Assembly: GCA_945860955.1 (NCBI GenBank)
Contig: CAMATH010000002.1
Coordinates: 23,085 to 87,084 of the forward strand
Source of the DNA: Planctomicrobium piriforme
GTDB taxonomy: Bacteria; Planctomycetota; Planctomycetia; Planctomycetales; Planctomycetaceae
Direction: 5' to 3'
DNA length: 64,000 bases
Position 1 is the stretch's first letter; each line of letters begins with the position of its first letter. Shown here piece after piece: positions 1 to 64,000 of this stretch. Both the position numbers and the translations under genes were made by a program. The notes beneath the pieces were generated by a model. It searched no databases, was not told where the DNA came from, and saw nothing but the letters and a program-made list of their open reading frames with translations.

Positions 1-147
1 GATAAGCCCAGGTGGTCGGTTTCGAACCGTGGTCGGCGCGGCGGCAGGTGGCCGCGTACGTCGACGGCGGTTTCGACAGGATCGCCGGGTCGGTCCGGCC
101 GGACGTATACTCCGCACGACGTCAAATCCGACGATTCGCGTCCCCAG

Positions 148-590
148 ACCCCATCCGGCTCGCCCGGATGGTGAATGAGATCGGCAGCTAGAAAAGTGCC
201 CCCCACCCTCGATCAAGACCCCATCCACCTCGTGTGGATTGGTGAATGAGATCCTCGCTCTGTCAGACAAGATCGGCGTCAAACTCAACCTGTCCGGATC
301 GCAAGGCGATTGTTCGCCAATCGTCGCAGGGAACGCGAAACGCGTTCATGCCTCGCAAAAAGCACGACATCGCCAGTGGTACCGATTGACTTGATTACCG
401 ACGTCGTGTGTGGCAGACAGAGCGAAGATCTGATTCACCGATCCACACAAGGTGGATGGGGTCTGGACCGCGCAATGTCGTTTACGGCTAGCCATCGATC
501 TTTCTCCCCATCCGCTCAAGGCGGATGGGGCCGTCGCCAACACAAGCCGCCATCCGGCTTTCGCGAGTCCCCTTCCGGCTCGAGGTTCGC
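148..590. repeat. REP-like palindromic-unit cluster / ~350-bp composite repeat, copy A
   Basis: Contains ~25-nt palindromic units of the form CCCCATCCRC-N5-GYGGATGGGG (e.g. 506-530). Also has ~60-nt imperfect inverted arms (219-280 vs 400-461) around a ~120-nt core. About 330 nt recur at 23045-23400 with high identity by eye. Confidence 0.75.
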
Positions 591-625
591 TGCACAATTG
601 CCGGTGTAAGGCGCGTCCGAGCGAA

Positions 626-1450
626 CTACTCTTCCTGACTCTCGCCCTCCGTCACCGGCGGTTGCTGCGACGGTTCGACCGCCGGCCATTCCGCAGCCGA
701 AGGAATCTCGCTCTCCACGGGATCTGCGAAAAACGGATACAATCTCGAAACGCCGTCGCTACCTTTGCCACGATACTCGACTCCGGCTTCGTCTTCGTCC
801 TCCCCTGGCTGGAACCGCCCGATCAGGATCCGATCATAGAGAATCACACCCCGAGTCGCGATGGCAATCTGCGACGGAGGAGTTTCCACGCCGTTGCGGA
901 CCGCGCGCTGTGCGGCCTCCCAGGCGATTTCGGACAGGCTTTCCTTGGCGTCATCGGTGAACTTCCGCAGGTCGGGAATGTGTACCAGGAAGACACAGGC
1001 CCCGTCAGTCAATTGGCAGTAGGTCAAGAACTGCCCGTCGCTGGTCGAGAATGTGGCCTTCTTCTTTCGCTTCGTGAAATAGAGTTCGCGCATCGTCTGA
1101 ACATTTTGCGAGAACTGTTCGGCCAGTCCTTTGGCTGCCGGGGTATTCCCGAACGCGACCTGACCGCGGTTGACTGAAATCTTGGAATTCGCGTCATGGA
1201 AGTTCGATTCGCCCGGGCTGGCGAGAGGTTCGCCGCGAGCGGCGCGGTCTCGCGCCCGTTGATCCCCCTGAAAAACGTTGTACATGAAAAGCCCGCCGCA
1301 CCCGGCGCAGACCAGTCCGATCATGCCGAAAACCACCAGCAGCGCCTTGACGACGGGCGACATGGACGACCGGCCCGCTTTGATGCGATTCTTTTTTCCC
1401 AGGCTGCCTCGATCAAACTCCAGTGAATCGTCGTCGTGTCGTTTGGCCAT
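626..1450 (-). CDS. hypothetical single-pass membrane protein
   Basis: Long ORF with ordinary composition and a TM segment (ALLVVFGMIGLVCAGCGGLF). The likely start is MAKRHDDD (1450) rather than the ORF-track start 1564. No family recognised. Confidence 0.5.
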   Translation of the reverse strand: MAKRHDDDSLEFDRGSLGKKNRIKAGRSSMSPVVKALLVVFGMIGLVCAGCGGLFMYNVFQGDQRARDRAARGEPLASPGESNFHDANSKISVNRGQVAFGNTPAAKGLAEQFSQNVQTMRELYFTKRKKKATFSTSDGQFLTYCQLTDGACVFLVHIPDLRKFTDDAKESLSEIAWEAAQRAVRNGVETPPSQIAIATRGVILYDRILIGRFQPGEDEDEAGVEYRGKGSDGVSRLYPFFADPVESEIPSAAEWPAVEPSQQPPVTEGESQEE

Positions 1451-1946
1451 GCCGTCGTCCCTTCGCTGGTTCGTGTGCGGAGAGAGGCTGCCACGCGCTC
1501 GCACATGGCTGCCACGCCCCAGTTTGAAATTCGCCGGTAACTTCCACTCCCGGCAATGTAGCATTCAGATCGATGTGTTGTACATCAAAACGACGCAACA
1601 CATGTCAGTTCTGAATTGGGTGACGCGGCCGGCTGATTGATACGTGGCTCAAGAAGGTCTGTGGCTGGAAACTCGGGAGGCCCAGTTGTAATTACTCAGG
1701 AGGACGTTCTCCCACCCGCGATGTCGATTGCACCCCGGAGAAGGGTTTTCGTCATGCGGAAGAACAGCGGTGGCGTCACGGTGAAAGTCTAATGAATCGC
1801 GAGGTGCGTTCAGGCAAGCCGCAAGGCGTCTCGCCAACAACGAATTCCCTGGAAAACTCATGTAGGAAGACTGGGCGATTTGTGGTAGAAGGGGCCGTCC
1901 ATCGGTTCTCGGGATCGTTTTGTGTTTGTTCAGGGAGGAACATTCC

Positions 1947-3218
1947 ATGGCCCAATCAGGTTCTTCGTCGTCGAACTGGATGTGGAAGTTGGCGCTCGTC
2001 GCCGTCGTGGGCGGTGCGGGTTTCGTCGCATCCAATCAACACTGGATTGACATCAGCCAGTGGCCGGTCGTGGGGCGGTTCGCCACGCCGTCGGCTTCCG
2101 GGAAAACAGGCGCGTCGGGACACGGTCCGGCTGTCGATCCGGTTGACGAAATCGAACTCCCCGAAGAAATCGCCGCCGCCCAGTACGAACCGGAACATTC
2201 TCCCGACGACCAGGACGACGAACACCCGCTGGGCATGGATGAAACGTCCACCAGTGGTGTCACCCGGGCGGTTCACGAGGAAGACGCCGATGACTCTCTC
2301 GAGAGCGAATTCGACGAGGAGGCACCTCCCCGGCGGATCTCTGCGGGGGGCCGTTCGGATGCGCCGGCGTCGCGCGGCGACGCGAAGTCTAGGAACCGTC
2401 ACGAATCAGAAGAAGCAGACGACACCGAAAACGCACAACCATTTCGAGCCCGCAAAACGACGCGGGCGGGAACCGGCGCCAGTGCCCACCAGGTGTCAAA
2501 AACCTCGGCCGACGCGGAGGAGGACGATTCCGATTCGCTGCTCGAAATGTCGGAAATCAACGGGTTGATTGAAGCGAACGACTACGTCGCCGCCCAGCGG
2601 GCGTTGTCGAAGTGGTACTTCGCGCGGCCCGAAGAACGTGCTGCGATCCAACCGAAGCTCAATAAACTTTCACAAACACTGTATTTCGCGCCGCAGCCGC
2701 ACGTTTATGATGCGTACGTCGTCCAGGCGGGGGACCAGCTTCGGACGATTGGCAAGAAGTACAACGTGTCGTGGGAATACCTCGCGAAGCTGAATCATGT
2801 CGCCCCGTCAAAGATTCGTCAGGGACAGAAGCTCAAGGTCGTTCCCGGTCCGTTTGGCGTGGTGGTTTCACTCAGTCGATTCGAACTGGTCGTGCATCTC
2901 GACGGCTGCTATGTGAAGCACTACAAGGTCGGCGTTGGCAAAGACGGAACCAGCCCGATTGGAACGTTTGCGGTCAAGAACAAGCAGGTCGACCCGACGT
3001 ATTACGGACCCGATGGCGTGATCAAGAACGACGATCCCGAAAACCCGCTGGGGGAACGCTGGATCGACATTGGCGACAGCTTTGGGATCCATGGAACCAA
3101 CGAACCGGATTCGATTGGCAAAGCCGAGTCTCGGGGCTGCATACGCATGAAGAACAACGATGTCGCCGAGGTCCATGACTTTTTGGTCGTGGGATCGAAG
3201 GTCAAGATCGAACGGTAG
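1947..3218 (+). CDS. LysM domain + L,D-transpeptidase (YkuD) catalytic domain protein
   Basis: LysM-like segment YVVQAGDQLRTIGKKYNVSWEYLAKLNHV..IRQGQKLKV. YkuD motif GIHGT...SRGCIRM near the C-terminus. ATG at 1947 is preceded by GGGAGGA. Confidence 0.85.
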   Translation: MAQSGSSSSNWMWKLALVAVVGGAGFVASNQHWIDISQWPVVGRFATPSASGKTGASGHGPAVDPVDEIELPEEIAAAQYEPEHSPDDQDDEHPLGMDETSTSGVTRAVHEEDADDSLESEFDEEAPPRRISAGGRSDAPASRGDAKSRNRHESEEADDTENAQPFRARKTTRAGTGASAHQVSKTSADAEEDDSDSLLEMSEINGLIEANDYVAAQRALSKWYFARPEERAAIQPKLNKLSQTLYFAPQPHVYDAYVVQAGDQLRTIGKKYNVSWEYLAKLNHVAPSKIRQGQKLKVVPGPFGVVVSLSRFELVVHLDGCYVKHYKVGVGKDGTSPIGTFAVKNKQVDPTYYGPDGVIKNDDPENPLGERWIDIGDSFGIHGTNEPDSIGKAESRGCIRMKNNDVAEVHDFLVVGSKVKIER

Positions 3219-3224
3219 TCGCGG

Positions 3225-4208
3225 TCAGCGACTCTGAAACACATGGTCGACGGCAGCCTTGAGGTCGAGTCGACGGAAAGTGCGTCCCGAGGCGGGGTCT
3301 TCGACCGGTTTGCCGGTTTTCTGGAAGATCGCCAGCATCGCCTCGGGGAGATTGGGCCCGTCGGGTTTCCAGTCGTAATTCGCCAGATCAATCGCTTCGC
3401 GCAAGATCATCGCGGCACCACATAATATGGCGTTGGACGACGACGTCGCGGCGGCGGGGACGACGAGATCGACTTTGGAGTGGCGGTCAAGATAGACGAC
3501 GTCCTCCCCGGGCTTCACCGCCCCGATGGCGAAGCAATTGGGCTGGCACGCCGGCCAGGAGATTCCTTTCGAGAAATCGTGATTTCCCGTCGGAGCGCTG
3601 ACCCAAATCCCGAGTTTGCGGAGTTTGGCGAGTGGTTGATCAATCTCAGTCGGGACCGGTTCGCCATGTTCGAGATCATCGACCGGGGCGAGATTGACCG
3701 TGGTGATCTTGTACTTCTCGTGATTTTTCACGATCCAATCCAGGCCGGCGGCCAGAGTCTGGCTGTCGCGCACGTTGCAGTGGCAGCATTCCAGCGCGCG
3801 AATGACTGCAACCTGGTTGTTGTAGGCGACACCCCGGCGTCCGTTGTGGTTGAGCGATGAGGGAATCCCAATCGTCGAGCCGTGATAGCCCTTCCCTTCG
3901 TGTTTCGGATTGTCGTCGCCGTCCACACTGTCATACGAGACAAGAACTTTGGGGCGACTTTTGGGTGCCGGCTCCGACCATTCAGGCATTGTCAGATCGC
4001 AGCCATCGTCGACGAGGGCCAGTGTTTGTCCCTTTCCAAACGACAGTCTGCCAACGTTCGCGCTCCAGACTGCGGTAATCCCCGCGTGCTTAAACGAAAT
4101 CGGTTCGACCGGCTCGCCGGCGATTCCCGTCGTTGGGTTATCGAGTCCCCCCAAGGCACACACGAATCCCAGGGCGATGATTGTCGAACCAATGCGTGGG
4201 TGTGTCAT
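3225..4208 (-). CDS. subtilisin-like (S8) serine peptidase-like protein, secreted
   Basis: Asp-like motif LALVDDGCD, His-like motif GYHGSTIG and Ser-region ATSSSNAILCGAAM occur in the S8 order. A signal-like N-terminus starts at MTHPRIGSTIIALGFVCALGG. Confidence 0.55.
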   Translation of the reverse strand: MTHPRIGSTIIALGFVCALGGLDNPTTGIAGEPVEPISFKHAGITAVWSANVGRLSFGKGQTLALVDDGCDLTMPEWSEPAPKSRPKVLVSYDSVDGDDNPKHEGKGYHGSTIGIPSSLNHNGRRGVAYNNQVAVIRALECCHCNVRDSQTLAAGLDWIVKNHEKYKITTVNLAPVDDLEHGEPVPTEIDQPLAKLRKLGIWVSAPTGNHDFSKGISWPACQPNCFAIGAVKPGEDVVYLDRHSKVDLVVPAAATSSSNAILCGAAMILREAIDLANYDWKPDGPNLPEAMLAIFQKTGKPVEDPASGRTFRRLDLKAAVDHVFQSR

Positions 4209-4455
4209 GAGCGATTCATTCCATGCGGTGCGGGATGTCCGCCGATATTGTAGGCGGTCGGCGGGCAACAACCGCTACAGCATGCCAACCAGGATGGGAA
4301 ACTGTCGAGTCTGGCGCGATCGTATCGAGCCGGCGAAACCAATTTCGAAGCCACAGATTCCGGCGGGATGATGAGCGATTGACAAACCAGATCTGGTTTT
4401 ACAGAATACCAGAATTCGGTTCTTTCGTTTTGGGTTCCATTTCAGGAGCGCGACA

Positions 4456-5058
4456 ATGTCGGGAGGCAAGATGAGCAGTCGATTGGCGATGGTGGCGCGC
4501 GTGACGGGCCTGCGGGCTGTTGCGCTGGGAGTGGTGAGTCTGGCAGCGTTGTGGGGGATGAGTGCCGCGAACGCCGGTACGGTCAATTTCTCGGTGGATA
4601 CAACCGTTCTACTTGCAGACCCAGGCAATGTGTTTGGATTGCTTGGTGGCGAGACGATTACACTATCGGGTTCTTACGACGACAGCGTCTACGACGGAGT
4701 GGGGGCGGGAACTGTCTATTTTGACAGCGGTTCGGGAAATCATCTGAGTTTGGTGCTGGGAAGCGTGACTTTGGACGAAACCAACGACGATGGCTATCTG
4801 GGAGGAGGATTCCCCAACGTGTCATTCATCGACGGAAATTTCGCCGGTGCCGAATTTTTGGGATCGATTGTCAATGGCCAACCCATCGATTTCAACCTCA
4901 ACATGGGCACGATGGACGCGACAGATTCGGGAATGGGACGGATTCAAGCCGAGTTCAGTTTCGTGTCAGGTTCGAGTCCTGAACCTTCCACAATCGTCAT
5001 GGCAGTCGTAGGCGCGGCGGGTTTGATCCTCGTGCGACACCGCCGCTCGCGACGCTAG
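4456..5058 (+). CDS. PEP-CTERM sorting-domain secreted protein
   Basis: N-terminal signal peptide. C-terminus is SPEPSTIVMAVVGAAGLILVRHRRSRR (PEP motif, TM segment, basic tail). Confidence 0.7.
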   Translation: MSGGKMSSRLAMVARVTGLRAVALGVVSLAALWGMSAANAGTVNFSVDTTVLLADPGNVFGLLGGETITLSGSYDDSVYDGVGAGTVYFDSGSGNHLSLVLGSVTLDETNDDGYLGGGFPNVSFIDGNFAGAEFLGSIVNGQPIDFNLNMGTMDATDSGMGRIQAEFSFVSGSSPEPSTIVMAVVGAAGLILVRHRRSRR

Positions 5059-5100
5059 TTCGCACGCCCCTGAGCCATTCCTTTGGCTTGACACAACGAT

Positions 5101-5146
5101 CAGCCCATCTCCGGTTATCAGCCGGGGTGGGCTGATTTCGTTCTGT
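5101..5146 (+). terminator. hairpin + T-rich tail between convergent genes
   Basis: cagcccatctccgg / ccggggtgggctg forms an imperfect stem and is followed by atttcgttctgt. It lies directly after the 4456-5058 gene. Confidence 0.5.
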
Positions 5147-5168
5147 GCCAACTCGATCGCAATGGCAG

Positions 5169-6167
5169 CTATTTTGTTCCCGCCAGTTGATGCAGCGTCG
5201 ACTGCGCCGCGACGCGAATTCCCGGCTCGCGAAATGAATCGGAGATCGGCTTCACGACGGACTGCAACTCGGTCTTTTCCGAATCGATCAAGAGTGGAAT
5301 CAGTTGATTGAGCGCCAACAACGAGTTCTTGACCGCCAGGAATTGTGACAATTCGTCGGAATAGCGACTCGCGAACGGCTTGTCTGCGGTCGCGAGGACA
5401 TCTTGCAGTACCGCCAGACCGGAGCGGTCATTGTGGCGGGCCAGCGCGACTGCCGCGTTGACCCGAACATCCAGCGACTCGTCCCCCAACATCACCTTCA
5501 AACGGTTCCTCGCGTCGGCATCGTCAATCAGGCCGAGCGTGTAGGCGGCCGTCAGTCGCATCAGAGCGTCGGCATCCTGCGAGACCCCGACCACCTCCGC
5601 TGTGATCTTCGCGGTGGGAATTGGCTGCTTCCTACGGTTCAGCCGATCGACCATGATGGCGATTGATAACAGGGCGTTTTTTCGCACCTCACGATCGAGT
5701 CCGGGACGCATCGCCTGGCTCAGGATCGGCAGAACCGCATCGGGGGAATCAAGCAGGCCGAATGTCTGCGCGAGAAATGACTGGAATTGCAAATCTTCGG
5801 GACGCTGTCCATTCTTTTCCAGCTCGGACTCCAAGAGATTCGTCATCACCGAAACAAACTCGGGATCGTCGGACAAGTGCTGTCCTTTGTCCCCCAGTTC
5901 CTGATCGGCTTTCAAAATCTGGGCCAGCCCCATCGCACCGCGCCACCGGCGGTGTTCATTGGGATGCTGCAATTCCACGACCAGCCGACGCCAGTCCTGC
6001 TCGGCGGTCGCGACCCGCCCGAACAGCAGCCAGATCCCCACGATGGCGGCAACGATCAGCCCGGGGACGACGAACAACTGCACGATAAACCCCACGGAGG
6101 GGGGGCGAACCGGCGGGAGGTCTTCTGGGAACGGAATTTCTGCGGAGTGCGTGGGTTCAGAGGTCAT
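5169..6167 (-). CDS. HEAT-repeat membrane-anchored protein
   Basis: N-terminal TM (FIVQLFVVPGLIVAAIVGIWLLF) followed by repeated helical units (..VRVNAAVALARHND.., ..LMRLTAAYTLGLIDD..) typical of HEAT/PBS-lyase-like repeats. Confidence 0.6.
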   Translation of the reverse strand: MTSEPTHSAEIPFPEDLPPVRPPSVGFIVQLFVVPGLIVAAIVGIWLLFGRVATAEQDWRRLVVELQHPNEHRRWRGAMGLAQILKADQELGDKGQHLSDDPEFVSVMTNLLESELEKNGQRPEDLQFQSFLAQTFGLLDSPDAVLPILSQAMRPGLDREVRKNALLSIAIMVDRLNRRKQPIPTAKITAEVVGVSQDADALMRLTAAYTLGLIDDADARNRLKVMLGDESLDVRVNAAVALARHNDRSGLAVLQDVLATADKPFASRYSDELSQFLAVKNSLLALNQLIPLLIDSEKTELQSVVKPISDSFREPGIRVAAQSTLHQLAGTK

Positions 6168-6178
6168 AGAATGTCAGT

Positions 6179-6823
6179 CTAGACCTGTTCCCGCTCCGGA
6201 TTCAAGGCTGTCGGCGGCGGATGGCCGGTCCGCAACCGGTCGTAGTCGGCGGGAGTGTCGAGATCGACAAGAATGCCGGGATCGGTGACCGGTAACACAA
6301 CCACGTCGTCGGCATGGCCGCGAACCAAGGCATTGAGGCCTTGATCCGCAGGAAGTCGGGCCACCTCGTCCGCCAAATCCCAACGGAAAAACACCGGATG
6401 TCCCCGCTTTCCCTCGAATTCCGGGACGAGAATCCCGCAATCCCCCTGGTTCCAGCGTACTACGAGACGGCGAAACAGGTCCGGGACCAGCAGCGGATGG
6501 TCTGCGGGGGAGAGAATCCACCCGTCGTTGGGGGCGGGGTGGAATTCACGGTCCATCCAATCGAGAGCGAGTTGAACGCTGTCGCGCATTTCGGGGGGAT
6601 CAGCCTCCGGTTGAAGGGCGATGCCACCTGCCCGACGGACCGTGCTGGCGAGAGCGGTGTCGGTTGGTCGCACGACGACAACACGGGCGGCAACCGCCGG
6701 GTGATCGAAACAGCGCAGTACCTGCTCGACCACCGTATGTTCTCCCCAGGGGAGCAGCAGCTTCGGGCAACCCATCCGTCGACTGTGGCCGGCGGCGGGT
6801 ATGACCACGAACAGTCGGCTCAT
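6179..6823 (-). CDS. MobA/MocA-like nucleotidyltransferase (molybdenum cofactor cytidylyl/guanylyl-transferase family)
   Basis: N-terminal VVIPAAGHSRRMG.PKLLLPWG motif and GHPV motif typical of the family. Overlaps the upstream CDGSH gene by 4 nt. Confidence 0.75.
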   Translation of the reverse strand: MSRLFVVIPAAGHSRRMGCPKLLLPWGEHTVVEQVLRCFDHPAVAARVVVVRPTDTALASTVRRAGGIALQPEADPPEMRDSVQLALDWMDREFHPAPNDGWILSPADHPLLVPDLFRRLVVRWNQGDCGILVPEFEGKRGHPVFFRWDLADEVARLPADQGLNALVRGHADDVVVLPVTDPGILVDLDTPADYDRLRTGHPPPTALNPEREQV

Positions 6824-7038
6824 GTTGTGGGAACCGGGGCGGTTTCGTTACCGACGAAGCCGCTGTTCTTGTGCGCGCCGTCGCAAAACGGCTTGCGACT
6901 CGAGTGGCCGCACCGGCACAGCGCCACGTTCTCCTTTCCCGTGAGATCGTATTTGTTTCCCAGGTGGTCGGTCAGCGTGATGGGACCGGTGACCAGAATG
7001 GAACCGTTTTCGCGAACTTTGATGGTGACGTCAGACAT
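6820..7038 (-). CDS. CDGSH iron-sulfur domain protein
   Basis: Contains the signature CRCGHSSRKPFCDGAH. The likely start is MSDVTIKV (7038). Confidence 0.8.
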   Translation of the reverse strand: MSDVTIKVRENGSILVTGPITLTDHLGNKYDLTGKENVALCRCGHSSRKPFCDGAHKNSGFVGNETAPVPTT

Positions 7039-7157
7039 GAGGGCGGCCTTGCGGAACAAATCGAGCGAATGGGGGAAACAAGAATCGCAACGTTAACAAC
7101 TCTTGCGATGGGCCGTAATCTACCAGAGTTTCGATCTGGGCGTGGCTGTGGTTTCGA

Positions 7158-8558
7158 TCACTCGACTTCAAGTCCAAGGATCGAAACATCGTCGTGGGGG
7201 CCGTTGGGGAGGCTCCAGGCACAGGTCGCTTCGAACAGGGCGTTGACCCCATCTGCGATCGGGGAGCTGGCATGGGTTTCGACGTTTGCCAGCAGTCGAT
7301 CTCCGCCGTACAGCTCCTGGCTGGGACTGAGTGCCTCGTTCACACCATCGGAGTACAGGAACAACCGATCCCCAGGGGCGAGTTCCAAACGGTGTTCTTC
7401 GTATTCGACATCATCCATCCAGCCGACGGGGAAACCGTCTCCTTCCAGAAACGCTGGCTTCCCGCCGCGCGGCACGTGGACGCCCGGTGGATGCCCCGCT
7501 GACACATGCCGGAATTCGCGGGTCTTGGTATTGAGGACACCATACGCGATCGTGAAGTACAGGCCGGCCTGGCTTTCCATGGGAAAGCGGCGGTTGAGTT
7601 CCGCGACGACGGCGGCGGGCGGGGTGACGGCGGATCGGCCGGTGAGCGGGTCGTTCCGGACCAAAAGGGAAGTCGCCGACGCCTGCCCCGTCAGCAATCG
7701 CCCGACCGCGACCGCCAGCAGCGATGATGCCGCCCCGTGGCCGCTCACGTCGACAACAAACATCGCGACGTGCGAATCGTCGAGCGCGATCAGATTCAGA
7801 AAGTCCCCCGCAAGTTCCTCACACGGGGTGAACTGCCACGCGACGCCAATCCGTGGAATCTCCAGTTTGCCATCGGGTAACAGAGATCGCTGCACCCGGG
7901 CGGCGGCCTGCAGGTCGCGACTCATCCGCTCATTGGCGGTCGCGAGCTGGCCGTTCAGCGATTCCAACTGAGCGTTCCACTGCGTCAGTTTCTCCTTGGC
8001 GAGCGTCAGTTGCTCGTTCAGGCGATGCAACTCGCGGTTCTTTTCAACAGCGTTCGCGAATGTCGAAATCAACAGGTTCAAAACCTGCTGCTTACCCGAC
8101 TTCACATGGTAGGTCTTCCCGCCCAGCGTGACCGCCAGCTCGGCACCGTCGTCATGTTCCGAAGTCAGGGGCGTGCTGCGAAGCGCGTCGACGCGGGTCA
8201 AAAGGTAGTTCGTGTCGTACGGCTTCGTGACGTAGTTATCCGCCCCGGCGTCGAGACCACGGATGATGTCCTCTGCCTCAGACAGGGTCGAAAGCAGAAT
8301 CACGGGGACGTTGCGCAGGTTGGGATCCTGCTTGACAGCACGACAGAATTCGTAGCCGGTCACGCGGGGCATCTCGATATCCGAGATGATGACGTCCGGC
8401 TTGCGCTGTCGCGCCAGTTCCAGCGCCTGCCCGCCATCCCCGGCCACGACGACTTCGTAACCCGCCTGCGTCAGTCGGTTCTCCAGAATCTTGGCCTGAA
8501 TCCGACTGTCTTCGGCGATCAGAGCCAGCGGTCGCGCGGTCGTAGCGGGGGAAGTCAT
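7158..8558 (-). CDS. response-regulator receiver + PP2C/SpoIIE (RsbU-like) serine phosphatase
   Basis: REC domain (ALIAEDS...PDVIISDIEMP..). A coiled linker follows. C-terminal PP2C-like motifs are AGDF, FVVDVSGHG, LFLYSDGV and DDVSIL. Confidence 0.85.
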   Translation of the reverse strand: MTSPATTARPLALIAEDSRIQAKILENRLTQAGYEVVVAGDGGQALELARQRKPDVIISDIEMPRVTGYEFCRAVKQDPNLRNVPVILLSTLSEAEDIIRGLDAGADNYVTKPYDTNYLLTRVDALRSTPLTSEHDDGAELAVTLGGKTYHVKSGKQQVLNLLISTFANAVEKNRELHRLNEQLTLAKEKLTQWNAQLESLNGQLATANERMSRDLQAAARVQRSLLPDGKLEIPRIGVAWQFTPCEELAGDFLNLIALDDSHVAMFVVDVSGHGAASSLLAVAVGRLLTGQASATSLLVRNDPLTGRSAVTPPAAVVAELNRRFPMESQAGLYFTIAYGVLNTKTREFRHVSAGHPPGVHVPRGGKPAFLEGDGFPVGWMDDVEYEEHRLELAPGDRLFLYSDGVNEALSPSQELYGGDRLLANVETHASSPIADGVNALFEATCAWSLPNGPHDDVSILGLEVE

Positions 8559-8671
8559 GGCAGGTTCCGTCAGAGTGATTTCGACAGCGGCGGGAATGCG
8601 TGATGGTTCGGTTCAATCGGCGAACTTCATAACGGTCAGCTTCTGAGGTATGAGGTTCGCGAATCCTCCCC

Positions 8672-9775
8672 TCAATCTCGACTCCGGCGGATGCGGTGGG
8701 TCACAGAGACGGCGAGGCGGTCGAGCGGGACGACGGTGTTCGCGAGCTTTTCGTCGATCACCGCTTTCGGCATGCCGTAGACGGTGCAACCCTCGGCATG
8801 TTGCGCGATCACAAACCCGCCACGCTGCCGAATCTCGCGACACCCCGCGAAACCGTCACGCCCCATTCCGGTCATCACCACCGCGAGAACCTGTCCCTGG
8901 TACGCCTCGGCGACAGAACGAAACAGATAGTCGGCGGCGGGTCGGCAGCTCTGTTCGGGAGGATCATCGGTGATGCGCAACCGAACTTTCCCCGCGCGAC
9001 GTTCGACTTTCATATGCCGGCCGCCGGGGGCGATGTAGACGAAACCCGCCTCCGCCGCCATTCCATCGACCCCTTCCACAACTTCCGTCGGACTCACCTG
9101 ATTGAGGCGCTCGGCGAGAGAATGCGTGTATTGCGCGGGCATGTGCTGCACAATGAAGACCGGGACCGGCAGATCGCCGGGCAGATTGGGAATCACTTCC
9201 CGCAGCGCGACAGGCCCACCTGTCGAGGTGGCGATGACCAGCGCTTCGCAACGGAAACCGGTCGGAGCGGCGACGCTCGCATCGCCATCGTCCGCGGCGC
9301 GGCTGGAAGCCGGTTCGAAAGGACGCGCGGGCACTGGCGCTCCCCGTCGGCGGGTGCGACTGCTGGGACTGGCGCGAAACGCTTCGACCTTTTCTGTCAG
9401 AGCGGCCAACAGCGATTCCCGATTCGAAGCGACGTCGTTGCCGCTCGGTTTCTGGATGAAATCAAACGCCCCTTCGAGCAGCGCGTCGGTGGTCACCTGA
9501 GCCCCGTCGGCGGTCAGACTGCTGAGCATCAACGCCCGGGTGCGTAATTTGCGACGTTTCAACTCGCGCAGCACGGCGATCCCGTCGATATCGGGCATAT
9601 GCACGTCGAGCGTGAGCAACTCGGGATCAAGCTGCTCGACCATGTCGAGCGCCTCCTGGCCCCCCTTGGCCGCGCCGATCACTTCGACCCCCGGAACTTC
9701 GCGCAGCACATTCCGCACCAGTTGCCGATAGAGGGCCGAGTCGTCAACGACCAGAATTCGAATCGAGTCTTCCAT
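8672..9775 (-). CDS. cheB: chemotaxis response regulator protein-glutamate methylesterase
   Basis: REC domain (ILVVDDS..) plus a CheB methylesterase domain (IATSTGGP, MPAQYT, GMGRDG). Confidence 0.9.
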   Translation of the reverse strand: MEDSIRILVVDDSALYRQLVRNVLREVPGVEVIGAAKGGQEALDMVEQLDPELLTLDVHMPDIDGIAVLRELKRRKLRTRALMLSSLTADGAQVTTDALLEGAFDFIQKPSGNDVASNRESLLAALTEKVEAFRASPSSRTRRRGAPVPARPFEPASSRAADDGDASVAAPTGFRCEALVIATSTGGPVALREVIPNLPGDLPVPVFIVQHMPAQYTHSLAERLNQVSPTEVVEGVDGMAAEAGFVYIAPGGRHMKVERRAGKVRLRITDDPPEQSCRPAADYLFRSVAEAYQGQVLAVVMTGMGRDGFAGCREIRQRGGFVIAQHAEGCTVYGMPKAVIDEKLANTVVPLDRLAVSVTHRIRRSRD

Positions 9776-9783
9776 GAATCGGA

Positions 9784-10182
9784 TCAGCCCGCCTCACTGG
9801 CTGATGACGGAAAACTGGCGTCGCGGTTGAGTTTGTCGAGAACACCGCACAGACTGGCTTTGTCGAATGGTTTGACGATGAAGTCGATCGCTCCCAGGCG
9901 GATGCACTCGGTCAGCTTTTCCTTTTGATCGACGGCGCTGACCATCACGACGCGGGCCTTGGAATCGAGCTTGCGGATTTCGCGCAGGGCCGACACACCA
10001 TCCAGCGTCGGCATTACGATATCCAGCGTCACCAGATCGGGGCGCAGTTCCTGGAATTTGGCGATCGCCTCCTGGCCGTTGGTCGCTTCTCCCGCGATCT
10101 CCCAGCCGGCGGCCCGGGCGATGTCGCGAATACGCATCCGCATGATGACGGCATCGTCGACGATCAATAATCGTTTGCTCAT
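9784..10182 (-). CDS. cheY: CheY-like single-domain response regulator
   Basis: 132-aa REC domain (LIVDDAVIMR..LVTLDIVMP..VSA..K) inside the che operon. Confidence 0.85.
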   Translation of the reverse strand: MSKRLLIVDDAVIMRMRIRDIARAAGWEIAGEATNGQEAIAKFQELRPDLVTLDIVMPTLDGVSALREIRKLDSKARVVMVSAVDQKEKLTECIRLGAIDFIVKPFDKASLCGVLDKLNRDASFPSSASEAG

Positions 10183-10185
10183 GGT

Positions 10186-10665
10186 TTACAGCACCGTCGA
10201 TTCGGAACTTGCGATCTCAATCGTGACCTGCCCGGTGGCCGCGTCCAGTGTCATGCGTCTTCCCTGTTCGCCCCCCAGGTGGCGACCAATGACGGGAATT
10301 CGCAATTCGCCCAGGATTCGTTCGACCGCCTGTGTGTTCATTTCGCCGATCGTAGCAGGTGAACTGGTTGAGTTGAACATGTTCGCTCCCCCGGCGAGTT
10401 TCGCGGTCAGTTTCAAATTCTCCCCAGGCACGACCGCCTGCATCTGCCGGATCAGTTCAGGAAGCGCCGTGTCGGCGTATTTCCCGGGAAGTTCGGGAGT
10501 GCCATTCGCCTTGGGCAATACGATATGCGCCAAACCCGCGACGCGCAGCTTGCGATCGTAAAGGGCGACCCCCAGGCACGATCCTAGCAGGGTGCGCAAC
10601 GCCCCCGTTTCCCGGCAGACGCCGAGTTCACCCATGCGGATCGAGGGTTGAATCTTGGGGGGCAT
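10186..10665 (-). CDS. cheD: chemoreceptor glutamine deamidase CheD
   Basis: Contains LGSCLGVALYD and GLAHIVLP motifs, with the size typical of CheD. Sits in the che operon. Confidence 0.85.
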   Translation of the reverse strand: MPPKIQPSIRMGELGVCRETGALRTLLGSCLGVALYDRKLRVAGLAHIVLPKANGTPELPGKYADTALPELIRQMQAVVPGENLKLTAKLAGGANMFNSTSSPATIGEMNTQAVERILGELRIPVIGRHLGGEQGRRMTLDAATGQVTIEIASSESTVL

Positions 10666-10764
10666 GAGAAGTGCGGGAGGAAGTTCAAAAACTCAATGGC
10701 AAATGTCGAACGAAACTCGACGGCTCGTGGCATCAGGTGGACGCGCTGGATGGCTCGCGCGAGA

Positions 10765-11409
10765 TCACTTCATGCCGAACAGGAGTAGGTTTTCGATGGT
10801 CGTGACGCAGTCGGCGTCGGGGATGAACAACAGGTTCCAGTTGACCGGGGAGCCGTCAATGTGGAATTGGGTCTCCGTCAGAAAGACCAGGTCCGACGCA
10901 GCGGCCTGATTCATCAACGCGAATTGCAGCAGAGATTGCGGATAGTCGTGGGTGAATTGCGGCGGGGAGGGAAGAACCTCATGCGTCGCGGTCCCGTCGT
11001 GGAATGAACGCGACAGCGCGTTCAAATAGGCGCAACCGACAATATTCGCCGTCTCCTGGGCGGCCGACCGCTCGATCTCTCCCCAGGTGGTCGAAGTCCC
11101 CGCAGGCTTCTCCAACAACAGGTCGGCCAAACTCAGCCCGCTGGCATCATCAAACGCGAGAATGAGTTGCCCGGTCACCCGCCCCCGCATCGACATGACG
11201 CACGCCGCGATGGGTGATTCCGAGTCTCCCAGCACCTCCGTCGCGTCGGCGAGCGCCAACTGATCGACCCGTTCGACCGTCATCCGGGCCGGTCGACCCA
11301 ACCAGCGCGACAACGCCGCCGTCGCCTCGGTGGCACCAATGCGAAACAGGTCGGTCAGAGCGGTGAGTTGTTCGGGAGAGAGCATGCGGCGATTCGTTCC
11401 GTGTTCCAA
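10765..11409 (-). CDS. cheC: CheC/CheX-family CheY-P phosphatase-like protein
   Basis: The N-terminal pattern L..L.DLFRIGATEATAALSRWLG resembles CheC-family repeats. Adjacent to cheD. Confidence 0.65.
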   Translation of the reverse strand: MEHGTNRRMLSPEQLTALTDLFRIGATEATAALSRWLGRPARMTVERVDQLALADATEVLGDSESPIAACVMSMRGRVTGQLILAFDDASGLSLADLLLEKPAGTSTTWGEIERSAAQETANIVGCAYLNALSRSFHDGTATHEVLPSPPQFTHDYPQSLLQFALMNQAAASDLVFLTETQFHIDGSPVNWNLLFIPDADCVTTIENLLLFGMK

Positions 11410-11539
11410 TTCGTTTTCGTAGGACGCGTCTCTAACCCGTCCGAATCACGAATTCCGTTTTCGCGATCAACCTTGGTGACTTCCGGCGCGAGTTTGCGGG
11501 TTGAGAGTGAATACTGTGTGGTGTAGGAGGGGGTCTCGC

Positions 11540-11558
11540 GACGGGCCAGAGGCCCGTC
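11540..11558. repeat. GACGGG..CCCGTC hairpin unit (dispersed family)
   Basis: gacgggccagaggcccgtc abuts the cheA stop codon. The 24-nt string gacgggccagaggcccgtcctacg is repeated at 35021-35044. Confidence 0.7.
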
Positions 11559-14102
11559 CTACGAAGAGGAGCCGGCCGTAACCAGTTCCCGTTGGGCCGA
11601 GACGCCGCGAACGTGGACCGCCAGGTCGATGGCCGCCGCCACATCCAGCAGCAGGCAGACCGATCCGTCTCCCAGAATGCTGGCGCCGGAGAGCCCGCGA
11701 ATGTGTACGAAGTTCTCGGCGAGCGATTTGATCACAATGTCCTGGCCGCCGTGCAGTTCGTCGACCCGCAATCCAATCGTCTCGTTCGTCGCCTGCAGAA
11801 TCACGACGTTGACCCGTTTGGCATCCCTGCTGGCGGGAACGGTGTGATTCGTCGTTGGCTCGTGCCAGTCGAACACGTCGTCAATATCGACCAGGGGAAT
11901 GAATTCGCCCCGGACTTCGAACGTGTGTCGACCGTGAATCGTCACAATCTCCGCGAGCGGGACCGAGACAATTTCCCGAACGCCGTCGATGGGGACCGCG
12001 AACATGCCGTGCCGCAGGCGGAACAGCAGACAGCGGATGATCGCCAGCGTGAGCGGCAGTCGAATCGAAATCGTGGTTCCCCGTTCGAGCGCGGTTTCGA
12101 CGCTGATGGTTCCGTTCAGCTCGGCGATGCGGGTCTTCACGATGTCCATGCCGACCCCTCGGCCCGAGATATCGGAAACCACGTCGGCGGTGCTGAAGCC
12201 GGGATGCCAGATGTACTCGATAATCTCGGCATCACCCAATTGAGCCGCGCCGTCGGATGAGATCAGGCCGCGCTCGACAATGCGTTTGCGGATCTTCGCC
12301 GCGTTGATTCCTCCGCCATCGTCGCGGACGTGAATGTAAACGTTGTTGCCGCTATGGACCGCTTCCAGTGTCAGGGTGCCGGCGGCGGGTTTGCCCCGTT
12401 GCACCCGCAGGTCGGCTGGCTCGAGTCCATGGTCGATCGCGTTCCGAACCAGATGCACCAGCGGATCGCCGAGTTCGTCGATCATCCGCTTGTCGAGTTC
12501 GGTCTTTTCGCCATGAATCTCCAGATGGACCTGCTTCCCCAGTTCCTGCGAAATATCGCGGACGACCCGTTTGAACCGGTTGAACAGTGGACCCACCGGA
12601 ACCATCCGCGTGTCGAGAACACCCCGTTGCAGGCTGTCGGAAACGCGGGTCAACTGGTTGACCGCCTCGGTGATTTGCGTGAAGCACCGCCGGCCTTCTT
12701 CCCACAGCCGGGCCTGCGCTTCGACCGCGTCGATTTCCGATTCGAGTTCCAGCAGTTGCTGCGACCATTCGTCGCGTCGACCGTCGGCATCGTCGGCGCG
12801 GTGCGCTTTGAGATCGTCGAACAAGCGACGCATCGTCTCGCCAAACGCGCGGGTTCGTCCCGACTTCTTGAACGCCGGCCCCATCTGGCGAGAGATCTGC
12901 ACGAACCGGGCGTTGGTCACCACCAGTTCACCCGCCAGATTCAACAGATCATCCAGTCGATCAATGTCGACCCGCACGGTTTCGACGACCCGGGCTTTGT
13001 GTTCCGCGTCGGGAGTTTCCCCGGCATTGGCACCGGCGGCCGCCGCGATGTCGCGCGAATCGGGAATCGGTTTGTCGGCCGCCGAAGGTTTCGCGACGGG
13101 TTGTGACACCGGCGTTGGAGTGGACGGAGCCGCCGCGGAAGGCGCGACGACAACCGCCGCTTCTGCGAGGTCCGACTCACTTGCATCAGACGTCGCTTCC
13201 GCGAGGACGGTCCGATCCAACTCAAGCGGCTGCGAGTCGCGATCCATCTCGACCAGTTCAACACCCCCGACGTCGGCGGCGGCGCGCAGCTCGGCCGCCG
13301 GACGATCGCTCGCTACCAAAACCTGCAAGCGATGACCGTCGGCGACGGTCGCGAGATGCTCTCGATCGGGCTCGGATCTGCGGATCTCGCTCAGGTCGGC
13401 GAGCCGCGCCAGAATCAATTCCGCCTTCAGGTCGGCCAATTGCAGCGTCGACTCGAAGCGGACGGTGATTCGCCAGTGATACGTCCCGTGCGAAGCGGCG
13501 CGTTCCTTCTTGGACTCCACCGTAGCGACGGCCGGCGTTTCCAACTGTGGTTCCGCGGGAGGCGCGACGGGTGTCTCGACGATGGACTCTTCGACTCGTG
13601 CGACGACCAGCGCGGGTTCAGAGACCGGCTCGGGGGCCACCGATTCGTGAATCGCGGGCGAAGCGCCGGGCGGCTCGGCCTCCCGGGGCGTGGCGACATG
13701 CCGCCCGAGTTCCTCAAGCAGTTCGGGAGCGCTTGCCAGCGCCTGCCCATTGCGCAGCCGGGTGTTGCATTCGCGCAGAAAATCGATGCAGCGCAGAACC
13801 AGATCCATCATGGGACCGTCGAGGATCTGCATGCCCGAGCGAATGCGTTCGAAATGATTCTCCAGGTGATGGGTCAGCACGGTGATGCTGTCCAGCCCCA
13901 TCATCGCCGACGATCCCTTGATCGAATGGATCAGTCGAAACGCTTCGTTATGGTTCCCCTTGTGAGTCGGGTTCCCCTCCAATGCCAACAGCGTTTCGAC
14001 CAGAGCGTCGAGCTGCTCGGCGGTCTCGTCGAGGTACATCTGAAGGTAGGTGGCCATCTCCTCGGAGGGGAGGCCGGTCGAGAAACTGAATTCGTCACTC
14101 AC
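11559..14102 (-). CDS. cheA: chemotaxis histidine kinase CheA
   Basis: HPt domain (FRLIHSIKGSSAMMG), a long Pro/Ala/Glu-rich linker, a dimerisation/HATPase domain (DHGLE, GRGVGMD) and a C-terminal CheW-like domain. Confidence 0.9.
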   Translation of the reverse strand: MSDEFSFSTGLPSEEMATYLQMYLDETAEQLDALVETLLALEGNPTHKGNHNEAFRLIHSIKGSSAMMGLDSITVLTHHLENHFERIRSGMQILDGPMMDLVLRCIDFLRECNTRLRNGQALASAPELLEELGRHVATPREAEPPGASPAIHESVAPEPVSEPALVVARVEESIVETPVAPPAEPQLETPAVATVESKKERAASHGTYHWRITVRFESTLQLADLKAELILARLADLSEIRRSEPDREHLATVADGHRLQVLVASDRPAAELRAAADVGGVELVEMDRDSQPLELDRTVLAEATSDASESDLAEAAVVVAPSAAAPSTPTPVSQPVAKPSAADKPIPDSRDIAAAAGANAGETPDAEHKARVVETVRVDIDRLDDLLNLAGELVVTNARFVQISRQMGPAFKKSGRTRAFGETMRRLFDDLKAHRADDADGRRDEWSQQLLELESEIDAVEAQARLWEEGRRCFTQITEAVNQLTRVSDSLQRGVLDTRMVPVGPLFNRFKRVVRDISQELGKQVHLEIHGEKTELDKRMIDELGDPLVHLVRNAIDHGLEPADLRVQRGKPAAGTLTLEAVHSGNNVYIHVRDDGGGINAAKIRKRIVERGLISSDGAAQLGDAEIIEYIWHPGFSTADVVSDISGRGVGMDIVKTRIAELNGTISVETALERGTTISIRLPLTLAIIRCLLFRLRHGMFAVPIDGVREIVSVPLAEIVTIHGRHTFEVRGEFIPLVDIDDVFDWHEPTTNHTVPASRDAKRVNVVILQATNETIGLRVDELHGGQDIVIKSLAENFVHIRGLSGASILGDGSVCLLLDVAAAIDLAVHVRGVSAQRELVTAGSSS

Positions 14103-14118
14103 GGTCGTTGGCCCCGGC

Positions 14119-15042
14119 CTAGGATTTCTGATAGGCGAAGGTCGAACGCTTCACCAGTGGAGAGAGCATGTCATAAATCCCTTCGGATGGCCCGACGACC
14201 AGGTACCCCCCCGGAGCCAGCGCATTCACCAGGTTGTTGATCACCACCTGCTTCGACGCCCGGTCGAAATAGATCAGCACGTTGCGAATGAAGATGCAGT
14301 CGAACGGCGGCAGCTTCAGTGGCTCCATCAGATTGTGTCGGCGAAACTCCACCATCTCGCGGAGCGCCGGCCGCACCGTGTATGTCGCGTCGTCGGCCGA
14401 CGCGTCGAATTGTCGCCTCAACCTCGATTCCGAAACTTCGTCGAGCGACCGCTTCTTGTACGTTGCGACCCGCGCGTCGCGCAGGACCGCTTCGCTGATG
14501 TCGGTCCCGACGATTGTCGTCTTCCAGCCGTGCAGCTTGATCGACGACTCCTGCACGCAGATGGCGATGGAATACGCCTCTTCTCCTGTGCTGCACGCCG
14601 CCGACCAGACCCGCAGTTTCTTGGAAAGCGCTCCGGCCTGAGGACGCTGCACCAGCTCGTCGAGAAATTCCCCCTTGAACCAGTCAAAGTGATGCGGAGT
14701 GCGGAAGAAGTACGTCTCGTTCGTTGTGACCGCATCGAGAAACTGTTCCAGTTCACCCGCACCGGCGGCCGAATTCAGGAACTTGTAGTAGGCGTCGAAA
14801 TCGGCCTGCTGACAGGCCTTCAGCCGCCTGCGGATCCGATTGCTCACCAGCGTGACCTTCGCCAGGTCGACGCGGATCCCGCTGTGCCGGTAGATGAACT
14901 CCCGGAACAGTTCGAACTGCCGCGTCGACAGCTTATCGGGCTCCATCGGCTGGGTCTGAATCGCGATGAGCGGCATGAGAAAACTCCCTCGGCGACACCG
15001 GCTGCCGGTTGCGGGCGTCGCCATGGAACGGGGACCAGTCAC
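14119..15042 (-). CDS. cheR: chemotaxis protein methyltransferase CheR
   Basis: Contains FELFREFIYRHSGI, TNETYFFR, VWSAACSTGEE and FCRNVLIYF-like (IFIRNVLIYF) motifs. The true start is possibly internal (MPLIAIQ or MEPDKL). Confidence 0.9.
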   Translation of the reverse strand: MTGPRSMATPATGSRCRRGSFLMPLIAIQTQPMEPDKLSTRQFELFREFIYRHSGIRVDLAKVTLVSNRIRRRLKACQQADFDAYYKFLNSAAGAGELEQFLDAVTTNETYFFRTPHHFDWFKGEFLDELVQRPQAGALSKKLRVWSAACSTGEEAYSIAICVQESSIKLHGWKTTIVGTDISEAVLRDARVATYKKRSLDEVSESRLRRQFDASADDATYTVRPALREMVEFRRHNLMEPLKLPPFDCIFIRNVLIYFDRASKQVVINNLVNALAPGGYLVVGPSEGIYDMLSPLVKRSTFAYQKS

Positions 15043-15098
15043 CTTATCGAAATCAATCCCGACAATCGATTGATTTCGTCAATCTCGTTTCCTCCCGG

Positions 15099-16505
15099 TC
15101 AAGCCTTGAACTTCGCGACCAGATCACGCAGGGTCTGGGCCTGTGCGCCGAGTTCTTCCGCGCTGGCGGCCATTTCCTCGGCGGAGGCTGCGTTGGATTC
15201 CGTCGTACTCGAGACCGAGCGGATCGCCGTCTTCACCTGGGTGGCGCTGGCGGCCTGCGTTTCGGTCGATTCCGCGATCCGCGAAATCCCCTGTGCCGTT
15301 TTGTCCACCGCCTCGACAATCGCCTTCAGCGACTGCCCCACCTTGCTCGACAGCGCGGCGCCCTCTTCAACCCGGCGTGACGATTCTTTGATGAGCTGGG
15401 TAATTTCTTTGGCCGCCTCGCTCGATCGCTCGGCGAGTTTACGGACTTCGTCGGCGACGACCGCGAAACCCAGGCCATGCTCGCCAGCCCGCGCCGCTTC
15501 GATCGCCGCGTTAAGAGCCAGCAGATTCGTCTGACTCGCGATCTCGCTGATCACCTGAATGATGTCGTTGATCTGCTCGCTGGACTTCTGGATCAGCTTC
15601 ATCGCCGAAACCGCTTCGGCGACCGCCGTCCCCCCTCCCTGGGCGAGCGTGGTCGATTCATCAGCCTGTGATTTCGCTTCCGCCGAGTTCTTCGAAATCA
15701 CCTCGATGGAATCGATGAGCTGTTCGACCGAGGCCGACATTTCCTCGACGGCGGCGGCCTGGGTTTGCGCACCTTCACTGAGGTTGGCGCTGCTCTCGGC
15801 GATCGTCCGGGCCCCTTCGTTCTGCTGGTTGGCCGCTTCAATGACCTGTCCGATCACGTTGCGCAGGTCGGCGAGCATCCGCTTCATGCCGGAACCAAGA
15901 CGTCCCATGTCGTCCTCGCCCGTCAGGCCCACCTCCTGGGTCAGATCGCCATCGGCCGCCGACGTGACCACCTTGACAAGTGTGTTCACCTTGCGTTCCA
16001 GGTCCTCCCGGGCGGCGATCTGCGCGGCCTGCAGGCGCTGCTGTTCTTGCTCGGACTTCAACTTCTCGACTGCGACATCGGTCACGTCAGCGGCGAATTT
16101 GATCACCTTCACCGGCCGGCCTGTCTTGTCAAGCACCGGGTTGTAAGTGGCCTGCAGCCAGACCTCGCGGCCACCGCGCGCCAGCCGGCGAAACTGACCG
16201 ATGTGGAACTCACCTCGATTGAGCTTGCTCCAGAATTCGCGATATTCGCCGCTGTTGCGCGTGGCCTCGTCGACGAACATGCTGTGGTGCTGTCCGCGGA
16301 CTTGATCCAGCGTATAACCCATCACGTGGAGGAAGTTCTCGTTCGCGCTCACGATGGTTCCATCCATCTCGAACTCGATCAATGCCTGCGATCGGTTCAG
16401 TGCGTCGATGGTCGCAGTCCGGTCGCTGGCCTGCGCGGCACCGCGGGATGCGGTGGGCTTGGCGGCTGGTTTGTTGCCGTTGGAACGGGAGCGTGGTTCG
16501 ACCAT
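15099..16505 (-). CDS. soluble PAS-domain methyl-accepting chemotaxis protein
   Basis: PAS-like N-terminal region ([24 protein letters not shown]). C-terminal MCP signalling hairpin ([40 protein letters not shown]). I found no TM segment. Confidence 0.9.
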
Positions 16506-16569
16506 GGTACGGTATCCGGGTGACTAGCGCGGGGTGTGGAAATCGAATCGTGAGTGAAGCGAGCCGGGA

Positions 16570-17085
16570 TTAACCCGGTTTCGCGAGATCAAGCGTGGCG
16601 GCCTGATTGACCTGTTCGAGTTTGCGCGGGTCGAGCAACTGGTCAATGTCGAGCAGAATCAGCAGTTTGCCATCGACGCGTGCGAAGCCCGAGATGTAAT
16701 GCGCGCCATTGCCGGTGACCGTTTCCGGAGCCGCCTGAATGTTCTCTTCCGGAATCCGAATGACCTGCGAAACCAGATCGACCGTGCAGCCCATCGTCCG
16801 TTCACCGACGTTGACCACAATCGTCCGCGTGTTTCCGTCGGACGGTTTGGGGGTCAGCCGAAACAGCTTGCGGAGGTTGATGATCGGAATGATCGATCCC
16901 CGCAGATTGGCGACTCCTTCGACAAAGTCGGGAACCTGCGGAGTTTTCGTCACCTGATTCAGAATCACGATTTCCTGAATCTGATCGATACGAAACGCGT
17001 ACGCCTGACCGTCCAGTTCGAACCCGACGAACTGCGAAGTATTCCGGCGCTGGCTGGCGGTGGCAGTCTGAGGAGGTGTGCTCAT
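16570..17085 (-). CDS. cheW: chemotaxis coupling protein CheW
   Basis: 171-aa CheW-like domain (FVGFELDGQAYAFRIDQIQEI..VANLRGSIIPIINLRK). First gene of the che operon. Confidence 0.9.
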   Translation of the reverse strand: MSTPPQTATASQRRNTSQFVGFELDGQAYAFRIDQIQEIVILNQVTKTPQVPDFVEGVANLRGSIIPIINLRKLFRLTPKPSDGNTRTIVVNVGERTMGCTVDLVSQVIRIPEENIQAAPETVTGNGAHYISGFARVDGKLLILLDIDQLLDPRKLEQVNQAATLDLAKPG

Positions 17086-17286
17086 GGTCCAGATAGTATG
17101 GATCGCGATTCAAGGGCTTGCCATCACATCTTTTCCAAAATGCCTATTTTTTCTGGAGGGTGTTTACCAGCCCGCCCTGCGAATTCGGAGCATTCCTTAT
17201 GATTGTTATATCCGCACCATTCGATCACGCGCCATGGCTTCCCCCCTCGGGTTGATAAAAACTCAATCGTCAAGACCGAATTTCCA

Positions 17287-18576
17287 TCACCCGATCGTGG
17301 CTCTGTTTGAAAACAGCATTTCCTCCAGCGCATCGCACGCGGCGTCGACGCCGCGCTCGGCTGAGACCTGTCGCCCTACTTCCGCCGCCCGGGTCGAATA
17401 CGCGGGCGTTTCGAGCAATGTCTGCAGTTCCCGGGCCGCTCGTTCGGCAGTGTATTGCCGGCGAAAAATGGTTCGCGAACATCCCAGCCGTTTCACACGG
17501 GCCGCGTTGTCAAACTGGTCATGCGAGAACGGCATCACCAGAGTGGGACGCCCGGAACGCATCCCCTGACCGGTTGTTCCCACTCCCCCCTGATGCACAA
17601 TCGCGGCGGCGCGGGGAAACAGCTCCGTGAACGGAGCGTAGTCACACGCGATCACTCCTGGGGGCAATCGATCGGGGGTATTCCCGGTCTCTTTCCCAAC
17701 CAGCAGGATCGCGCGACGCCCCAACCGCTCGGCCGCCCGCGCGCTCACGTCGTAAAAGTTCCCCGCGGTCTGAACCGCCGCCGACCCCAGTGTGAACACA
17801 ATCGGCGACTCCCCCGCGTCGAGAAACTCGTTCAGTTCCGGGGAGAGTCCGTTGCTTCCATCATGCCGGTCGTAAAACGGAAAGCCGGTCATCTTCGTGT
17901 TCACCGGCCAGTCGGGTTGCGGCTCGGCCAGAAGTCGCGAAAAGATCGCCAACGCCAGTTGCGGTGAATGAATTCCGTCGGTGATTGGATTTCCGTTGTA
18001 GGCGCGAAGCCCCAGTTCGGCTCGAAGCGTTCGCCATTCGTGACACCAGGATTTTGTCATTCGTTTTGCCAGCCACAGAAGCGGCCCGAAAAACCCGCGT
18101 CCCAGAAACCGTAGCCGATCGAGTCCCGGTACCGGCGGCAACACCGGCGGATCGTACGACGAAAAAAAACAGAGCGGTGCCGGATTGATCGAAGCCCACG
18201 GAATACCGGTCTTGTCGGCGACCAGTTGAGCGGCATACGGAATCACATGCGATACCAACAGGTCCGCGCCCTGTGTCACGCGGATGAGATCCTCATAGGT
18301 TTCCCGCAGGGTCGGCATCATCAATTCTTTGACGATCATCTCGGGGCCCTTCCGGTCATCCATCACCCGGGCCATCAGGTCCCGATCTTTGCCGTCAGGC
18401 AAATCGGGTCGGATCGGCGCGAATTTCAGTCCCGTCGCCGCAACCTTGTCGCGGTAGAATTCAGCGGTGGCCAGAGTCACGTCGTGACCGCGGTCGCGCA
18501 TGCCCAGAGCGATCCCCAGATGGGGATGCAGATCGCCCAGCGATCCAAACGTGTTGAAGACGACTTGACGGGACAC
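17287..18576 (-). CDS. GT1-family (MGT/UDP-glycosyltransferase-like) glycosyltransferase
   Basis: N-terminus FNTFGSLGDLHPHLGIALGMRDRGHDV. C-terminal HQGGVGTTGQGMRSGRPTLVMPFSHDQFDNA nucleotide-sugar binding motif. Confidence 0.8.
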   Translation of the reverse strand: MSRQVVFNTFGSLGDLHPHLGIALGMRDRGHDVTLATAEFYRDKVAATGLKFAPIRPDLPDGKDRDLMARVMDDRKGPEMIVKELMMPTLRETYEDLIRVTQGADLLVSHVIPYAAQLVADKTGIPWASINPAPLCFFSSYDPPVLPPVPGLDRLRFLGRGFFGPLLWLAKRMTKSWCHEWRTLRAELGLRAYNGNPITDGIHSPQLALAIFSRLLAEPQPDWPVNTKMTGFPFYDRHDGSNGLSPELNEFLDAGESPIVFTLGSAAVQTAGNFYDVSARAAERLGRRAILLVGKETGNTPDRLPPGVIACDYAPFTELFPRAAAIVHQGGVGTTGQGMRSGRPTLVMPFSHDQFDNAARVKRLGCSRTIFRRQYTAERAARELQTLLETPAYSTRAAEVGRQVSAERGVDAACDALEEMLFSNRATIG

Positions 18577-18622
18577 AGAAATTTCCCCGGGAGAATTGTG
18601 GAAAAAGTTGCGAAAACCGGGC

Positions 18623-21600
18623 CTACGACTGCCGATTCATGCTGCCACGCTTCTTTGGGGTCGCGACAAACTGCACATTTCCCGGCCCCAGCACGTTTTG
18701 CAACTCGGTCGCCAGATTGGGAGAAGGACTGACCTTCATGTTGGGACCGGGAGCCAGAATGTACCGGAACTTCAAACTCGGGTTCACCTCGTCAAAGCTC
18801 TCGATCACAATCGCCACATCACACCGCCCCGGGTATTTTTGCAGAATGTTCCGCACCCCATCGAAGTCTTCCGGACGGTGCATCTCGCGCTGAAACTTGA
18901 TCGCCACCTGGTCGGTGAACCGCTTGTCGGCCTCTTCCAGCGTGATCAGTGAATCGACCACCAGGTTTGGTTCCCGACCGCGTTTGTCGACCCGCCCTTC
19001 AATGAAACAGATCGTCTCGGTCTTCACCTGCTCGCCGTACTTGGCGAAGTCCTCCGGCCACATGATGCATCGCATGTTCCCCTTCACGTCTTCGAAATCG
19101 AAGTTCGCGTAGCGGGTGTGCCCGTTGCGGCTCGGTTTCTTCGTGTTCGTTCGTTTGATCGACGAGATCATTCCCCCCAGCCGTATCTGAGCCCCCTCGG
19201 CACAGGTCGCCAGGTCGCATGAGTAATGGCTGGCGTAGAGCTGCAACTTGGCCGCGTGTTCCATCAACGGATGACTGGTCAGATAGAAGCCGAACACCTC
19301 CTTCTCGGCGGCCAGCTTCTCGGCCTGAGTCATGGGGGGCACGTCGGGCAGCACGATCGAAGGTTGCGGGGCGGCCCCTGGTTTCTTGTCGTCGTCGCCG
19401 CCGAACAGGCTCTTTTGCCCTGCAGCCTTGTCGCGCGCCCGAGAGGCGGCGGCCTGAATCGCGCGATCCACCATCGCCAAATGCTGATTGCGATCGGGAC
19501 CGAACGAATCGAGTCCCCCCGCGCGAATCAGGATTTCCAGTACCCCCTTCGACACCTGTTTCGTGTCGACCCGTTCGCACAGATCGAACAGGTCTTTGAA
19601 CGGGCCTCCTTTCTGCCGGGCTTTCACGATCGCGGTGACCGCCCCTTCCCCCACACCCTTAATCGCCGCCATCCCGAACGTCAGGCTGTCGCCGTCGACA
19701 CCGAATTCGACGTCGGACTTGTTGAGATCGGGGGCCAGTACCTTGATCTTCATCCGCCGACAGTCGTCGACATGCTCATAGATGCGATCGGTATCTTCCA
19801 TCCCGCACGTCAGCAGGGCGGCCATGAACTCGACCGGGTAATGCGCCTTCAGATACGCGGTCTGGTAGGCGATCGCCGCATAGGCGGTCGAGTGCGACTT
19901 GTTGAACCCGTAGCCGGCGAATTTCTCGATCAGGCCGAACAGATTCTCGGCCTCGGCACCCGCCATTCCCCGTTCCTGCGCCCCTTTGACGAAATCTTCC
20001 CGCCCCTTCGCGATGGTCTCCAGTTTCTTCTTCGAGATCGCCTTGATACAGGCATACGCTTTCGAGAGATCAATTCCTCCCAGACGGTTCAAAATCCGCA
20101 TCACCTGTTCCTGGTAGACCATGACGCCGTAGGTCTCGTTCAGGATGTCGTCGACGACCGGATGCACCTTGGGAATCGGCTCGACGCCGTGTTTGACGTT
20201 CACGTAAGTCATCACCATCCCCCCTTCCAGCGGGCCGGGGCGATACAGCGCGGACGTGGCGATGATGTCGGCGAACGAGTCTGGCTTCATCTTGGTCAAG
20301 AGGTCGCGGATCCCCCCCCCTTCCAACTGAAAAATCCCCTTCGTCTCGCCCCGTTGCAGCAGACGAAACGTCGCTTCGTCGTCCAAGGGGAATGTCAGCG
20401 GATCGAGTTCCAGTCCCCGCACCTTTTTGACGTTCTGCACCGCCTTGTCGAGGATCGTGAGGTTCCGCAACCCCAGGAAGTCCATCTTCAGCAGCCCGGC
20501 CTTTTCCACGTCGGCCATCGGCCACTGCGTGGTGACGTCGTCGCGACCGCTCACCTTTTGCAGCGGGACGTAATCCGTCAACGGCGAGTCGGCGATCACC
20601 ACCCCCGCGGCGTGCGTCCCCGCGCTCTTCGCCAGACCTTCCAGTTTCATCCCGAAGTCGATCACCTCGCGCACCATCGGGTCGGCTTCATACGCCGCCT
20701 TCAGGTCCGCGCCACTCTCCAGCGCCTCTTCCAGCGTGATGTGCAGTTCCATCGGAACCGACTTGGCGACGGCGTCGGCGCGGTCGAGCGGCAGCGCGAG
20801 CGCGCGGGCCACGTCCCGAATCACCGCCTTCGCCCCCAAGGTGCCAAACGTGCCGATCTGCGCGACGTTGTCCTTCCCGTACTTCTGCTTGACGTAATCC
20901 AGCACCATCCCCCGCCGGTCACGGCAGAAGTCGATATCGATATCGGGCGCCTCGGCCCGGTTCGGATCGAGAAATCGCTCAAACAGCAGGTCGTACTTCA
21001 GTGGGCAGACGTTGCTCAATCCCAGCAGAAACGCCACGATCGCGCCACACGCGGACCCTCTGGCGAGCGCGGGAATGCCATTCTCGCGCGCGAACCGGGC
21101 GAAGTCCCACACGATGAGGAAGTAACTCGAAAACCCCATTCGCGTGATGACCCCCAGCTCGTATTCGAGCCGATCCAGCACGTCTTTGCCCGGGTTGTCT
21201 CCGTAACGCCACTTGAGTCCTTCGTTGCACAATTCGCGCAGGTACTCGACGTCGGTCTTCCCCTCGGGCGCTTTGAAAACCGGAAAGTGACGCTTTTTGA
21301 GATCGAGATCGATATCGACCCCATTGGCGATCTCCTGCGTGCGGGCGACCGCGTCTTCAAAACCGGGAAACGCCGAGTACATCTCGTCCGGTGTGCGGAT
21401 GAAGAACTGATCCCCCGTCATCTTCATCCGCTTTTCGTCGGATCGCAGCGAGTGCGTGTTGACGCACAACAGCACGTCGTGCCAGCAGGCGTCTTCCTGA
21501 TTCAGGTAGTGCGCGTCGTTCGTGGCGACCAGCGGAATCCCCATGCGGTTCGCCAGATCGACCGTTCCGTCGGCACAGCGCTTTTGAATATCGAGGCCGG

Positions 21601-22141
21601 CGTTCTGGATCTCCAGGTAGTAGTTGTCGCCAAACACCCGGCGGTACCACGCCACCACGTTCTCGGCTTCGTCCATCCGTTCGCCGAGAATCATGTTGGA
21701 GAGTTCTCCCGCCGCGCAACCTGACAGGCAGATCAGCCCTTCGCTGTGGGCTTCGAGAACCTCTTTGTCGATGCGGGGTTTGTAGTAGAACCCTTCGAGA
21801 AAGGCGATCGACGACAGCTTGATGAGGTTTTTGAAACCGGTCCGGTTTTTCGCCAGCAGTGTGAGGTGAAAGCTCGCCTCTTTCATGCGGGCGGCGTCCT
21901 TCACCCGGCGGTCGCCCGGAGCGATGTACGCCTCGTACCCCAGAATCGGATTGATCCCCGCCTCTCTGCACTTCTGGTAGAACTCCAGCGCGCCGTACAG
22001 ATTGCCGTGATCGGTGAGGGCGAGCGCCGTCATCCCGTTCGCCTTCGTCTTCTTCACCAGTTCCGGAATCCGGTTGGCACCATCCAGCAGGCTGTAGTGC
22101 GAGTGAACGTGCAGGTGACAGAACGGGCGGTCCGTGGGCAT
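18623..22141 (-). CDS. dnaE: DNA polymerase III alpha subunit
   Basis: PHP domain start FCHLHVHSHYSLLDG and long collinear similarity to DnaE. I place the start at ATG 22141 (MPTDRPF). The 86-codon upstream extension in the ORF track overlies a dispersed repeat. Confidence 0.95.
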   Translation of the reverse strand: MPTDRPFCHLHVHSHYSLLDGANRIPELVKKTKANGMTALALTDHGNLYGALEFYQKCREAGINPILGYEAYIAPGDRRVKDAARMKEASFHLTLLAKNRTGFKNLIKLSSIAFLEGFYYKPRIDKEVLEAHSEGLICLSGCAAGELSNMILGERMDEAENVVAWYRRVFGDNYYLEIQNAGLDIQKRCADGTVDLANRMGIPLVATNDAHYLNQEDACWHDVLLCVNTHSLRSDEKRMKMTGDQFFIRTPDEMYSAFPGFEDAVARTQEIANGVDIDLDLKKRHFPVFKAPEGKTDVEYLRELCNEGLKWRYGDNPGKDVLDRLEYELGVITRMGFSSYFLIVWDFARFARENGIPALARGSACGAIVAFLLGLSNVCPLKYDLLFERFLDPNRAEAPDIDIDFCRDRRGMVLDYVKQKYGKDNVAQIGTFGTLGAKAVIRDVARALALPLDRADAVAKSVPMELHITLEEALESGADLKAAYEADPMVREVIDFGMKLEGLAKSAGTHAAGVVIADSPLTDYVPLQKVSGRDDVTTQWPMADVEKAGLLKMDFLGLRNLTILDKAVQNVKKVRGLELDPLTFPLDDEATFRLLQRGETKGIFQLEGGGIRDLLTKMKPDSFADIIATSALYRPGPLEGGMVMTYVNVKHGVEPIPKVHPVVDDILNETYGVMVYQEQVMRILNRLGGIDLSKAYACIKAISKKKLETIAKGREDFVKGAQERGMAGAEAENLFGLIEKFAGYGFNKSHSTAYAAIAYQTAYLKAHYPVEFMAALLTCGMEDTDRIYEHVDDCRRMKIKVLAPDLNKSDVEFGVDGDSLTFGMAAIKGVGEGAVTAIVKARQKGGPFKDLFDLCERVDTKQVSKGVLEILIRAGGLDSFGPDRNQHLAMVDRAIQAAASRARDKAAGQKSLFGGDDDKKPGAAPQPSIVLPDVPPMTQAEKLAAEKEVFGFYLTSHPLMEHAAKLQLYASHYSCDLATCAEGAQIRLGGMISSIKRTNTKKPSRNGHTRYANFDFEDVKGNMRCIMWPEDFAKYGEQVKTETICFIEGRVDKRGREPNLVVDSLITLEEADKRFTDQVAIKFQREMHRPEDFDGVRNILQKYPGRCDVAIVIESFDEVNPSLKFRYILAPGPNMKVSPSPNLATELQNVLGPGNVQFVATPKKRGSMNRQS

Positions 22142-22240
22142 CGACAGATCCGTTATCGTGGGGGAGGAACGCGAAGAGTTGCGGGCGGGATCCTGAACAG
22201 GATCCGAGTCCCGATTGTACCGAGCCGACAGAAGATGGCG

Positions 22241-22420
22241 TAGCCCTCCGCAACGTAGCCCGCACTCTCCAAGTGCGCGGCCCGCTGTGCGATCTCCGTC
22301 GCACGACGCCCTCGGGGTCTGGCGCAACCTCACAAGCTCGCCGTCCTTCGCGAACTGACTTGGCCCCCGTCGTGGCTTTGCCTCTTCGCCGCGACTCACC
22401 TCGCGCCACGAAACCCCCGT
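22241..22420 (-). repeat. ~175-nt dispersed repeat, copy 1 (dnaE upstream region)
   Basis: The reverse complement aligns by eye at roughly 80% identity with 37625-37797. Shared blocks include cggcgaagaggcRaagccMcgac, ttgtgaggttgcgccag and cgcacagcgggccgcgcacttggagagtgcgggctac. Confidence 0.75.
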
Positions 22421-22502
22421 AACGTGTTTTCACCCACGCGCATTCGTGCTTGCCAAGAGCGATCCGTCGAGCGCATCCCACGGTTCGAAAGAAAGAAGTT
22501 TT

Positions 22503-22590
22503 GACAGGATGAAGAGGATGAAAGGGATGAACAGGATGGAGTTGCGTGCCATTCAGGCTCTCTGGCTAAGAACCCGTCGAAGATCAATTT
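22503..22590 (+). repeat. GGATGAA-iteron repeat, single arm
   Basis: gacaggatgaagaggatgaaagggatgaacaggatggagt is identical to the reverse complement of 40419-40458. The flanking ~45 nt are also similar. Confidence 0.8.
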
Positions 22591-22682
22591 CGTGGTTTGT
22601 GAAAGTCTTCGGACAAAACGAATCACCGGCGGTTGACCAATGGCGGCGGTCAGGTGACATCGAATCCCGTGATGCGCGTCTA

Positions 22683-22967
22683 CCCCGTAGGGGTTTTATA
22701 GCAAATCCCAGGGTTGGTCGAGCGCAGCGAGACCTACCCTGGGTCACTCGACGAACCGATTCATACCCTGAAAGGGTTTCATCGGGGGCGAATGAGTGAA
22801 TCAAGCCATCAATGGTTCAGGGATTCGTTCCGGAATTCGACGAGCTGTTCCTTCGTGTGGCCGTGATCGAACCCTTTCAGGGTACGGCTCGGTGACGATT
22901 CAAAAACCCAGGGTAGGTCTCGCTCCGCTCGACCAACCCTGGGCTATGGGATCCAACCCCGTTGGGG
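22683..22967. repeat. large imperfect palindrome (two ~100-nt arms, each made of three small hairpins)
   Basis: Left arm is ccccgtagggg...cccagggttggtcgagcgcagcgagacctaccctggg...accctgaaagggt. Its reverse complement recurs at 22865-22967. The centre is ~80 nt. Confidence 0.8.
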
Positions 22968-23044
22968 TAAATTCAATGCCACCGCGAAAGTGCCGAACGT
23001 GATCGAAGCCTCGCTCCGGATCTACCGGCAGTCGGTTTTGGCAG

Positions 23045-23400
23045 TTCGCCCGGAGTGGTGAATGAGATCCTCGCTCTGTCAGACAAGATCGGCGTCAAGT
23101 GAAACCGTCCGGATCGCAAGGCAATTGGTCGCCAATTGTCGCGCGAACACGGGATGCATTCATTCCTCGCAAAAAGCACGACGTCGCAGGTGGTGCCCAT
23201 TGATTGGCTTCTGACGTCGTGTGTGGCAGACAGAGCGAAGATCTGATTCACCATCCACACGAGGTGGATGGGGTCTGGACCGCGCAATGGGGATTGAGAC
23301 TAGCCATCGATCTTTCTCCCCATCCGCTCCAGGCGGATGGGGCCGTCGCCAACACCCGCCGCCGTTCGGTTTTCGCGAAACCCCATCCGACTCGGGCGCG
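23045..23400. repeat. REP-like cluster / ~350-bp composite repeat, copy B
   Basis: Collinear with 225-590. Inverted arms are 23057-23096 vs 23213-23273. Palindromic units ccatccacacgaggtggatgg and ccccatccgctccaggcggatgggg are present. Confidence 0.8.
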
Positions 23401-23601
23401 ATGTCACGTTTTCGGCCGCGTGGAGTCGTATCCCCCTCCGATCGGACGACGACTCCACCCAGGCTTGAATCAAATGTACACTATCTCGATCGAGCGCCCG
23501 TACACCTGCGGCCGCTCCGCCGTGCGCTGCGTCGCGAGGGGCGTCGGCTCGCTGAGGCTCGCTGCGCCACCCCTCGGACTCCGCTCCCGGCTCCGCTCGG
23601 T

Positions 23602-26600
23602 TCACTTGAACTTGCCTGGCCCCTGCTTGCGGGACGAACTGAGGGCCACACGGAAGCCCAGGTCGTAGTTGCGGTCGTCGGGCGAGAACCAGATCCGGCT
23701 CGCCGACTGGCAGATCCAGGCGGAGAGCCTCCAGCAACCGCCCCGGATCACCCGGGACGAGCCCTCGGAACTCCATAGGTCCGCGCACCATTCCCACACG
23801 TTGCCCGCCATGTCCTCCAGACCGAAGTCGGCGGACCGGGACCGCGGGAAGATGCCGACCGGCGACGTCACCTCCAAACCCGCTTCGCGACTATTGCAGA
23901 TTCCGGTCTCCCATTGATCCCGGCCACCCCACGGATAATCGAGCGCCAACCGACCCCGGGCCGCCGCTTCCCATTCCCGCTCACTCGGCAATCTGCCCCC
24001 TACCCAGTTCGCGAACGCCTCGGCTTCATAAAACGAAACCCCCACCACCGGCTGGTTCGGCAGATTCCATTTGCCGTCGTGCCAATACTTTGGCTCGATC
24101 ACACCATTCTCCTCGCGCCAGTTCCACCCCTCCGCCGACCACCATTCCCGCTGTGTGTAGCAACCCACTGCGATGAACAATTCGTATTGAGCGTTCGTCA
24201 CCGGATACTTCGACAGCCAGAACGGTGCCCGCACCTCAAAGTCACAAGTCGCAAGGGCCAAGTCGTCATAGTCGTATCTCTTTTTCAACTCGGCGCATAG
24301 CTCGTCGTCTCCCACGCGATACGTCCCGGCGGGAATCTCCACGTACGCGGCCCGGTCCCTCAAATCGGTCACAATGCGCGGGTCGCCCATGTAGCCCAGC
24401 GTCGCCGCCAGATCGTACCGCGCTCGTAGTGGCACTTCCCTTTCGATCGCCGCGACGCAATACCGTCGAAACTTCTCTTCCAGTTCCCCTTTCAGCCGCA
24501 AGCCCCGCTTGAGCAGAATCTGCAGGCAGTCGGCCACCACCAGCGACACACCCAGCGTCTCGGGACTCAGTCCGTCGACCAATTCCCCCAACAGCGCGAT
24601 GCTCCGCTCGGGCGACGAGCGCTTCGCCAACTGCGACCCGAACACAAACGACAGAGTACTCCGCCACTCCGGCGCGCTCCCCCGGTCTCGAAACACCTCC
24701 ACCAGCCGATCTTCGCACACGTCCAACAACCGCTGCGCGGCCAGGTAATCCTGAATCGTCAGATGATAAAAGCCGGCCCGTTGGTCCCCCTGCGGCAACA
24801 GCAACCCGGTGTGCGTCAAGAGTTGCTCGCGGGCGGCGACCGCGCCGGTAAACCCCGCTTCCGTCCACGACGTTTTGTCCTGATACGCCTGGATCATCTT
24901 GTCGACTTCCGCCCAAGTCGCCTGCGCCTGTGGCGTCGCGCGTGTTTCCCCCAACCCTTCCCCTGTGTGCATGCCGTACGCCACCACCGCCAGCCGATTG
25001 CGGACCAATTCGATCACCGTGCGCTCTTGCGGAAAACGGTTGAACAGCACGTTGTCGACAATGCGGTCGTAGACGTCGTGCCGATCTTGCGGCAGTCGCC
25101 CCCCTTCGCTGTACACAATGCATATCGCCGTCAGCAGCATGGGGTTGGCGATCAACGCCGACAGGTCGTCGCGCAGCGCCACGTGCCGGAGCATCTGTTC
25201 GGCGGTCTCGGCGGCCCGCGACGGGTTGTCGATCAGACAATGAAACCAGCGGCGAACCAACAGCTCGCGGAGCGGCTCGTCGAGTTCAGCGAGCGGAGCC
25301 GACCGCAACCCGAGCCGGGGGGCTTGTTCGCTGCCCACACCATAATTGCGACTGGTGAGCAGCACCCGGTGGCCGCGCGTGGTCCAGGGCTTGACCGCCG
25401 CGATCAGCCCTTCGAGCAGCATGGCCCGCGGCTGGCAGGGGTTGGTTGGCGAGCCGTGCGACAAGGGGACTTCGTCGAGTCCGTCGAGCAATAACAACAG
25501 GGAACCGCGAGCGAGATGGGGGCCGACAATCGCGCCATCGATTCCGGCGGGACGGGTGGCGTTGGCCCAGCGCAGGAGCGAGTCCTCCAGCTCCTGTTGA
25601 GAGATCTGCGCCACGCCGGGATTAAGCGGCAGGTACTGCCAGAAATCGCGCAACCGCACGAGGAGCGGCAACCGCCCAGCGAAGGAGACAGGAAGTTCGT
25701 CGGCGTATCCCTCGGGGGCGGGGACCGGAGTCTCGGGGAGACTTCCCGTGCAGGCGAGCCAGGCGACCCAGCGACAGAACGTCGATTTCCCGGTACCGGC
25801 GGCCCCTGCGACGTACAGCGATTCGGAGTCGAGCAGTTTGAGCAGGAGCTGCGGCGGTTGTTTCTGATCTTCGCCGCTAAGGACAGGTTCTTCGCGGACA
25901 AGTATCGCGGGATTACTACGGTCCCTTTGATCGGCGGGCAGGGTTGTCAGTGGGACATACACGTGATTCAGTTTGACCGACTGCCCCTGTCGCAGCTTGA
26001 GTCCGAGCAAGCCGACGTCAGCACAGGAGTCCCGCAGGCGGTCGAGATAGTCGCGGGGGATCGAAGCGGGAGTGGTTTCGAGATCGTCGCCAGATAAGCG
26101 GGCGTGTGCCACATGTTTGGGGCGGGGTGGCAAATCGTGGCACTTTGTGCGTAATGTCTGGATCAGTTCCTTCAAATCGTTTCCATAGTCGTCGGTCCGT
26201 AAACGGACCGCCTGAATCGATGCGAGACGTTCGAGTCCGACATTGCGGAGCCAAGCCTCGGACGGCATCTCAGCGGAGTTCAACCGCAGCGGGATCACGA
26301 TGGTTTTCTTCTCGGCCTCGCGGTCGAGGCCGAGCGTCACTTCCCGCCGAACCCAGTCCTTCGGGTCGTGTAACCGGGGAAATCCCTCCATCGGCCCCGT
26401 TTTGAATGTCACGCTCTTCCACAGCGGACCGATTGCAACCAGCAGCACACGACACGTTTGCAGGTTGTCCTGGATCACCTTGGACCAGTCGTCGCCTCCC
26501 TGGATTCCCGTCTTATCGCGAAACACCACGGTCGGCCCAAACTCGGCCGCCAAGTCTCGTTCGAGAGGAGCGACGACGTCGTTCGCGTCGTCAATGCGAT

Positions 26601-26616
26601 AACTGATGAAGATCAT
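23602..26616 (-). CDS. TIR-like domain / NACHT (STAND) NTPase / HEAT-like segment / FGE-sulfatase (SUMF1)-like domain protein; candidate NLR-like immune sensor
   Basis: TIR-like N-terminus: MIFISYRIDD..VVFRDK..WVRREV. Walker A GAAGTGKST (25780-25806), Walker B LLLLLDGLDE (25471-25500), VLLTSR and NPMLL motifs. C-terminal FGE-like motifs: YPVTNAQY, GGRLPSEREWE, YPWG, GNVWEWC, RGGCW, LGFRV (about 23641-24348). Confidence 0.85.
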   Translation of the reverse strand: MIFISYRIDDANDVVAPLERDLAAEFGPTVVFRDKTGIQGGDDWSKVIQDNLQTCRVLLVAIGPLWKSVTFKTGPMEGFPRLHDPKDWVRREVTLGLDREAEKKTIVIPLRLNSAEMPSEAWLRNVGLERLASIQAVRLRTDDYGNDLKELIQTLRTKCHDLPPRPKHVAHARLSGDDLETTPASIPRDYLDRLRDSCADVGLLGLKLRQGQSVKLNHVYVPLTTLPADQRDRSNPAILVREEPVLSGEDQKQPPQLLLKLLDSESLYVAGAAGTGKSTFCRWVAWLACTGSLPETPVPAPEGYADELPVSFAGRLPLLVRLRDFWQYLPLNPGVAQISQQELEDSLLRWANATRPAGIDGAIVGPHLARGSLLLLLDGLDEVPLSHGSPTNPCQPRAMLLEGLIAAVKPWTTRGHRVLLTSRNYGVGSEQAPRLGLRSAPLAELDEPLRELLVRRWFHCLIDNPSRAAETAEQMLRHVALRDDLSALIANPMLLTAICIVYSEGGRLPQDRHDVYDRIVDNVLFNRFPQERTVIELVRNRLAVVAYGMHTGEGLGETRATPQAQATWAEVDKMIQAYQDKTSWTEAGFTGAVAAREQLLTHTGLLLPQGDQRAGFYHLTIQDYLAAQRLLDVCEDRLVEVFRDRGSAPEWRSTLSFVFGSQLAKRSSPERSIALLGELVDGLSPETLGVSLVVADCLQILLKRGLRLKGELEEKFRRYCVAAIEREVPLRARYDLAATLGYMGDPRIVTDLRDRAAYVEIPAGTYRVGDDELCAELKKRYDYDDLALATCDFEVRAPFWLSKYPVTNAQYELFIAVGCYTQREWWSAEGWNWREENGVIEPKYWHDGKWNLPNQPVVGVSFYEAEAFANWVGGRLPSEREWEAAARGRLALDYPWGGRDQWETGICNSREAGLEVTSPVGIFPRSRSADFGLEDMAGNVWEWCADLWSSEGSSRVIRGGCWRLSAWICQSASRIWFSPDDRNYDLGFRVALSSSRKQGPGKFK

Positions 26617-26928
26617 GGCCCCTCGCGCGGTGGTCGTACACAGGTCAATCGGATCGAAGGCGGAAATTCAAGATACCAAGCGCCACCGGCGGCCACAAAC
26701 AATCTCGGACTCGCGTTCCGGTTCCTCGCCGGAGTTCGCGTTGAGTCTTCAAGCGGCGATTGTCCAGACCAGTGATCACGCCGTTGGGCCGAAGCTGGGA
26801 GGGGACTCTGTCCCCCCAGACCCCCCCTGGGATTTTCTGAGGCATGGGTCCAGTGTCCAATGGAATTACCGCGAGTGGGGAGAATCCGGACTTTCACTGA
26901 ACGGCCGGAAACAACACAGTTTCGGGGA

Positions 26929-26980
26929 GCCGCGCCGGTCGGGAAGCGGTATCAAACTCACGCTTCCTGACCGGCGCGGC
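26929..26980. repeat. long near-perfect hairpin in the spacer upstream of the TIR-NACHT gene
   Basis: gccgcgccggtcgggaagcg (26929-26948), a 12-nt loop, then cgcttcctgaccggcgcggc (26961-26980). This is a 20-bp stem with one mismatch and no clear U-tract on either strand. Confidence 0.7.
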
Positions 26981-27234
26981 TTCGTCAAAACGTCTCAAAG
27001 TGGACCGCACGGAGTACCACGTGAATTGTCTCGATTGGTCCCGAACGCGGCATCAACTGGCGCGTGACGGTTGCTGACGTTTCGACGATGTAGAAACGCC
27101 TGCGTTTGGCGGTCGGCTTGGCGAAGACGGGGAGTTATCGCTCGATCATTCCGAATCTCTCGATCAGCACTTTCAGATCGCCACCGATCTGGGTGTCGGG
27201 ACTGCCACTGGCGGCGCGAATCCCCTGCGCAAGT

Positions 27235-28995
27235 TCATTGTGCAGGGACCCGTTCGTCGAGCTTCAATTCGGAATGAGCCGCGATGAATTTCAACATCAG
27301 TTGCGTCGACGGGTCGCGGGTACTCATCATCAGACGAAAGATGATCGTGATGTGGTTCCGGTCCTCCATCCGTTGCACGTCGGCGGCGACTTTGTTGTTT
27401 TTCAACTTCTCGCACACCAGTTCCGACATCCGGTCACAATTGGGAATATCGCTCTCCGCGTACAACACCAGAAACGGGGGACAGCGATCGGAAATGTGGT
27501 GGATGGGCGAGGCGCTGAACGCCGCTTCGCGTCCCGACCCCACGATGGCGTTGAATCGTCCGGGACGAAACTCGTAGATCCCGCTGATCGGAATCGCGCC
27601 GCGGATATCCGACAAGGAGCAGCCCTGGTCCTTCAAGTACTGTTCGTTCGTCGCCAGCAGCGCGGTCAGGTGTCCCCCCGCCGACTGCCCTGCGACGAAA
27701 ATCCGGTCGCTTCTTCCCCCCCGCTCCCCAATGTTTTTGTGAACCCAGGCGAATGCCCGGGCGACGTCTTCGATGTGCCCGGGGTGTTTTACCTCGGGAG
27801 TCAATCGATAACTGATGACTGCGGTCCCCACGCCGTTGCGCGCGAAAATCCGCCCCACGGAGGTGTACAGTTTCCGGTCTCCCGAAGCCCATCCTCCGCC
27901 GTGGATAAAGAACAGCACGGGGTAATCTTTGGCCCCTTTGGGAATAAACAAATCGAGACTCTGTTTGCGACGATTGGTCGTTTCACCATCGGCGTACAGG
28001 ATATTGAGCTCTTCGTTGATTTCAAACGGCCCCCCCGCGAGATAGGTTTCACCCTTCTCGGCTCGGGAGTCTTTCGGACGGGCTGACGCATTGGAATCAC
28101 CCGCCGGTTTCTCCCGCTGGAGAGTGGCAGTCACGGGAAAATGGTCGGAAGGGGTTCGGCCATCGCGCGACGTGTGATCAATCGCGGCGGTAGTCACGGT
28201 CCAGTCACGGGAGACACCAATCCAGTCAATCCGCGGCCCCCCCTGCTCTTTCGCCAGGAAGCTGGAAAACGTCCCTTCCATTTCGCCCCGGTCCGGGTTC
28301 ACCACGCGAAACGTGTCTACAACGGGAGACTTCACCCCTTCCACCTCAGAAAACAGGTTGCGGTACGGTTCCCCCGCGTCGCCGTCATTGAAGTCCCCGG
28401 TAACGACCAGTGAACAACCCGTCCCCAGTTCGGCCAACTTACTTCGAATCAGCCTCGCCGACTCGGCTCGGGCGCGATTGCCCAGATGGTCAAAGTGCGT
28501 GTTGAAAAAGAGAATTGGCGATGCTGCGGGAGACTCCTTGTCACGTAACTTCACCCAGGTCACCATACGGGGAAGAGAACTGTCCCAGCTCTTGCTTCCG
28601 ACCACCTCGGGAGTCTCGCTGAGCCAGAAATGCCCGCCGTCGAGTTTTTCGTAGCGCGACTCGCGATAGTACAACGCCATCATTTCGCCCGCTTCGCGTC
28701 CGTCGTCCCGACCGACCCCCAGCACGCCGAATCCCGGGAGTTTCTCCGCCAGCCAGTCACGCTGAAGCCCGAGCGTTTCCTGGGTCCCCAGCAGATCCGG
28801 ATCGAAAGCCCGAATCGTCTCCGCCAGAAACTCCCGCCGCCGACTCCAGTGATTGACACCATCGTTGGCGGTGCCGTAACGGATATTGAAACTCATCACG
28901 CGGACTGGAGCGTCGAGATCGGCCGCTGGACTCGGCTGGATCAGCGCGGCCAGGAGCAGGAACACAAACAGCGGCAAACAGCGCGACGGCGACAC
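27235..28995 (-). CDS. secreted fusion protein: endonuclease/exonuclease/phosphatase (EEP) domain + alpha/beta-hydrolase (esterase/lipase, HGGG type) domain
   Basis: EEP-like N-terminal half (VMSFNIRYG..LLGTQE..TGDFN..SDHFPV). C-terminal half has FIHGGGW and GQSAGGH nucleophile-elbow motifs. The likely start is GTG 28995 (GAGGA 6 nt upstream), giving the signal peptide SPSRCLPLFVFLLLAALIQPSPA. Confidence 0.8.
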   Translation of the reverse strand: MSPSRCLPLFVFLLLAALIQPSPAADLDAPVRVMSFNIRYGTANDGVNHWSRRREFLAETIRAFDPDLLGTQETLGLQRDWLAEKLPGFGVLGVGRDDGREAGEMMALYYRESRYEKLDGGHFWLSETPEVVGSKSWDSSLPRMVTWVKLRDKESPAASPILFFNTHFDHLGNRARAESARLIRSKLAELGTGCSLVVTGDFNDGDAGEPYRNLFSEVEGVKSPVVDTFRVVNPDRGEMEGTFSSFLAKEQGGPRIDWIGVSRDWTVTTAAIDHTSRDGRTPSDHFPVTATLQREKPAGDSNASARPKDSRAEKGETYLAGGPFEINEELNILYADGETTNRRKQSLDLFIPKGAKDYPVLFFIHGGGWASGDRKLYTSVGRIFARNGVGTAVISYRLTPEVKHPGHIEDVARAFAWVHKNIGERGGRSDRIFVAGQSAGGHLTALLATNEQYLKDQGCSLSDIRGAIPISGIYEFRPGRFNAIVGSGREAAFSASPIHHISDRCPPFLVLYAESDIPNCDRMSELVCEKLKNNKVAADVQRMEDRNHITIIFRLMMSTRDPSTQLMLKFIAAHSELKLDERVPAQ

Positions 28996-29032
28996 GGTCA
29001 ATCCTCGTGTGGAATCCGGATGAAACAGCCGG

Positions 29033-29081
29033 ATTGTATACACCACGGGGTTCTGAATGCGACGTTTGCCAGAGGCCGCCG
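29033..29081 (-). promoter_or_regulatory. 49-nt conserved upstream motif, copy 1 (candidate promoter or 5' leader element)
   Basis: The minus-strand sequence cggcggcctctggcaaacgtcgcattcagaaccccgtggtgtatacaat matches 35043-35091 at about 39 of 49 positions by hand alignment. It ends ~37 nt before the proposed GTG start of the EEP-esterase gene. Confidence 0.5.
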
Positions 29082-29085
29082 GCAA

Positions 29086-31662
29086 TCACATCCGCCGTAA
29101 AGCCAGCGCGGTATGTCCCACACCCCGAGCGGCGACTTCCTTTGGCGTCCCCTCGGCGACCAACCTCCCTCCTTCCGCTCCCCCTTCCGGTCCCAGGTCG
29201 ATCACCCAGTCGGCGGCCGCGATGAGATCGAGCTGGTGTTCGATCACAATCACGCTGTGCCCCTGTTCCACCAGTTTCTGCAACACCGCCAGCAACCGCG
29301 ACACATCCGCCGGGTGCAGGCCGGTCGTTGGTTCATCCAGCACATACAACGTGTGGCCGGTGGATTCTCTTCCCAATTCGCACGCCAGTTTGACCCGTTG
29401 CGACTCCCCACCCGACAGCGTCGCCGCCGATTGTCCCAGCGCGAGATACCCCAGCCCCACATCGACGAACGTCTGCAACAGTCGTCGCACACGTTCGAGA
29501 TTCTGAAAGATCGGCAATGCCTCTTCAATCTTCAACTCGAGTAGTTCCGCCGCGTTTTTACCGAACAGCCGAGCTTCCAGTGTCTGGGGATTGAATCGCG
29601 CTCCACGGCAGACCGGGCAGAGCGTCTGCGCCTCGGGGAGCGCGTCAATCGCCAGGTGCCGCGTTCCCAATCCACGACAAGCGGCACACCGGCCGGCACT
29701 CGCTTGCAGACTGAATCGGTCGGCTCCGAACCCCAGCCGCCGCGCGTCGCGCGATCGCGCAAGCAGTCGTCGCAGCTCGGTCCAAATTCCCGAAAGTGTC
29801 GCCGGATTCGCCCGCGACGAACGTCCCAGTGGTGACTGATCCACCTCAATCAGTCGTGTGATCACCTCCGCCCCGGTCAAACGACCGACTCCCGGCAGTG
29901 CGACCTGCGGTGGGGCGGCCGGCGGTGTGGAGACCGGCCGGCGATCCGCACTCTTTCCACGTCGCCGCGCCGCGGGAACCTCAACAGCGGCTGGCCGCGA
30001 ATCGCGCCGCCGTAACGACTCGCGCACCAGTGGAACCAGCGTCTCGACAACCAGCGACGACTTTCCCGATCCACTGACGCCGGTCACGCAGGTGAAGACC
30101 CCCAATGGCAAATCGACCGACAACTGCTGGAGATTGCGAACGCCCCCTCCCTCAATCCGTAACATCCGCGCGCGGTCGATCGTCCGCGTCGCTTGTCCCC
30201 CGTTCTCCATTGGTCCCGTCAGGTATTTCCCGGTGACCGAATTGGGGTTCTGACGCACGTCGTCAATCGTTCCCTCGGCGATCACAAGTCCCCCTTCCCG
30301 CCCGGCACCCGGTCCCAGGTCGATCAACCATTCCGCTCGCGACATGACGGCCACATCATGCTCGACGACCAGCACTGTGTTTCCCTGGTCACGGAGCGCG
30401 AACAAGGCGCGTAATAGTCGTTCGGTATCGCGCGGGTGCAACCCCATCGTCGGTTCGTCGAGGACATACAGCACCCCCACCAGCCCCGAACCCAGAGCGC
30501 CGGCCAGACGGGCCCGCTGCAATTCTCCTCCCGACAGTGTGTCGAGTGGTCGATCGAGCGTTAGATAGTCCAAACCAACCTGCTTCAGGAATTCCAGCCG
30601 TCGCGCGATTTCCGGAATCACACGGGCCGCGACCGGTGACGGAACATTCTCCCAGTCGGCGATTTGATTCGCTGCCTCATCCACGGTCTTGCGATAAAAC
30701 GCCGGCAAAGTCAGGTCGCCAAACGTGACGCCGCGACCTGTTGATCCCAACCGTTCACCGTTGCACGTAGGACACGTGCCGGCGTCCTTTCGTCCCAGTC
30801 CGGCACAATCGGGGCAGGCTCCGTAGGGGCTGTTGAAATTCAACGTGCGCGGTTCCAACTCCGGCAGGCTGATCTGACAGTCGGGGCAGGCATGCCGGCT
30901 GCTGAAGAGCCGATCGCGCCACTGGCCATTCTCTTCGTGCGTGATGACGCAGGTCGCATTTCCCTGTTTGAGTGCCAACGCGACCGATTCTAACAGCCGT
31001 TGTCGCAAACCGTCTTTGACAATGATCCGGTCGACGACCACTTCCACATCGTGCGATTTGGTTTTCGCAAGCACCGGGGGCGACGCCGCGTCGATCAGCT
31101 CTCCATCGACGCGCGCCCTCACAAATCCCTCGCGGACAATCGCCTCGAACAGATCCCGATGCGTCCCCTTTTTGCCGCGCACGCGAGGAGCCAGGATCAT
31201 CACCTTGCGACCGGTCTCGAGCGACATGATCGCGTCGACGATCTGGTCGAGTGTTTGTGACGCGACTTCGCGTCGGCATTGCGGGCAATGCGCGGTCCCC
31301 GCCCGGGAGAACAACAGCCGCAGGAAGCTGGCAATTTCCGTCAGCGTCGCCAGGGTTCCCCGTGGCCCGCCAGCCGCATTCCGTTGAGAGACGGCGACAA
31401 CCGGGGGGAGTCCTGTCAGGCTGTCGAAATCGGGTCGCGGAAGCAGTTCGAGCCGATGTTTGACGCCGGGGGAAAGCGTCTCGAGGCACCGCCGCAGTCC
31501 CTCGGCGAATACCGTGTCGAATGCCAAAGAACTTTTCCCGCTGCCGCTCACTCCCGTGCAGACGACGAATCGCCCATGGGGTATCTGAACCGAGACCGAC
31601 CGCAAATTGTGAACCCGAGCCCCTGAGAGCGCGATGACGTCACGGAATGGCATCATGTCCAC
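29086..31662 (-). CDS. uvrA: UvrA-family excinuclease ATPase (short form)
   Basis: Collinear with UvrA: GARVHNL, TGVSGSGKSSLAFDT, zinc modules (CPQC, CPDC..CPDCAGLG, CPTCNG, CPVCRG), two ABC signature/Walker B regions and a GTPKEVA-like C-terminus. At 858 aa it is shorter than the ~940 aa I recall for E. coli UvrA. Confidence 0.9.
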   Translation of the reverse strand: MDMMPFRDVIALSGARVHNLRSVSVQIPHGRFVVCTGVSGSGKSSLAFDTVFAEGLRRCLETLSPGVKHRLELLPRPDFDSLTGLPPVVAVSQRNAAGGPRGTLATLTEIASFLRLLFSRAGTAHCPQCRREVASQTLDQIVDAIMSLETGRKVMILAPRVRGKKGTHRDLFEAIVREGFVRARVDGELIDAASPPVLAKTKSHDVEVVVDRIIVKDGLRQRLLESVALALKQGNATCVITHEENGQWRDRLFSSRHACPDCQISLPELEPRTLNFNSPYGACPDCAGLGRKDAGTCPTCNGERLGSTGRGVTFGDLTLPAFYRKTVDEAANQIADWENVPSPVAARVIPEIARRLEFLKQVGLDYLTLDRPLDTLSGGELQRARLAGALGSGLVGVLYVLDEPTMGLHPRDTERLLRALFALRDQGNTVLVVEHDVAVMSRAEWLIDLGPGAGREGGLVIAEGTIDDVRQNPNSVTGKYLTGPMENGGQATRTIDRARMLRIEGGGVRNLQQLSVDLPLGVFTCVTGVSGSGKSSLVVETLVPLVRESLRRRDSRPAAVEVPAARRRGKSADRRPVSTPPAAPPQVALPGVGRLTGAEVITRLIEVDQSPLGRSSRANPATLSGIWTELRRLLARSRDARRLGFGADRFSLQASAGRCAACRGLGTRHLAIDALPEAQTLCPVCRGARFNPQTLEARLFGKNAAELLELKIEEALPIFQNLERVRRLLQTFVDVGLGYLALGQSAATLSGGESQRVKLACELGRESTGHTLYVLDEPTTGLHPADVSRLLAVLQKLVEQGHSVIVIEHQLDLIAAADWVIDLGPEGGAEGGRLVAEGTPKEVAARGVGHTALALRRM

Positions 31663-31741
31663 AACAGCCTGGAATTTCGGAGTCTCCGACCGGCACCTGC
31701 GGTCCCCTTAGGCGAGCCGCGGAGCGTCTCGCCGACAACTC

Positions 31742-32557
31742 TCACTCCACCGCCAGCCGCGACTCGGTCCGCACTCCCCGCAGATCCATTTCGTATTCAA
31801 TTTCCACGATCGGAGGGCGGGTGTCGTACCAGACGACTCCGCGACGGGCGGCGACGCCGATCCGCGGCAGGAGCGCTTCTGGGAGTATCCGGTCGAGGCC
31901 GTGAATGGTGTAGACATCGATCGCCGACACGTCGGGCCAGTCGGCCCCCAGCGCGTGCAGACGGCCTTCCATCAGATCCATCACGAACCGGGCTTTCGCC
32001 ACCAACCCGTTCGGCGAAACGTCTCCCCGCGCGATGATCGCGTCAGCCCCCAGAATCCCCTCTGGGAGTTCCCCTCCCCCCGCGACGATGAATGTCTTCG
32101 ATTGGGTGAACGGGCAGGGCCGGGTGTATGAGAACGCGAACAGACACGGTTCGTCGACACGGGCGGTCTCGGGGGCCACGTTGGTCCGCGCGACGGGATT
32201 CACGCCATCGACGAACAACCCCCAGTCGGCGAGGACGCTGGCGTAACCGGCGTTGAATTCCCCGAAGCCGGCGAAGGTGAACGGTGCGGGCGATCGCAGC
32301 TCCATCGCGCACAGCGCCGCCCGGGGACGATGATGCGACGCCAGAAAATTATCGATCACCGTGAACCCCTTCCGCCAGGGAATGGGCCGATCGAGCGTGA
32401 CATGCACAATCTCGAACCCCGGTATCGACACCACGCCCCCGGAATACGGCGCGATCCCCGGGAGAAAGGCATACTGGCCCGCGGGATGTTCAACAAGTGG
32501 CATGAGAACCTGCGCGAAAAAACTGGGGAGAGGATCGATGCGCGTTGGAAGAAGCAT
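31742..32557 (-). CDS. hypothetical protein
   Basis: ORF with ordinary composition and coding-like periodicity. No family confidently recognised. Confidence 0.5.
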   Translation of the reverse strand: MLLPTRIDPLPSFFAQVLMPLVEHPAGQYAFLPGIAPYSGGVVSIPGFEIVHVTLDRPIPWRKGFTVIDNFLASHHRPRAALCAMELRSPAPFTFAGFGEFNAGYASVLADWGLFVDGVNPVARTNVAPETARVDEPCLFAFSYTRPCPFTQSKTFIVAGGGELPEGILGADAIIARGDVSPNGLVAKARFVMDLMEGRLHALGADWPDVSAIDVYTIHGLDRILPEALLPRIGVAARRGVVWYDTRPPIVEIEYEMDLRGVRTESRLAVE

Positions 32558-32616
32558 CCGTTCCGAACAATAACAGGCAGCCGCGTTGGAACGAGGCGGC
32601 TGCCCGAACGTGACGA

Positions 32617-33381
32617 CTACTTCGCGAGCGGAGCCGGTTTGATCTCACGCACCCAGATGTTGCGGAACCGAACCGGATTCCCATGGAACTGGATGTGGAT
32701 CGGTCCCTTCTCCGGATGCGGGTTGTCGTAAGCCGGGGGTCGCTCGAAGAACGTTCCCCCCTTGAATTCGAAATTGTTCTGAATCAACACGCCGTTGTGC
32801 AGCACGGTGATCGTCGCCGGCTTGATCACCTTCCCCCTGTCGTCCATTCGCGGCGCGTTGAAGATGATGTCGTACGTTTGCCATTCACCCGGCTTGCGGC
32901 AGGCGTTGACCATCGGGGGAGTCTGCTTATAGAGCGACCCCGCCTGGCCGTCGAAATAGGTCTTATTGATGAACGAGTCGAGAATCTGAACTTCGTAGCG
33001 TCCCATCAGGTAAACACCGCTGTTACCGCGTCCCTGTCCTTCTCCTTCGACCTTCTCGGGGGACGCCCATTCCAAGTGGAGCTGGCAATCACCGAACGAA
33101 TCTTTTGTGTTGATGCCGGTCTCTTTCGAGACGGCGAAACCGTCGCGAATTTCCCATTTGTCACCCCCCTGCCACTGGTCGAGCGACTTCCCGTTGAACA
33201 GAACGCGGGCGTCGGACGGAGGGCCACCGGCCGGACCGGGATCCACCACCACCGGCTCGGCCCAGTTGATGCCGCTCTTGTACTCATCCACGAAGGCGGC
33301 GTTCACGGCCAATGTCACTCCCGTCAGCAGAACAATCATCACCCCCCGGGCCGGGCGGTGCCAGAAAGACCCATCGCGCAT
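32617..33381 (-). CDS. DUF1080 (3-keto-disaccharide hydrolase-like) secreted protein
   Basis: Contains [39 protein letters not shown] and [14 protein letters not shown], the pattern characteristic of DUF1080. The likely start is MRDGSFW (33381). Confidence 0.75.
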
Positions 33382-33491
33382 CTGGAATCTCCGTGTGCAA
33401 GTGAATTCGAATGGCGAATCCGCGAGGAACGAATCCGCGTCAACTTCGCGGAAGCATAACCGGCGTCGGGGGATCGCTCCAGCAAGTCGCG

Positions 33492-35009
33492 TCACTCGGC
33501 GACGTCGCTCTCACCCAGGTTCGTATCCCCATCCTCCGCCAGCTCGGTCACGCCGTCGAGCGTCACCAGGAGCAGTTTTCGGCAGAGCGGGTGGTCCATC
33601 ACACGGTAGTCCGCCGCGACGCGCTTCCGCACGTGATTGACCGCGTCCGACGAATGCAGGCTGACCCCCACCAGGAAATCCCGGCTCGGTATTCCGACCG
33701 CGAATGGGGTCGCCAGGACACCTCGCAGCCGATCGAGAAACGACTCGCTGAGCAACCGCGAAGCGTTGTAGGCATCGGGCCGCGACGGCATCAGAAGCCG
33801 CGGTCCCTCGGTGTCCCCCGCCAGAGAGAAGTCCATCGGATGTTTGTCGAAATAGCCCTGCATATTCGCGATGGCCAACTCGTGCAGTTCCTCGGAACCC
33901 AACTCCCATTTCTGCATCAGCTCGCGGCGAATGAACCAATAGGCGTGGGATTCATCGACGACGTACAGCACCACCAGTCCCGCCACCCAGGGAGTCGCGA
34001 CCAGTTCGGGCAACCGTTCCTGCCAGTCTTCCTCCGGGTAGAGCATGGGCATGATGCGCGAACGAACCGTTTCCAGCCCGGGATCGGTCTGTTTCTCACC
34101 CCATCCCTGAACCTGGAAAATTGTTGTCAGCGCGGGGAGAATGATCTCTTCGAAATTCTGGGGGGAATTCACATAGGTGCGATAGAAATTCGTCAGATTG
34201 ACGCGGGTGTCGCCAATGCGGACTTGAAAATCGGGTGCGATCGCGCATTCCTGCTGGGGGAATTTCCTTTGGACCAGATCGAGAACATTGCGGGCGAACA
34301 CCTCCTGGGGACAGGCCGGGTGGTCACGGAGTTCCATCGAGCCGACAATCATCCCGGCGATTGTCGCTGACTCGGGATCAGCGACCGGCGGAGCGAGGTA
34401 CATCGCGATCAGACTGAGTCGGCGATGTGCCACGCCCCAAGCGCGCCAGCGACGCCAGACCGCGCGACGCAACAGCCGGCGGTACCAGGGGGGCTTGCGA
34501 CCCAGAACCCCTTCCCCTTCCCAGCCGAGCGACCGCTCTCCCAGTTCGGGGTTCTTGAGCGACCGGATCTTGCGGGTCTTGTAGAACAGGCGATTCAGCT
34601 TAATCAGGCGTTCCGGCGAGATCTCCCGATCGTCTTCCACCCAGACACACTGCATCGACAACGTCCCGCCGCCGTCCGGTGCGGTCAATGTCACCCCGCC
34701 CTCCGACTCTTCAACGCTCCAGCTTGCCGGGTGCCAGAGGACGAACCACTGGTTCGGACCGGTATGCTGGATCCAATGGGCGGGAGGGGTCAGGGACAAA
34801 CCAACTGCCGTTTCTGTGTTCAGATGAGTTCCAGGGACAAGTATTTTCAAATTGTCATCTCTCGCGCTGGCGATTTCCACCCCGACTAAAGATTTTGCGG
34901 AATCCGCCCGCGCCCGATATACTGCTTTCGGTCGAATGTGAGACGTCGGCTCGGTAGGACGGGTCTCTGACCCGTCCGCCCAAAAATAGCGGCTTGTGTT
35001 CCGTTTCAA
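33492..35009 (-). CDS. hypothetical protein, C-terminal half possibly DUF1444/YtpQ-like
   Basis: Long ORF. The C-terminal pattern (..[35 protein letters not shown]..) resembles DUF1444 from memory. The first ~40 codons overlie REP hairpins, so the real start is probably internal (e.g. GTG 34880). Confidence 0.5.
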
Positions 35010-35040
35010 GTTCCGAGCCGGACGGGCCAGAGGCCCGTCC
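34957..35040. repeat. inverted pair of GGACGGG..CCCGTCC hairpin units
   Basis: ggacgggtctctgacccgtcc (34957-34977) and ggacgggccagaggcccgtcc (35020-35040) lie in opposite orientation in the divergent intergenic region. Confidence 0.75.
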
Positions 35041-35042
35041 TA

Positions 35043-35091
35043 CGGCGGTCTTTGGCAAACGTCTCATTCAAGGCCGCGTGGAGTATCGAAT
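35043..35091 (+). promoter_or_regulatory. 49-nt conserved upstream motif, copy 2
   Basis: cggcggtctttggcaaacgtctcattcaaggccgcgtggagtatcgaat ends 36 nt before ATG 35128. It is the same motif, with the same spacing, as 29033-29081 on the other strand. Confidence 0.5.
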
Positions 35092-35127
35092 GCGATCTCC
35101 CTCCATCCGTCCGAGATTCCCACCACC

Positions 35128-37548
35128 ATGAGCCTGTTGCACCCCGCGCTGTTGTTCGGCATGGCGCTTGTCCTGCTCCCCGTGGTGCTGCACCTGCTGA
35201 TGAAGGCCAAGCCCAAGAAACTGGTCTTCCCCGCGCTGCGACTGATTCAAAGTCGACAGAAAACCAACTCCCGAAGAATGCGGCTGCGTCACTTGTGGTT
35301 GCTCTTGCTGCGAATGGGGATCCTGGCGGCGCTGGTCTTCGCGCTGACCCGGCCGCGAGTTCCCGCTGGGGAATACGCACTCTCGGGCGGGGACTGGCTC
35401 CGTCTGCTGACGGTCATCGCAGCGTGCGTCGGCCTGTATTTTGGCCTGTTGCAACTTTGGAAACGTCGCCGACTCCCGGAACATGAAGTCGCGTGGCGGC
35501 GCACGTTGCTCCGGGCGGGAGTGGGGGTTGTCGCGCTGGTGGGATTGCTGTTGGGATTTCTGCTGCCGTACCAGTCGCGTGTTTGGGCATCGATGACCGC
35601 TCCAGGAGTGGTTGTCGACGAGACGCTTCCCGTGACTGCCGTCATGCTGTTCGACACCAGTCTCAGTATGGAGTATCAGCAGGAAAGCCAGACCCGTCTG
35701 GAAGTCGCCCGACAGATCGCACAACGGCACTTGAACTCACTTCCACGAGGCAGCCGGGTCGCGATTTGCGATACCTCTTCCGACGCCGTCGTTCGCTTTC
35801 TGCCCGACCTGTCGGCCGCCGTCAAACGAGTCGCCGCTCTGACCACCACCCCCGCTTCTCGCAACGTCGACGACCGACTGCTGTCGGCGATTGATGCCCA
35901 CCTCGAAGATCAGCAACAACAGTTGCCCGCCGCCGGTACGGAAGTAACCGCCGGCGAAACCCCCACGGACACGGCGATCCGTGAGGTGTACGTCTTTTCG
36001 GATCTGACCGGCATGGCGTTTCGCCGGGAGGCGTCACCGCGGCTGAAAGAATCGCTCGCGGCACTCCCGGGCCTGGGGCTGTACTTCATCGACGTGGGCA
36101 TCGACTCCCCTTCAAATGTGGGGGTCACCGAACTCGTGATGTCTGAGCAGTCGGTCGCACTGGGAAGTGAGGTTCTCCTGCAGGCGCGACTCGATGGCGT
36201 GGGCGGCGGACTGGGGGAGAAGATCGTCGAGATCTATGTCGAGAACCGCGCGGGGAAACTCACCAAGCAGGGGGCACCGCAAACGGTCACTGTTGATGGT
36301 GCGGGGGGAGCCACCGCGCAATTCACGATTCGCGCCGCCGAAGGGCCGTTGTTGCAAGGGGAGGTACGGCTTCTCGCGAGTGACCCACTGTCGTTTGACG
36401 ACGTGCGGCGGTTCACATTGCGAGTGCATCCGGCGGCGGAGATTCTGCTGGTCGCCGACGTGGCGGCAGACACACGTCATGTGTACGACTCCCTTTCCCC
36501 GGCGGCTCTTGTTGAAGTGGGACGGTCACCGTTCCGCTGCCGGGTGATTCGCCCTGAGCAGCTTGCGACAGAGAAACTCTCGCAGGCGTCGGTCGTCTGT
36601 CTGCTGAACGTGTCGGATCCGCGCGACGCGGGCTGGAAGGCGCTCGCGGAGTATGTTGAACAGGGGGGCAGCGCCGCCGTCGTCCTGGGTGATCGCGTCA
36701 AACATGCCGCCTACCTGACCGAGTCGGCGCTCCGCGTTCTGCCGGGTGAACTGGGGGCCGCGTTGACGTTCAAGCCTCCCGAGTATCTCGATCTGCAGAA
36801 TCTCAATCATCCGCTGCTCAAGCGGTTTGACGACTGGGGGGCGGCGGGACTCAAGGCCGAGCCGATTTTGAAATATTGGCGCGTCGACCCGACCCGCGAC
36901 ACCGCCGTCATCGCCCGCTACACCGACCCCCGGCAGGGACCGGCGCTCATCGAGAAAGCGGTGGGGAAGGGGCGGGTGTTGATGCTGACCACGTCGCTCG
37001 ACCGCCGGGGATGGAACGACCTGCCTGTGGCGGGCTGGGAATTCGTCGGTCTCGTCGATCAGATGATGACCTACCTGGGGCGCGGCTCCCAGGCCGTCTA
37101 CAACCATCTGGCGGGGGAAGAGGTTCTGCTTCCGCTCGATCTTTCGCAGCCTCTCCCCGGGTACCTGCTACGGAAACCCGGTCAGCAGCAGTTGAAGGGA
37201 GAGGTGACTCCCGGGGTTCCACATCTGGTGGTGCGTGATGTCGACCAGCTCGGGAATTACCGGGTCAATTCGTCAGACCCCGCGGTGAAATACGAACAGG
37301 GATTCAGCGTCAATGCCGACGGAAGGGAAAGCAATCTGACCCGGCTCGCGCGAATCGACCTGGATGAACGCCTGGGGAAAGACCGCTACAGCGTCGCCCG
37401 GGACGTGGAGAAACTCCGGCGGAATGTGCAGACCGGTAGGCAGGGGCACGAGGTATTTCCGTTTGTGTCTCTGCTTCTCTTGGCGATCTTTCTGGGAGAA
37501 CATCTGGTCGCGAACAAGTTCTACGACGTCGAACGCGCCGCGGCTTAA
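35128..37548 (+). CDS. BatA-like N-terminal double-TM domain + vWA-like domain membrane protein
   Basis: The N-terminus MSLLHPALLFGMALVLLPVVLHLLMKAKPKKLVFPALRLI is typical of the aerotolerance BatA N-terminal domain. There is a MIDAS-like LFDTSLSM motif and a C-terminal TM. ATG at 35128. Confidence 0.75.
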   Translation: MSLLHPALLFGMALVLLPVVLHLLMKAKPKKLVFPALRLIQSRQKTNSRRMRLRHLWLLLLRMGILAALVFALTRPRVPAGEYALSGGDWLRLLTVIAACVGLYFGLLQLWKRRRLPEHEVAWRRTLLRAGVGVVALVGLLLGFLLPYQSRVWASMTAPGVVVDETLPVTAVMLFDTSLSMEYQQESQTRLEVARQIAQRHLNSLPRGSRVAICDTSSDAVVRFLPDLSAAVKRVAALTTTPASRNVDDRLLSAIDAHLEDQQQQLPAAGTEVTAGETPTDTAIREVYVFSDLTGMAFRREASPRLKESLAALPGLGLYFIDVGIDSPSNVGVTELVMSEQSVALGSEVLLQARLDGVGGGLGEKIVEIYVENRAGKLTKQGAPQTVTVDGAGGATAQFTIRAAEGPLLQGEVRLLASDPLSFDDVRRFTLRVHPAAEILLVADVAADTRHVYDSLSPAALVEVGRSPFRCRVIRPEQLATEKLSQASVVCLLNVSDPRDAGWKALAEYVEQGGSAAVVLGDRVKHAAYLTESALRVLPGELGAALTFKPPEYLDLQNLNHPLLKRFDDWGAAGLKAEPILKYWRVDPTRDTAVIARYTDPRQGPALIEKAVGKGRVLMLTTSLDRRGWNDLPVAGWEFVGLVDQMMTYLGRGSQAVYNHLAGEEVLLPLDLSQPLPGYLLRKPGQQQLKGEVTPGVPHLVVRDVDQLGNYRVNSSDPAVKYEQGFSVNADGRESNLTRLARIDLDERLGKDRYSVARDVEKLRRNVQTGRQGHEVFPFVSLLLLAIFLGEHLVANKFYDVERAAA

Positions 37549-37624
37549 CAGGACCAACAACGTCAAAAAAACGTCGGGTGATGGGCGGTCGAAAAAGGGA
37601 GGAAAGGATGAAAACCCGTACTAG

Positions 37625-37797
37625 GAGGGGCGTCGCGAAATGGCGAGAGTCCCGGCGAAGAGGCGAAGCCCCGACAGCGTCCAATTCATTTCGCGACGGA
37701 CGGCTCGGTTGTGAGGTTGCGCCAGCCCGGAGTGCGTCGAGTGACGGAGTTCGCACAGCGGGCCGCGCACTCGGAGAGTGCGGGCTACATTCCGCCG
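37625..37797 (+). repeat. ~175-nt dispersed repeat, copy 2 (between convergent genes)
   Basis: Matches the reverse complement of 22241-22420. It has an internal 11-bp inverted repeat, gtcgcgaaatg (37632-37642) / catttcgcgac (37687-37697), and a cgcactc-gga-gagtgcg hairpin. Confidence 0.75.
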
Positions 37798-37811
37798 CGT
37801 TATGTACAATG

Positions 37812-39428
37812 TCAGTTCGCCTGCAACGATTCTTCTGGCTGAGCCTGCGCGTCGTCTTCGGTTTCAGCGCGGACTTCCCCGCGCGGCAACAACGTGAACT
37901 TCTTGATCGCCAAATCGTCACGTCCACTCCGCAACCGGAGGAAGTAATCTCCAGGCGGAAGTGATTCATCGACCTTGAACAGGAAGTTCGCCCGGAACGT
38001 CTCGCGAGCGACTGACTGTCCGACTTTGACGACCGATCGTCCGGGAACCGTCTGGTTCGGCTCGGATCCCGGTTTTGATTCGTGCAGCCAGCAATCGAGC
38101 CACATGTCTTCGTGAGGAGGACTGATCGTCGCCTGAGCGATGATCCGTTCCCCTTGCTTGAACTCACGCCGACGATTCGACAGATGTTCGCCGATCTGCA
38201 ATGTTCCCAGGTCGAACGCCAGCAACTTGTCGGAAGGACGAATCGGGCGGTCTGGCTCGAACAGTTTGTCGAATTCCTCGGGGGTGATTTCCTCCAGCGT
38301 CAACGGCCCGTTCGGACCGCGTTCTTTGTACGGATCACGCAAGTATTCGACTTCGACCGCGGCCAAGGCGACCACACCGAGCGTCAAGGCGTACGCGGCC
38401 GGCGCGGCCCAGGGGCGCTGCTGGGAAGCGGGAACCATGCGTTCCAGCCACTGCGGAATCGAACGGGCCAGCGTCGAGAAGAAGCCGGACACGCGCCAAC
38501 TCGAAATGACCTGCCATTCGCTGGTCATGATGTAACCGAGATAGCCGCTGAACATCACCATCGGGAAGATGTACAAACCCAGGGTGAACATCGTCATGAT
38601 GTGGAAGAACGCTCCAATCGCGATCGCCCACCATTTCATGCCACGGTGGAAAATCGCGAACACGAACCCGATTTCCCACACGATGGTGACGTAACCGAAC
38701 GCACTCAGAATCAACGGATACTGTGACAGCCAGTCACCCAACGGGTGGATGTTGTTGACGTAGGTCATCGTCCAGTACATCAACTGGTCGCCGCTGAAGA
38801 ACGACGGGGTGTGCATCTTGGTGATCGCCGCCCCGAGATAAATGATTCCGAACAGCAACTGCACCAACCGGGCCGGCCAAACGGGTGCTTTGGGCAGTTC
38901 AGAATTCTCTGGTCCCCCCGGATTGCGACGCCGTTCGAGCCACGCGTCCACCGACCAGATCTTGTGCGACGAAGAGACTGCCAGCAACAGCAACAGATGG
39001 GTCGCGATGACGGTGTACTTGGTGATCGTGCTGAGGGAATCGAGCAGTCCGAAGTAACTGTAGAGAACGGCCGCCGTCACCAGCGAGATCCGGGTGAACC
39101 ATCCGATCGACGAGCAGATCATCGCAGCGATCAGAATCGCGTGCAGTGCGACGGCCACTCCTCCGCCAAACTCAGGCAGCAGGCTCGGAATCGCGAAATT
39201 CACGCCCAGCGGAGCGGTCGCGCCATCGGTCGAATACAGTTCGCGGACCCACGGGTGCCGATAAAACAAGTCAATCAACAGGACGGGCGGCAGCACCATC
39301 CGCATCAACGCCATGCCGAACGGGACTTCCTCGGCGAAGAAATATCCCTGCGAACGACTGTTCGACGACGCGTCGTTCGGTGCGGTGGAAAGATTCGCGT
39401 CCATGCGGGTCTCCTGGGTCGGAATCAA
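37812..39428 (-). CDS. polytopic membrane protein, HTTM (vitamin-K-dependent gamma-carboxylase-like) domain + C-terminal soluble domain
   Basis: Has about 8 or more hydrophobic segments. The N-terminal pattern ALMRMVLPPVLLIDLFYR...ELYSTDGATAP resembles the HTTM domain start. Assignment is from memory only. Confidence 0.5.
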   Translation of the reverse strand: MIPTQETRMDANLSTAPNDASSNSRSQGYFFAEEVPFGMALMRMVLPPVLLIDLFYRHPWVRELYSTDGATAPLGVNFAIPSLLPEFGGGVAVALHAILIAAMICSSIGWFTRISLVTAAVLYSYFGLLDSLSTITKYTVIATHLLLLLAVSSSHKIWSVDAWLERRRNPGGPENSELPKAPVWPARLVQLLFGIIYLGAAITKMHTPSFFSGDQLMYWTMTYVNNIHPLGDWLSQYPLILSAFGYVTIVWEIGFVFAIFHRGMKWWAIAIGAFFHIMTMFTLGLYIFPMVMFSGYLGYIMTSEWQVISSWRVSGFFSTLARSIPQWLERMVPASQQRPWAAPAAYALTLGVVALAAVEVEYLRDPYKERGPNGPLTLEEITPEEFDKLFEPDRPIRPSDKLLAFDLGTLQIGEHLSNRRREFKQGERIIAQATISPPHEDMWLDCWLHESKPGSEPNQTVPGRSVVKVGQSVARETFRANFLFKVDESLPPGDYFLRLRSGRDDLAIKKFTLLPRGEVRAETEDDAQAQPEESLQAN

Positions 39429-39467
39429 AAAGGAAGACGGGGGTCCGACAGAATCAAGCGGGTGATG

Positions 39468-40130
39468 TCAGTTGGCGCTGGGAGACGACGTTCCCAGGAA
39501 TCTCAAATGCGACTGCGAACCAAAGGGCCGGCCAACCGGCTGGCGGGGAGTTTCGCGGACGAATACGGGCTGGTTCAATTTCGAGTCGGCCTGCAATCGG
39601 GGATTGTCGGCGAACATTCTGCCCGCCTGGTGTGCCATCCACGAATCGTAGCGTTCGGTCACCTGCGAGTCGGGAAGCATGATCGCCCGGACCCGGAAGT
39701 ACGAGAGTTTGTCTTTGGGATCGTCGTACCGCGACTCCCAGACCGGCTGCTGCAGGTTGTACTTCTTCGCCCACGCTTCTTCGATGACGAAGATCCGGGA
39801 AATCGGCTCGTGCTGCGTGTGCCTTAGTACATTGAGGCCGATCTGGCCGGCGTGGTTGTTGAAGACGTCGTAATGTTCCCGGCCGAGTGAACCGTACGGA
39901 TGCAGTTCGCCCCACGGCGTGGGAGTCAGCCGATAGTAGGTCTGACTCTCCCCTTCGGCGATGACATGAATCCGGCTGTCGTAGGCGCTCCAGCCGCAGA
40001 ACATGTCCCACACGATGTAGTACATGACGGGGTGCGCGGTGTTCCAGGCCCCCAGCATATGGGAGACAAGCCCCAGACCGAGTGCGCCGAGGTAAACCCC
40101 GATGAAGCCGACCGAGAGTAGTTTTCGCAT
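39468..40130 (-). CDS. hypothetical membrane-anchored protein (upstream operon partner of the HTTM-like gene)
   Basis: The likely start MRKLLSVGFIGVYLGALGLGLV (40130) gives an N-terminal TM. There is a 39-nt gap to the next gene on the same strand. Confidence 0.5.
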   Translation of the reverse strand: MRKLLSVGFIGVYLGALGLGLVSHMLGAWNTAHPVMYYIVWDMFCGWSAYDSRIHVIAEGESQTYYRLTPTPWGELHPYGSLGREHYDVFNNHAGQIGLNVLRHTQHEPISRIFVIEEAWAKKYNLQQPVWESRYDDPKDKLSYFRVRAIMLPDSQVTERYDSWMAHQAGRMFADNPRLQADSKLNQPVFVRETPRQPVGRPFGSQSHLRFLGTSSPSAN

Positions 40131-40304
40131 GCGACCTTCCTTCCATGGATCGGGGTTCGCGCGAGAGGGGGAGTCAGCGACCAAATTGTGGACTCAAATG
40201 TCCCGAATCGCGAGAACGGCGGGAATATCAGTCAATCTTTCGAAATCGTCAAGATCAGTTCAAGAAAAAGGGGAATTTTGCCGATGCCGGGCTGTTGAAC
40301 TTTA

Positions 40305-40458
40305 GACAGGATGAAAGGGATGAAGAGGATGGACAGGATTGCTGAAGCGACTGTCGAACCTGTGGATTTGGAGGCTTTCGATTTCAGCCACTTTTCCAGA
40401 GAGCAGGAATGGCGAACGACTCCATCCTGTTCATCCCTTTCATCCTCTTCATCCTGTC
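40305..40458. repeat. GGATGAA-iteron inverted repeat pair flanking a ~79-nt core (MITE-like)
   Basis: Left arm is gacaggatgaaagggatgaagaggatggacaggat (40305-40339). Right arm is actccatcctgttcatccctttcatcctcttcatcctgtc (40419-40458). The right arm plus its flank recurs at 22503-22590. Confidence 0.8.
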
Positions 40459-40526
40459 AAATTCTTTCCGTCTGTCGTACGCACAATGACGGCTGCGGTC
40501 GTTCCGTTTCAGTTACCGCCGTCACC

Positions 40527-40547
40527 CGACGGGTCAGCGACCCGTCC
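40527..40547. repeat. GACGGG..CCCGTC hairpin unit
   Basis: gacgggtcagcgacccgtc, the same stem family as 11540, 34957 and 35020. Confidence 0.6.
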
Positions 40548-40638
40548 GACAACATTTTGCCGCGAACCTTTCTCCGCATCCGTGTGTCTGAATCACTGAG
40601 TGCGACTGCCCGGTTGGAGTCCATGGTATCTGAACCCG

Positions 40639-40708
40639 AGGTCGTGGGTTCGAGTCCCACCGGTCACGCTTTGTTGAAACCACGTGACTGTAGCTCAGCG
40701 GTAGAGCG
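40639..40708 (+). pseudogene. tRNA-derived fragments in permuted order (3' part, 15-nt spacer, 5' part)
   Basis: 40639-40668 reads aggtc GTGGG ttcgagt CCCAC CGGTCAC g (variable loop, T-arm, 3' acceptor strand, discriminator). 40684-40708 reads GTGACTG ta GCTC agcggta GAGC g (5' acceptor strand, D-arm). The two acceptor strands are complementary. I could not fold an anticodon arm. Confidence 0.45.
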
Positions 40709-40774
40709 CGTAATCCTCTAGCCACACCTTCGTCGCCCTCATTTTCCTTCATCAGCGGCAGTTCGCCGTGATCC

Positions 40775-40810
40775 GGCGCGAAACCTCCCGGGCAGGGGAG
40801 GTTTCGCGCC
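40775..40810 (-). terminator. 15-bp perfect hairpin just downstream of the SDR gene
   Basis: ggcgcgaaacctccc / gggaggtttcgcgcc with a 6-nt loop, 14 nt after the stop at 40824. There is no obvious U-tract. Confidence 0.5.
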
Positions 40811-40823
40811 CGGTTCGTATCGG

Positions 40824-41633
40824 CTACCAGTGCATCACAAACCCACCATCCACATTGATGGTCTGTCCCGTGACCTGCCTTGCCCGTTCCGAAGAGAGAA
40901 ACACCACCATGTCGGCGATGTCTTCCGGTTGCTGCCAGCGACCCAGCGGAACCACCGTTTTCACTTTTTCACCGGCCCAGTCCTCATAGCTGCGTTTCTT
41001 TTCGGCCGGCTGCAAATCGTTCCACGCCTGCCAGACCGACCGGTTGAGCGGCGTCTGCACCATTCCCGGGCAGACCGTATTCACGCGAATTGTGTGCGGA
41101 GCCAGATCCTTCGCCAGACACTGGGCGAAATTGATATTCGCCGCCTTCGCGGCGCTGTAGGGAGGATCGGTCTGTGAACCGATCTGGCCCGCGACCGATG
41201 CGATGAACACCAGCGTCCCGGACTTCCGGGGAATCATGTCGGGCACGACGGCGTGTGCCACATGCACCATTCCCATGATGTTCACGTCGAGACACTTCTT
41301 CCAGTCGGCGGGGTGCAAATTGGTGAACGGAAAGCCGAATTTCCCCGATCCAATCCCCGCCGCGTGAACCACATGTCCGATCGGCCCCAATTCCCGCGAC
41401 GTTTCCCGCGCGACCTGTTCAACCTGGGTGAAGTCCGTGACATCGACGGCGAATCCTTGACACCGAATGCCGCTGTCGCGCGACAGCTCGGCGGCCACAT
41501 TTTCCACGGCGGGATTGCGGTCCCACAGCGCGACCGACGCACCCTCGGCGGCGAACCGTCGGGCGATCGCCAGCCCGATTCCGCTTCCGCCCCCTGTGAC
41601 AACAGCCACACGGCCGGTCAATTCCAGATCCAT
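40824..41633 (-). CDS. short-chain dehydrogenase/reductase (FabG-like SDR)
   Basis: Contains TGGGSGIGLAI (cofactor-binding), NAAG-like HAAG and the catalytic YSAAK motif. Start is at MDLELTGRVAVVTGG (41633). Confidence 0.85.
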   Translation of the reverse strand: MDLELTGRVAVVTGGGSGIGLAIARRFAAEGASVALWDRNPAVENVAAELSRDSGIRCQGFAVDVTDFTQVEQVARETSRELGPIGHVVHAAGIGSGKFGFPFTNLHPADWKKCLDVNIMGMVHVAHAVVPDMIPRKSGTLVFIASVAGQIGSQTDPPYSAAKAANINFAQCLAKDLAPHTIRVNTVCPGMVQTPLNRSVWQAWNDLQPAEKKRSYEDWAGEKVKTVVPLGRWQQPEDIADMVVFLSSERARQVTGQTINVDGGFVMHW

Positions 41634-42010
41634 GGAGTACTCGTTTCGACAGCGTTGAACAGATTGGGCTCCCGGCACTCGCACCGCCGACAGCGCGGAT
41701 GAATTCGGGAAACACACCAGACAATCGCGGTAACGTAAACAGAGTTCGCCGAATTATCCACTGGGCGGTGACAGAGAGTCCACAGTTCGGGATCGCCAAA
41801 ACTGGCTGGCTTCTCGATTTCCGCATCGCAACTTGCAATCACCGCCGCATCCGACGATGGCGCGGGCTTGAATGGAACGTAAAACTGCATCTGAGTGTCG
41901 TGGGAATCGACATGGAACCCGGGCGACCGATCAAGAGGACGCAGCCGGGGGACGAGCGTTGTGTCTTCGTTTATGCGGTCCGAAGCAACGGTGGGTCCGC
42001 ACGGGCACCA

Positions 42011-42748
42011 TCACTCAGGTTTGGAAAAGACCGCCGGCGCGAACTTCTCTTTCCGTACGATCTCGCTGTTCTCAATCTCCATGAACAGTTCGCCATCGCG
42101 ATAGACTTTGACGCGCGTGGGAACCTTGGTCCCCGCGACCTCCTGGTAGTCGGAGTAATAGGTCTCGATGTTCGCCAATTCCCCATCGACTCCCATGCCG
42201 CGCGATTTCGATTCGACTTTGACCACGAGATACGTCTGTTTGTCAAACAGAAACACCACGTCCCGATGTCCCTTGGATGAGACCCGCACCCCCACGGTGG
42301 GCTTCTCGTCGACTTCAATTGACGGGACCGGCCGGTAGCGAAACTCTTTCCCGCGCAGCGGAACCAGCGTGCGCAGCCAGTTCACATACAGGTCTTCCTT
42401 GAGAAACAGCAGCCGGTCGCCCACCAGCTCCTCCAGTTCCTCCCCCTGCTTGATCCACGCTTCATCGCCGTTACGAACCAGTGTGTAGGCGTCTTTGATC
42501 TCGCTGCGGAACTTATTGGGCCACTCAACGGAATACTCCCCTTCCTGTTCGGAATTCCCGACGATCGAGTACACCGTGATCTTTGACTTCCAGGTCTGCG
42601 CGTTGAGCTTCGAGAGTTTCTCCTTGCCGCCGGCGGCGACGATCGCTTTGTCGATCATTCCCCCCAGGTCGAGTTCCTCCTGGGCAAAACCGACCCCCGG
42701 GCCAAGAACCCACATCGCCACGCACAACATCCAACACCGTCGATCCAT
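42011..42748 (-). CDS. hypothetical secreted protein
   Basis: Signal peptide MDRRCWMLCVAMWVLGPGVGFAQ, composition typical of beta-rich proteins, no family recognised. Confidence 0.5.
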   Translation of the reverse strand: MDRRCWMLCVAMWVLGPGVGFAQEELDLGGMIDKAIVAAGGKEKLSKLNAQTWKSKITVYSIVGNSEQEGEYSVEWPNKFRSEIKDAYTLVRNGDEAWIKQGEELEELVGDRLLFLKEDLYVNWLRTLVPLRGKEFRYRPVPSIEVDEKPTVGVRVSSKGHRDVVFLFDKQTYLVVKVESKSRGMGVDGELANIETYYSDYQEVAGTKVPTRVKVYRDGELFMEIENSEIVRKEKFAPAVFSKPE

Positions 42749-42782
42749 CACGTCTTCTCCTGACAGGTCCATCAAAACCGGG

Positions 42783-45140
42783 TCAATCAACGTAGGCGAA
42801 TTCGTTCAGATTGAACAACACCAGGCACCACGTCGCCAGCGACCGCTGTTCGAGTTCGTCACCCGCCACTTTTCCCGCCGTCTCCTGATCCAACCGCCTT
42901 CGTTGGCGGTTGAGGAAGTCGACATTCTCTGACAATTCTTCCGCAGTTGGCAACCTGCCCACCGCCAGGCGGTACCCGTGGGTGACCCAGGCGGCAGCTT
43001 GCGACGTCGCGCGGGTGTCACCAACGGGTGTTTCGCGCCTGACCCGCTCGGCCATCGATCGGGCCTGTTCATTGAAGAACTCGCCGTTGAGCAACGTGAG
43101 CGCCTGGGTCGGAATCGTCGACACGACCCGTTGTTCGCACGAAGAGGTGGTATCCGCGAAATCCAGCAACTCCAATTCGGGAACCAGCAACGACCGCTTC
43201 ACGTAGACATACGCCGACCGCCGGGACGCCGAAACCGCGTCCGGCTTCCCCCAACCATCACCCGGTCGAGACTGACCTTCCAAAACCGCCTGATGGATTT
43301 TTGGAAACACGCCCGGCCCCCCCATCGCGTGATTCAAACGACCGCTGGCGACCAGAACGGTGTCGCGCACGACCTCCGCTTCCAGGCGTCGGTAGGGAAA
43401 CCGCCACAACAACCGATTCTCGACATCGACTTTCGATCCCGCCTCGTGCCATTCACTGCTCTGCGCATACGTCTCACTGAGAACAATCAACCGGTGAATC
43501 GACTTCAAGCTCCAGCCGTTGTCCATCAGGGAAATCGCCAGCCAATCGAGCAGTTCGGGGTGCGACGGAGGACTGCCCATCACGCCGAAGTCATTTTCCG
43601 ACGAAACCAGTCCCTCGCTAAAGTGCCCCTGCCAGAGGCGATTCACGATCACCCGCGCGACGAGCGGGTTTCCTCGGTCTGTCATCCAGCGGGCGAGCGC
43701 GGTCCGTCGCAGACTGGTGTTGGGGTGCGGCGAAGCGGTGACAGCGGAACCGGGACTGCCGGCGGTCGTCTTATCGGATCCGTTGAATGAGACCGGCTGC
43801 GTGGTTCGAGACAGGACTTTCGGAATCCCCGGATCGACCACGCCGGCGGGTGTCGCGGGATTCCCCCGGCGGAACACCTGAGTGAGCGCGGGAGGGCCGG
43901 CCGGTTCCTGCCAGATGTAGGCCCGGGGGAGTGGGGCCGGGGCCGCGTCGGCCAGCGCCCGCAACGCCGACTCGAACTGCGTCTGTTGTCGGCGTTCATC
44001 GGCCGTGCTGATGTCGGCGAGGTCGGCGAGCAGGTCCGCATTCGTTTTCTCGGCCAGCGATTTCTGCTCGGGGTTTCGCTGATCGGAAGTGACGCGATGG
44101 GCCTCAAAGGCGGCGGTGGATAGCCGTTTGGGGCCACCCAGAAAATACCGGTCCCGCACCTGGGACGTCACAAGCGACAACTGCTGTCGCACCGCCTGGA
44201 CCGCCGCCTCCTGTCGGGCGACCGCCCCCTTGTGTTCCGCCAGTTCCCGATCCGTCCCCACCGCCACATCCAGATCGCTCCGCCCTTCTTGCGGCCGCTT
44301 CATCGGGTCAAAAACCGACAGAAAGCCGGTGTAATCAATCTGTGACAGAGGCTCGAATTTGTGGTTGTGACACCGGGCACACCGCAGCGTCAGACCCAGA
44401 AACGCCGTGCTGACCGTCCCGACGATGTCGTCAAGCTGCTCGAAACGATCGACCACCGGGTCAGCCGGTTCGTCGTCCCAGGTTCCCAATCGCAGAAACG
44501 TGGTCGCGATCAGAGTTTCCGCCGACCGGTCGGGCAGTTCATCGCCGCTCAACTGCTCGATCACAAACCGGTCGTACGGCTTGTCCCGATTCAACGAGTC
44601 GATCACCCAGTCTCGATACCGCCAGGCGTTCGACTTGGGGCCATCCCGTTCATACCCATTCGTCTCGGCGAACCGCGCCACATCGAGCCACCGTCTTCCC
44701 CAGCGGATGCCGTATCCCGGATCGGCCAGAAGGCGATCGAGCACGCGGGCCCGGGCGTCGGGATCGTGATCGACGGCGAACGCTTCGATTTCTTCCGCCG
44801 ACGGGGGCAGACCGGTCAGGTCGATTGTGACACGCCGCAACCAGGTGGACGGGTCGGCAGGCGGATTGATCGCCAGCCCGCGTTCGGCCAGCGCCGCGGA
44901 GATAAACTGGTCGATTGGATTCGACGACTGGCTTGCCGACGTGGATGACACAGCGGGTCGCGCCGGGGGGACAAACGCCCAATGCTGATAGTGTTGCGGC
45001 TCGGGAGTGATTCCATAGACAGCGGCATCGGCCTTTTGCGGCGGCTCGTCGGCACACACCGGTGACGAATACAACCCGCCGACATGGAGCGCGACCAACA
45101 AGGCAAGGGCAACCACCGTAGTGCGGATCCTAATCCACAC
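42783..45140 (-). CDS. DUF1549 + DUF1553 (PSCyt2/PSD1-type) planctomycete protein
   Basis: Contains NPIDQFI..L...GL...P.A....LRRVTIDLTGLPPS (DUF1549), CARCHNHKFEP and a C-terminal DUF1553-like region. The start is uncertain. An in-frame GTG at 45140 gives a signal peptide, and the upstream part of the ORF-track ORF overlies repeats. Confidence 0.8.
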   Translation of the reverse strand: MWIRIRTTVVALALLVALHVGGLYSSPVCADEPPQKADAAVYGITPEPQHYQHWAFVPPARPAVSSTSASQSSNPIDQFISAALAERGLAINPPADPSTWLRRVTIDLTGLPPSAEEIEAFAVDHDPDARARVLDRLLADPGYGIRWGRRWLDVARFAETNGYERDGPKSNAWRYRDWVIDSLNRDKPYDRFVIEQLSGDELPDRSAETLIATTFLRLGTWDDEPADPVVDRFEQLDDIVGTVSTAFLGLTLRCARCHNHKFEPLSQIDYTGFLSVFDPMKRPQEGRSDLDVAVGTDRELAEHKGAVARQEAAVQAVRQQLSLVTSQVRDRYFLGGPKRLSTAAFEAHRVTSDQRNPEQKSLAEKTNADLLADLADISTADERRQQTQFESALRALADAAPAPLPRAYIWQEPAGPPALTQVFRRGNPATPAGVVDPGIPKVLSRTTQPVSFNGSDKTTAGSPGSAVTASPHPNTSLRRTALARWMTDRGNPLVARVIVNRLWQGHFSEGLVSSENDFGVMGSPPSHPELLDWLAISLMDNGWSLKSIHRLIVLSETYAQSSEWHEAGSKVDVENRLLWRFPYRRLEAEVVRDTVLVASGRLNHAMGGPGVFPKIHQAVLEGQSRPGDGWGKPDAVSASRRSAYVYVKRSLLVPELELLDFADTTSSCEQRVVSTIPTQALTLLNGEFFNEQARSMAERVRRETPVGDTRATSQAAAWVTHGYRLAVGRLPTAEELSENVDFLNRQRRRLDQETAGKVAGDELEQRSLATWCLVLFNLNEFAYVD

Positions 45141-45197
45141 GAGATTCCGTGTCGCTTCGTGTCGCGAATTTCGAGTCAAACGAGTATTTCCGACGCG

Positions 45198-45465
45198 ATG
45201 GGAGGGCGAACGTCCTCGTGAGCCGCCGTTGTGCGAACAACCGCCAAGAACCGCCTGCTGGGCCGCGCTCGGCATCCAACCGAACCGTAAAATCGAATTC
45301 GATTCGACGTCGTGGACACCCCGGAGAACGGTTTCGCTGTGCGAAAGCACAACGGCGGCTCGGCAGCAGCCTCGCCCTCCCGTGGGCGTCGTCGGCCGCC
45401 AGGAGAACGTCGCTTGGCGTTCGAAGGCACAGTGGCGGCTCGGCAGGAGTCTCGCCCTCCCGTGG
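45198..45465. repeat. three copies of a ~45-nt GC-rich repeat (one inverted, two direct)
   Basis: 45198-45240 is the inverted copy. 45338-45385 and 45416-45465 are direct copies. The shared core is gcacaRYggcggctcggcagSagYctcgccctcccgtgg. Confidence 0.75.
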
Positions 45466-45606
45466 TCCGGTTCCTCCACACCACAAATCGCGCACCGTGG
45501 GTGCCGGTCGGGTTCGCCCGACCGCCCGTTCTTCTTGGGGGACCGACGAATGAAGGACTCGAATGTCATGGGGCGTCTCCCGCAGGCAATGATCCGCCGA
45601 TTTTCA

Positions 45607-46593
45607 TTAAAACGCGCTGCCGCTCGCGCTGGGAACGGCCGCTCCGCCACCCGGTTTCGTCAGGATCGGGTTGTCAATCCGCAACGTCTCCAGCGACAGT
45701 GTCCGCCGGGTGGGAAACAGTTCGCCGACATCCAGATCGCGCGGCAACACGAACAGCACCGCGACCTGAACATCGCCGTCGGAATGCAGGTGCAGGCTGA
45801 ACCGGGTGGCGACACCAAACTCGCGGGCCATCTCACCGTCCTGCTCGGCAGGTTCCAGTTCCAATTCCTTGTAGTCGACCGGTTTGAGAAACGCGTTCGG
45901 GCGCAGCGGTAGCGTCGTCTGCCGAACCTCGTCCCCTTTGATTGTCACCCCGAGTGCCGAACTCAACAGCGCGATGAGATCGGTATGAAACCGCCCCGCC
46001 TCCTCATGGCTCGAAGCGAGATGATGGTTGCTGAGCACATACACATACCCCGAGCCAACAGCCGTCCGCCCCCCAGCGGCCACGACGGCGAGCGGTGCCT
46101 TGAACGCGCCGCGGATTCCTGGGAGAGGCGTGTTGAGAAACTGCGGCTGCCGGGGATCGGGTACGGAATCCTCCTCGACGGGTTTCCGCGGGGCGGGACG
46201 CGCGTCGCCGAATTTCGGCACATTCGTGGTCGACGGTTCCTCTTCCTCCTCCTCTTCTTCTTCCTCATCACCTTGAGCCGCATCGATGGCGGGATTGACC
46301 ATTGTTGGCATCCCTGGCGCGCTGGCGTCGGTCGTTCCCAATTCGGGAGGGGGAAGTTCAACGAATTGCAGCGGCAACCGCAGGCTGATCGAAGTCGCGC
46401 TGTCGACCCAGGGACCGTGCAGATGGGCGTTCTGCAGTTCGATCGACTCGAAGTATTTCGCGGTCGTATCGAGTCGATCCTGGTAGTCCTCCGAGCCGCA
46501 CCCGAAGATCAGCCCGAGGCCCAGCGCCAAGACCCCGCCAAACCGGGATCGTGGTGTGGATCCGAGACGCCATTCACGCTTCAAGAAGTTCAT
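45607..46593 (-). CDS. hypothetical lipoprotein with poly-Glu tract
   Basis: Lipobox-like LGLGLIFGC follows the MNFLKREW start. A run of about 10 Glu residues is encoded by a purine/pyrimidine tract near 46236-46268. Confidence 0.55.
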   Translation of the reverse strand: MNFLKREWRLGSTPRSRFGGVLALGLGLIFGCGSEDYQDRLDTTAKYFESIELQNAHLHGPWVDSATSISLRLPLQFVELPPPELGTTDASAPGMPTMVNPAIDAAQGDEEEEEEEEEEPSTTNVPKFGDARPAPRKPVEEDSVPDPRQPQFLNTPLPGIRGAFKAPLAVVAAGGRTAVGSGYVYVLSNHHLASSHEEAGRFHTDLIALLSSALGVTIKGDEVRQTTLPLRPNAFLKPVDYKELELEPAEQDGEMAREFGVATRFSLHLHSDGDVQVAVLFVLPRDLDVGELFPTRRTLSLETLRIDNPILTKPGGGAAVPSASGSAF

Positions 46594-46782
46594 GGGCCAA
46601 CCCGTCGACAACCGCTGTCGCAGGCGCGGCGGTCATCGCCGGGCTCCACAGACAGCGCCTTAAAAATACCTGATCGACCCGGCCGTTGTCAGCCACGGCG
46701 GAAAAGAATGAGCCAACCGCCCGGTTGTCAACATCGACTGATTGGTCGGCGTCAATGTCGCGGCGCAGCCTTGTTGTCGAAT

Positions 46783-47901
46783 TCAATTGGATGGCCCCTC
46801 GGGAGGCTTGGTCACCCGACCGACGCCAAACTGGTCCCCCGTGGCGACCGGCTTGCCATCGCGAAAATGGATCTCGACCATCTTTTCGCTGTGGACCTCG
46901 CGGTTCCGCTCGTCCGCCAATAGCGCCACCGTCTTGCGACTTTTGACTTCAATGACTTCTCCCGTCGACGGGTAGGCAAACCGGCCGTCGAGGCTAAAGG
47001 TGATCCAGCCGGGCTGTTCACGTACCGCCAGACTTGCGCGCTGCTGCGGCGGGTCGACCGTAATATCGAAAATGTGCACCTTCTGGTTCGCAGCATCGAC
47101 CACCCACACCTCACGTTCGTCGGGGGTCAGCCCGATTCCGTGACTGGGACACCCGTGCCGTTTCACCGGGCCGGGTTGGAAACCCGCGACCTCGACCCGG
47201 TGCCGTTTCGCGCCCGTCTCCAGATCGGCCACCTCGAACCCCAGCAGGTCGTTGACGCAGACATAGGCCCGCGTGGCGGTGCCGTTGACTGTGAACGGAC
47301 GAATGGACCCGGCCAGCGGCCCGACCTTTTGCACAATCTCGTGAGAGCGCGTGTCGGCCACAAACAGATACGGCGATTTCAGCCCCCCCAGGTACATCCG
47401 CCGACCGTCGCGGCTCACCACCGTGTTGTGGGCACCGCTATCGGTTTCGACGGCAGTGATCTGCGCACCCGTGGTCGCATTGATGACGTTCCAGGTCTCC
47501 TTTTCGAAAGAGGGGACATACAGGGTCTGGCCGTCCGGGGTGATCGACATCCGGTCGGTTCCATTGGGCGGCTCTGTTTCCCAGAGAATCTGCTCGGTCA
47601 CCAGATCGAGGCAGTACAGCCGGGAGCGCGTGGTGAAGTACAGCCTGCCCGTCGCGGCGCTGGCACAGACCCCCTTGATGTTGTCGGGCATCGCCTCGCG
47701 GCTGGCGGGAGTCTCGATGCGACGGACGAACTTGTGACCGTTGTCGATGTCAAAAACGAGTATGCCGGCACCGCCGAATTCCAGGTAGTTGCGGATTCCC
47801 GGGCAGACGACATAGAGGTAGCGACGGACCGGTTCGTCGGCGAGGACCGCGGGCATCGAAACGACGAACAACACGACGGCAAGTACCAGGCGGCGAATCA
47901 T
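46783..47901 (-). CDS. secreted beta-propeller protein (YncE/YVTN-like)
   Basis: Signal peptide MIRRLVLAVVLFVVSMPAVLA. Repeated ~45-aa units carry D/G-rich turn motifs. The family call is tentative. Confidence 0.55.
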   Translation of the reverse strand: MIRRLVLAVVLFVVSMPAVLADEPVRRYLYVVCPGIRNYLEFGGAGILVFDIDNGHKFVRRIETPASREAMPDNIKGVCASAATGRLYFTTRSRLYCLDLVTEQILWETEPPNGTDRMSITPDGQTLYVPSFEKETWNVINATTGAQITAVETDSGAHNTVVSRDGRRMYLGGLKSPYLFVADTRSHEIVQKVGPLAGSIRPFTVNGTATRAYVCVNDLLGFEVADLETGAKRHRVEVAGFQPGPVKRHGCPSHGIGLTPDEREVWVVDAANQKVHIFDITVDPPQQRASLAVREQPGWITFSLDGRFAYPSTGEVIEVKSRKTVALLADERNREVHSEKMVEIHFRDGKPVATGDQFGVGRVTKPPEGPSN

Positions 47902-47924
47902 CGGGCGGGTCTTCCAGGCTGACA

Positions 47925-47970
47925 GCGTGAAAACGAAAACAGCCGCGCGTCTCAATGGACGCGCGGCTGT
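47925..47970 (-). terminator. Rho-independent terminator of the coiled-coil operon
   Basis: Perfect 13-bp stem acagccgcgcgtc / gacgcgcggctgt (47939-47970) with a 6-nt loop. On the minus strand it is followed by TTTCGTTTTC, 40 nt after the stop at 48010. Confidence 0.75.
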
Positions 47971-48009
47971 GGGATGTGGCTTGAGTTCGGTCTTGGAGCG
48001 TTGCCCGGC

Positions 48010-48165
48010 TCAGGGCATTTTCCACTCGTAGATGCCCATTTCGAGGATGAGCAGCGTGACTCCGACAATCAGCGCCGCCACCGACACGAACAGCAGGCCG
48101 ACGTACACGTCGGGTGCCGGGGGGGGGCCTTTGACTTTGCGGGGACTAGAGCTTCGTGGAGACAT
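48010..48165 (-). CDS. small single-TM protein
   Basis: MSPRSSSPRKVKGPPPAPDVYVGLLFVSVAALIVGVTLLILEMGIYEWKMP. It overlaps the upstream gene end and is the last ORF before the terminator. Confidence 0.4.
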   Translation of the reverse strand: MSPRSSSPRKVKGPPPAPDVYVGLLFVSVAALIVGVTLLILEMGIYEWKMP

Positions 48166-49021
48166 TATCCCCCTCCTGAATGGCACCGGTGCGGGTCGTT
48201 TCAATCACTTCCCCGACCGCAGAGTCGGGAGACGTGGTGACAATTCGAATCTTGGCCAGATAACGCGTCTTGCCTCCGGCCTTGGCGCCGGGACGCCATA
48301 CGGTCATCTCGTGTCCCTTCACCAGTCCGTCGTTGATTCCAAGCGAAATCTGGAGCAGCTCGGCATTGCCGATCTTGGCGGGTTTGCGGATCGTCCGCAC
48401 CACCCCCTCAATTCGGGGCGGGGGCTGCAGCACGCTGGTCGCGTCAACCGTTTCGTCCGCCGAGATCCCGTTCTTCGCCAACAGCGCGGTGTAGTTCGAA
48501 ATCTGAGCGAGGACCGACTTGTTCTTCGAACGGGCGACATCCAGTTCGACCGTCAACTTCCGGATCTCGTCGTTCAACTCGGAATTCTTGGTTTCTGCGG
48601 CGCTGATCAGCACGGTCTGTTCATGATTCACCTCACGCAACTCCCGCGCTTCCTCGGCTCGCGCCAAAGCCTCTTCCGCCGAGTTCTGCGCACGTGTCTG
48701 CGCCTGGGCGAGCTGGGTCTGGAGCGAGGCGATCTGGTCTTTGGAAGTCTTGAACTGCTGCTCGGAAAGCTGCAGCGACGCCTCGGCCTGCTTGGCCCGC
48801 TCGATGGCGGCGTCCGTGTCAGCCTTCAATTGGGTCGTGAGCTTGGTGTTCTCTTCGATCCAGTTGTTCTTCTCAACATTCGCCTTGCTGGCGGCGGTCT
48901 TCTGCTTTTCGGATTCCGTGCGCCAGTTGGTGTGTGTCGTGTAGACGGCACCCGCGAACATCATGAACAAGATGCTCAGCGCCATCTGCACCACGACCAA
49001 AATCTTGCCGAAGTACGACAT
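48146..49021 (-). CDS. N-terminal TM + long coiled coil + C-terminal beta-rich domain protein (paralog 2)
   Basis: The N-terminus LSILFMMFAGAVYTTHTNWRT parallels LSLAFLGATAVSSIARTDWKT of the upstream gene. The central region has heptad-like Q/E/K/A-rich sequence. Confidence 0.6.
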   Translation of the reverse strand: MSYFGKILVVVQMALSILFMMFAGAVYTTHTNWRTESEKQKTAASKANVEKNNWIEENTKLTTQLKADTDAAIERAKQAEASLQLSEQQFKTSKDQIASLQTQLAQAQTRAQNSAEEALARAEEARELREVNHEQTVLISAAETKNSELNDEIRKLTVELDVARSKNKSVLAQISNYTALLAKNGISADETVDATSVLQPPPRIEGVVRTIRKPAKIGNAELLQISLGINDGLVKGHEMTVWRPGAKAGGKTRYLAKIRIVTTSPDSAVGEVIETTRTGAIQEGDNVSTKL

Positions 49022-49027
49022 CGGATA

Positions 49028-49927
49028 CTACTCCTCGGGTTGGTCTTCGGTGGGGGAATCGCCGTCGGCGTCTTCGGTCCCAGTGGGATTGTCTGTCGAC
49101 GGATCTTCCGACTCACCCGCCTCCGCGGGCATTTCCTCTGCGGGGGCCGCTTCACCTTCCCCCTGTTCGCTCTCCATCGCTTCGTCTTCGCCTTCCGCTC
49201 CCTCATTGAGCGGGGTCGGTTCCACGCTCTCGGTCGCCGGGGCGTCATCCTCGGTCTCGGTCTCGTCCGAACCGTCATCCTCTGCCGGGTTCTCCGCGGC
49301 AGGAGGTTCCGACGGTAGCGCTCCGGGCGCGGTCGGTTTCAAACGGGGGAGATTCTCTTCGTCGACGGCCGGGTCGTACAGCGCTTGAGTGGGCTGGCCG
49401 AGCGTGTCTTTCAGCGACGCGTTCCGCCGGACCGCCCGTTGCAGCACGCCCCGCGATTGATACAACAGGTCACGCAAACGCAACACCTCGGCCTGAGCGG
49501 CCGCCCGTTGGGAGACCAATTCTTCGTATTGCGCTTGCAGCCGCTGAATTTCTTCGCGACGCAGTTTGTCGGTATCCAGTTTCGCCTGAGCGGTCACTGC
49601 GGTCGTCGCATTGATCTCACGCAGCTTTTTGTCTTCGGTTTCCAGCGTCACCGCGTACTGATTCAACCGCTCCGCTTTCAGCTCCATCGCCTTGAGGTCG
49701 GCGGCGATGGAGGCGATGGTCAGAGGAGTGAGGGCGGCGTAATCGTCGCTCTGCTTCTTGAGCTTGTCGATTTCGACCTGGAGTTCCGCGGTTTTCGCGC
49801 GGGGAAACTCGTTCGCCTTCGTTTTCCAGTCGGTCCGGGCGATACTCGACACCGCCGTCGCGCCCAGAAACGCCAGCGACAGCACGGTCACGAGTACCGT
49901 GAGCGCCTTGCTGATCTTCGTTGTCAT
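49028..49927 (-). CDS. N-terminal TM + coiled coil + acidic Pro/Glu/Asp-rich tail protein (paralog 1)
   Basis: See the paralog above. There is a 6-nt gap to the next gene. The C-terminal ~100 aa are strongly acidic. Confidence 0.6.
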   Translation of the reverse strand: MTTKISKALTVLVTVLSLAFLGATAVSSIARTDWKTKANEFPRAKTAELQVEIDKLKKQSDDYAALTPLTIASIAADLKAMELKAERLNQYAVTLETEDKKLREINATTAVTAQAKLDTDKLRREEIQRLQAQYEELVSQRAAAQAEVLRLRDLLYQSRGVLQRAVRRNASLKDTLGQPTQALYDPAVDEENLPRLKPTAPGALPSEPPAAENPAEDDGSDETETEDDAPATESVEPTPLNEGAEGEDEAMESEQGEGEAAPAEEMPAEAGESEDPSTDNPTGTEDADGDSPTEDQPEE

Positions 49928-50277
49928 GGACGGTGGCCGATCAAGGAGAATGGAGACTTGAACTGCGAATCGGTTGCGGAAGCGGGAACATTCGGGATTT
50001 CGTCCGCGAATGGGAAAATCGGCTTATGCGACACGACACTCAAAGAGTATACGGGTCGACAAAAACCGGTGTCAATTGCCATTTTACCCAGACCTCCCAG
50101 TCGACTCTTTTGTCCGACCTGTGGAATGGACAGGGCGGAAATCAGCCTGGGAGGGAACTCGCGCGAAACAAGAAAACGGCAGTCGCTTATCGACGCTTTT
50201 TCTATTTTTCGTTCGGTTTGCGCGACCCCTGGGCGCCAATCGGTGGTGAAAACTGAGCCGGGAGCGGCATCGTCCCT

Positions 50278-51474
50278 ATGACCGGTAACATCGACCTGGG
50301 TTTCTCCGAAGAAATCCCTCCAGCCCCGCCTGAACAAAAAGTTTCCATGAATCAACCACCCCAGTTTCTACCGCGCGCCCGGATGTCTAGTTACAATCCG
50401 CCCCGTACGGACAACCGCATCACCCCCACCACTGGAGTACCGAACGTGGATACAACGGGGCTTCCGATCGATTTCGAGGCGAAGCGAGGCTGTGGCCGGT
50501 TGACTCTGGATCCAGAAGTAAACAACAGTGCATGGGATGTCGTCGAGCGAAGCGGCACTCAGGTGATTTCCCAGCTTGAAAAAGAAAAAATCACATCGCT
50601 GATTGTGGATCTGTCTCCCCTGAATTATTTGGGGAGTGCCCAGGTGGCGCTGTTGGTGCGGGTTTGGAAGGCGTTGTCAGCCCGTAACGGCAAGATGGTC
50701 GTTCAGATCAATTCCCCGGTTGTTCGAGACGTCCTGAAGACCGCCGGTCTCAACCGGTTGTGGGAATTCGTCGACTCAAAAGCAAAAGCCTACGAGTTTC
50801 TGGGGGTCAACCCCGACGGGGTACAGACCGTCAATCCCGCTTGGACATTTGTCGGCGGAGTGACGGCGGTAGCGGCTCTCGTCGCGACGGCGCTGGAGTT
50901 GTTTCAACCGGACCTGCTGGGAGCGACCGCCGACTGGATCGCGATTGGCAATGCCGCGATCGCCAGTTTCGCGGGGCTATTCGTCGCGCTCCGCGCGGGG
51001 GGAATTCCGCGTCTCATGGGAATCATTATTCTCCTGGCAGGTCTCGGGGTCTGCGGCGTGCAACTCTACCCCCTCGTCACCACGACGACCTCAACGGAAA
51101 TCAAATCCCGGCAAGAATCAGGCACTGAGGGGAGCCCGACTTCTTCCACAGAAAAAACCACGGGCGAGTCCATATCGATTCCGCCGGCGCCAGTCCAAAA
51201 CTCGACGGATTCGCCCACCGGTGGCACTCCTGCCAATACCGCGATTCCATTGGAAAACAAGCCACCTGAAACCCCCGCACCTCAACCGCCGGCGGAGAAC
51301 AAACCGCCTGAGGCCAAACCCGACGAGGTACGGCCGGCGGGAGACAAGCCCGTTGAGGACAAACCTCCCGAAGCCAAACCTGCCGAGAACAAGCCTCCAG
51401 AGGAACAGCCCGCCGCCGACAAACCGGGAGCCGCTCCTCCTGCGGGGGTGGAAGCCCCTGCCGTTCAACCTTGA
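50278..51474 (+). CDS. STAS (anti-sigma-factor-antagonist-like) domain + multi-TM segment + Pro-rich repeat tail protein
   Basis: STAS-like LIVDLSPLNYLGSAQVALLVRVWKALSARNGKMVVQINSPVVRDVLKTAGL. Hydrophobic segments follow. The tail has a degenerate (E/D)NKPPE(A)KP tandem repeat (about 51240-51430). The start could also be 50347. Confidence 0.7.
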   Translation: MTGNIDLGFSEEIPPAPPEQKVSMNQPPQFLPRARMSSYNPPRTDNRITPTTGVPNVDTTGLPIDFEAKRGCGRLTLDPEVNNSAWDVVERSGTQVISQLEKEKITSLIVDLSPLNYLGSAQVALLVRVWKALSARNGKMVVQINSPVVRDVLKTAGLNRLWEFVDSKAKAYEFLGVNPDGVQTVNPAWTFVGGVTAVAALVATALELFQPDLLGATADWIAIGNAAIASFAGLFVALRAGGIPRLMGIIILLAGLGVCGVQLYPLVTTTTSTEIKSRQESGTEGSPTSSTEKTTGESISIPPAPVQNSTDSPTGGTPANTAIPLENKPPETPAPQPPAENKPPEAKPDEVRPAGDKPVEDKPPEAKPAENKPPEEQPAADKPGAAPPAGVEAPAVQP

Positions 51475-51513
51475 ACCGAACCGCGCCGTTACCGAAACCT
51501 GGGACGCCCCGCC

Positions 51514-52764
51514 ATGTCGACTGACACACCGTTCACGGAACTGACCGACCATCGCCAGAAGGCGCTGCAAGAAGAATTGGGCGAACTCCTGGATGTCGTC
51601 GGGCCGGCGCAACTGTTTGAGTTGCTTCTGGAACGCTCGTTTCATCTTCGTGCGACCGACATTCATCTCGATCCGTATGAAGAAGGGCTGAGAATTCGGT
51701 TGCGCGTCGACGGCATCATGCACGAAGTGCTGACCGTTCCAACCGAACTGGCGCCGCAGATGATCTCCCGGGCCAAACTGATGGCGGGAATGAATATCAC
51801 CGAGCGGCGGATCGCTCAGGATGGGCATATTTCCCGCACCATCACCAATCTGCATCGTGATGTCCGCGTTGGCGGGGGGCCGACGATCTTTGGCGAACGG
51901 CTGGTTCTGCGCCTGATGCCCGACAGCAATTCGCTGCGCCGACTCGAAGACCTTGGCCCCGAGCCAACCCAGGTCGAATTGCTGAAACGCTGCGCGTCGC
52001 GTCCGTATGGCCTGATTGTCATCGCTGGCCCCGTGGGGAGCGGAAAGACCGCCACAATCTACAGTTGCCTCGAACTGGCGAATGACCCCACCAAAAGCGT
52101 GCTGACCATCGAAGACCCGGTCGAACGCCGAATTCCCGGGGTCACTCAGATTCAAATCGATCCCAAAATCGGTTTCGGGTTCCCTGAAGCGCTCCGCGGC
52201 GTGATGCGTCAAGATCCCAACATCATGTTGGTGGGGGAAATCCGTGACAGCGAGACTGCGCAAATCGCCGCCCGCGCCGCCCGGACCGGGATCCTCGTTC
52301 TCAGCACGTTGCACGCCAGTGACGCCGCCGGCTCGTTCGATGTCTTCCACGATTTTGGCGTCCCCGCGATCTTCATCGCCGACAGCATTACCGCCGTCGT
52401 CGCCCAGCGACTCATTCGCAAAGTCTGCCAGAGTTGCCACACGTTGACCCCCGCGACCGATACCGAGCGTCAGTTGCTGGCCGCCGAATGCGCCGTGCCG
52501 GATGATCTGCAACTCGCCCACGGTGCCGGCTGCCCGGCCTGTTTTCAGTCGGGCTATTCGGGGCGAACCGGGATCTTCGAAATCATCACCGTCGATGAAG
52601 ACCTGCGCCAGGCGCTGTTGTCGCATGCCCCACGCGCCGAAATCGTTCGCATCGCGCGTTCCAAAGGAATGAGTTCGTTGACTGCGGCCGCCTCGCGGCG
52701 CGTGGTCGATGGAACCACCACAATCGAAGAGATGCACCGGCTGCTGCTGACCGAGCCACTGTAG
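51514..52764 (+). CDS. GspE/PilB-family secretion ATPase (short form)
   Basis: Walker A GPVGSGKT, Asp box, Walker B IMLVGEIRD, His box STLHA and tetracysteine CQSC...CPAC. Confidence 0.9.
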   Translation: MSTDTPFTELTDHRQKALQEELGELLDVVGPAQLFELLLERSFHLRATDIHLDPYEEGLRIRLRVDGIMHEVLTVPTELAPQMISRAKLMAGMNITERRIAQDGHISRTITNLHRDVRVGGGPTIFGERLVLRLMPDSNSLRRLEDLGPEPTQVELLKRCASRPYGLIVIAGPVGSGKTATIYSCLELANDPTKSVLTIEDPVERRIPGVTQIQIDPKIGFGFPEALRGVMRQDPNIMLVGEIRDSETAQIAARAARTGILVLSTLHASDAAGSFDVFHDFGVPAIFIADSITAVVAQRLIRKVCQSCHTLTPATDTERQLLAAECAVPDDLQLAHGAGCPACFQSGYSGRTGIFEIITVDEDLRQALLSHAPRAEIVRIARSKGMSSLTAAASRRVVDGTTTIEEMHRLLLTEPL

Positions 52765-52825
52765 TCTGCGGGGAGATCCCGCTGACTCTCGAATCACTCG
52801 CCCGATTCCTCACATCCCTTCGCAG

Positions 52826-54799
52826 GTGCGCGCGATGACCCGCTCCCGATTCGCCTGGTTTTTGCTCGCGCTGGCGCTGTCGTTCCCTGGGTTCAACACG
52901 ACCAGCTTCGCGGCCGACGGGAAACCGTTCCGGATTCAGATCGTGGACGATCAAACGGAACGGGGGGTGCCGCTGGTTGAACTCACGACAGTCAACAACC
53001 TCCAGTTTCTGACCGACTCTCAGGGAATCGTCGCCGTCGATGAACCCGATCTGCGCGATCAAGAGGTCTACTTCCAGATTCGAAGTCATGGCTATGAGTA
53101 CGCCGCCGACGGGTTTGGATTTCGTGGCCAGCGGGTGACACTCACTCCGGGCGGATCGGTCGTGTTGAAGATCCATCGCCGGAATCTTGCCGAGCGGATG
53201 TACCGGGTGACCGGCGCGGGCATCTATCGCGACAGCGTACTCGTCGGAGCAGACGTCCCGCTGAAGCAGCCGTTGCTGAATGCCAAAGTCTTTGGTCAGG
53301 ACAGTGTTCTGACGGGGCTGTACAAGGGGAATATCTACTGGTTCTGGGGAGACACCAATCGGCCCAGCTACATCCTGGGCAACTTTCATGTCCCGGGGGC
53401 GACGTCGCTGTTGCCCGCGAAGGGGGGATTGGCTCCCAGTCGCGGCGTCGATCTGGAGTATTTCGTGGCGAACGACGGTTTCGCGAAAGAGACAGCCAAA
53501 CTGCCCGGCGAGGGTCCGACCTGGCTCGACGGCCTGACAGTCCTCCGGGATTCGCAGGGGGGCGAACGGATGTTCGCAGGCTCGATGAAAGTGCGCAAGT
53601 TGCTGGAGGTGTATCAGCGCGGAATTGTCGAGTGGAATGACCAGGAAAAACTCTGGAAGTTCGTCGCCGACCTGCCCGTGGACGCACCGAGTTTTCCTGC
53701 GGGGAACGCAGTGGAAATCGCTGGCGACGGCGGGCCTTGGGTTTACTTCGGTCGGCCGCTCCCCCTGACCCGGGTCAAAGCGACACCGGAGGCGTTTCTG
53801 GACGTGCGAACGCACGAAGCGTTCTCCTGCCTGAAAGTTGGGACCACTCTCGCGCAGGGGCAAATCGAACGTGACGCTCAGGGCAAACCGAAATACGAAT
53901 GGAAGAAGAACACACCACCCGTCCCTGCGCTCGATCAGGCGAAACTGGTGGACCGCAAGGTCTTGGATAAGGCCGACGGACTGATTCAACTCCGCGATCA
54001 CAAGACCGGCGACCCCGTTCTGGTTCATGCCGGCTCCACCTACTGGAACGCCCACCGCAAACGCTGGGTCATGATCGCCGTCCAGTGGGCGGGAACGTCG
54101 GTCCTGGGTGAGGTCTGGTATGCCGAGTCCGAAACGCCGCTCGGTCCGTGGGCCTACGCGGTGAAGGTGATCACGCACGACAAATACAGCTATTACAATC
54201 CGAAACAGCAACCGCTGTTTGACGAAGAGGGAGGAAAGCGAATCTATTTTGAGGGAACGTATGCCAGCACGTTCTCGGGAAACACGGACCCGACGCCGCG
54301 ATACGACTACAACCAAATCATGTATCGGCTCGATCTCGATGACCCGCGAACGGTGCTGCCCGTCGCGATCCATCGCCAACCGAACGGTTCAAGCGGCGAC
54401 CTGTTGCGTCCGCTGGCCGCCCGCAACGAAGTGGCGAGTCGGCAGGTTGATTCGGAATTGCTCTCGCAGTGGCGAACCGATGTTGAGTTCTTCGCGCCCG
54501 ATCGGTCGGCTCCGGATCTGATTCCGATTTCGCTGCCGAAAGGACGGGAGTCGAGTGGCGAAATCGTCGGCCAATTCCCCGCCGACGCTCCCATCGCCCG
54601 ACCCGCGTTCTACGTCCTGCCTGTCGACGTGGCCAATCCGCCAGCGACCACCGTTCCGCTGTACGCGTTTCGATCGGTAACCGGTGAGGTTATGTATTCC
54701 ATTCAGTCCGAATGGGAAGATTCCGGGAAAACGTGGCGGCGGGATCCGCAGCCTGTCGGCCGAGTCTGGCGCAATCCGTGGATCGATTCGCCGCGCTAA
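52826..54799 (+). CDS. large hypothetical secreted protein
   Basis: Signal peptide MRAMTRSRFAWFLLALALSFPGFNTTSFA with ordinary composition. The antisense ORF 52586-54379 is Arg-rich and is rejected. Confidence 0.6.
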   Translation: MRAMTRSRFAWFLLALALSFPGFNTTSFAADGKPFRIQIVDDQTERGVPLVELTTVNNLQFLTDSQGIVAVDEPDLRDQEVYFQIRSHGYEYAADGFGFRGQRVTLTPGGSVVLKIHRRNLAERMYRVTGAGIYRDSVLVGADVPLKQPLLNAKVFGQDSVLTGLYKGNIYWFWGDTNRPSYILGNFHVPGATSLLPAKGGLAPSRGVDLEYFVANDGFAKETAKLPGEGPTWLDGLTVLRDSQGGERMFAGSMKVRKLLEVYQRGIVEWNDQEKLWKFVADLPVDAPSFPAGNAVEIAGDGGPWVYFGRPLPLTRVKATPEAFLDVRTHEAFSCLKVGTTLAQGQIERDAQGKPKYEWKKNTPPVPALDQAKLVDRKVLDKADGLIQLRDHKTGDPVLVHAGSTYWNAHRKRWVMIAVQWAGTSVLGEVWYAESETPLGPWAYAVKVITHDKYSYYNPKQQPLFDEEGGKRIYFEGTYASTFSGNTDPTPRYDYNQIMYRLDLDDPRTVLPVAIHRQPNGSSGDLLRPLAARNEVASRQVDSELLSQWRTDVEFFAPDRSAPDLIPISLPKGRESSGEIVGQFPADAPIARPAFYVLPVDVANPPATTVPLYAFRSVTGEVMYSIQSEWEDSGKTWRRDPQPVGRVWRNPWIDSPR

Positions 54800-54800
54800 A

Positions 54801-55568
54801 TCAGCAGCCCGCGGGCCAGTCGGCACCCAGCGCGTCGCGCTGCAATTGCCGCAACTTTCCTACGCCTTGTGTCGCCAGTTCCAACTGGGCGTCGAGTTGC
54901 GCGCGGGTGAAGGGACGACCTTCCGCTGTCCCCTGCACTTCGACAAACTTCCCCGCGCCGGTCATGACGATGTTGGAATCAACTTCCGCCCGGCTGTCTT
55001 CCGAGTAATCGAGGTCGAGCAGCAGCCGACCCGCGACCAACCCCAGACTGACCGCCGCCACGCTGGAGTTGAAGACCGGCCGAGCGGGATCGGTCGCACC
55101 GGCGGGCAGGGATCTCACCGCGTCAACGAGCGCGATGAATCCTCCGGTGATCGACAGCGTGCGGGTTCCCCCATCCGCCTGCAACACATCGCAATCGACG
55201 GTGATCATGCGCGGACCGAGCGCCTCGAGATTGACAATCGACCGCAGACTTCGGCCGATGAGACGTTGGATCTCGGTCGTTCGTCCATCGACTTTGCCCG
55301 CGCGTTCCCGCGACTTGCGCGGCGCGGTGCTGCCCGGAAGCATGTTGTATTCTGCAGTCACCCAGCCCCGCGTTTGATCGCGCATCCAGGGGGGGAGAGA
55401 ATTCTCGACCGAGGCGGTGCAAAGGACGAGCGTCTCGCCGGCGCGAATCAACACGCTGCCAGGAGCAGTGCGGGTGAATCCCCGTTGAATCGAAATCGGC
55501 CGCAGATCGTGCGGGGCGCGTCCATCACGCCGCGGCTCATTCGCCGGTGGGTTTGCTTCGCTGGTCAT
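54801..55568 (-). CDS. rph: ribonuclease PH
   Basis: Contains [29 protein letters not shown] and [14 protein letters not shown]. Start is at MTSEANPP (55568). Confidence 0.9.
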
Positions 55569-55588
55569 TGTTGTATTTGGCTTTCGCG

Positions 55589-56512
55589 TCAGGCCGGGTC
55601 GAATTCCAGCAGCCACAGGAGAATTCCCTTGGCCACGTGCATTCGGTTTGCCGCCTGTAGAATGGCGATACTCTGCGGGCCGTCGAGAACTTCGTCGGTC
55701 ACCTCCAGATCGCGTTTGGCGGGGAGGCAGTGCATGAATTTCGCATGCGCCGGAGCGGCGCTCATCAGTTCGCCGTTGATCTGGTACGGGGCGAACGCCC
55801 GCTTCCTCAGATCCTGTTCCGATTCCTGTCCCATGCTGGCCCAGACGTCGGTATAGACCACGTCGGCCCGAGTGACGGCCGCCCGCGGGTCGGACGTGAA
55901 TTTGAAATTTCCTTTTGGAAACGTCTTCCGCAGCCGCGCCACGAAATCGTCCGACAGTTCATACCCCAACGGCGAAGCGATAGTGAAACCGACTCCCAGC
56001 AACCCGGCGGCCACGGCCAGCGACCGGGCGACGTTGTTGCCGTCCCCCACGTAGGCGATTGAGCGGCCTTCCAGCGAGCCGAACACCTCGATCATGGTGA
56101 ACATGTCCGACAGCGCCTGACACGGGTGCGCCGAGTCGGACAGGCCATTGATCACCGAACAGCCAGCGTATTGCGCGAAATCTTCGACAAGTTTCTGCGA
56201 AAACGTGCGGGTCACGATCCAGTCGGAATAGCTCCCCAGAACCCGGGCGACGTCTGCGATCGACTCGCGACCATTCAGGCCCGCCTCGGCACACGTGAGA
56301 AAAACGCTTCCCCCGCCCAATTGGGCGACCGCCGCCTCGAAACTGACCCGCGTCCGCAGCGACGGTTTCTCGAACACCAGGGTCATCATGCGTCCTTGCA
56401 GCAGGGGCGGACGCTCACCCAGGGCCCACCGGGCCTTCGTACTCTTCGACAGGCTCAGGATCTCTCGGCAATCTTCGGTAGAGAGCCGAAACATCGATTC
56501 AATATGCCGCAT
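55589..56512 (-). CDS. argF: ornithine carbamoyltransferase
   Basis: Contains [30 protein letters not shown] and FMHCLPA. The start is probably ATG 56512 (MRHIESM) or 56494. Confidence 0.85.
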
Positions 56513-56796
56513 TCCGCAGTTCCAGTCCGCCTCGAACGACAAAACCGCCAAGGATCGAATCCCTGGCGGCGAGGCATCCTACATCGCGAGTGGCGCCATC
56601 GGCCAAAATGAAGGGGAGCCGGGAAAACAGTTCTCCGGCCGCGACACCTTCCCGGCGGCGGTGGCAAATTCCAAACCATGGTTCTAACCGGTCGGGAGCC
56701 TCCGGGCAAGCACGCAGTGGCTTCGGTCAAGGGGATCACGAAACACCACTGATTTTTTTGACACCGGCAACTGTATACACGCGTACCTGTTCGAAA

Positions 56797-57258
56797 CTAT
56801 CGGTATACGACGCCATTCCGCTTCAGCCACCCCGGCTTGTGCCTCCTCCCGGGATCGTGGTGTGTCCAATGGACAACGCCCCCCTTCGCGTTCCACTCGA
56901 AGACCCCGTAAAACGAGATCGTATCCCCTGGATTCAACGGAGACACTCGGGGGGCCAATCCAATGTTGTGCGCGATCAGCAACGTCTGCCCCGACCCGAG
57001 TCGGACAATGAATCGTTGATGGCGCTTGCCTTCGTTGTCGTCCGGCAAGACCCTGTCGACGATTCCAACCCCCTTGACCTGGACGCCACTCTGATGGTTC
57101 CGGAATGCGATCGCAATCGGATCGTCGGCAACTTTGGTCTCTGAGACTCGATCCTGCGTCCAGACACGATCCAGCGTCCAGTCGAGTTCGCTCCAGCCAT
57201 ACCCTATGAATAGGAATGGAAGAATGAGCAGCATGAACTGCAGTTTTTTCATCAACAT
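56797..57258 (-). CDS. DUF3465 family protein
   Basis: Contains V.VKGVG.V.RVLPDDNEG.RHQRFIVRL..GQTLLIAHNI and GVVHWTHHDP, characteristic of DUF3465. Has a signal/TM N-terminus. Confidence 0.8.
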   Translation of the reverse strand: MLMKKLQFMLLILPFLFIGYGWSELDWTLDRVWTQDRVSETKVADDPIAIAFRNHQSGVQVKGVGIVDRVLPDDNEGKRHQRFIVRLGSGQTLLIAHNIGLAPRVSPLNPGDTISFYGVFEWNAKGGVVHWTHHDPGRRHKPGWLKRNGVVYR

Positions 57259-57743
57259 TACGATTCCCCGTGGTGCGACAAACGTTGGGTAAGCCGGGTA
57301 TGACGGAATCCATTCTTGCCATCAAATACGGAAAATTCAATCGCCTGATTCAACCAGTCGTCCCGTTCCAGAGTCCCGTCCCGACTCCAGGCCAACATTC
57401 GCAAACCGTGAATCACCAGCAGCAGTACAAACAGTCCCCACAGCCAGCGCCCGGTGAGAAAACGGCGATACCACGGATATCGGCGACCCCGCGCGAGTTC
57501 GATCAACGCCGTCACTCCGACAGCGGTGAATGCCAGTGCCACCGGAACCGCGAGCGGGTGAAATGAAGTGGCGGCGGCCCAATGCAATCGGACCGCCGCC
57601 GAGACGCCACGTGTCAAACCACAGCCCGGGCAGGGGATTCCCAGCGCGAGCCGGGAGCCACACACTATCGGTCCCTGTTCTGCATAAGGAGCGTAGAAGA
57701 AGCCGATGAGCGGGACGATCAAGCCGCAGCCGGCGACCCACAA
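57258..57743 (-). CDS. DUF2752 membrane protein
   Basis: Contains the CPGCGLTRG motif followed by TM helices. Confidence 0.75.
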   Translation of the reverse strand: MWVAGCGLIVPLIGFFYAPYAEQGPIVCGSRLALGIPCPGCGLTRGVSAAVRLHWAAATSFHPLAVPVALAFTAVGVTALIELARGRRYPWYRRFLTGRWLWGLFVLLLVIHGLRMLAWSRDGTLERDDWLNQAIEFSVFDGKNGFRHTRLTQRLSHHGES

Positions 57744-57833
57744 CCTACCGATGACGAAGCGCGATTGCGCATCGTCCTCGGCCAGGGTGGTGTTGCTTTC
57801 CGGGATTGGGCTTGAGCGGGTCGGATCGATGAC

Positions 57834-58439
57834 TCAGCCGACCTTACGACGATTGCGACGGGCCCAGAAGCCCAATGCCATCAAGCCGAAGCCTCCCAGT
57901 ACAAAGCTGCTTGGTTCCGGGACAACCGTCAGAAACCCACGGATTTCACCGCCGGGAAAGGCGGTTGTGTGGATGTTCAGATACGCGGTGTTGTGCGTGG
58001 CGGCGAACAACAGTGCCGCCTCGGAATTGGCGATACTGCCACCATTGGCGGTGATGAAACCGGCGCGATAACTGGAGGCGAGCGTCAGATCAAACGTTTC
58101 GTCGTAGCTGCCGCTGGTCACTGCGGAAGGAAACCCAACGAATGTCGGTGTCTGAGTGGCGACCGAGGCGGTTCCGGTGAAGGGAGCCGCTGTCGCCGCG
58201 TGGATATGTGCCGCTGTCACTCCCGCCATCAAACCGGAGAATGTCACCTGGACACGCATGGTGTGGGCGGTGGTGTCAAAATCGACATAGGCGATGCCCG
58301 TACCGGGCGACGCATTGGGGGGAGCTTCGGACGCTCCATCCAGGATGGCCCGCGTGTGAATCACGCCGGCGGAACCGACTCCCCCGACCGACAGAACCAG
58401 CAGCGAAAAAGCGGCGACTCGAAAACAGTTTTTCAACAT
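57834..58439 (-). CDS. CHRD domain protein with PEP-CTERM anchor
   Basis: CHRD-like LDGASEAPPN.SPGTG....FD....M.V.V.FSGL...VTAAHIH. C-terminus is VPEPSSFVLGGFGLMALGFWARRNRRK. Start is at MLKNCFRV (58439). Confidence 0.8.
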   Translation of the reverse strand: MLKNCFRVAAFSLLVLSVGGVGSAGVIHTRAILDGASEAPPNASPGTGIAYVDFDTTAHTMRVQVTFSGLMAGVTAAHIHAATAAPFTGTASVATQTPTFVGFPSAVTSGSYDETFDLTLASSYRAGFITANGGSIANSEAALLFAATHNTAYLNIHTTAFPGGEIRGFLTVVPEPSSFVLGGFGLMALGFWARRNRRKVG

Positions 58440-58597
58440 AGTAAAAAGTCTCCAATAGAACTCGGGTGACGGGAAAGACGAACGAATCGGAATCAGAAAA
58501 AGATGTGGGAATTGATTCACGCCGACTACTAACAGGTTCAACTGGTTGTTTCAACAGGAATCTTCCGACGATCGAGTCGGCGCCGACCGGCCGACTG

Positions 58598-58870
58598 CTA
58601 CATGAAGCCAGCGATGGACTTGTACAGGCCGAAAAGGATCGCCCCCACGCCAGCCACGAGCCTGATGACCCCCATCGCCATGGCACTCCCCCCTTCCATC
58701 TCACGACCCCACTTGTCCTTCGTTCGCCCCGTTTTTAGCGCGGTGACTCCAAAATACGTCAAGACAATTCCCAGGGCGATCGCCCCTCCCCCCAAAACCA
58801 GCGGATGCTCTTCCAGCCACTTGTTGGCGGCCTCGTTGCGCGCGAAGACAGGCAACAGTTCGTAGTTCAT
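58598..58870 (-). CDS. small two-TM membrane protein
   Basis: 90-aa ORF with two hydrophobic segments, 3 nt downstream of the WD40 gene. Confidence 0.45.
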   Translation of the reverse strand: MNYELLPVFARNEAANKWLEEHPLVLGGGAIALGIVLTYFGVTALKTGRTKDKWGREMEGGSAMAMGVIRLVAGVGAILFGLYKSIAGFM

Positions 58871-58873
58871 CGG

Positions 58874-61800
58874 TCAATTCGCTTTCTTCAATCGGGCCGG
58901 CTCGTCGGCCGTGAAACTGTGCTGCCGATAGGTACTCTCGGCGTTCCAGGCGTGCAGCACGCCATCCTGTCCGCCGGCAAACACCCACTTTCCATCACCG
59001 GTCGCGGCGACGGCATGAAAGTACGACTGACCCCCGACATACGCGAAAATGTCTGAGTCGTTCGTCGTGCGATGCAATCTTACGGTTTTGTCACCTGATG
59101 TCGAGACGAACTGATCACGGTCTCCCACAAACGCCAGCGAGGTGATCGACCGTCGGAATTCACCAATCCGATAGGCGGTTCCCCGATAAGTGCGAATGGC
59201 GGCCCCGGTTTGCAGATTCCAGAGCTTGATCACCTGGTCTCCCCCGCCACTGACAATCGCCCGACCATCGGCCCGCCAGGCCAGTGCCAACACCGGCTGA
59301 CTGTGTCCCGGGAAAGTTTGAACCAACCCGCCGTCCGCGACGCGGAACAACTTCACCAGCCGATCGGCCGACGCGGTCGCCACAAACTGTCCATCCGGCG
59401 AAAAGCGAACGCACTGAATGGTGTCGCGATGCCCGGTCTCGAATTGACGGATGAGCGACCCCTCGCGAACACTCCAGAGCGACAGCTCGCCCGTGACGGA
59501 GGGAACCCCACCCGCAGTGAGCAGCGTTTCGCCATCGGGACTGAAGTCGAGCGACAGAACCCGATTCGCGATCGGACTTTGATCCGTGTCCCCCCCAAGC
59601 ACCCGCGCGAGCTTCCACCGCGACTCAGTCCGCCAGTGGACGCCAACGCCGTCCGATCCAACCGCGTGCAGCTTACCATCAGCCGAGAACGCGACGAAAC
59701 CGAAGGCGGCAACTGTGGGTGGCCCTGAATTCGGCCCTGTATTCTGCCCCCCCGCAGTTTGACCAACGCCCGGTGGTGTGGGGGACAGAGTCTCGAGCTG
59801 GGTGCCGGTTTCTCCATCGACAAGCTGGACCGTGCCCGTCTCACTGGCGATCGCCAGCAGACGACCATCGCCGGAAAACGCCACCGACCGCGCAGAGGTC
59901 GGCTTCGTGGTCAGTTCGAGCTGCAAAGCGGTTAGCCGTTGCTTCTCCTGATCGCGGACGGCGACCACAACCTCGGCGGCCTGAATCGCTTGCTGAGCAG
60001 TCGGCACCACCCCCTTCGCCTTCTCCAGAATCGCATTCGATGTGGCGATAAAGTTCACCGCCCCGGCGGCGGCGATTTTGGCCTCGTTCCACTCCCGTTC
60101 TGGTCCGCGGGCGGCCCCCCGGGCGTTTTCCCGCCCCTGATTCGCCTGCTGACTCGCCGTCTGGGCCTTGTTCCGCTCATTCGTCGCGTCGTCCAGCCCC
60201 TTTTGCGCCCCCTGAACCTTCTGTTGTGCCGCGGTCTGGTTCCGCTCCGCCGTCACGACGGCCGCCGCCAAGTCCGCATTCTCCTTGTCCTTCGCGGCGG
60301 CCGCGCGGGCCGTTTCCAACGCCACTTTCGCCTGCTTGAACCCCTCTTCCGCAGCGGTGAATTCCCCGAGCGCGACGGCCCGTTTGTCGGTCGCCTGCTG
60401 AAACAGGTCGGCGAGTTCCTGCGCCTTCTTCTCGGCGGCCGTCCGGGCCTCAATCGCCTTCATCGCCGCCGCCTCTTTTTCGACGAGGGTCTTGTCGGCC
60501 ATCTCCTTCGTTTTGGCCGCCCCTTCGACAACCGCCATTTCGCGCTTGAGCGCCTCTTCGGCCTCGCGCAGCTCGTGCTTGCGGTATTCGACGTTGTTCC
60601 GGGCGTAGTTGTACGCGCCGTCGGCACGCTGCAAATCGCGCCGGACGCGATCGTCCCCCTTGAACTCGGCGACCATTGACCCGTCGGCGCTGTTCCACAA
60701 CCGGGTGCCGCGTAATCCGCATGAGGCGACTCGCGAACCATCGTGCCTGGCCGCGACGGCGGCGACCGGCATTTCCTGATTCATCTCCCGCACCACCTGA
60801 CCCGTGGACAAATCCCAGATCTTCACCCGTCCGTCGTCACCCCCGGTCACCAAACGATCCTTCCAGTCCGCCACACTGGTGATGCAGGCCACTCCCTGCG
60901 TGTGTCCCTTGAGCTCCATCACGGGTGGCGTAGGAGTCTCATCGGTGGCGACGACCAGTGCGTTGAGCGGATAGAGCCGAATAACGCCGTCGGCACCCCC
61001 AATCGCCAAGCCATCGCGTGAGGGGGTCAGTCCCAGCGATCGCGGTTCGAAACCGAGTGCCCATCGCGCGATGGGTGTCCACTCTGGCAGTTTCCACAAC
61101 CGCACACTCTTGTCGGCACCCGCCGACGCCAGCCCGGTCGAAGTGAATTCGAGAGCCGACACCGCGCCAGAATGCCCCGCCAGTGTCTTGATTCCCTTGT
61201 CGCCGGTCACGTGGCGAATTCGGATCTCACCCGTCTCGGTTCCAATCGCGATCATCGCGCCGGTTTCATCGACGGCGACACATCGGGCGGGTTGACTGAA
61301 TTCGTATCGGGATTCGAATGCCGCGCGGGGACGGGACCAAAGGCGTACCGCGCGAAATCCGCCCGACGCCAGCATCGTCCCCGAGCGATCGAAGGCGAGT
61401 GACCGCACCAGATCTCCGTCGGCGACATTCGTTCCCCCCTTCGCGACCAGGGCGGGATCAAACAGCTCGGCCTCGAATTGGGGGCCACGCAGATTGTAGA
61501 CCTGCAACCGAGCCCCCCGACTCACCGCCAGACAGTCGTCATCGGGTGACAGCGCCATCGCCAATATCGGTTGCAAAGTCGTCGGCAGGGGCCTGCGCGG
61601 AATCGTTCCCGAGTGGGCTTTTGAACCAGGGTTCGCCCCCTGATCAATCCAAAGCTGCAACAGCCCCAATTGGTCCGACGTCAGCGCAACGGCCCCCACT
61701 TTATTGTCGGCCGGGGGCATCTGCGGTTTCCGTTGCCGGGCCGCGACTTTAAGCAGCGGGCTCTCCGCTCCCTGTCCTAGAATGATCACTGGGCCGGAAT

Positions 61801-62107
61801 CCCCGCCACGCCGAATCGTCTCCACCGTCCCAAGATTCACCCCCGCCTCGTCGTTCCGTCCATTGTGGCAGGCGAGACAGTTCTTTCTCAGGAAGGGCGC
61901 GATCTCGGTGGAGAAGTCGACTGCGGTGTCGCGAGTGGGAACCACGACCGGGATCGGTTGCGACTTGTCCTCCGCCCGACACGCGGACGACTGCGGCCCA
62001 ATCCAGCAGATCAGAACGAACGCCAGCGACGCGAATATGCCGAACGGCCGCTCGCGGAAAATCGCCCGAGCGGAGAGTCGCGCATCGTTTCGAGCCGCCG
62101 CCTCCAT
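58874..62107 (-). CDS. PSCyt1 (planctomycete cytochrome c-like) + WD40 propeller + ~220-aa coiled coil + second WD40 propeller protein
   Basis: N-terminal FSTEIAPFLRKNCLACHNG. Many WD-like units (..GHSGAVSALEF.., ..GHTQGVACI.., ..GHRDTIQCVRFSPDG.., ..GHSQPVLALAW..). The central region is Ala/Lys/Glu/Gln-rich and heptad-like. Confidence 0.85.
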   Translation of the reverse strand: MEAAARNDARLSARAIFRERPFGIFASLAFVLICWIGPQSSACRAEDKSQPIPVVVPTRDTAVDFSTEIAPFLRKNCLACHNGRNDEAGVNLGTVETIRRGGDSGPVIILGQGAESPLLKVAARQRKPQMPPADNKVGAVALTSDQLGLLQLWIDQGANPGSKAHSGTIPRRPLPTTLQPILAMALSPDDDCLAVSRGARLQVYNLRGPQFEAELFDPALVAKGGTNVADGDLVRSLAFDRSGTMLASGGFRAVRLWSRPRAAFESRYEFSQPARCVAVDETGAMIAIGTETGEIRIRHVTGDKGIKTLAGHSGAVSALEFTSTGLASAGADKSVRLWKLPEWTPIARWALGFEPRSLGLTPSRDGLAIGGADGVIRLYPLNALVVATDETPTPPVMELKGHTQGVACITSVADWKDRLVTGGDDGRVKIWDLSTGQVVREMNQEMPVAAVAARHDGSRVASCGLRGTRLWNSADGSMVAEFKGDDRVRRDLQRADGAYNYARNNVEYRKHELREAEEALKREMAVVEGAAKTKEMADKTLVEKEAAAMKAIEARTAAEKKAQELADLFQQATDKRAVALGEFTAAEEGFKQAKVALETARAAAAKDKENADLAAAVVTAERNQTAAQQKVQGAQKGLDDATNERNKAQTASQQANQGRENARGAARGPEREWNEAKIAAAGAVNFIATSNAILEKAKGVVPTAQQAIQAAEVVVAVRDQEKQRLTALQLELTTKPTSARSVAFSGDGRLLAIASETGTVQLVDGETGTQLETLSPTPPGVGQTAGGQNTGPNSGPPTVAAFGFVAFSADGKLHAVGSDGVGVHWRTESRWKLARVLGGDTDQSPIANRVLSLDFSPDGETLLTAGGVPSVTGELSLWSVREGSLIRQFETGHRDTIQCVRFSPDGQFVATASADRLVKLFRVADGGLVQTFPGHSQPVLALAWRADGRAIVSGGGDQVIKLWNLQTGAAIRTYRGTAYRIGEFRRSITSLAFVGDRDQFVSTSGDKTVRLHRTTNDSDIFAYVGGQSYFHAVAATGDGKWVFAGGQDGVLHAWNAESTYRQHSFTADEPARLKKAN

Positions 62108-63453
62108 CAGACAATCTCCGCGATGTGCTTGCCGTAGTTCAGAACCTCGACCGGCCGCTGCGCCTCGTTGAAATAGGTTCGCCGATAGTCGATCCCCAAC
62201 TGATGATACACCGTCGCGAGAACATCCTGGTGGCTGATGGGGCGGGCTTTAGGATATTCGCCCAATGCGTCGCTCTCTCCCAGAATGACACCCCCTTTCA
62301 CGCCACCGCCGCACAGGACGGTCGTGTAAACGCTGGGCCAATGATCCCGGCCGGCGTCTTTATTGATGCGAGGCGTCCGTCCAAATTCTCCCGCGATCAC
62401 CAAGAGTGTCGTCTCGAGAAGACCCCGCTGGTCAAGGTCTTCGATCAACGCCGACAGGCAAAGATCCCATGGGGGAATCAACAACCGGTGGGCGTTGAAA
62501 TTCTGCTGGTGCGAATCCCACTGCCCGTCGACCCGCACGGTGACGTACCGCGCTCCCGCTTCGACCAGCCGTCGCGCCAGCAACAGACTCTGGGCACCAA
62601 AACTGTTCGCTCCGTACCGCTCGCGTGTTTCCGGTTTCTCTTTTCCCAGGTCGAACGCCTCGCGAATCGCGGGGCTTTGCACCAGTTCGAACGCCCGCCG
62701 GGTGAATTCGTCGACGCCGGCGATCGCGCCCGACGCGTCGGCATCCCGGCGGAAATCGTCAAAGCGTTCCAGCATCTTCTTCCGGCGTTCCATTCGCGCG
62801 ACATCGACACCGTCGGGCAAGACCAGGTTGCGCACTCGAAACGAGGGGCTGGTCGGATAACCGTACGTTTGAAATGGGTTGTGCTGCACCCCCAGAAACG
62901 CCGCGTTCCCGCTGGGCAACGACTGCATGGTGGCGATGTAAGGGGGGATTCCGCTCGAGCGCGGCCCAAGTTCTTTCGAGACAATGCTCCCGGCACTCGG
63001 GAATTCATTGCCGGGATCCCCCTTGGTGGGACGATACCCGGTCATCACCGTGTGACACGCCTGACCATGCTCTCCCTGGTCATGAAACACCGACCGCAGA
63101 ATGGCGAGTTTGCCACAGAGTTGACTGAGTCGGGGCATGAACTCCCCAACGCGATAACCCGGCAGATCGGTGGCGATGCTCTCGAATTCGCCACGGTACT
63201 CGACCGGGGCGTCGGGCTTCATGTCCCAAGTCTCCAGATGACTGGGTCCGCCCGCCTGGAAGATAACAATGACGCTCCGTTTTTCCTGACTGGTGTCCGC
63301 CGAGAGCGCTTCGTGGCGCAGCAGACTGGCGAGCGACGCGCCCCCCAGCGCAAGCGCACCCCCTCTCAGTACAGAGCGGCGTGACACTGGCCCGCCCGGC
63401 CTGGGGCCGGCATGCGACGATGTCCGGGGTAGATTCCACATCGGTGCGATCAC
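62107..63453 (-). CDS. DUF1501 (sulfatase-like) protein with twin-arginine signal
   Basis: Tat-like SRRSVLRGGALALGGASLASL. Contains GGPSHLETWDMKP, WDSHQ and GRDHW motifs. Overlaps the downstream gene by 1 nt. Confidence 0.9.
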   Translation of the reverse strand: MIAPMWNLPRTSSHAGPRPGGPVSRRSVLRGGALALGGASLASLLRHEALSADTSQEKRSVIVIFQAGGPSHLETWDMKPDAPVEYRGEFESIATDLPGYRVGEFMPRLSQLCGKLAILRSVFHDQGEHGQACHTVMTGYRPTKGDPGNEFPSAGSIVSKELGPRSSGIPPYIATMQSLPSGNAAFLGVQHNPFQTYGYPTSPSFRVRNLVLPDGVDVARMERRKKMLERFDDFRRDADASGAIAGVDEFTRRAFELVQSPAIREAFDLGKEKPETRERYGANSFGAQSLLLARRLVEAGARYVTVRVDGQWDSHQQNFNAHRLLIPPWDLCLSALIEDLDQRGLLETTLLVIAGEFGRTPRINKDAGRDHWPSVYTTVLCGGGVKGGVILGESDALGEYPKARPISHQDVLATVYHQLGIDYRRTYFNEAQRPVEVLNYGKHIAEIV

Positions 63454-63499
63454 TCCGTCAGACCAGCGACCAGCGATCGGCGGCGTGCGCCGGTCGCGG

Positions 63500-64000
63500 T
63501 CATTTCATGTTCAGATTCGCGCGGGTGTTCTTCTTGTAGTCTTCGACGCCATCCTGCCCGTACGGATTGATGCCGATCAGCCGGCCTTCGAGAACCGTCG
63601 CCAGCATGAACATCTGCAGCAACTGTCCCAGAACGTACGCATTGAGTTCCGGCAGCAACAGACTGGCGGTCGGCCGATTCACATCACGATACGCCTTGTT
63701 CGTTCCCAACGTCGCCGCGTTGAGCAACTCATCGTACCGTTTCCCGGCGATGCAGTTGAGGTCGTCGACATTCAGATCTGGCGACCAAGCCGGCACGGTG
63801 ACATGCGGCTCGGGCGTTGATTCGATGATCACGTTGGTGATCAGTTTGTCGCGAACCCCTTCCTGATGCTGCTGTCCCCTGCTGTGCAGGTCGCGCGTAT
63901 TGACCACCGTCAATGGGAGCGCGCCGCGCTCTTTCTTTCCCAGGCTTTCTGCCAGCAACTGGTCGTACCAGAAGCCGAGCGCCTCCAACCGTTTTCCCCA
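63500..64000 (-). CDS. pgi: glucose-6-phosphate isomerase (C-terminal part; gene runs off the window)
   Basis: Contains FWYDQLLAESLGKK, RDLHSRGQQHQEG and GINPYGQDGVEDYK, matching the PGI C-terminal region. The ORF is open to the window edge. Confidence 0.85.
   Translation of the reverse strand, partial: WGKRLEALGFWYDQLLAESLGKKERGALPLTVVNTRDLHSRGQQHQEGVRDKLITNVIIESTPEPHVTVPAWSPDLNVDDLNCIAGKRYDELLNAATLGTNKAYRDVNRPTASLLLPELNAYVLGQLLQMFMLATVLEGRLIGINPYGQDGVEDYKKNTRANLNMK

Follow-up and report, generated by a model that had tools for sequence, protein, structure and literature searches.

A solitary planctomycete TIR-NACHT-FGE gene as a candidate NLR-like receptor with a DGR-type variable region

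Results

One gene with three domains

Within the window, the whole 64,000-nt stretch of planctomycete DNA analysed here, we found a single ORF with an ATG start that encodes 1004 aa at 23602..26616 on the minus strand, the span, strand and size that a sequence-only reading had given. The motifs quoted in that reading all lie where it had placed them (E at residue 92, K at residue 277), and the gene divides as follows.

23602..26616, minus strand: whole gene, TIR-NACHT-FGE(FGS) protein, 1004 aa, identical to P0001
26137..26616, minus strand: TIR domain, aa 1-160, SARM1-like, with F3, R7, D34, W88 and E92 invariant
25825..26136, minus strand: aa 161-264, linker with pre-NACHT helical region, disordered in parts of the model
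25207..25824, minus strand: NACHT NTPase core, aa 265-470 (Pfam NACHT, Foldseek)
24397..25206, minus strand: aa 471-740, winged-helix and helical modules C-terminal to the NTPase, with an invariant LGxxGDPR motif at the end
23635..24396, minus strand: FGE-sulfatase/C-type-lectin-fold domain, aa 741-994, non-catalytic

The TIR, NACHT and FGE assignments of the sequence-only reading were borne out by profile searches, with all three domains above their Pfam cut-offs. An AlphaFold2 model of the whole protein reached a mean pLDDT of 90 and a pTM of 0.76, and with Foldseek we found the TIR domain to be SARM1-like, the centre NOD2/NLRP3-like and the C-terminus FGE-like. In the linker, pLDDT is <50 at residues 167-180 and 234-247, and the motif LLGLKL..GQSVKLN..VYVPL is conserved in the linker and pre-NACHT region.

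The N-terminal domain resembles the SARM1 TIR

We found TIR_2 at residues 2-151 with an E-value of 3.5e-11 and 44.1 bits against a cut-off of 28 (Pfam). A PDB search with the lone TIR sequence gave no useful match and a family profile was required; with this profile, the SARM1 TIR was the best PDB match (E 4e-11), DWVRRE of the window protein paired with DWVHKE of SARM1, and E92, which is invariant among relatives, fell on the catalytic Glu. SARM1 is also the best structural match of the domain (TM up to 0.82, Foldseek), at ~18-20% sequence identity. The two proteins differ in layout and regulatory context: in the full-length SARM1 chains matched the TIR is C-terminal, and an ARM/SAM construct is among the structures matched, whereas here the TIR lies N-terminal to a NACHT switch. 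From sequence and model, the N-terminal domain appears to be a SARM1-like TIR with the catalytic Glu and a putative NAD+ hydrolase.

An intact NACHT core is conserved under exchanged effectors

The NACHT core (E 9.6e-9, 35.7 bits against a cut-off of 26.7; Pfam) contains Walker A GAAGTGKST with K277, Walker B LLLLLDGLDE with D378, D381 and E382, and VLLTSR with R423. Across 64 relatives, G276, K277, D378, G379, D381, E382 and R423 are invariant, and Foldseek matched the module to NOD2 (5IRL, E 3.4e-11) and NLRP3. Residues 471-740 are all-helical in the AlphaFold2 model, and aa 265-740 differ by 4% in amino acids from the orthologue L001. The LGYMGDPRI segment, which had been called HEAT-like, is indeed an invariant motif of the family but matched no HEAT model in Pfam.

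The family comprises ~200 clusters. Among the best 120 matches, 17 have TIR as the N-terminal domain, 34 DUF4062, 15 SIR2_2 and 10 Metallophos; CHAT and PF19961 were also found at this position in relatives. The NACHT-FGE core is conserved under all these swapped domains, and the TIR module is exchanged by recombination. That the gene might be a single-copy housekeeping gene of the clade had been named as telling against an immune reading, and we found instead orthologues (82%, 71%, 65% and 61% identity) in differing neighbourhoods, with the effector swapped, and two paralogues in one MAG. The orthologues are solitary and stand in unrelated contexts.

The FGE-fold domain has lost the catalytic cysteine pair

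We found FGE-sulfatase at residues 757-991 with an E-value of 1.8e-50 (Pfam). By sequence, the FGE-fold domain matched EgtB, pFGE, FGE and TvpA in the PDB, and Foldseek also found the fold. The source annotation names the protein either 'SUMF1/EgtB/PvdO family nonheme iron enzyme' or 'formylglycine-generating enzyme', and there are partial NCBIfam matches to EgtB and SenA. However, EgtB reached 125.8 bits against a cut-off of 360 and SenA 107.3 bits against a cut-off of 420, both alignments span the FGE-like half only, Pfam detected no N-terminal EgtB-type domain, and there was no full-length match to EgtB, OvoA or SenA that included the N-terminal iron-binding domain. In alignment to T. curvata FGE, the first catalytic copper-binding Cys corresponds to L964 and the second to C969, a position that is A, V or R in relatives; the FGE signature GGS(F/Y)xCHxSYC with its two copper-binding cysteines is absent, and the expected active site is a hypervariable patch. 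Hence, the catalytic pair, whose state the sequence-only reading had proposed to check, is degenerate, so a binding role fits better than an enzymatic one, and "nonheme iron enzyme" misleads as a database name. We regard it as exceedingly improbable that the protein is the enzyme its annotation claims.

A hypervariable patch lies on a conserved scaffold

23650..23754, minus strand: DGR-type variable region, aa 955-989 (entropy profile, codon table, TvpA alignment)

In this patch, the scaffold residues R955, R958, G959, G960, W962, R974, P979, R982 and G987-R989 are invariant, and positions 963-965, 967-968, 973, 975-978, 980-981 and 983-985 between them are hypervariable (entropy profile). At the codons matching the hypervariable positions, the templates of the family read AAC, AAT or AGG. 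We found that the patch diverges by 48% from L001 compared to 4% in the NACHT region, with at least 2 nucleotide changes in 9 of 33 codons (codon table). Relative to L002, change is in excess at codon positions 1-2, and where relatives cluster at >90% identity, the patch accounts for about half of the variable columns.

Differences were concentrated at template-adenine sites. Between the window gene and L002, 18 of 19 such sites differ vs 18 of 62 other sites (p = 3e-7), and between the window gene and L001, 11 of 17 differ vs 15 of 64 (p = 0.002), the sites in both comparisons being set indirectly, by the templates of relatives.

Treponema denticola TvpA, an FGE-fold DGR variable protein, is a lipoprotein. 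We found its variable region (PDB 2Y3C) and the patch to align without gaps over the C-terminal 42 residues, and in both proteins an RGGxW...LGFR scaffold frames the variable positions, although the 294-residue TvpA chain has neither TIR nor NACHT. In fold and layout the window protein matches a DGR target, with a C-type-lectin/FGE fold whose variable region lies at the C-terminus and is set in a conserved scaffold. By alignment and codon comparison, the patch is shown to be a DGR-type variable region by descent, and the same comparisons argue for a patch sequence shaped by adenine-directed mutagenic retrohoming within the clade.

Multi-nucleotide codon changes at low overall divergence favour a mutagenic burst without proving one, and the gathering of differences at template-adenine sites could also reflect ordinary positive selection on ligand-contact codons. 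The hypervariable patch is the key property of the sensor that the sequence-only reading had overlooked.

The gene is solitary and travels with a leader and a 3' hairpin

As had been read from the sequence, the gene has no operon partner: the upstream esterase gene ends 618 nt off, dnaE starts ~1.46 kb downstream, and the neighbours in relatives are unrelated. The accessory island that had been proposed calls for correction: the gene lies amid housekeeping genes (uvrA, dnaE and a chemotaxis operon) and not in a defence island, and among the called genes of the window no defence gene flanks it. Of the repeat-rich non-coding flanks described earlier, the downstream spacer does have repeats, but the upstream 294 nt are a conserved, non-repetitive leader. 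The features around the gene are as follows.

26617..26910, minus strand: conserved non-coding leader/promoter region, which travels with the gene
23497..23601, minus strand: conserved structured element (long imperfect hairpin), directly 3' of the stop codon
22139..23496, no strand: non-coding spacer to dnaE, with a MITE-like repeat, a palindrome and a small repeat and no template repeat
23052-23394, no strand: MITE-like dispersed repeat of ~350 nt, with a second copy at 236-582
22681-22969, no strand: palindrome of ~290 nt in the downstream spacer
22491-22565, no strand: small repeat in the downstream spacer

The leader is 91.8% identical to that of L001, and the similarity stops at ~26910. 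Conservation of the 3' hairpin extends to L002 and L020, and in L091 to the first half only; with RNAalifold we found 31 pairs, 7 of them with compensatory changes. Leader, ORF and 3' hairpin move together as a unit.

Several candidates in the flanks were rejected. A 94-aa ORF at 26613-26897, which overlaps the start codon, is not a coupled small gene because it has an in-frame stop in L001. The leader was also rejected as a structured RNA (fold z = +1.07, no Rfam match). A sub-threshold Rfam match of the 3' hairpin to RT-13 (E 0.17) is due to chance because the homologous elements of L002 and L020 fail to reproduce it. The palindrome had no match to plasmids (BLAST).

Relatives have templates and reverse transcriptases that this locus lacks

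Relatives have their template 157-290 nt past the stop codon, and in L009 and L011 the template repeat is directly downstream of the gene. The mismatches between template and variable repeat fall at template adenines in 11 of 11 cases for L009/L010 and in 11 of 12 for L011. L022 has a full DGR cassette with template, reverse transcriptase (RVT_1) and Avd (bAvd), and in L011 there is no reverse transcriptase within 8 kb of the template-flanked target.

For the window together with L004 and L005 (~75 kb of contig), an adenine-aware ungapped scan found no template repeat; the best candidate, 78/114 compatible, is at background, in comparison to 81/81 for the positive control L009. Sensitive blastn of the FGE 3' region against the window also found no template repeat, and no reverse transcriptase was found in the window by a motif scan or by Pfam on the called genes and the remaining large ORFs. 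The direct repeat D3 (23489-23515 / 23938-23964) was rejected as a template/variable pair and put down to chance, since its mismatches are not adenine-specific and it is missing from the dedicated scans. Hence, with neither template nor reverse transcriptase in ~75 kb of contig, this gene copy is either a remote target, its DGR lying in another part of the genome, or a receptor with frozen specificity.

It is possible, though doubtful, that a DGR elsewhere in the genome actively rewrites 23650-23754 in trans, which would equip the population with a repertoire of receptor specificities. A candidate for the target-site structure is the conserved 3' hairpin, which is common to the clade without a cis template; in addition, orthologues have diverged at template-adenine sites since their split, and the contig of L001 breaks exactly at the patch. 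Diversification of distant targets in trans has been published (PMC10907252), and the case of L011, where a template adjoins the target but the surrounding 8 kb contain no reverse transcriptase, makes trans-acting enzymes plausible for the family. Against rewriting in trans, the ~75 kb hold no template above background, and the P0001 cluster has a single member and so no population variants. There are also several third-position differences inside the patch, so any templates must differ between lineages too.

It is also possible, though less likely than not, that the DGR was lost, perhaps when mobile repeats entered the downstream spacer, which would leave the patch as an innate-type sensor of fixed specificity under ordinary mutation. 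Past the ~105-nt hairpin, where relatives have their template, this locus has none, and farther downstream the spacer holds the MITE-like repeats and the palindrome. L002, P0004 and P0025 likewise have no reverse transcriptase nearby, and AGG, CAG and TGG codons in the patch are off the NNC pattern. However, the NACHT region of L001 is 96% identical, and over the same time such a patch divergence, together with the nine multi-change codons, would be hard to reach via point mutation alone.

Discussion

From sequence and model, the gene product is probably an NLR-like receptor in a single chain and belongs to the FGS type of bacterial NACHT, with an FGE sensor, a NACHT switch and a TIR effector. 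The NLR-type reading made from sequence alone stood after all computational tests, and no computable result that had been named as telling against it was found. In the proposed mechanism, the C-terminal FGE/C-type-lectin-fold domain, with FGE catalysis lost, would bind a ligand, most likely an invader-derived molecule, through the ~35-residue patch on the former active-site groove. Binding would free the NACHT NTPase to oligomerise, and the oligomer would gather the N-terminal SARM1-like TIR domains, which might then hydrolyse NAD+ or make an NAD-derived signal; the NAD+ loss or the signal would halt or kill the infected cell. For the window protein we thus infer an immune role that would involve a ligand, oligomerisation, NADase activity and phage protection.

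The gene may instead have another conflict or signalling role that is not antiviral, such as kin or self recognition, cell death in aggregates or sensing of an endogenous metabolite, which we consider unlikely. Its place amid housekeeping genes would fit such a role; Kaur et al. (PMC7159879) tie such systems to multicellular or aggregating lifestyles, as do Dore et al. (PMC10907252); and phage-protection data for the FGS type of NACHT were not found in the available portions of the literature on the class. On the other hand, the work that defined the class (10.1101/2022.07.19.500537) demonstrated phage protection by other bacterial NACHT proteins, and the swapped effectors (TIR, SIR2, phosphoesterase) match domains that the cited papers tie to biological conflict.

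NACHT with a C-terminal FGS is the named 'antigen-receptor (FGS) type' of bacterial NACHT in the available text of 10.1101/2022.07.19.500537 and PMC7159879. The window protein shares the features of this bNACHT type (Kibby et al.; Kaur et al. 2020): a variable N-terminal effector, a NACHT-clade STAND NTPase and a single C-terminal FGE-sulfatase-fold domain. As far as the accessible sections of these two papers go, the FGS domain is proposed as a DGR-diversified binding module, and members of the type appear in classification and discussion only, with none among the tested proteins; in comparison, the window copy has no DGR in cis. The same sensor logic has been proposed by comparative genomics (10.1101/2022.07.19.500537; PMC7159879; PMC10907252; PMC13581612, each in its available part).

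DGR-diversified NACHT-CLec targets with TIR N-termini have been reported (Dore et al. 2024, PMC10907252). These STAND/NACHT-CLec targets have a NACHT or nSTAND domain at the centre and a variable C-type-lectin/FGE domain at the C-terminus, and some carry a TIR at the N-terminus; the paper also describes incomplete loci and remote targets; L022 is a complete example of such a locus. Unlike those loci, which were found via their reverse transcriptase, the window gene has neither this enzyme nor a template within ~75 kb, its host is a planctomycete MAG, and it stands solitary among housekeeping genes. The sequence-only reading overstated the novelty: the architecture is already catalogued (FGS class, DGR targets) and the window gene adds to a class known from comparative genomics, but no experimental test of an FGS-type NACHT protein was found in the accessible parts of the literature describing the class.

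Avs STAND NTPases share the tripartite effector-STAND-sensor logic, and Avs7, Avs8 and Avs10-21 sense conserved phage proteins, according to the available text of Lee et al. 2026 (PMC13581612). The same text gives mostly TPR-like repeats as STAND sensors, whereas the window protein has an FGE-fold sensor; FGE-sulfatase sensors do occur there in defence-associated STAND clades. The PADLOC search that had been suggested did not place the gene in a known system, with weak TIR-region matches only (best E 1.8e-5) and no system-level or STAND system match; PADLOC lacks a model for this kind of system.

Receptors of the NLR type with a binding surface that a retroelement rewrites would be the nearest bacterial analogue of somatically diversified antigen receptors. 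This locus, in which a SARM1-like TIR is the effector, exemplifies the class cleanly and with high confidence, and it shows that such receptors can be solitary genes distant from any DGR, with none in ~75 kb. Since public annotation labels the whole family an iron enzyme, the family is hidden from defence-system surveys.

Planctomycetes may, although we think it rather unlikely, run a distributed DGR-driven repertoire in which one distant reverse transcriptase serves many scattered TIR/SIR2/DUF4062-NACHT-FGS genes. Some of these genes may keep a private template (L011), and others, like the window gene, may keep only the 3' hairpin as a homing signal. If true, innate immune receptors would be diversified across the population in an adaptive-like manner. 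For experiments, L022 and L009, which have template and reverse transcriptase in cis, are better entry points than the window locus.

Domains and predicted structure

The sequence-only reading had described one 1004-aa minus-strand ORF (window 23602-26616) with TIR, NACHT and formylglycine-generating enzyme (FGE)-like domains. The ORF check bore this out, every motif quoted in that reading, E92 and K277 included, was present at the residues it named, and each domain assignment passed its Pfam curated cut-off:

Domains of the protein (Pfam)
TIR_2, residues 2-151: 44.1 bits, cut-off 28
NACHT: 35.7 bits, cut-off 26.7
FGE-sulfatase, residues 757-991: E 1.8e-50

The window corresponds to positions 5404-69403 of a 153.7-kb Planctomycetota metagenome contig (ENA ERZ27280294, k141_39531). 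PADLOC matched the TIR region alone, and weakly. NCBIfam matches to EgtB and SenA, which cover the FGE-like half, were partial and far sub-threshold.

An AlphaFold2 model of the whole protein, with 64 relatives as input, was confident (mean pLDDT 90, pTM 0.76). Structure searches agreed with the NACHT/STAND assignment, as the central module resembles NOD2 (5IRL, E 3.4e-11) and NLRP3, and the Walker A and Walker B residues and R423 show no variation among the 64 relatives. For the effector, we found that a profile built from 14 family TIR domains matches the SARM1 TIR NAD+ hydrolase over the full domain (E 4e-11), aligning DWVRRE of the family with DWVHKE of SARM1. Hence, the invariant E92 lies at the position of the SARM1 catalytic glutamate, which we take to be E642, in agreement with the title of PDB entry 7CM7 ('Sarm1 E642A'). 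The TIR domain modelled alone (pLDDT 92) superposes on SARM1 TIR with a TM of up to 0.82, and the next structural matches are plant NLR TIRs and AbTir.

The C-terminal domain matched EgtB, pFGE, FGE and CalU17 in the structure search. Whether its catalytic Cys pair is retained had been left as a point to check; alignment to T. curvata FGE (GGSFLCHESYC) revealed a degenerate pair, with the first copper-binding Cys replaced by L964 and the second aligned with C969, a position that varies among relatives. Since the Cys pair is lost, the source name 'SUMF1/EgtB/PvdO family nonheme iron enzyme' is misleading.

A hypervariable patch in the FGE-fold domain

Aligning 14 full-length TIR-type relatives, we found that residues ~955-989 (window 23650-23754, the patch) interleave near-invariant scaffold positions with maximally variable ones. 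Of the three regions listed below, the patch differs most from the orthologue at locus L001.

Composition of the patch and amino-acid differences from L001
Near-invariant scaffold: R955, R958, G959, G960, W962, R974, P979, R982, G987-R989
Maximally variable: 963-965, 967-968, 973, 975-978, 980-981, 983-985
Patch, aa 953-985: 48% different
Remaining FGE domain, aa 741-952: 15% different
NACHT-helical region, aa 265-740: 4% different

Compared with the orthologue at L002, the patch changes more often at codon positions 1 (0.58 per codon) and 2 (0.45) than at position 3 (0.36). Many of its variable codons have the form NNC; at codon 976, three orthologues read TGG, AGG and GGG. We compared four clusters of relatives that are >90% identical and were sampled from different metagenomes; in three of them, about one-third to one-half of the variable columns fall inside the patch. 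The patch also shows a gap-free alignment with the variable region at the C-terminus of TvpA (2Y3C), an FGE-fold variable protein belonging to a Treponema diversity-generating retroelement (DGR), a system in which a template repeat and reverse transcriptase rewrite a variable region at template adenines.

DGR repeat pairs in relatives

Template/variable repeat pairs in the relatives' loci L009/L010, L011 and L022 prove that the family includes genuine DGR targets. L009/L010 encode a 1004-aa TIR-NACHT-FGE protein 41% identical to the window protein; the template repeat starts 157 nt past the stop codon, encodes VRVVRGGSWNNNSRNARSAIRNRNTPDN and differs from the variable region at 11 positions, all 11 of them template adenines. 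Both contigs end within this repeat. The closest metagenomic relative, L011 (DUF4062-NACHT-FGE, core 50% identical), lies on a 280-kb contig, and 11 of its 12 template mismatches are at adenines. L022 holds a full cassette (1379-9770) with two NLR-like targets.

DGR features of L011 and L022
L011, 10330-10469: variable region
L011, 10762-10901: template repeat, ~290 nt downstream
L022, 4613-4746: variable region of target 1, TIR-NACHT-FGE
L022, 4923-5059: template
L022, 5332-6441: RVT_1
L022, 6533-6919: bAvd
L022, 9629-9758: variable region of target 2, NACHT-FGE

Within ±8 kb of the L011 target we found no reverse transcriptase, which suggests that templates are serviced by a remote one; incomplete loci and remote targets diversified in trans are documented by Dore et al. 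(PMC10907252). Neighbours of L011 include genes for a PQQ beta-propeller protein, a DUF4432 protein and a Zn-peptidase. Many independent assemblies (contigs of L001, L006-L010, L013, L026 and L039) end inside the variable region or within ~85-330 nt past the gene, and such breaks fit either a near-identical template repeat or hypervariability in the population at that point.

Probable adenine-directed changes in the window copy

The window and the extensions of its contig (L004 and L005; ~75 kb in all) contain no template compatible with the patch, the best candidate (78/114 compatible) being at background, and the window encodes no reverse transcriptase. The patch nonetheless bears a DGR signature. 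At its variable codons, family templates read AAC, AAT or AGG. We found that the window copy differs from L002 at 18 of 19 template-adenine sites and at 18 of 62 other sites (p = 3e-7), and from L001 at 11/17 and 15/64, respectively (p = 0.002). Moreover, 9 of 33 patch codons carry at least two nucleotide differences from L001, with a NACHT position-3 divergence of merely 0.16 per codon. Hence, from the template-adenine excess and the multi-position codon changes, we conclude that adenine-directed mutagenesis probably operated in this clade once the orthologues had split, with the caveat that changes would cluster at these sites too if the same contact codons were under positive selection. For the window copy itself, adenine-directed mutagenesis either still acts in trans or has been lost.

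A mobile gene with exchangeable effectors

The surroundings of the gene had been read as fitting an accessory island. On the minus strand the order is:

uvrA
esterase/exo-endo-phosphatase fusion gene
618-nt gap
TIR-NACHT-FGE gene
~1.46 kb, gene-free
dnaE
glycosyltransferase
chemotaxis operon

No tRNA genes or Rfam families were found within the window. Orthologues (L001, 82% identical; L002, 71%; relative's protein P0004, 65%; L091, 61%) have entirely different neighbourhoods, and L002 and L091 come from one MAG (GCA_046152955.1), which therefore holds at least two paralogues. Hence, the gene is accessory and mobile; with uvrA, dnaE and the chemotaxis operon around it, the surroundings are not a defence island. 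One Thiodictyon plasmid carries a family member whose neighbours are a second paralogue, toxin-antitoxin genes, an integrase and an IS91 transposase.

A word-indexed search returned 460 proteins at E <= 1e-10, and those with a named source come largely from Planctomycetota MAGs. Searching exhaustively with the NACHT-helical core (aa 181-741) yielded 198 clusters at 50% identity (E <= 1e-30). Across the family the NACHT-FGE core is 40-60% identical and the N-terminus changes: among the best 120 of the 460 matches, 34 carry DUF4062 there, 17 TIR_2, 15 SIR2_2 and 10 Metallophos, and CHAT and PF19961 occur once each.

Comparison with L001 indicates that recombination has replaced the TIR module, as judged from sequence divergence, because a highly diverged TIR lies between a near-identical leader and NACHT core. 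Residues 1-160 (window 26137-26616) differ at 45% of positions, with a near-saturated position-3 divergence of 0.61 (NACHT, 0.16), and both flanks are ~92-97% identical. The 294-nt leader upstream of the ATG (window 26617-26910, minus strand; L001 8354-8644) is 91.8% identical, its proximal ~180 nt ~97%, and similarity ends at ~26910. It is more conserved than the gene's synonymous sites, possibly as a promoter or regulatory region; no significant RNA fold was found in it. A 94-aa ORF overlapping the leader was rejected as a gene, being broken in L001. The stretch from the esterase gene to the leader boundary holds a 21-nt inverted repeat (window 26928-26981, 95% complementary, 12-nt loop), which may be the upstream gene's terminator or the edge of an inserted unit.

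Directly 3' of the stop codon, a ~105-nt element (window 23497-23601, minus strand) is kept at L002 (10760-10858) and L020 (1433-1545), and half kept at L091 (12956-13015), with proteins just 50-71% identical. It folds into a long hairpin with compensatory changes in 7 of 31 pairs, was observed only in the clade lacking a cis template repeat, and may act as a terminator or as the structure of a DGR target site. Leader, gene and hairpin together make up the mobile unit. At L091 a compact group II intron (~13016-13750; RF02001 at 13135-13304, RF00029 at 13672-13745) splits the hairpin of the paralogue P0005.

Proposed mechanism and published comparisons

A mechanism can start from what we showed (domains, invariant catalytic residues, loss of FGE catalysis, variable patch and effector swapping), its remaining steps being inferred from what is established for NLR, bNACHT, Avs and SARM1 proteins. 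Ligand binding would fall to the variable face of the FGE-fold domain, the NACHT module would oligomerise in an NTP-dependent manner, the clustered TIR domains would make composite sites of NADase activity, and infection would be aborted by NAD+ depletion or signalling.

Kibby et al. (bioRxiv 10.1101/2022.07.19.500537) describe an 'antigen-receptor type' bacterial NACHT with an FGE-sulfatase-fold (FGS) domain and propose DGR diversification. Kaur et al. (PMC7159879) consider both FGS domains and DGRs in the setting of conflict systems, and Dore et al. report NACHT/nSTAND-CLec targets that DGRs diversify, some of them with an N-terminal TIR. Lee et al. 2026 (PMC13581612) show FGE-sulfatase sensors among defence-associated STANDs, but the families they characterise are, according to the abstract, other ones. 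Since the class is already computationally defined, the window locus adds a member, not a class. In the bacterial NACHT, DGR-target and STAND papers compared, we found no FGS-type member that had been characterised experimentally. The window locus is instructive and well supported, yet without a cis DGR it is not the preferred experimental model.

Repeats in the flanking DNA

A ~350-nt dispersed repeat (window 23052-23394 and 236-582, copies 87% identical) has terminal inverted repeats at 23056-23097 and 23212-23253 and looks MITE-like. Beside it is a ~290-nt nested palindrome (window 22681-22969; RNA fold -179.5 kcal/mol, z = -14.3). This palindrome has no Rfam family and no BLAST-level homology to the ~190-nt palindromic repeats of the gammaproteobacterial plasmid Thiodictyon pTs485 (L092; 4853-5045, 11394-11583 and 14261-14450); the two have eight short motif blocks in common in identical order, namely CCCCAACGGGGT, AGCCCAGGG, CCCTGGGT, CCCTGAAAGGG and their mirror images. 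A NACHT-FGE gene ends 36 nt before one of the plasmid repeats, and an integrase and IS91 unit is flanked by two of them. Finally, a 75-nt dispersed repeat occurs at window 22491-22565 and 40396-40468 (copies 89% identical).
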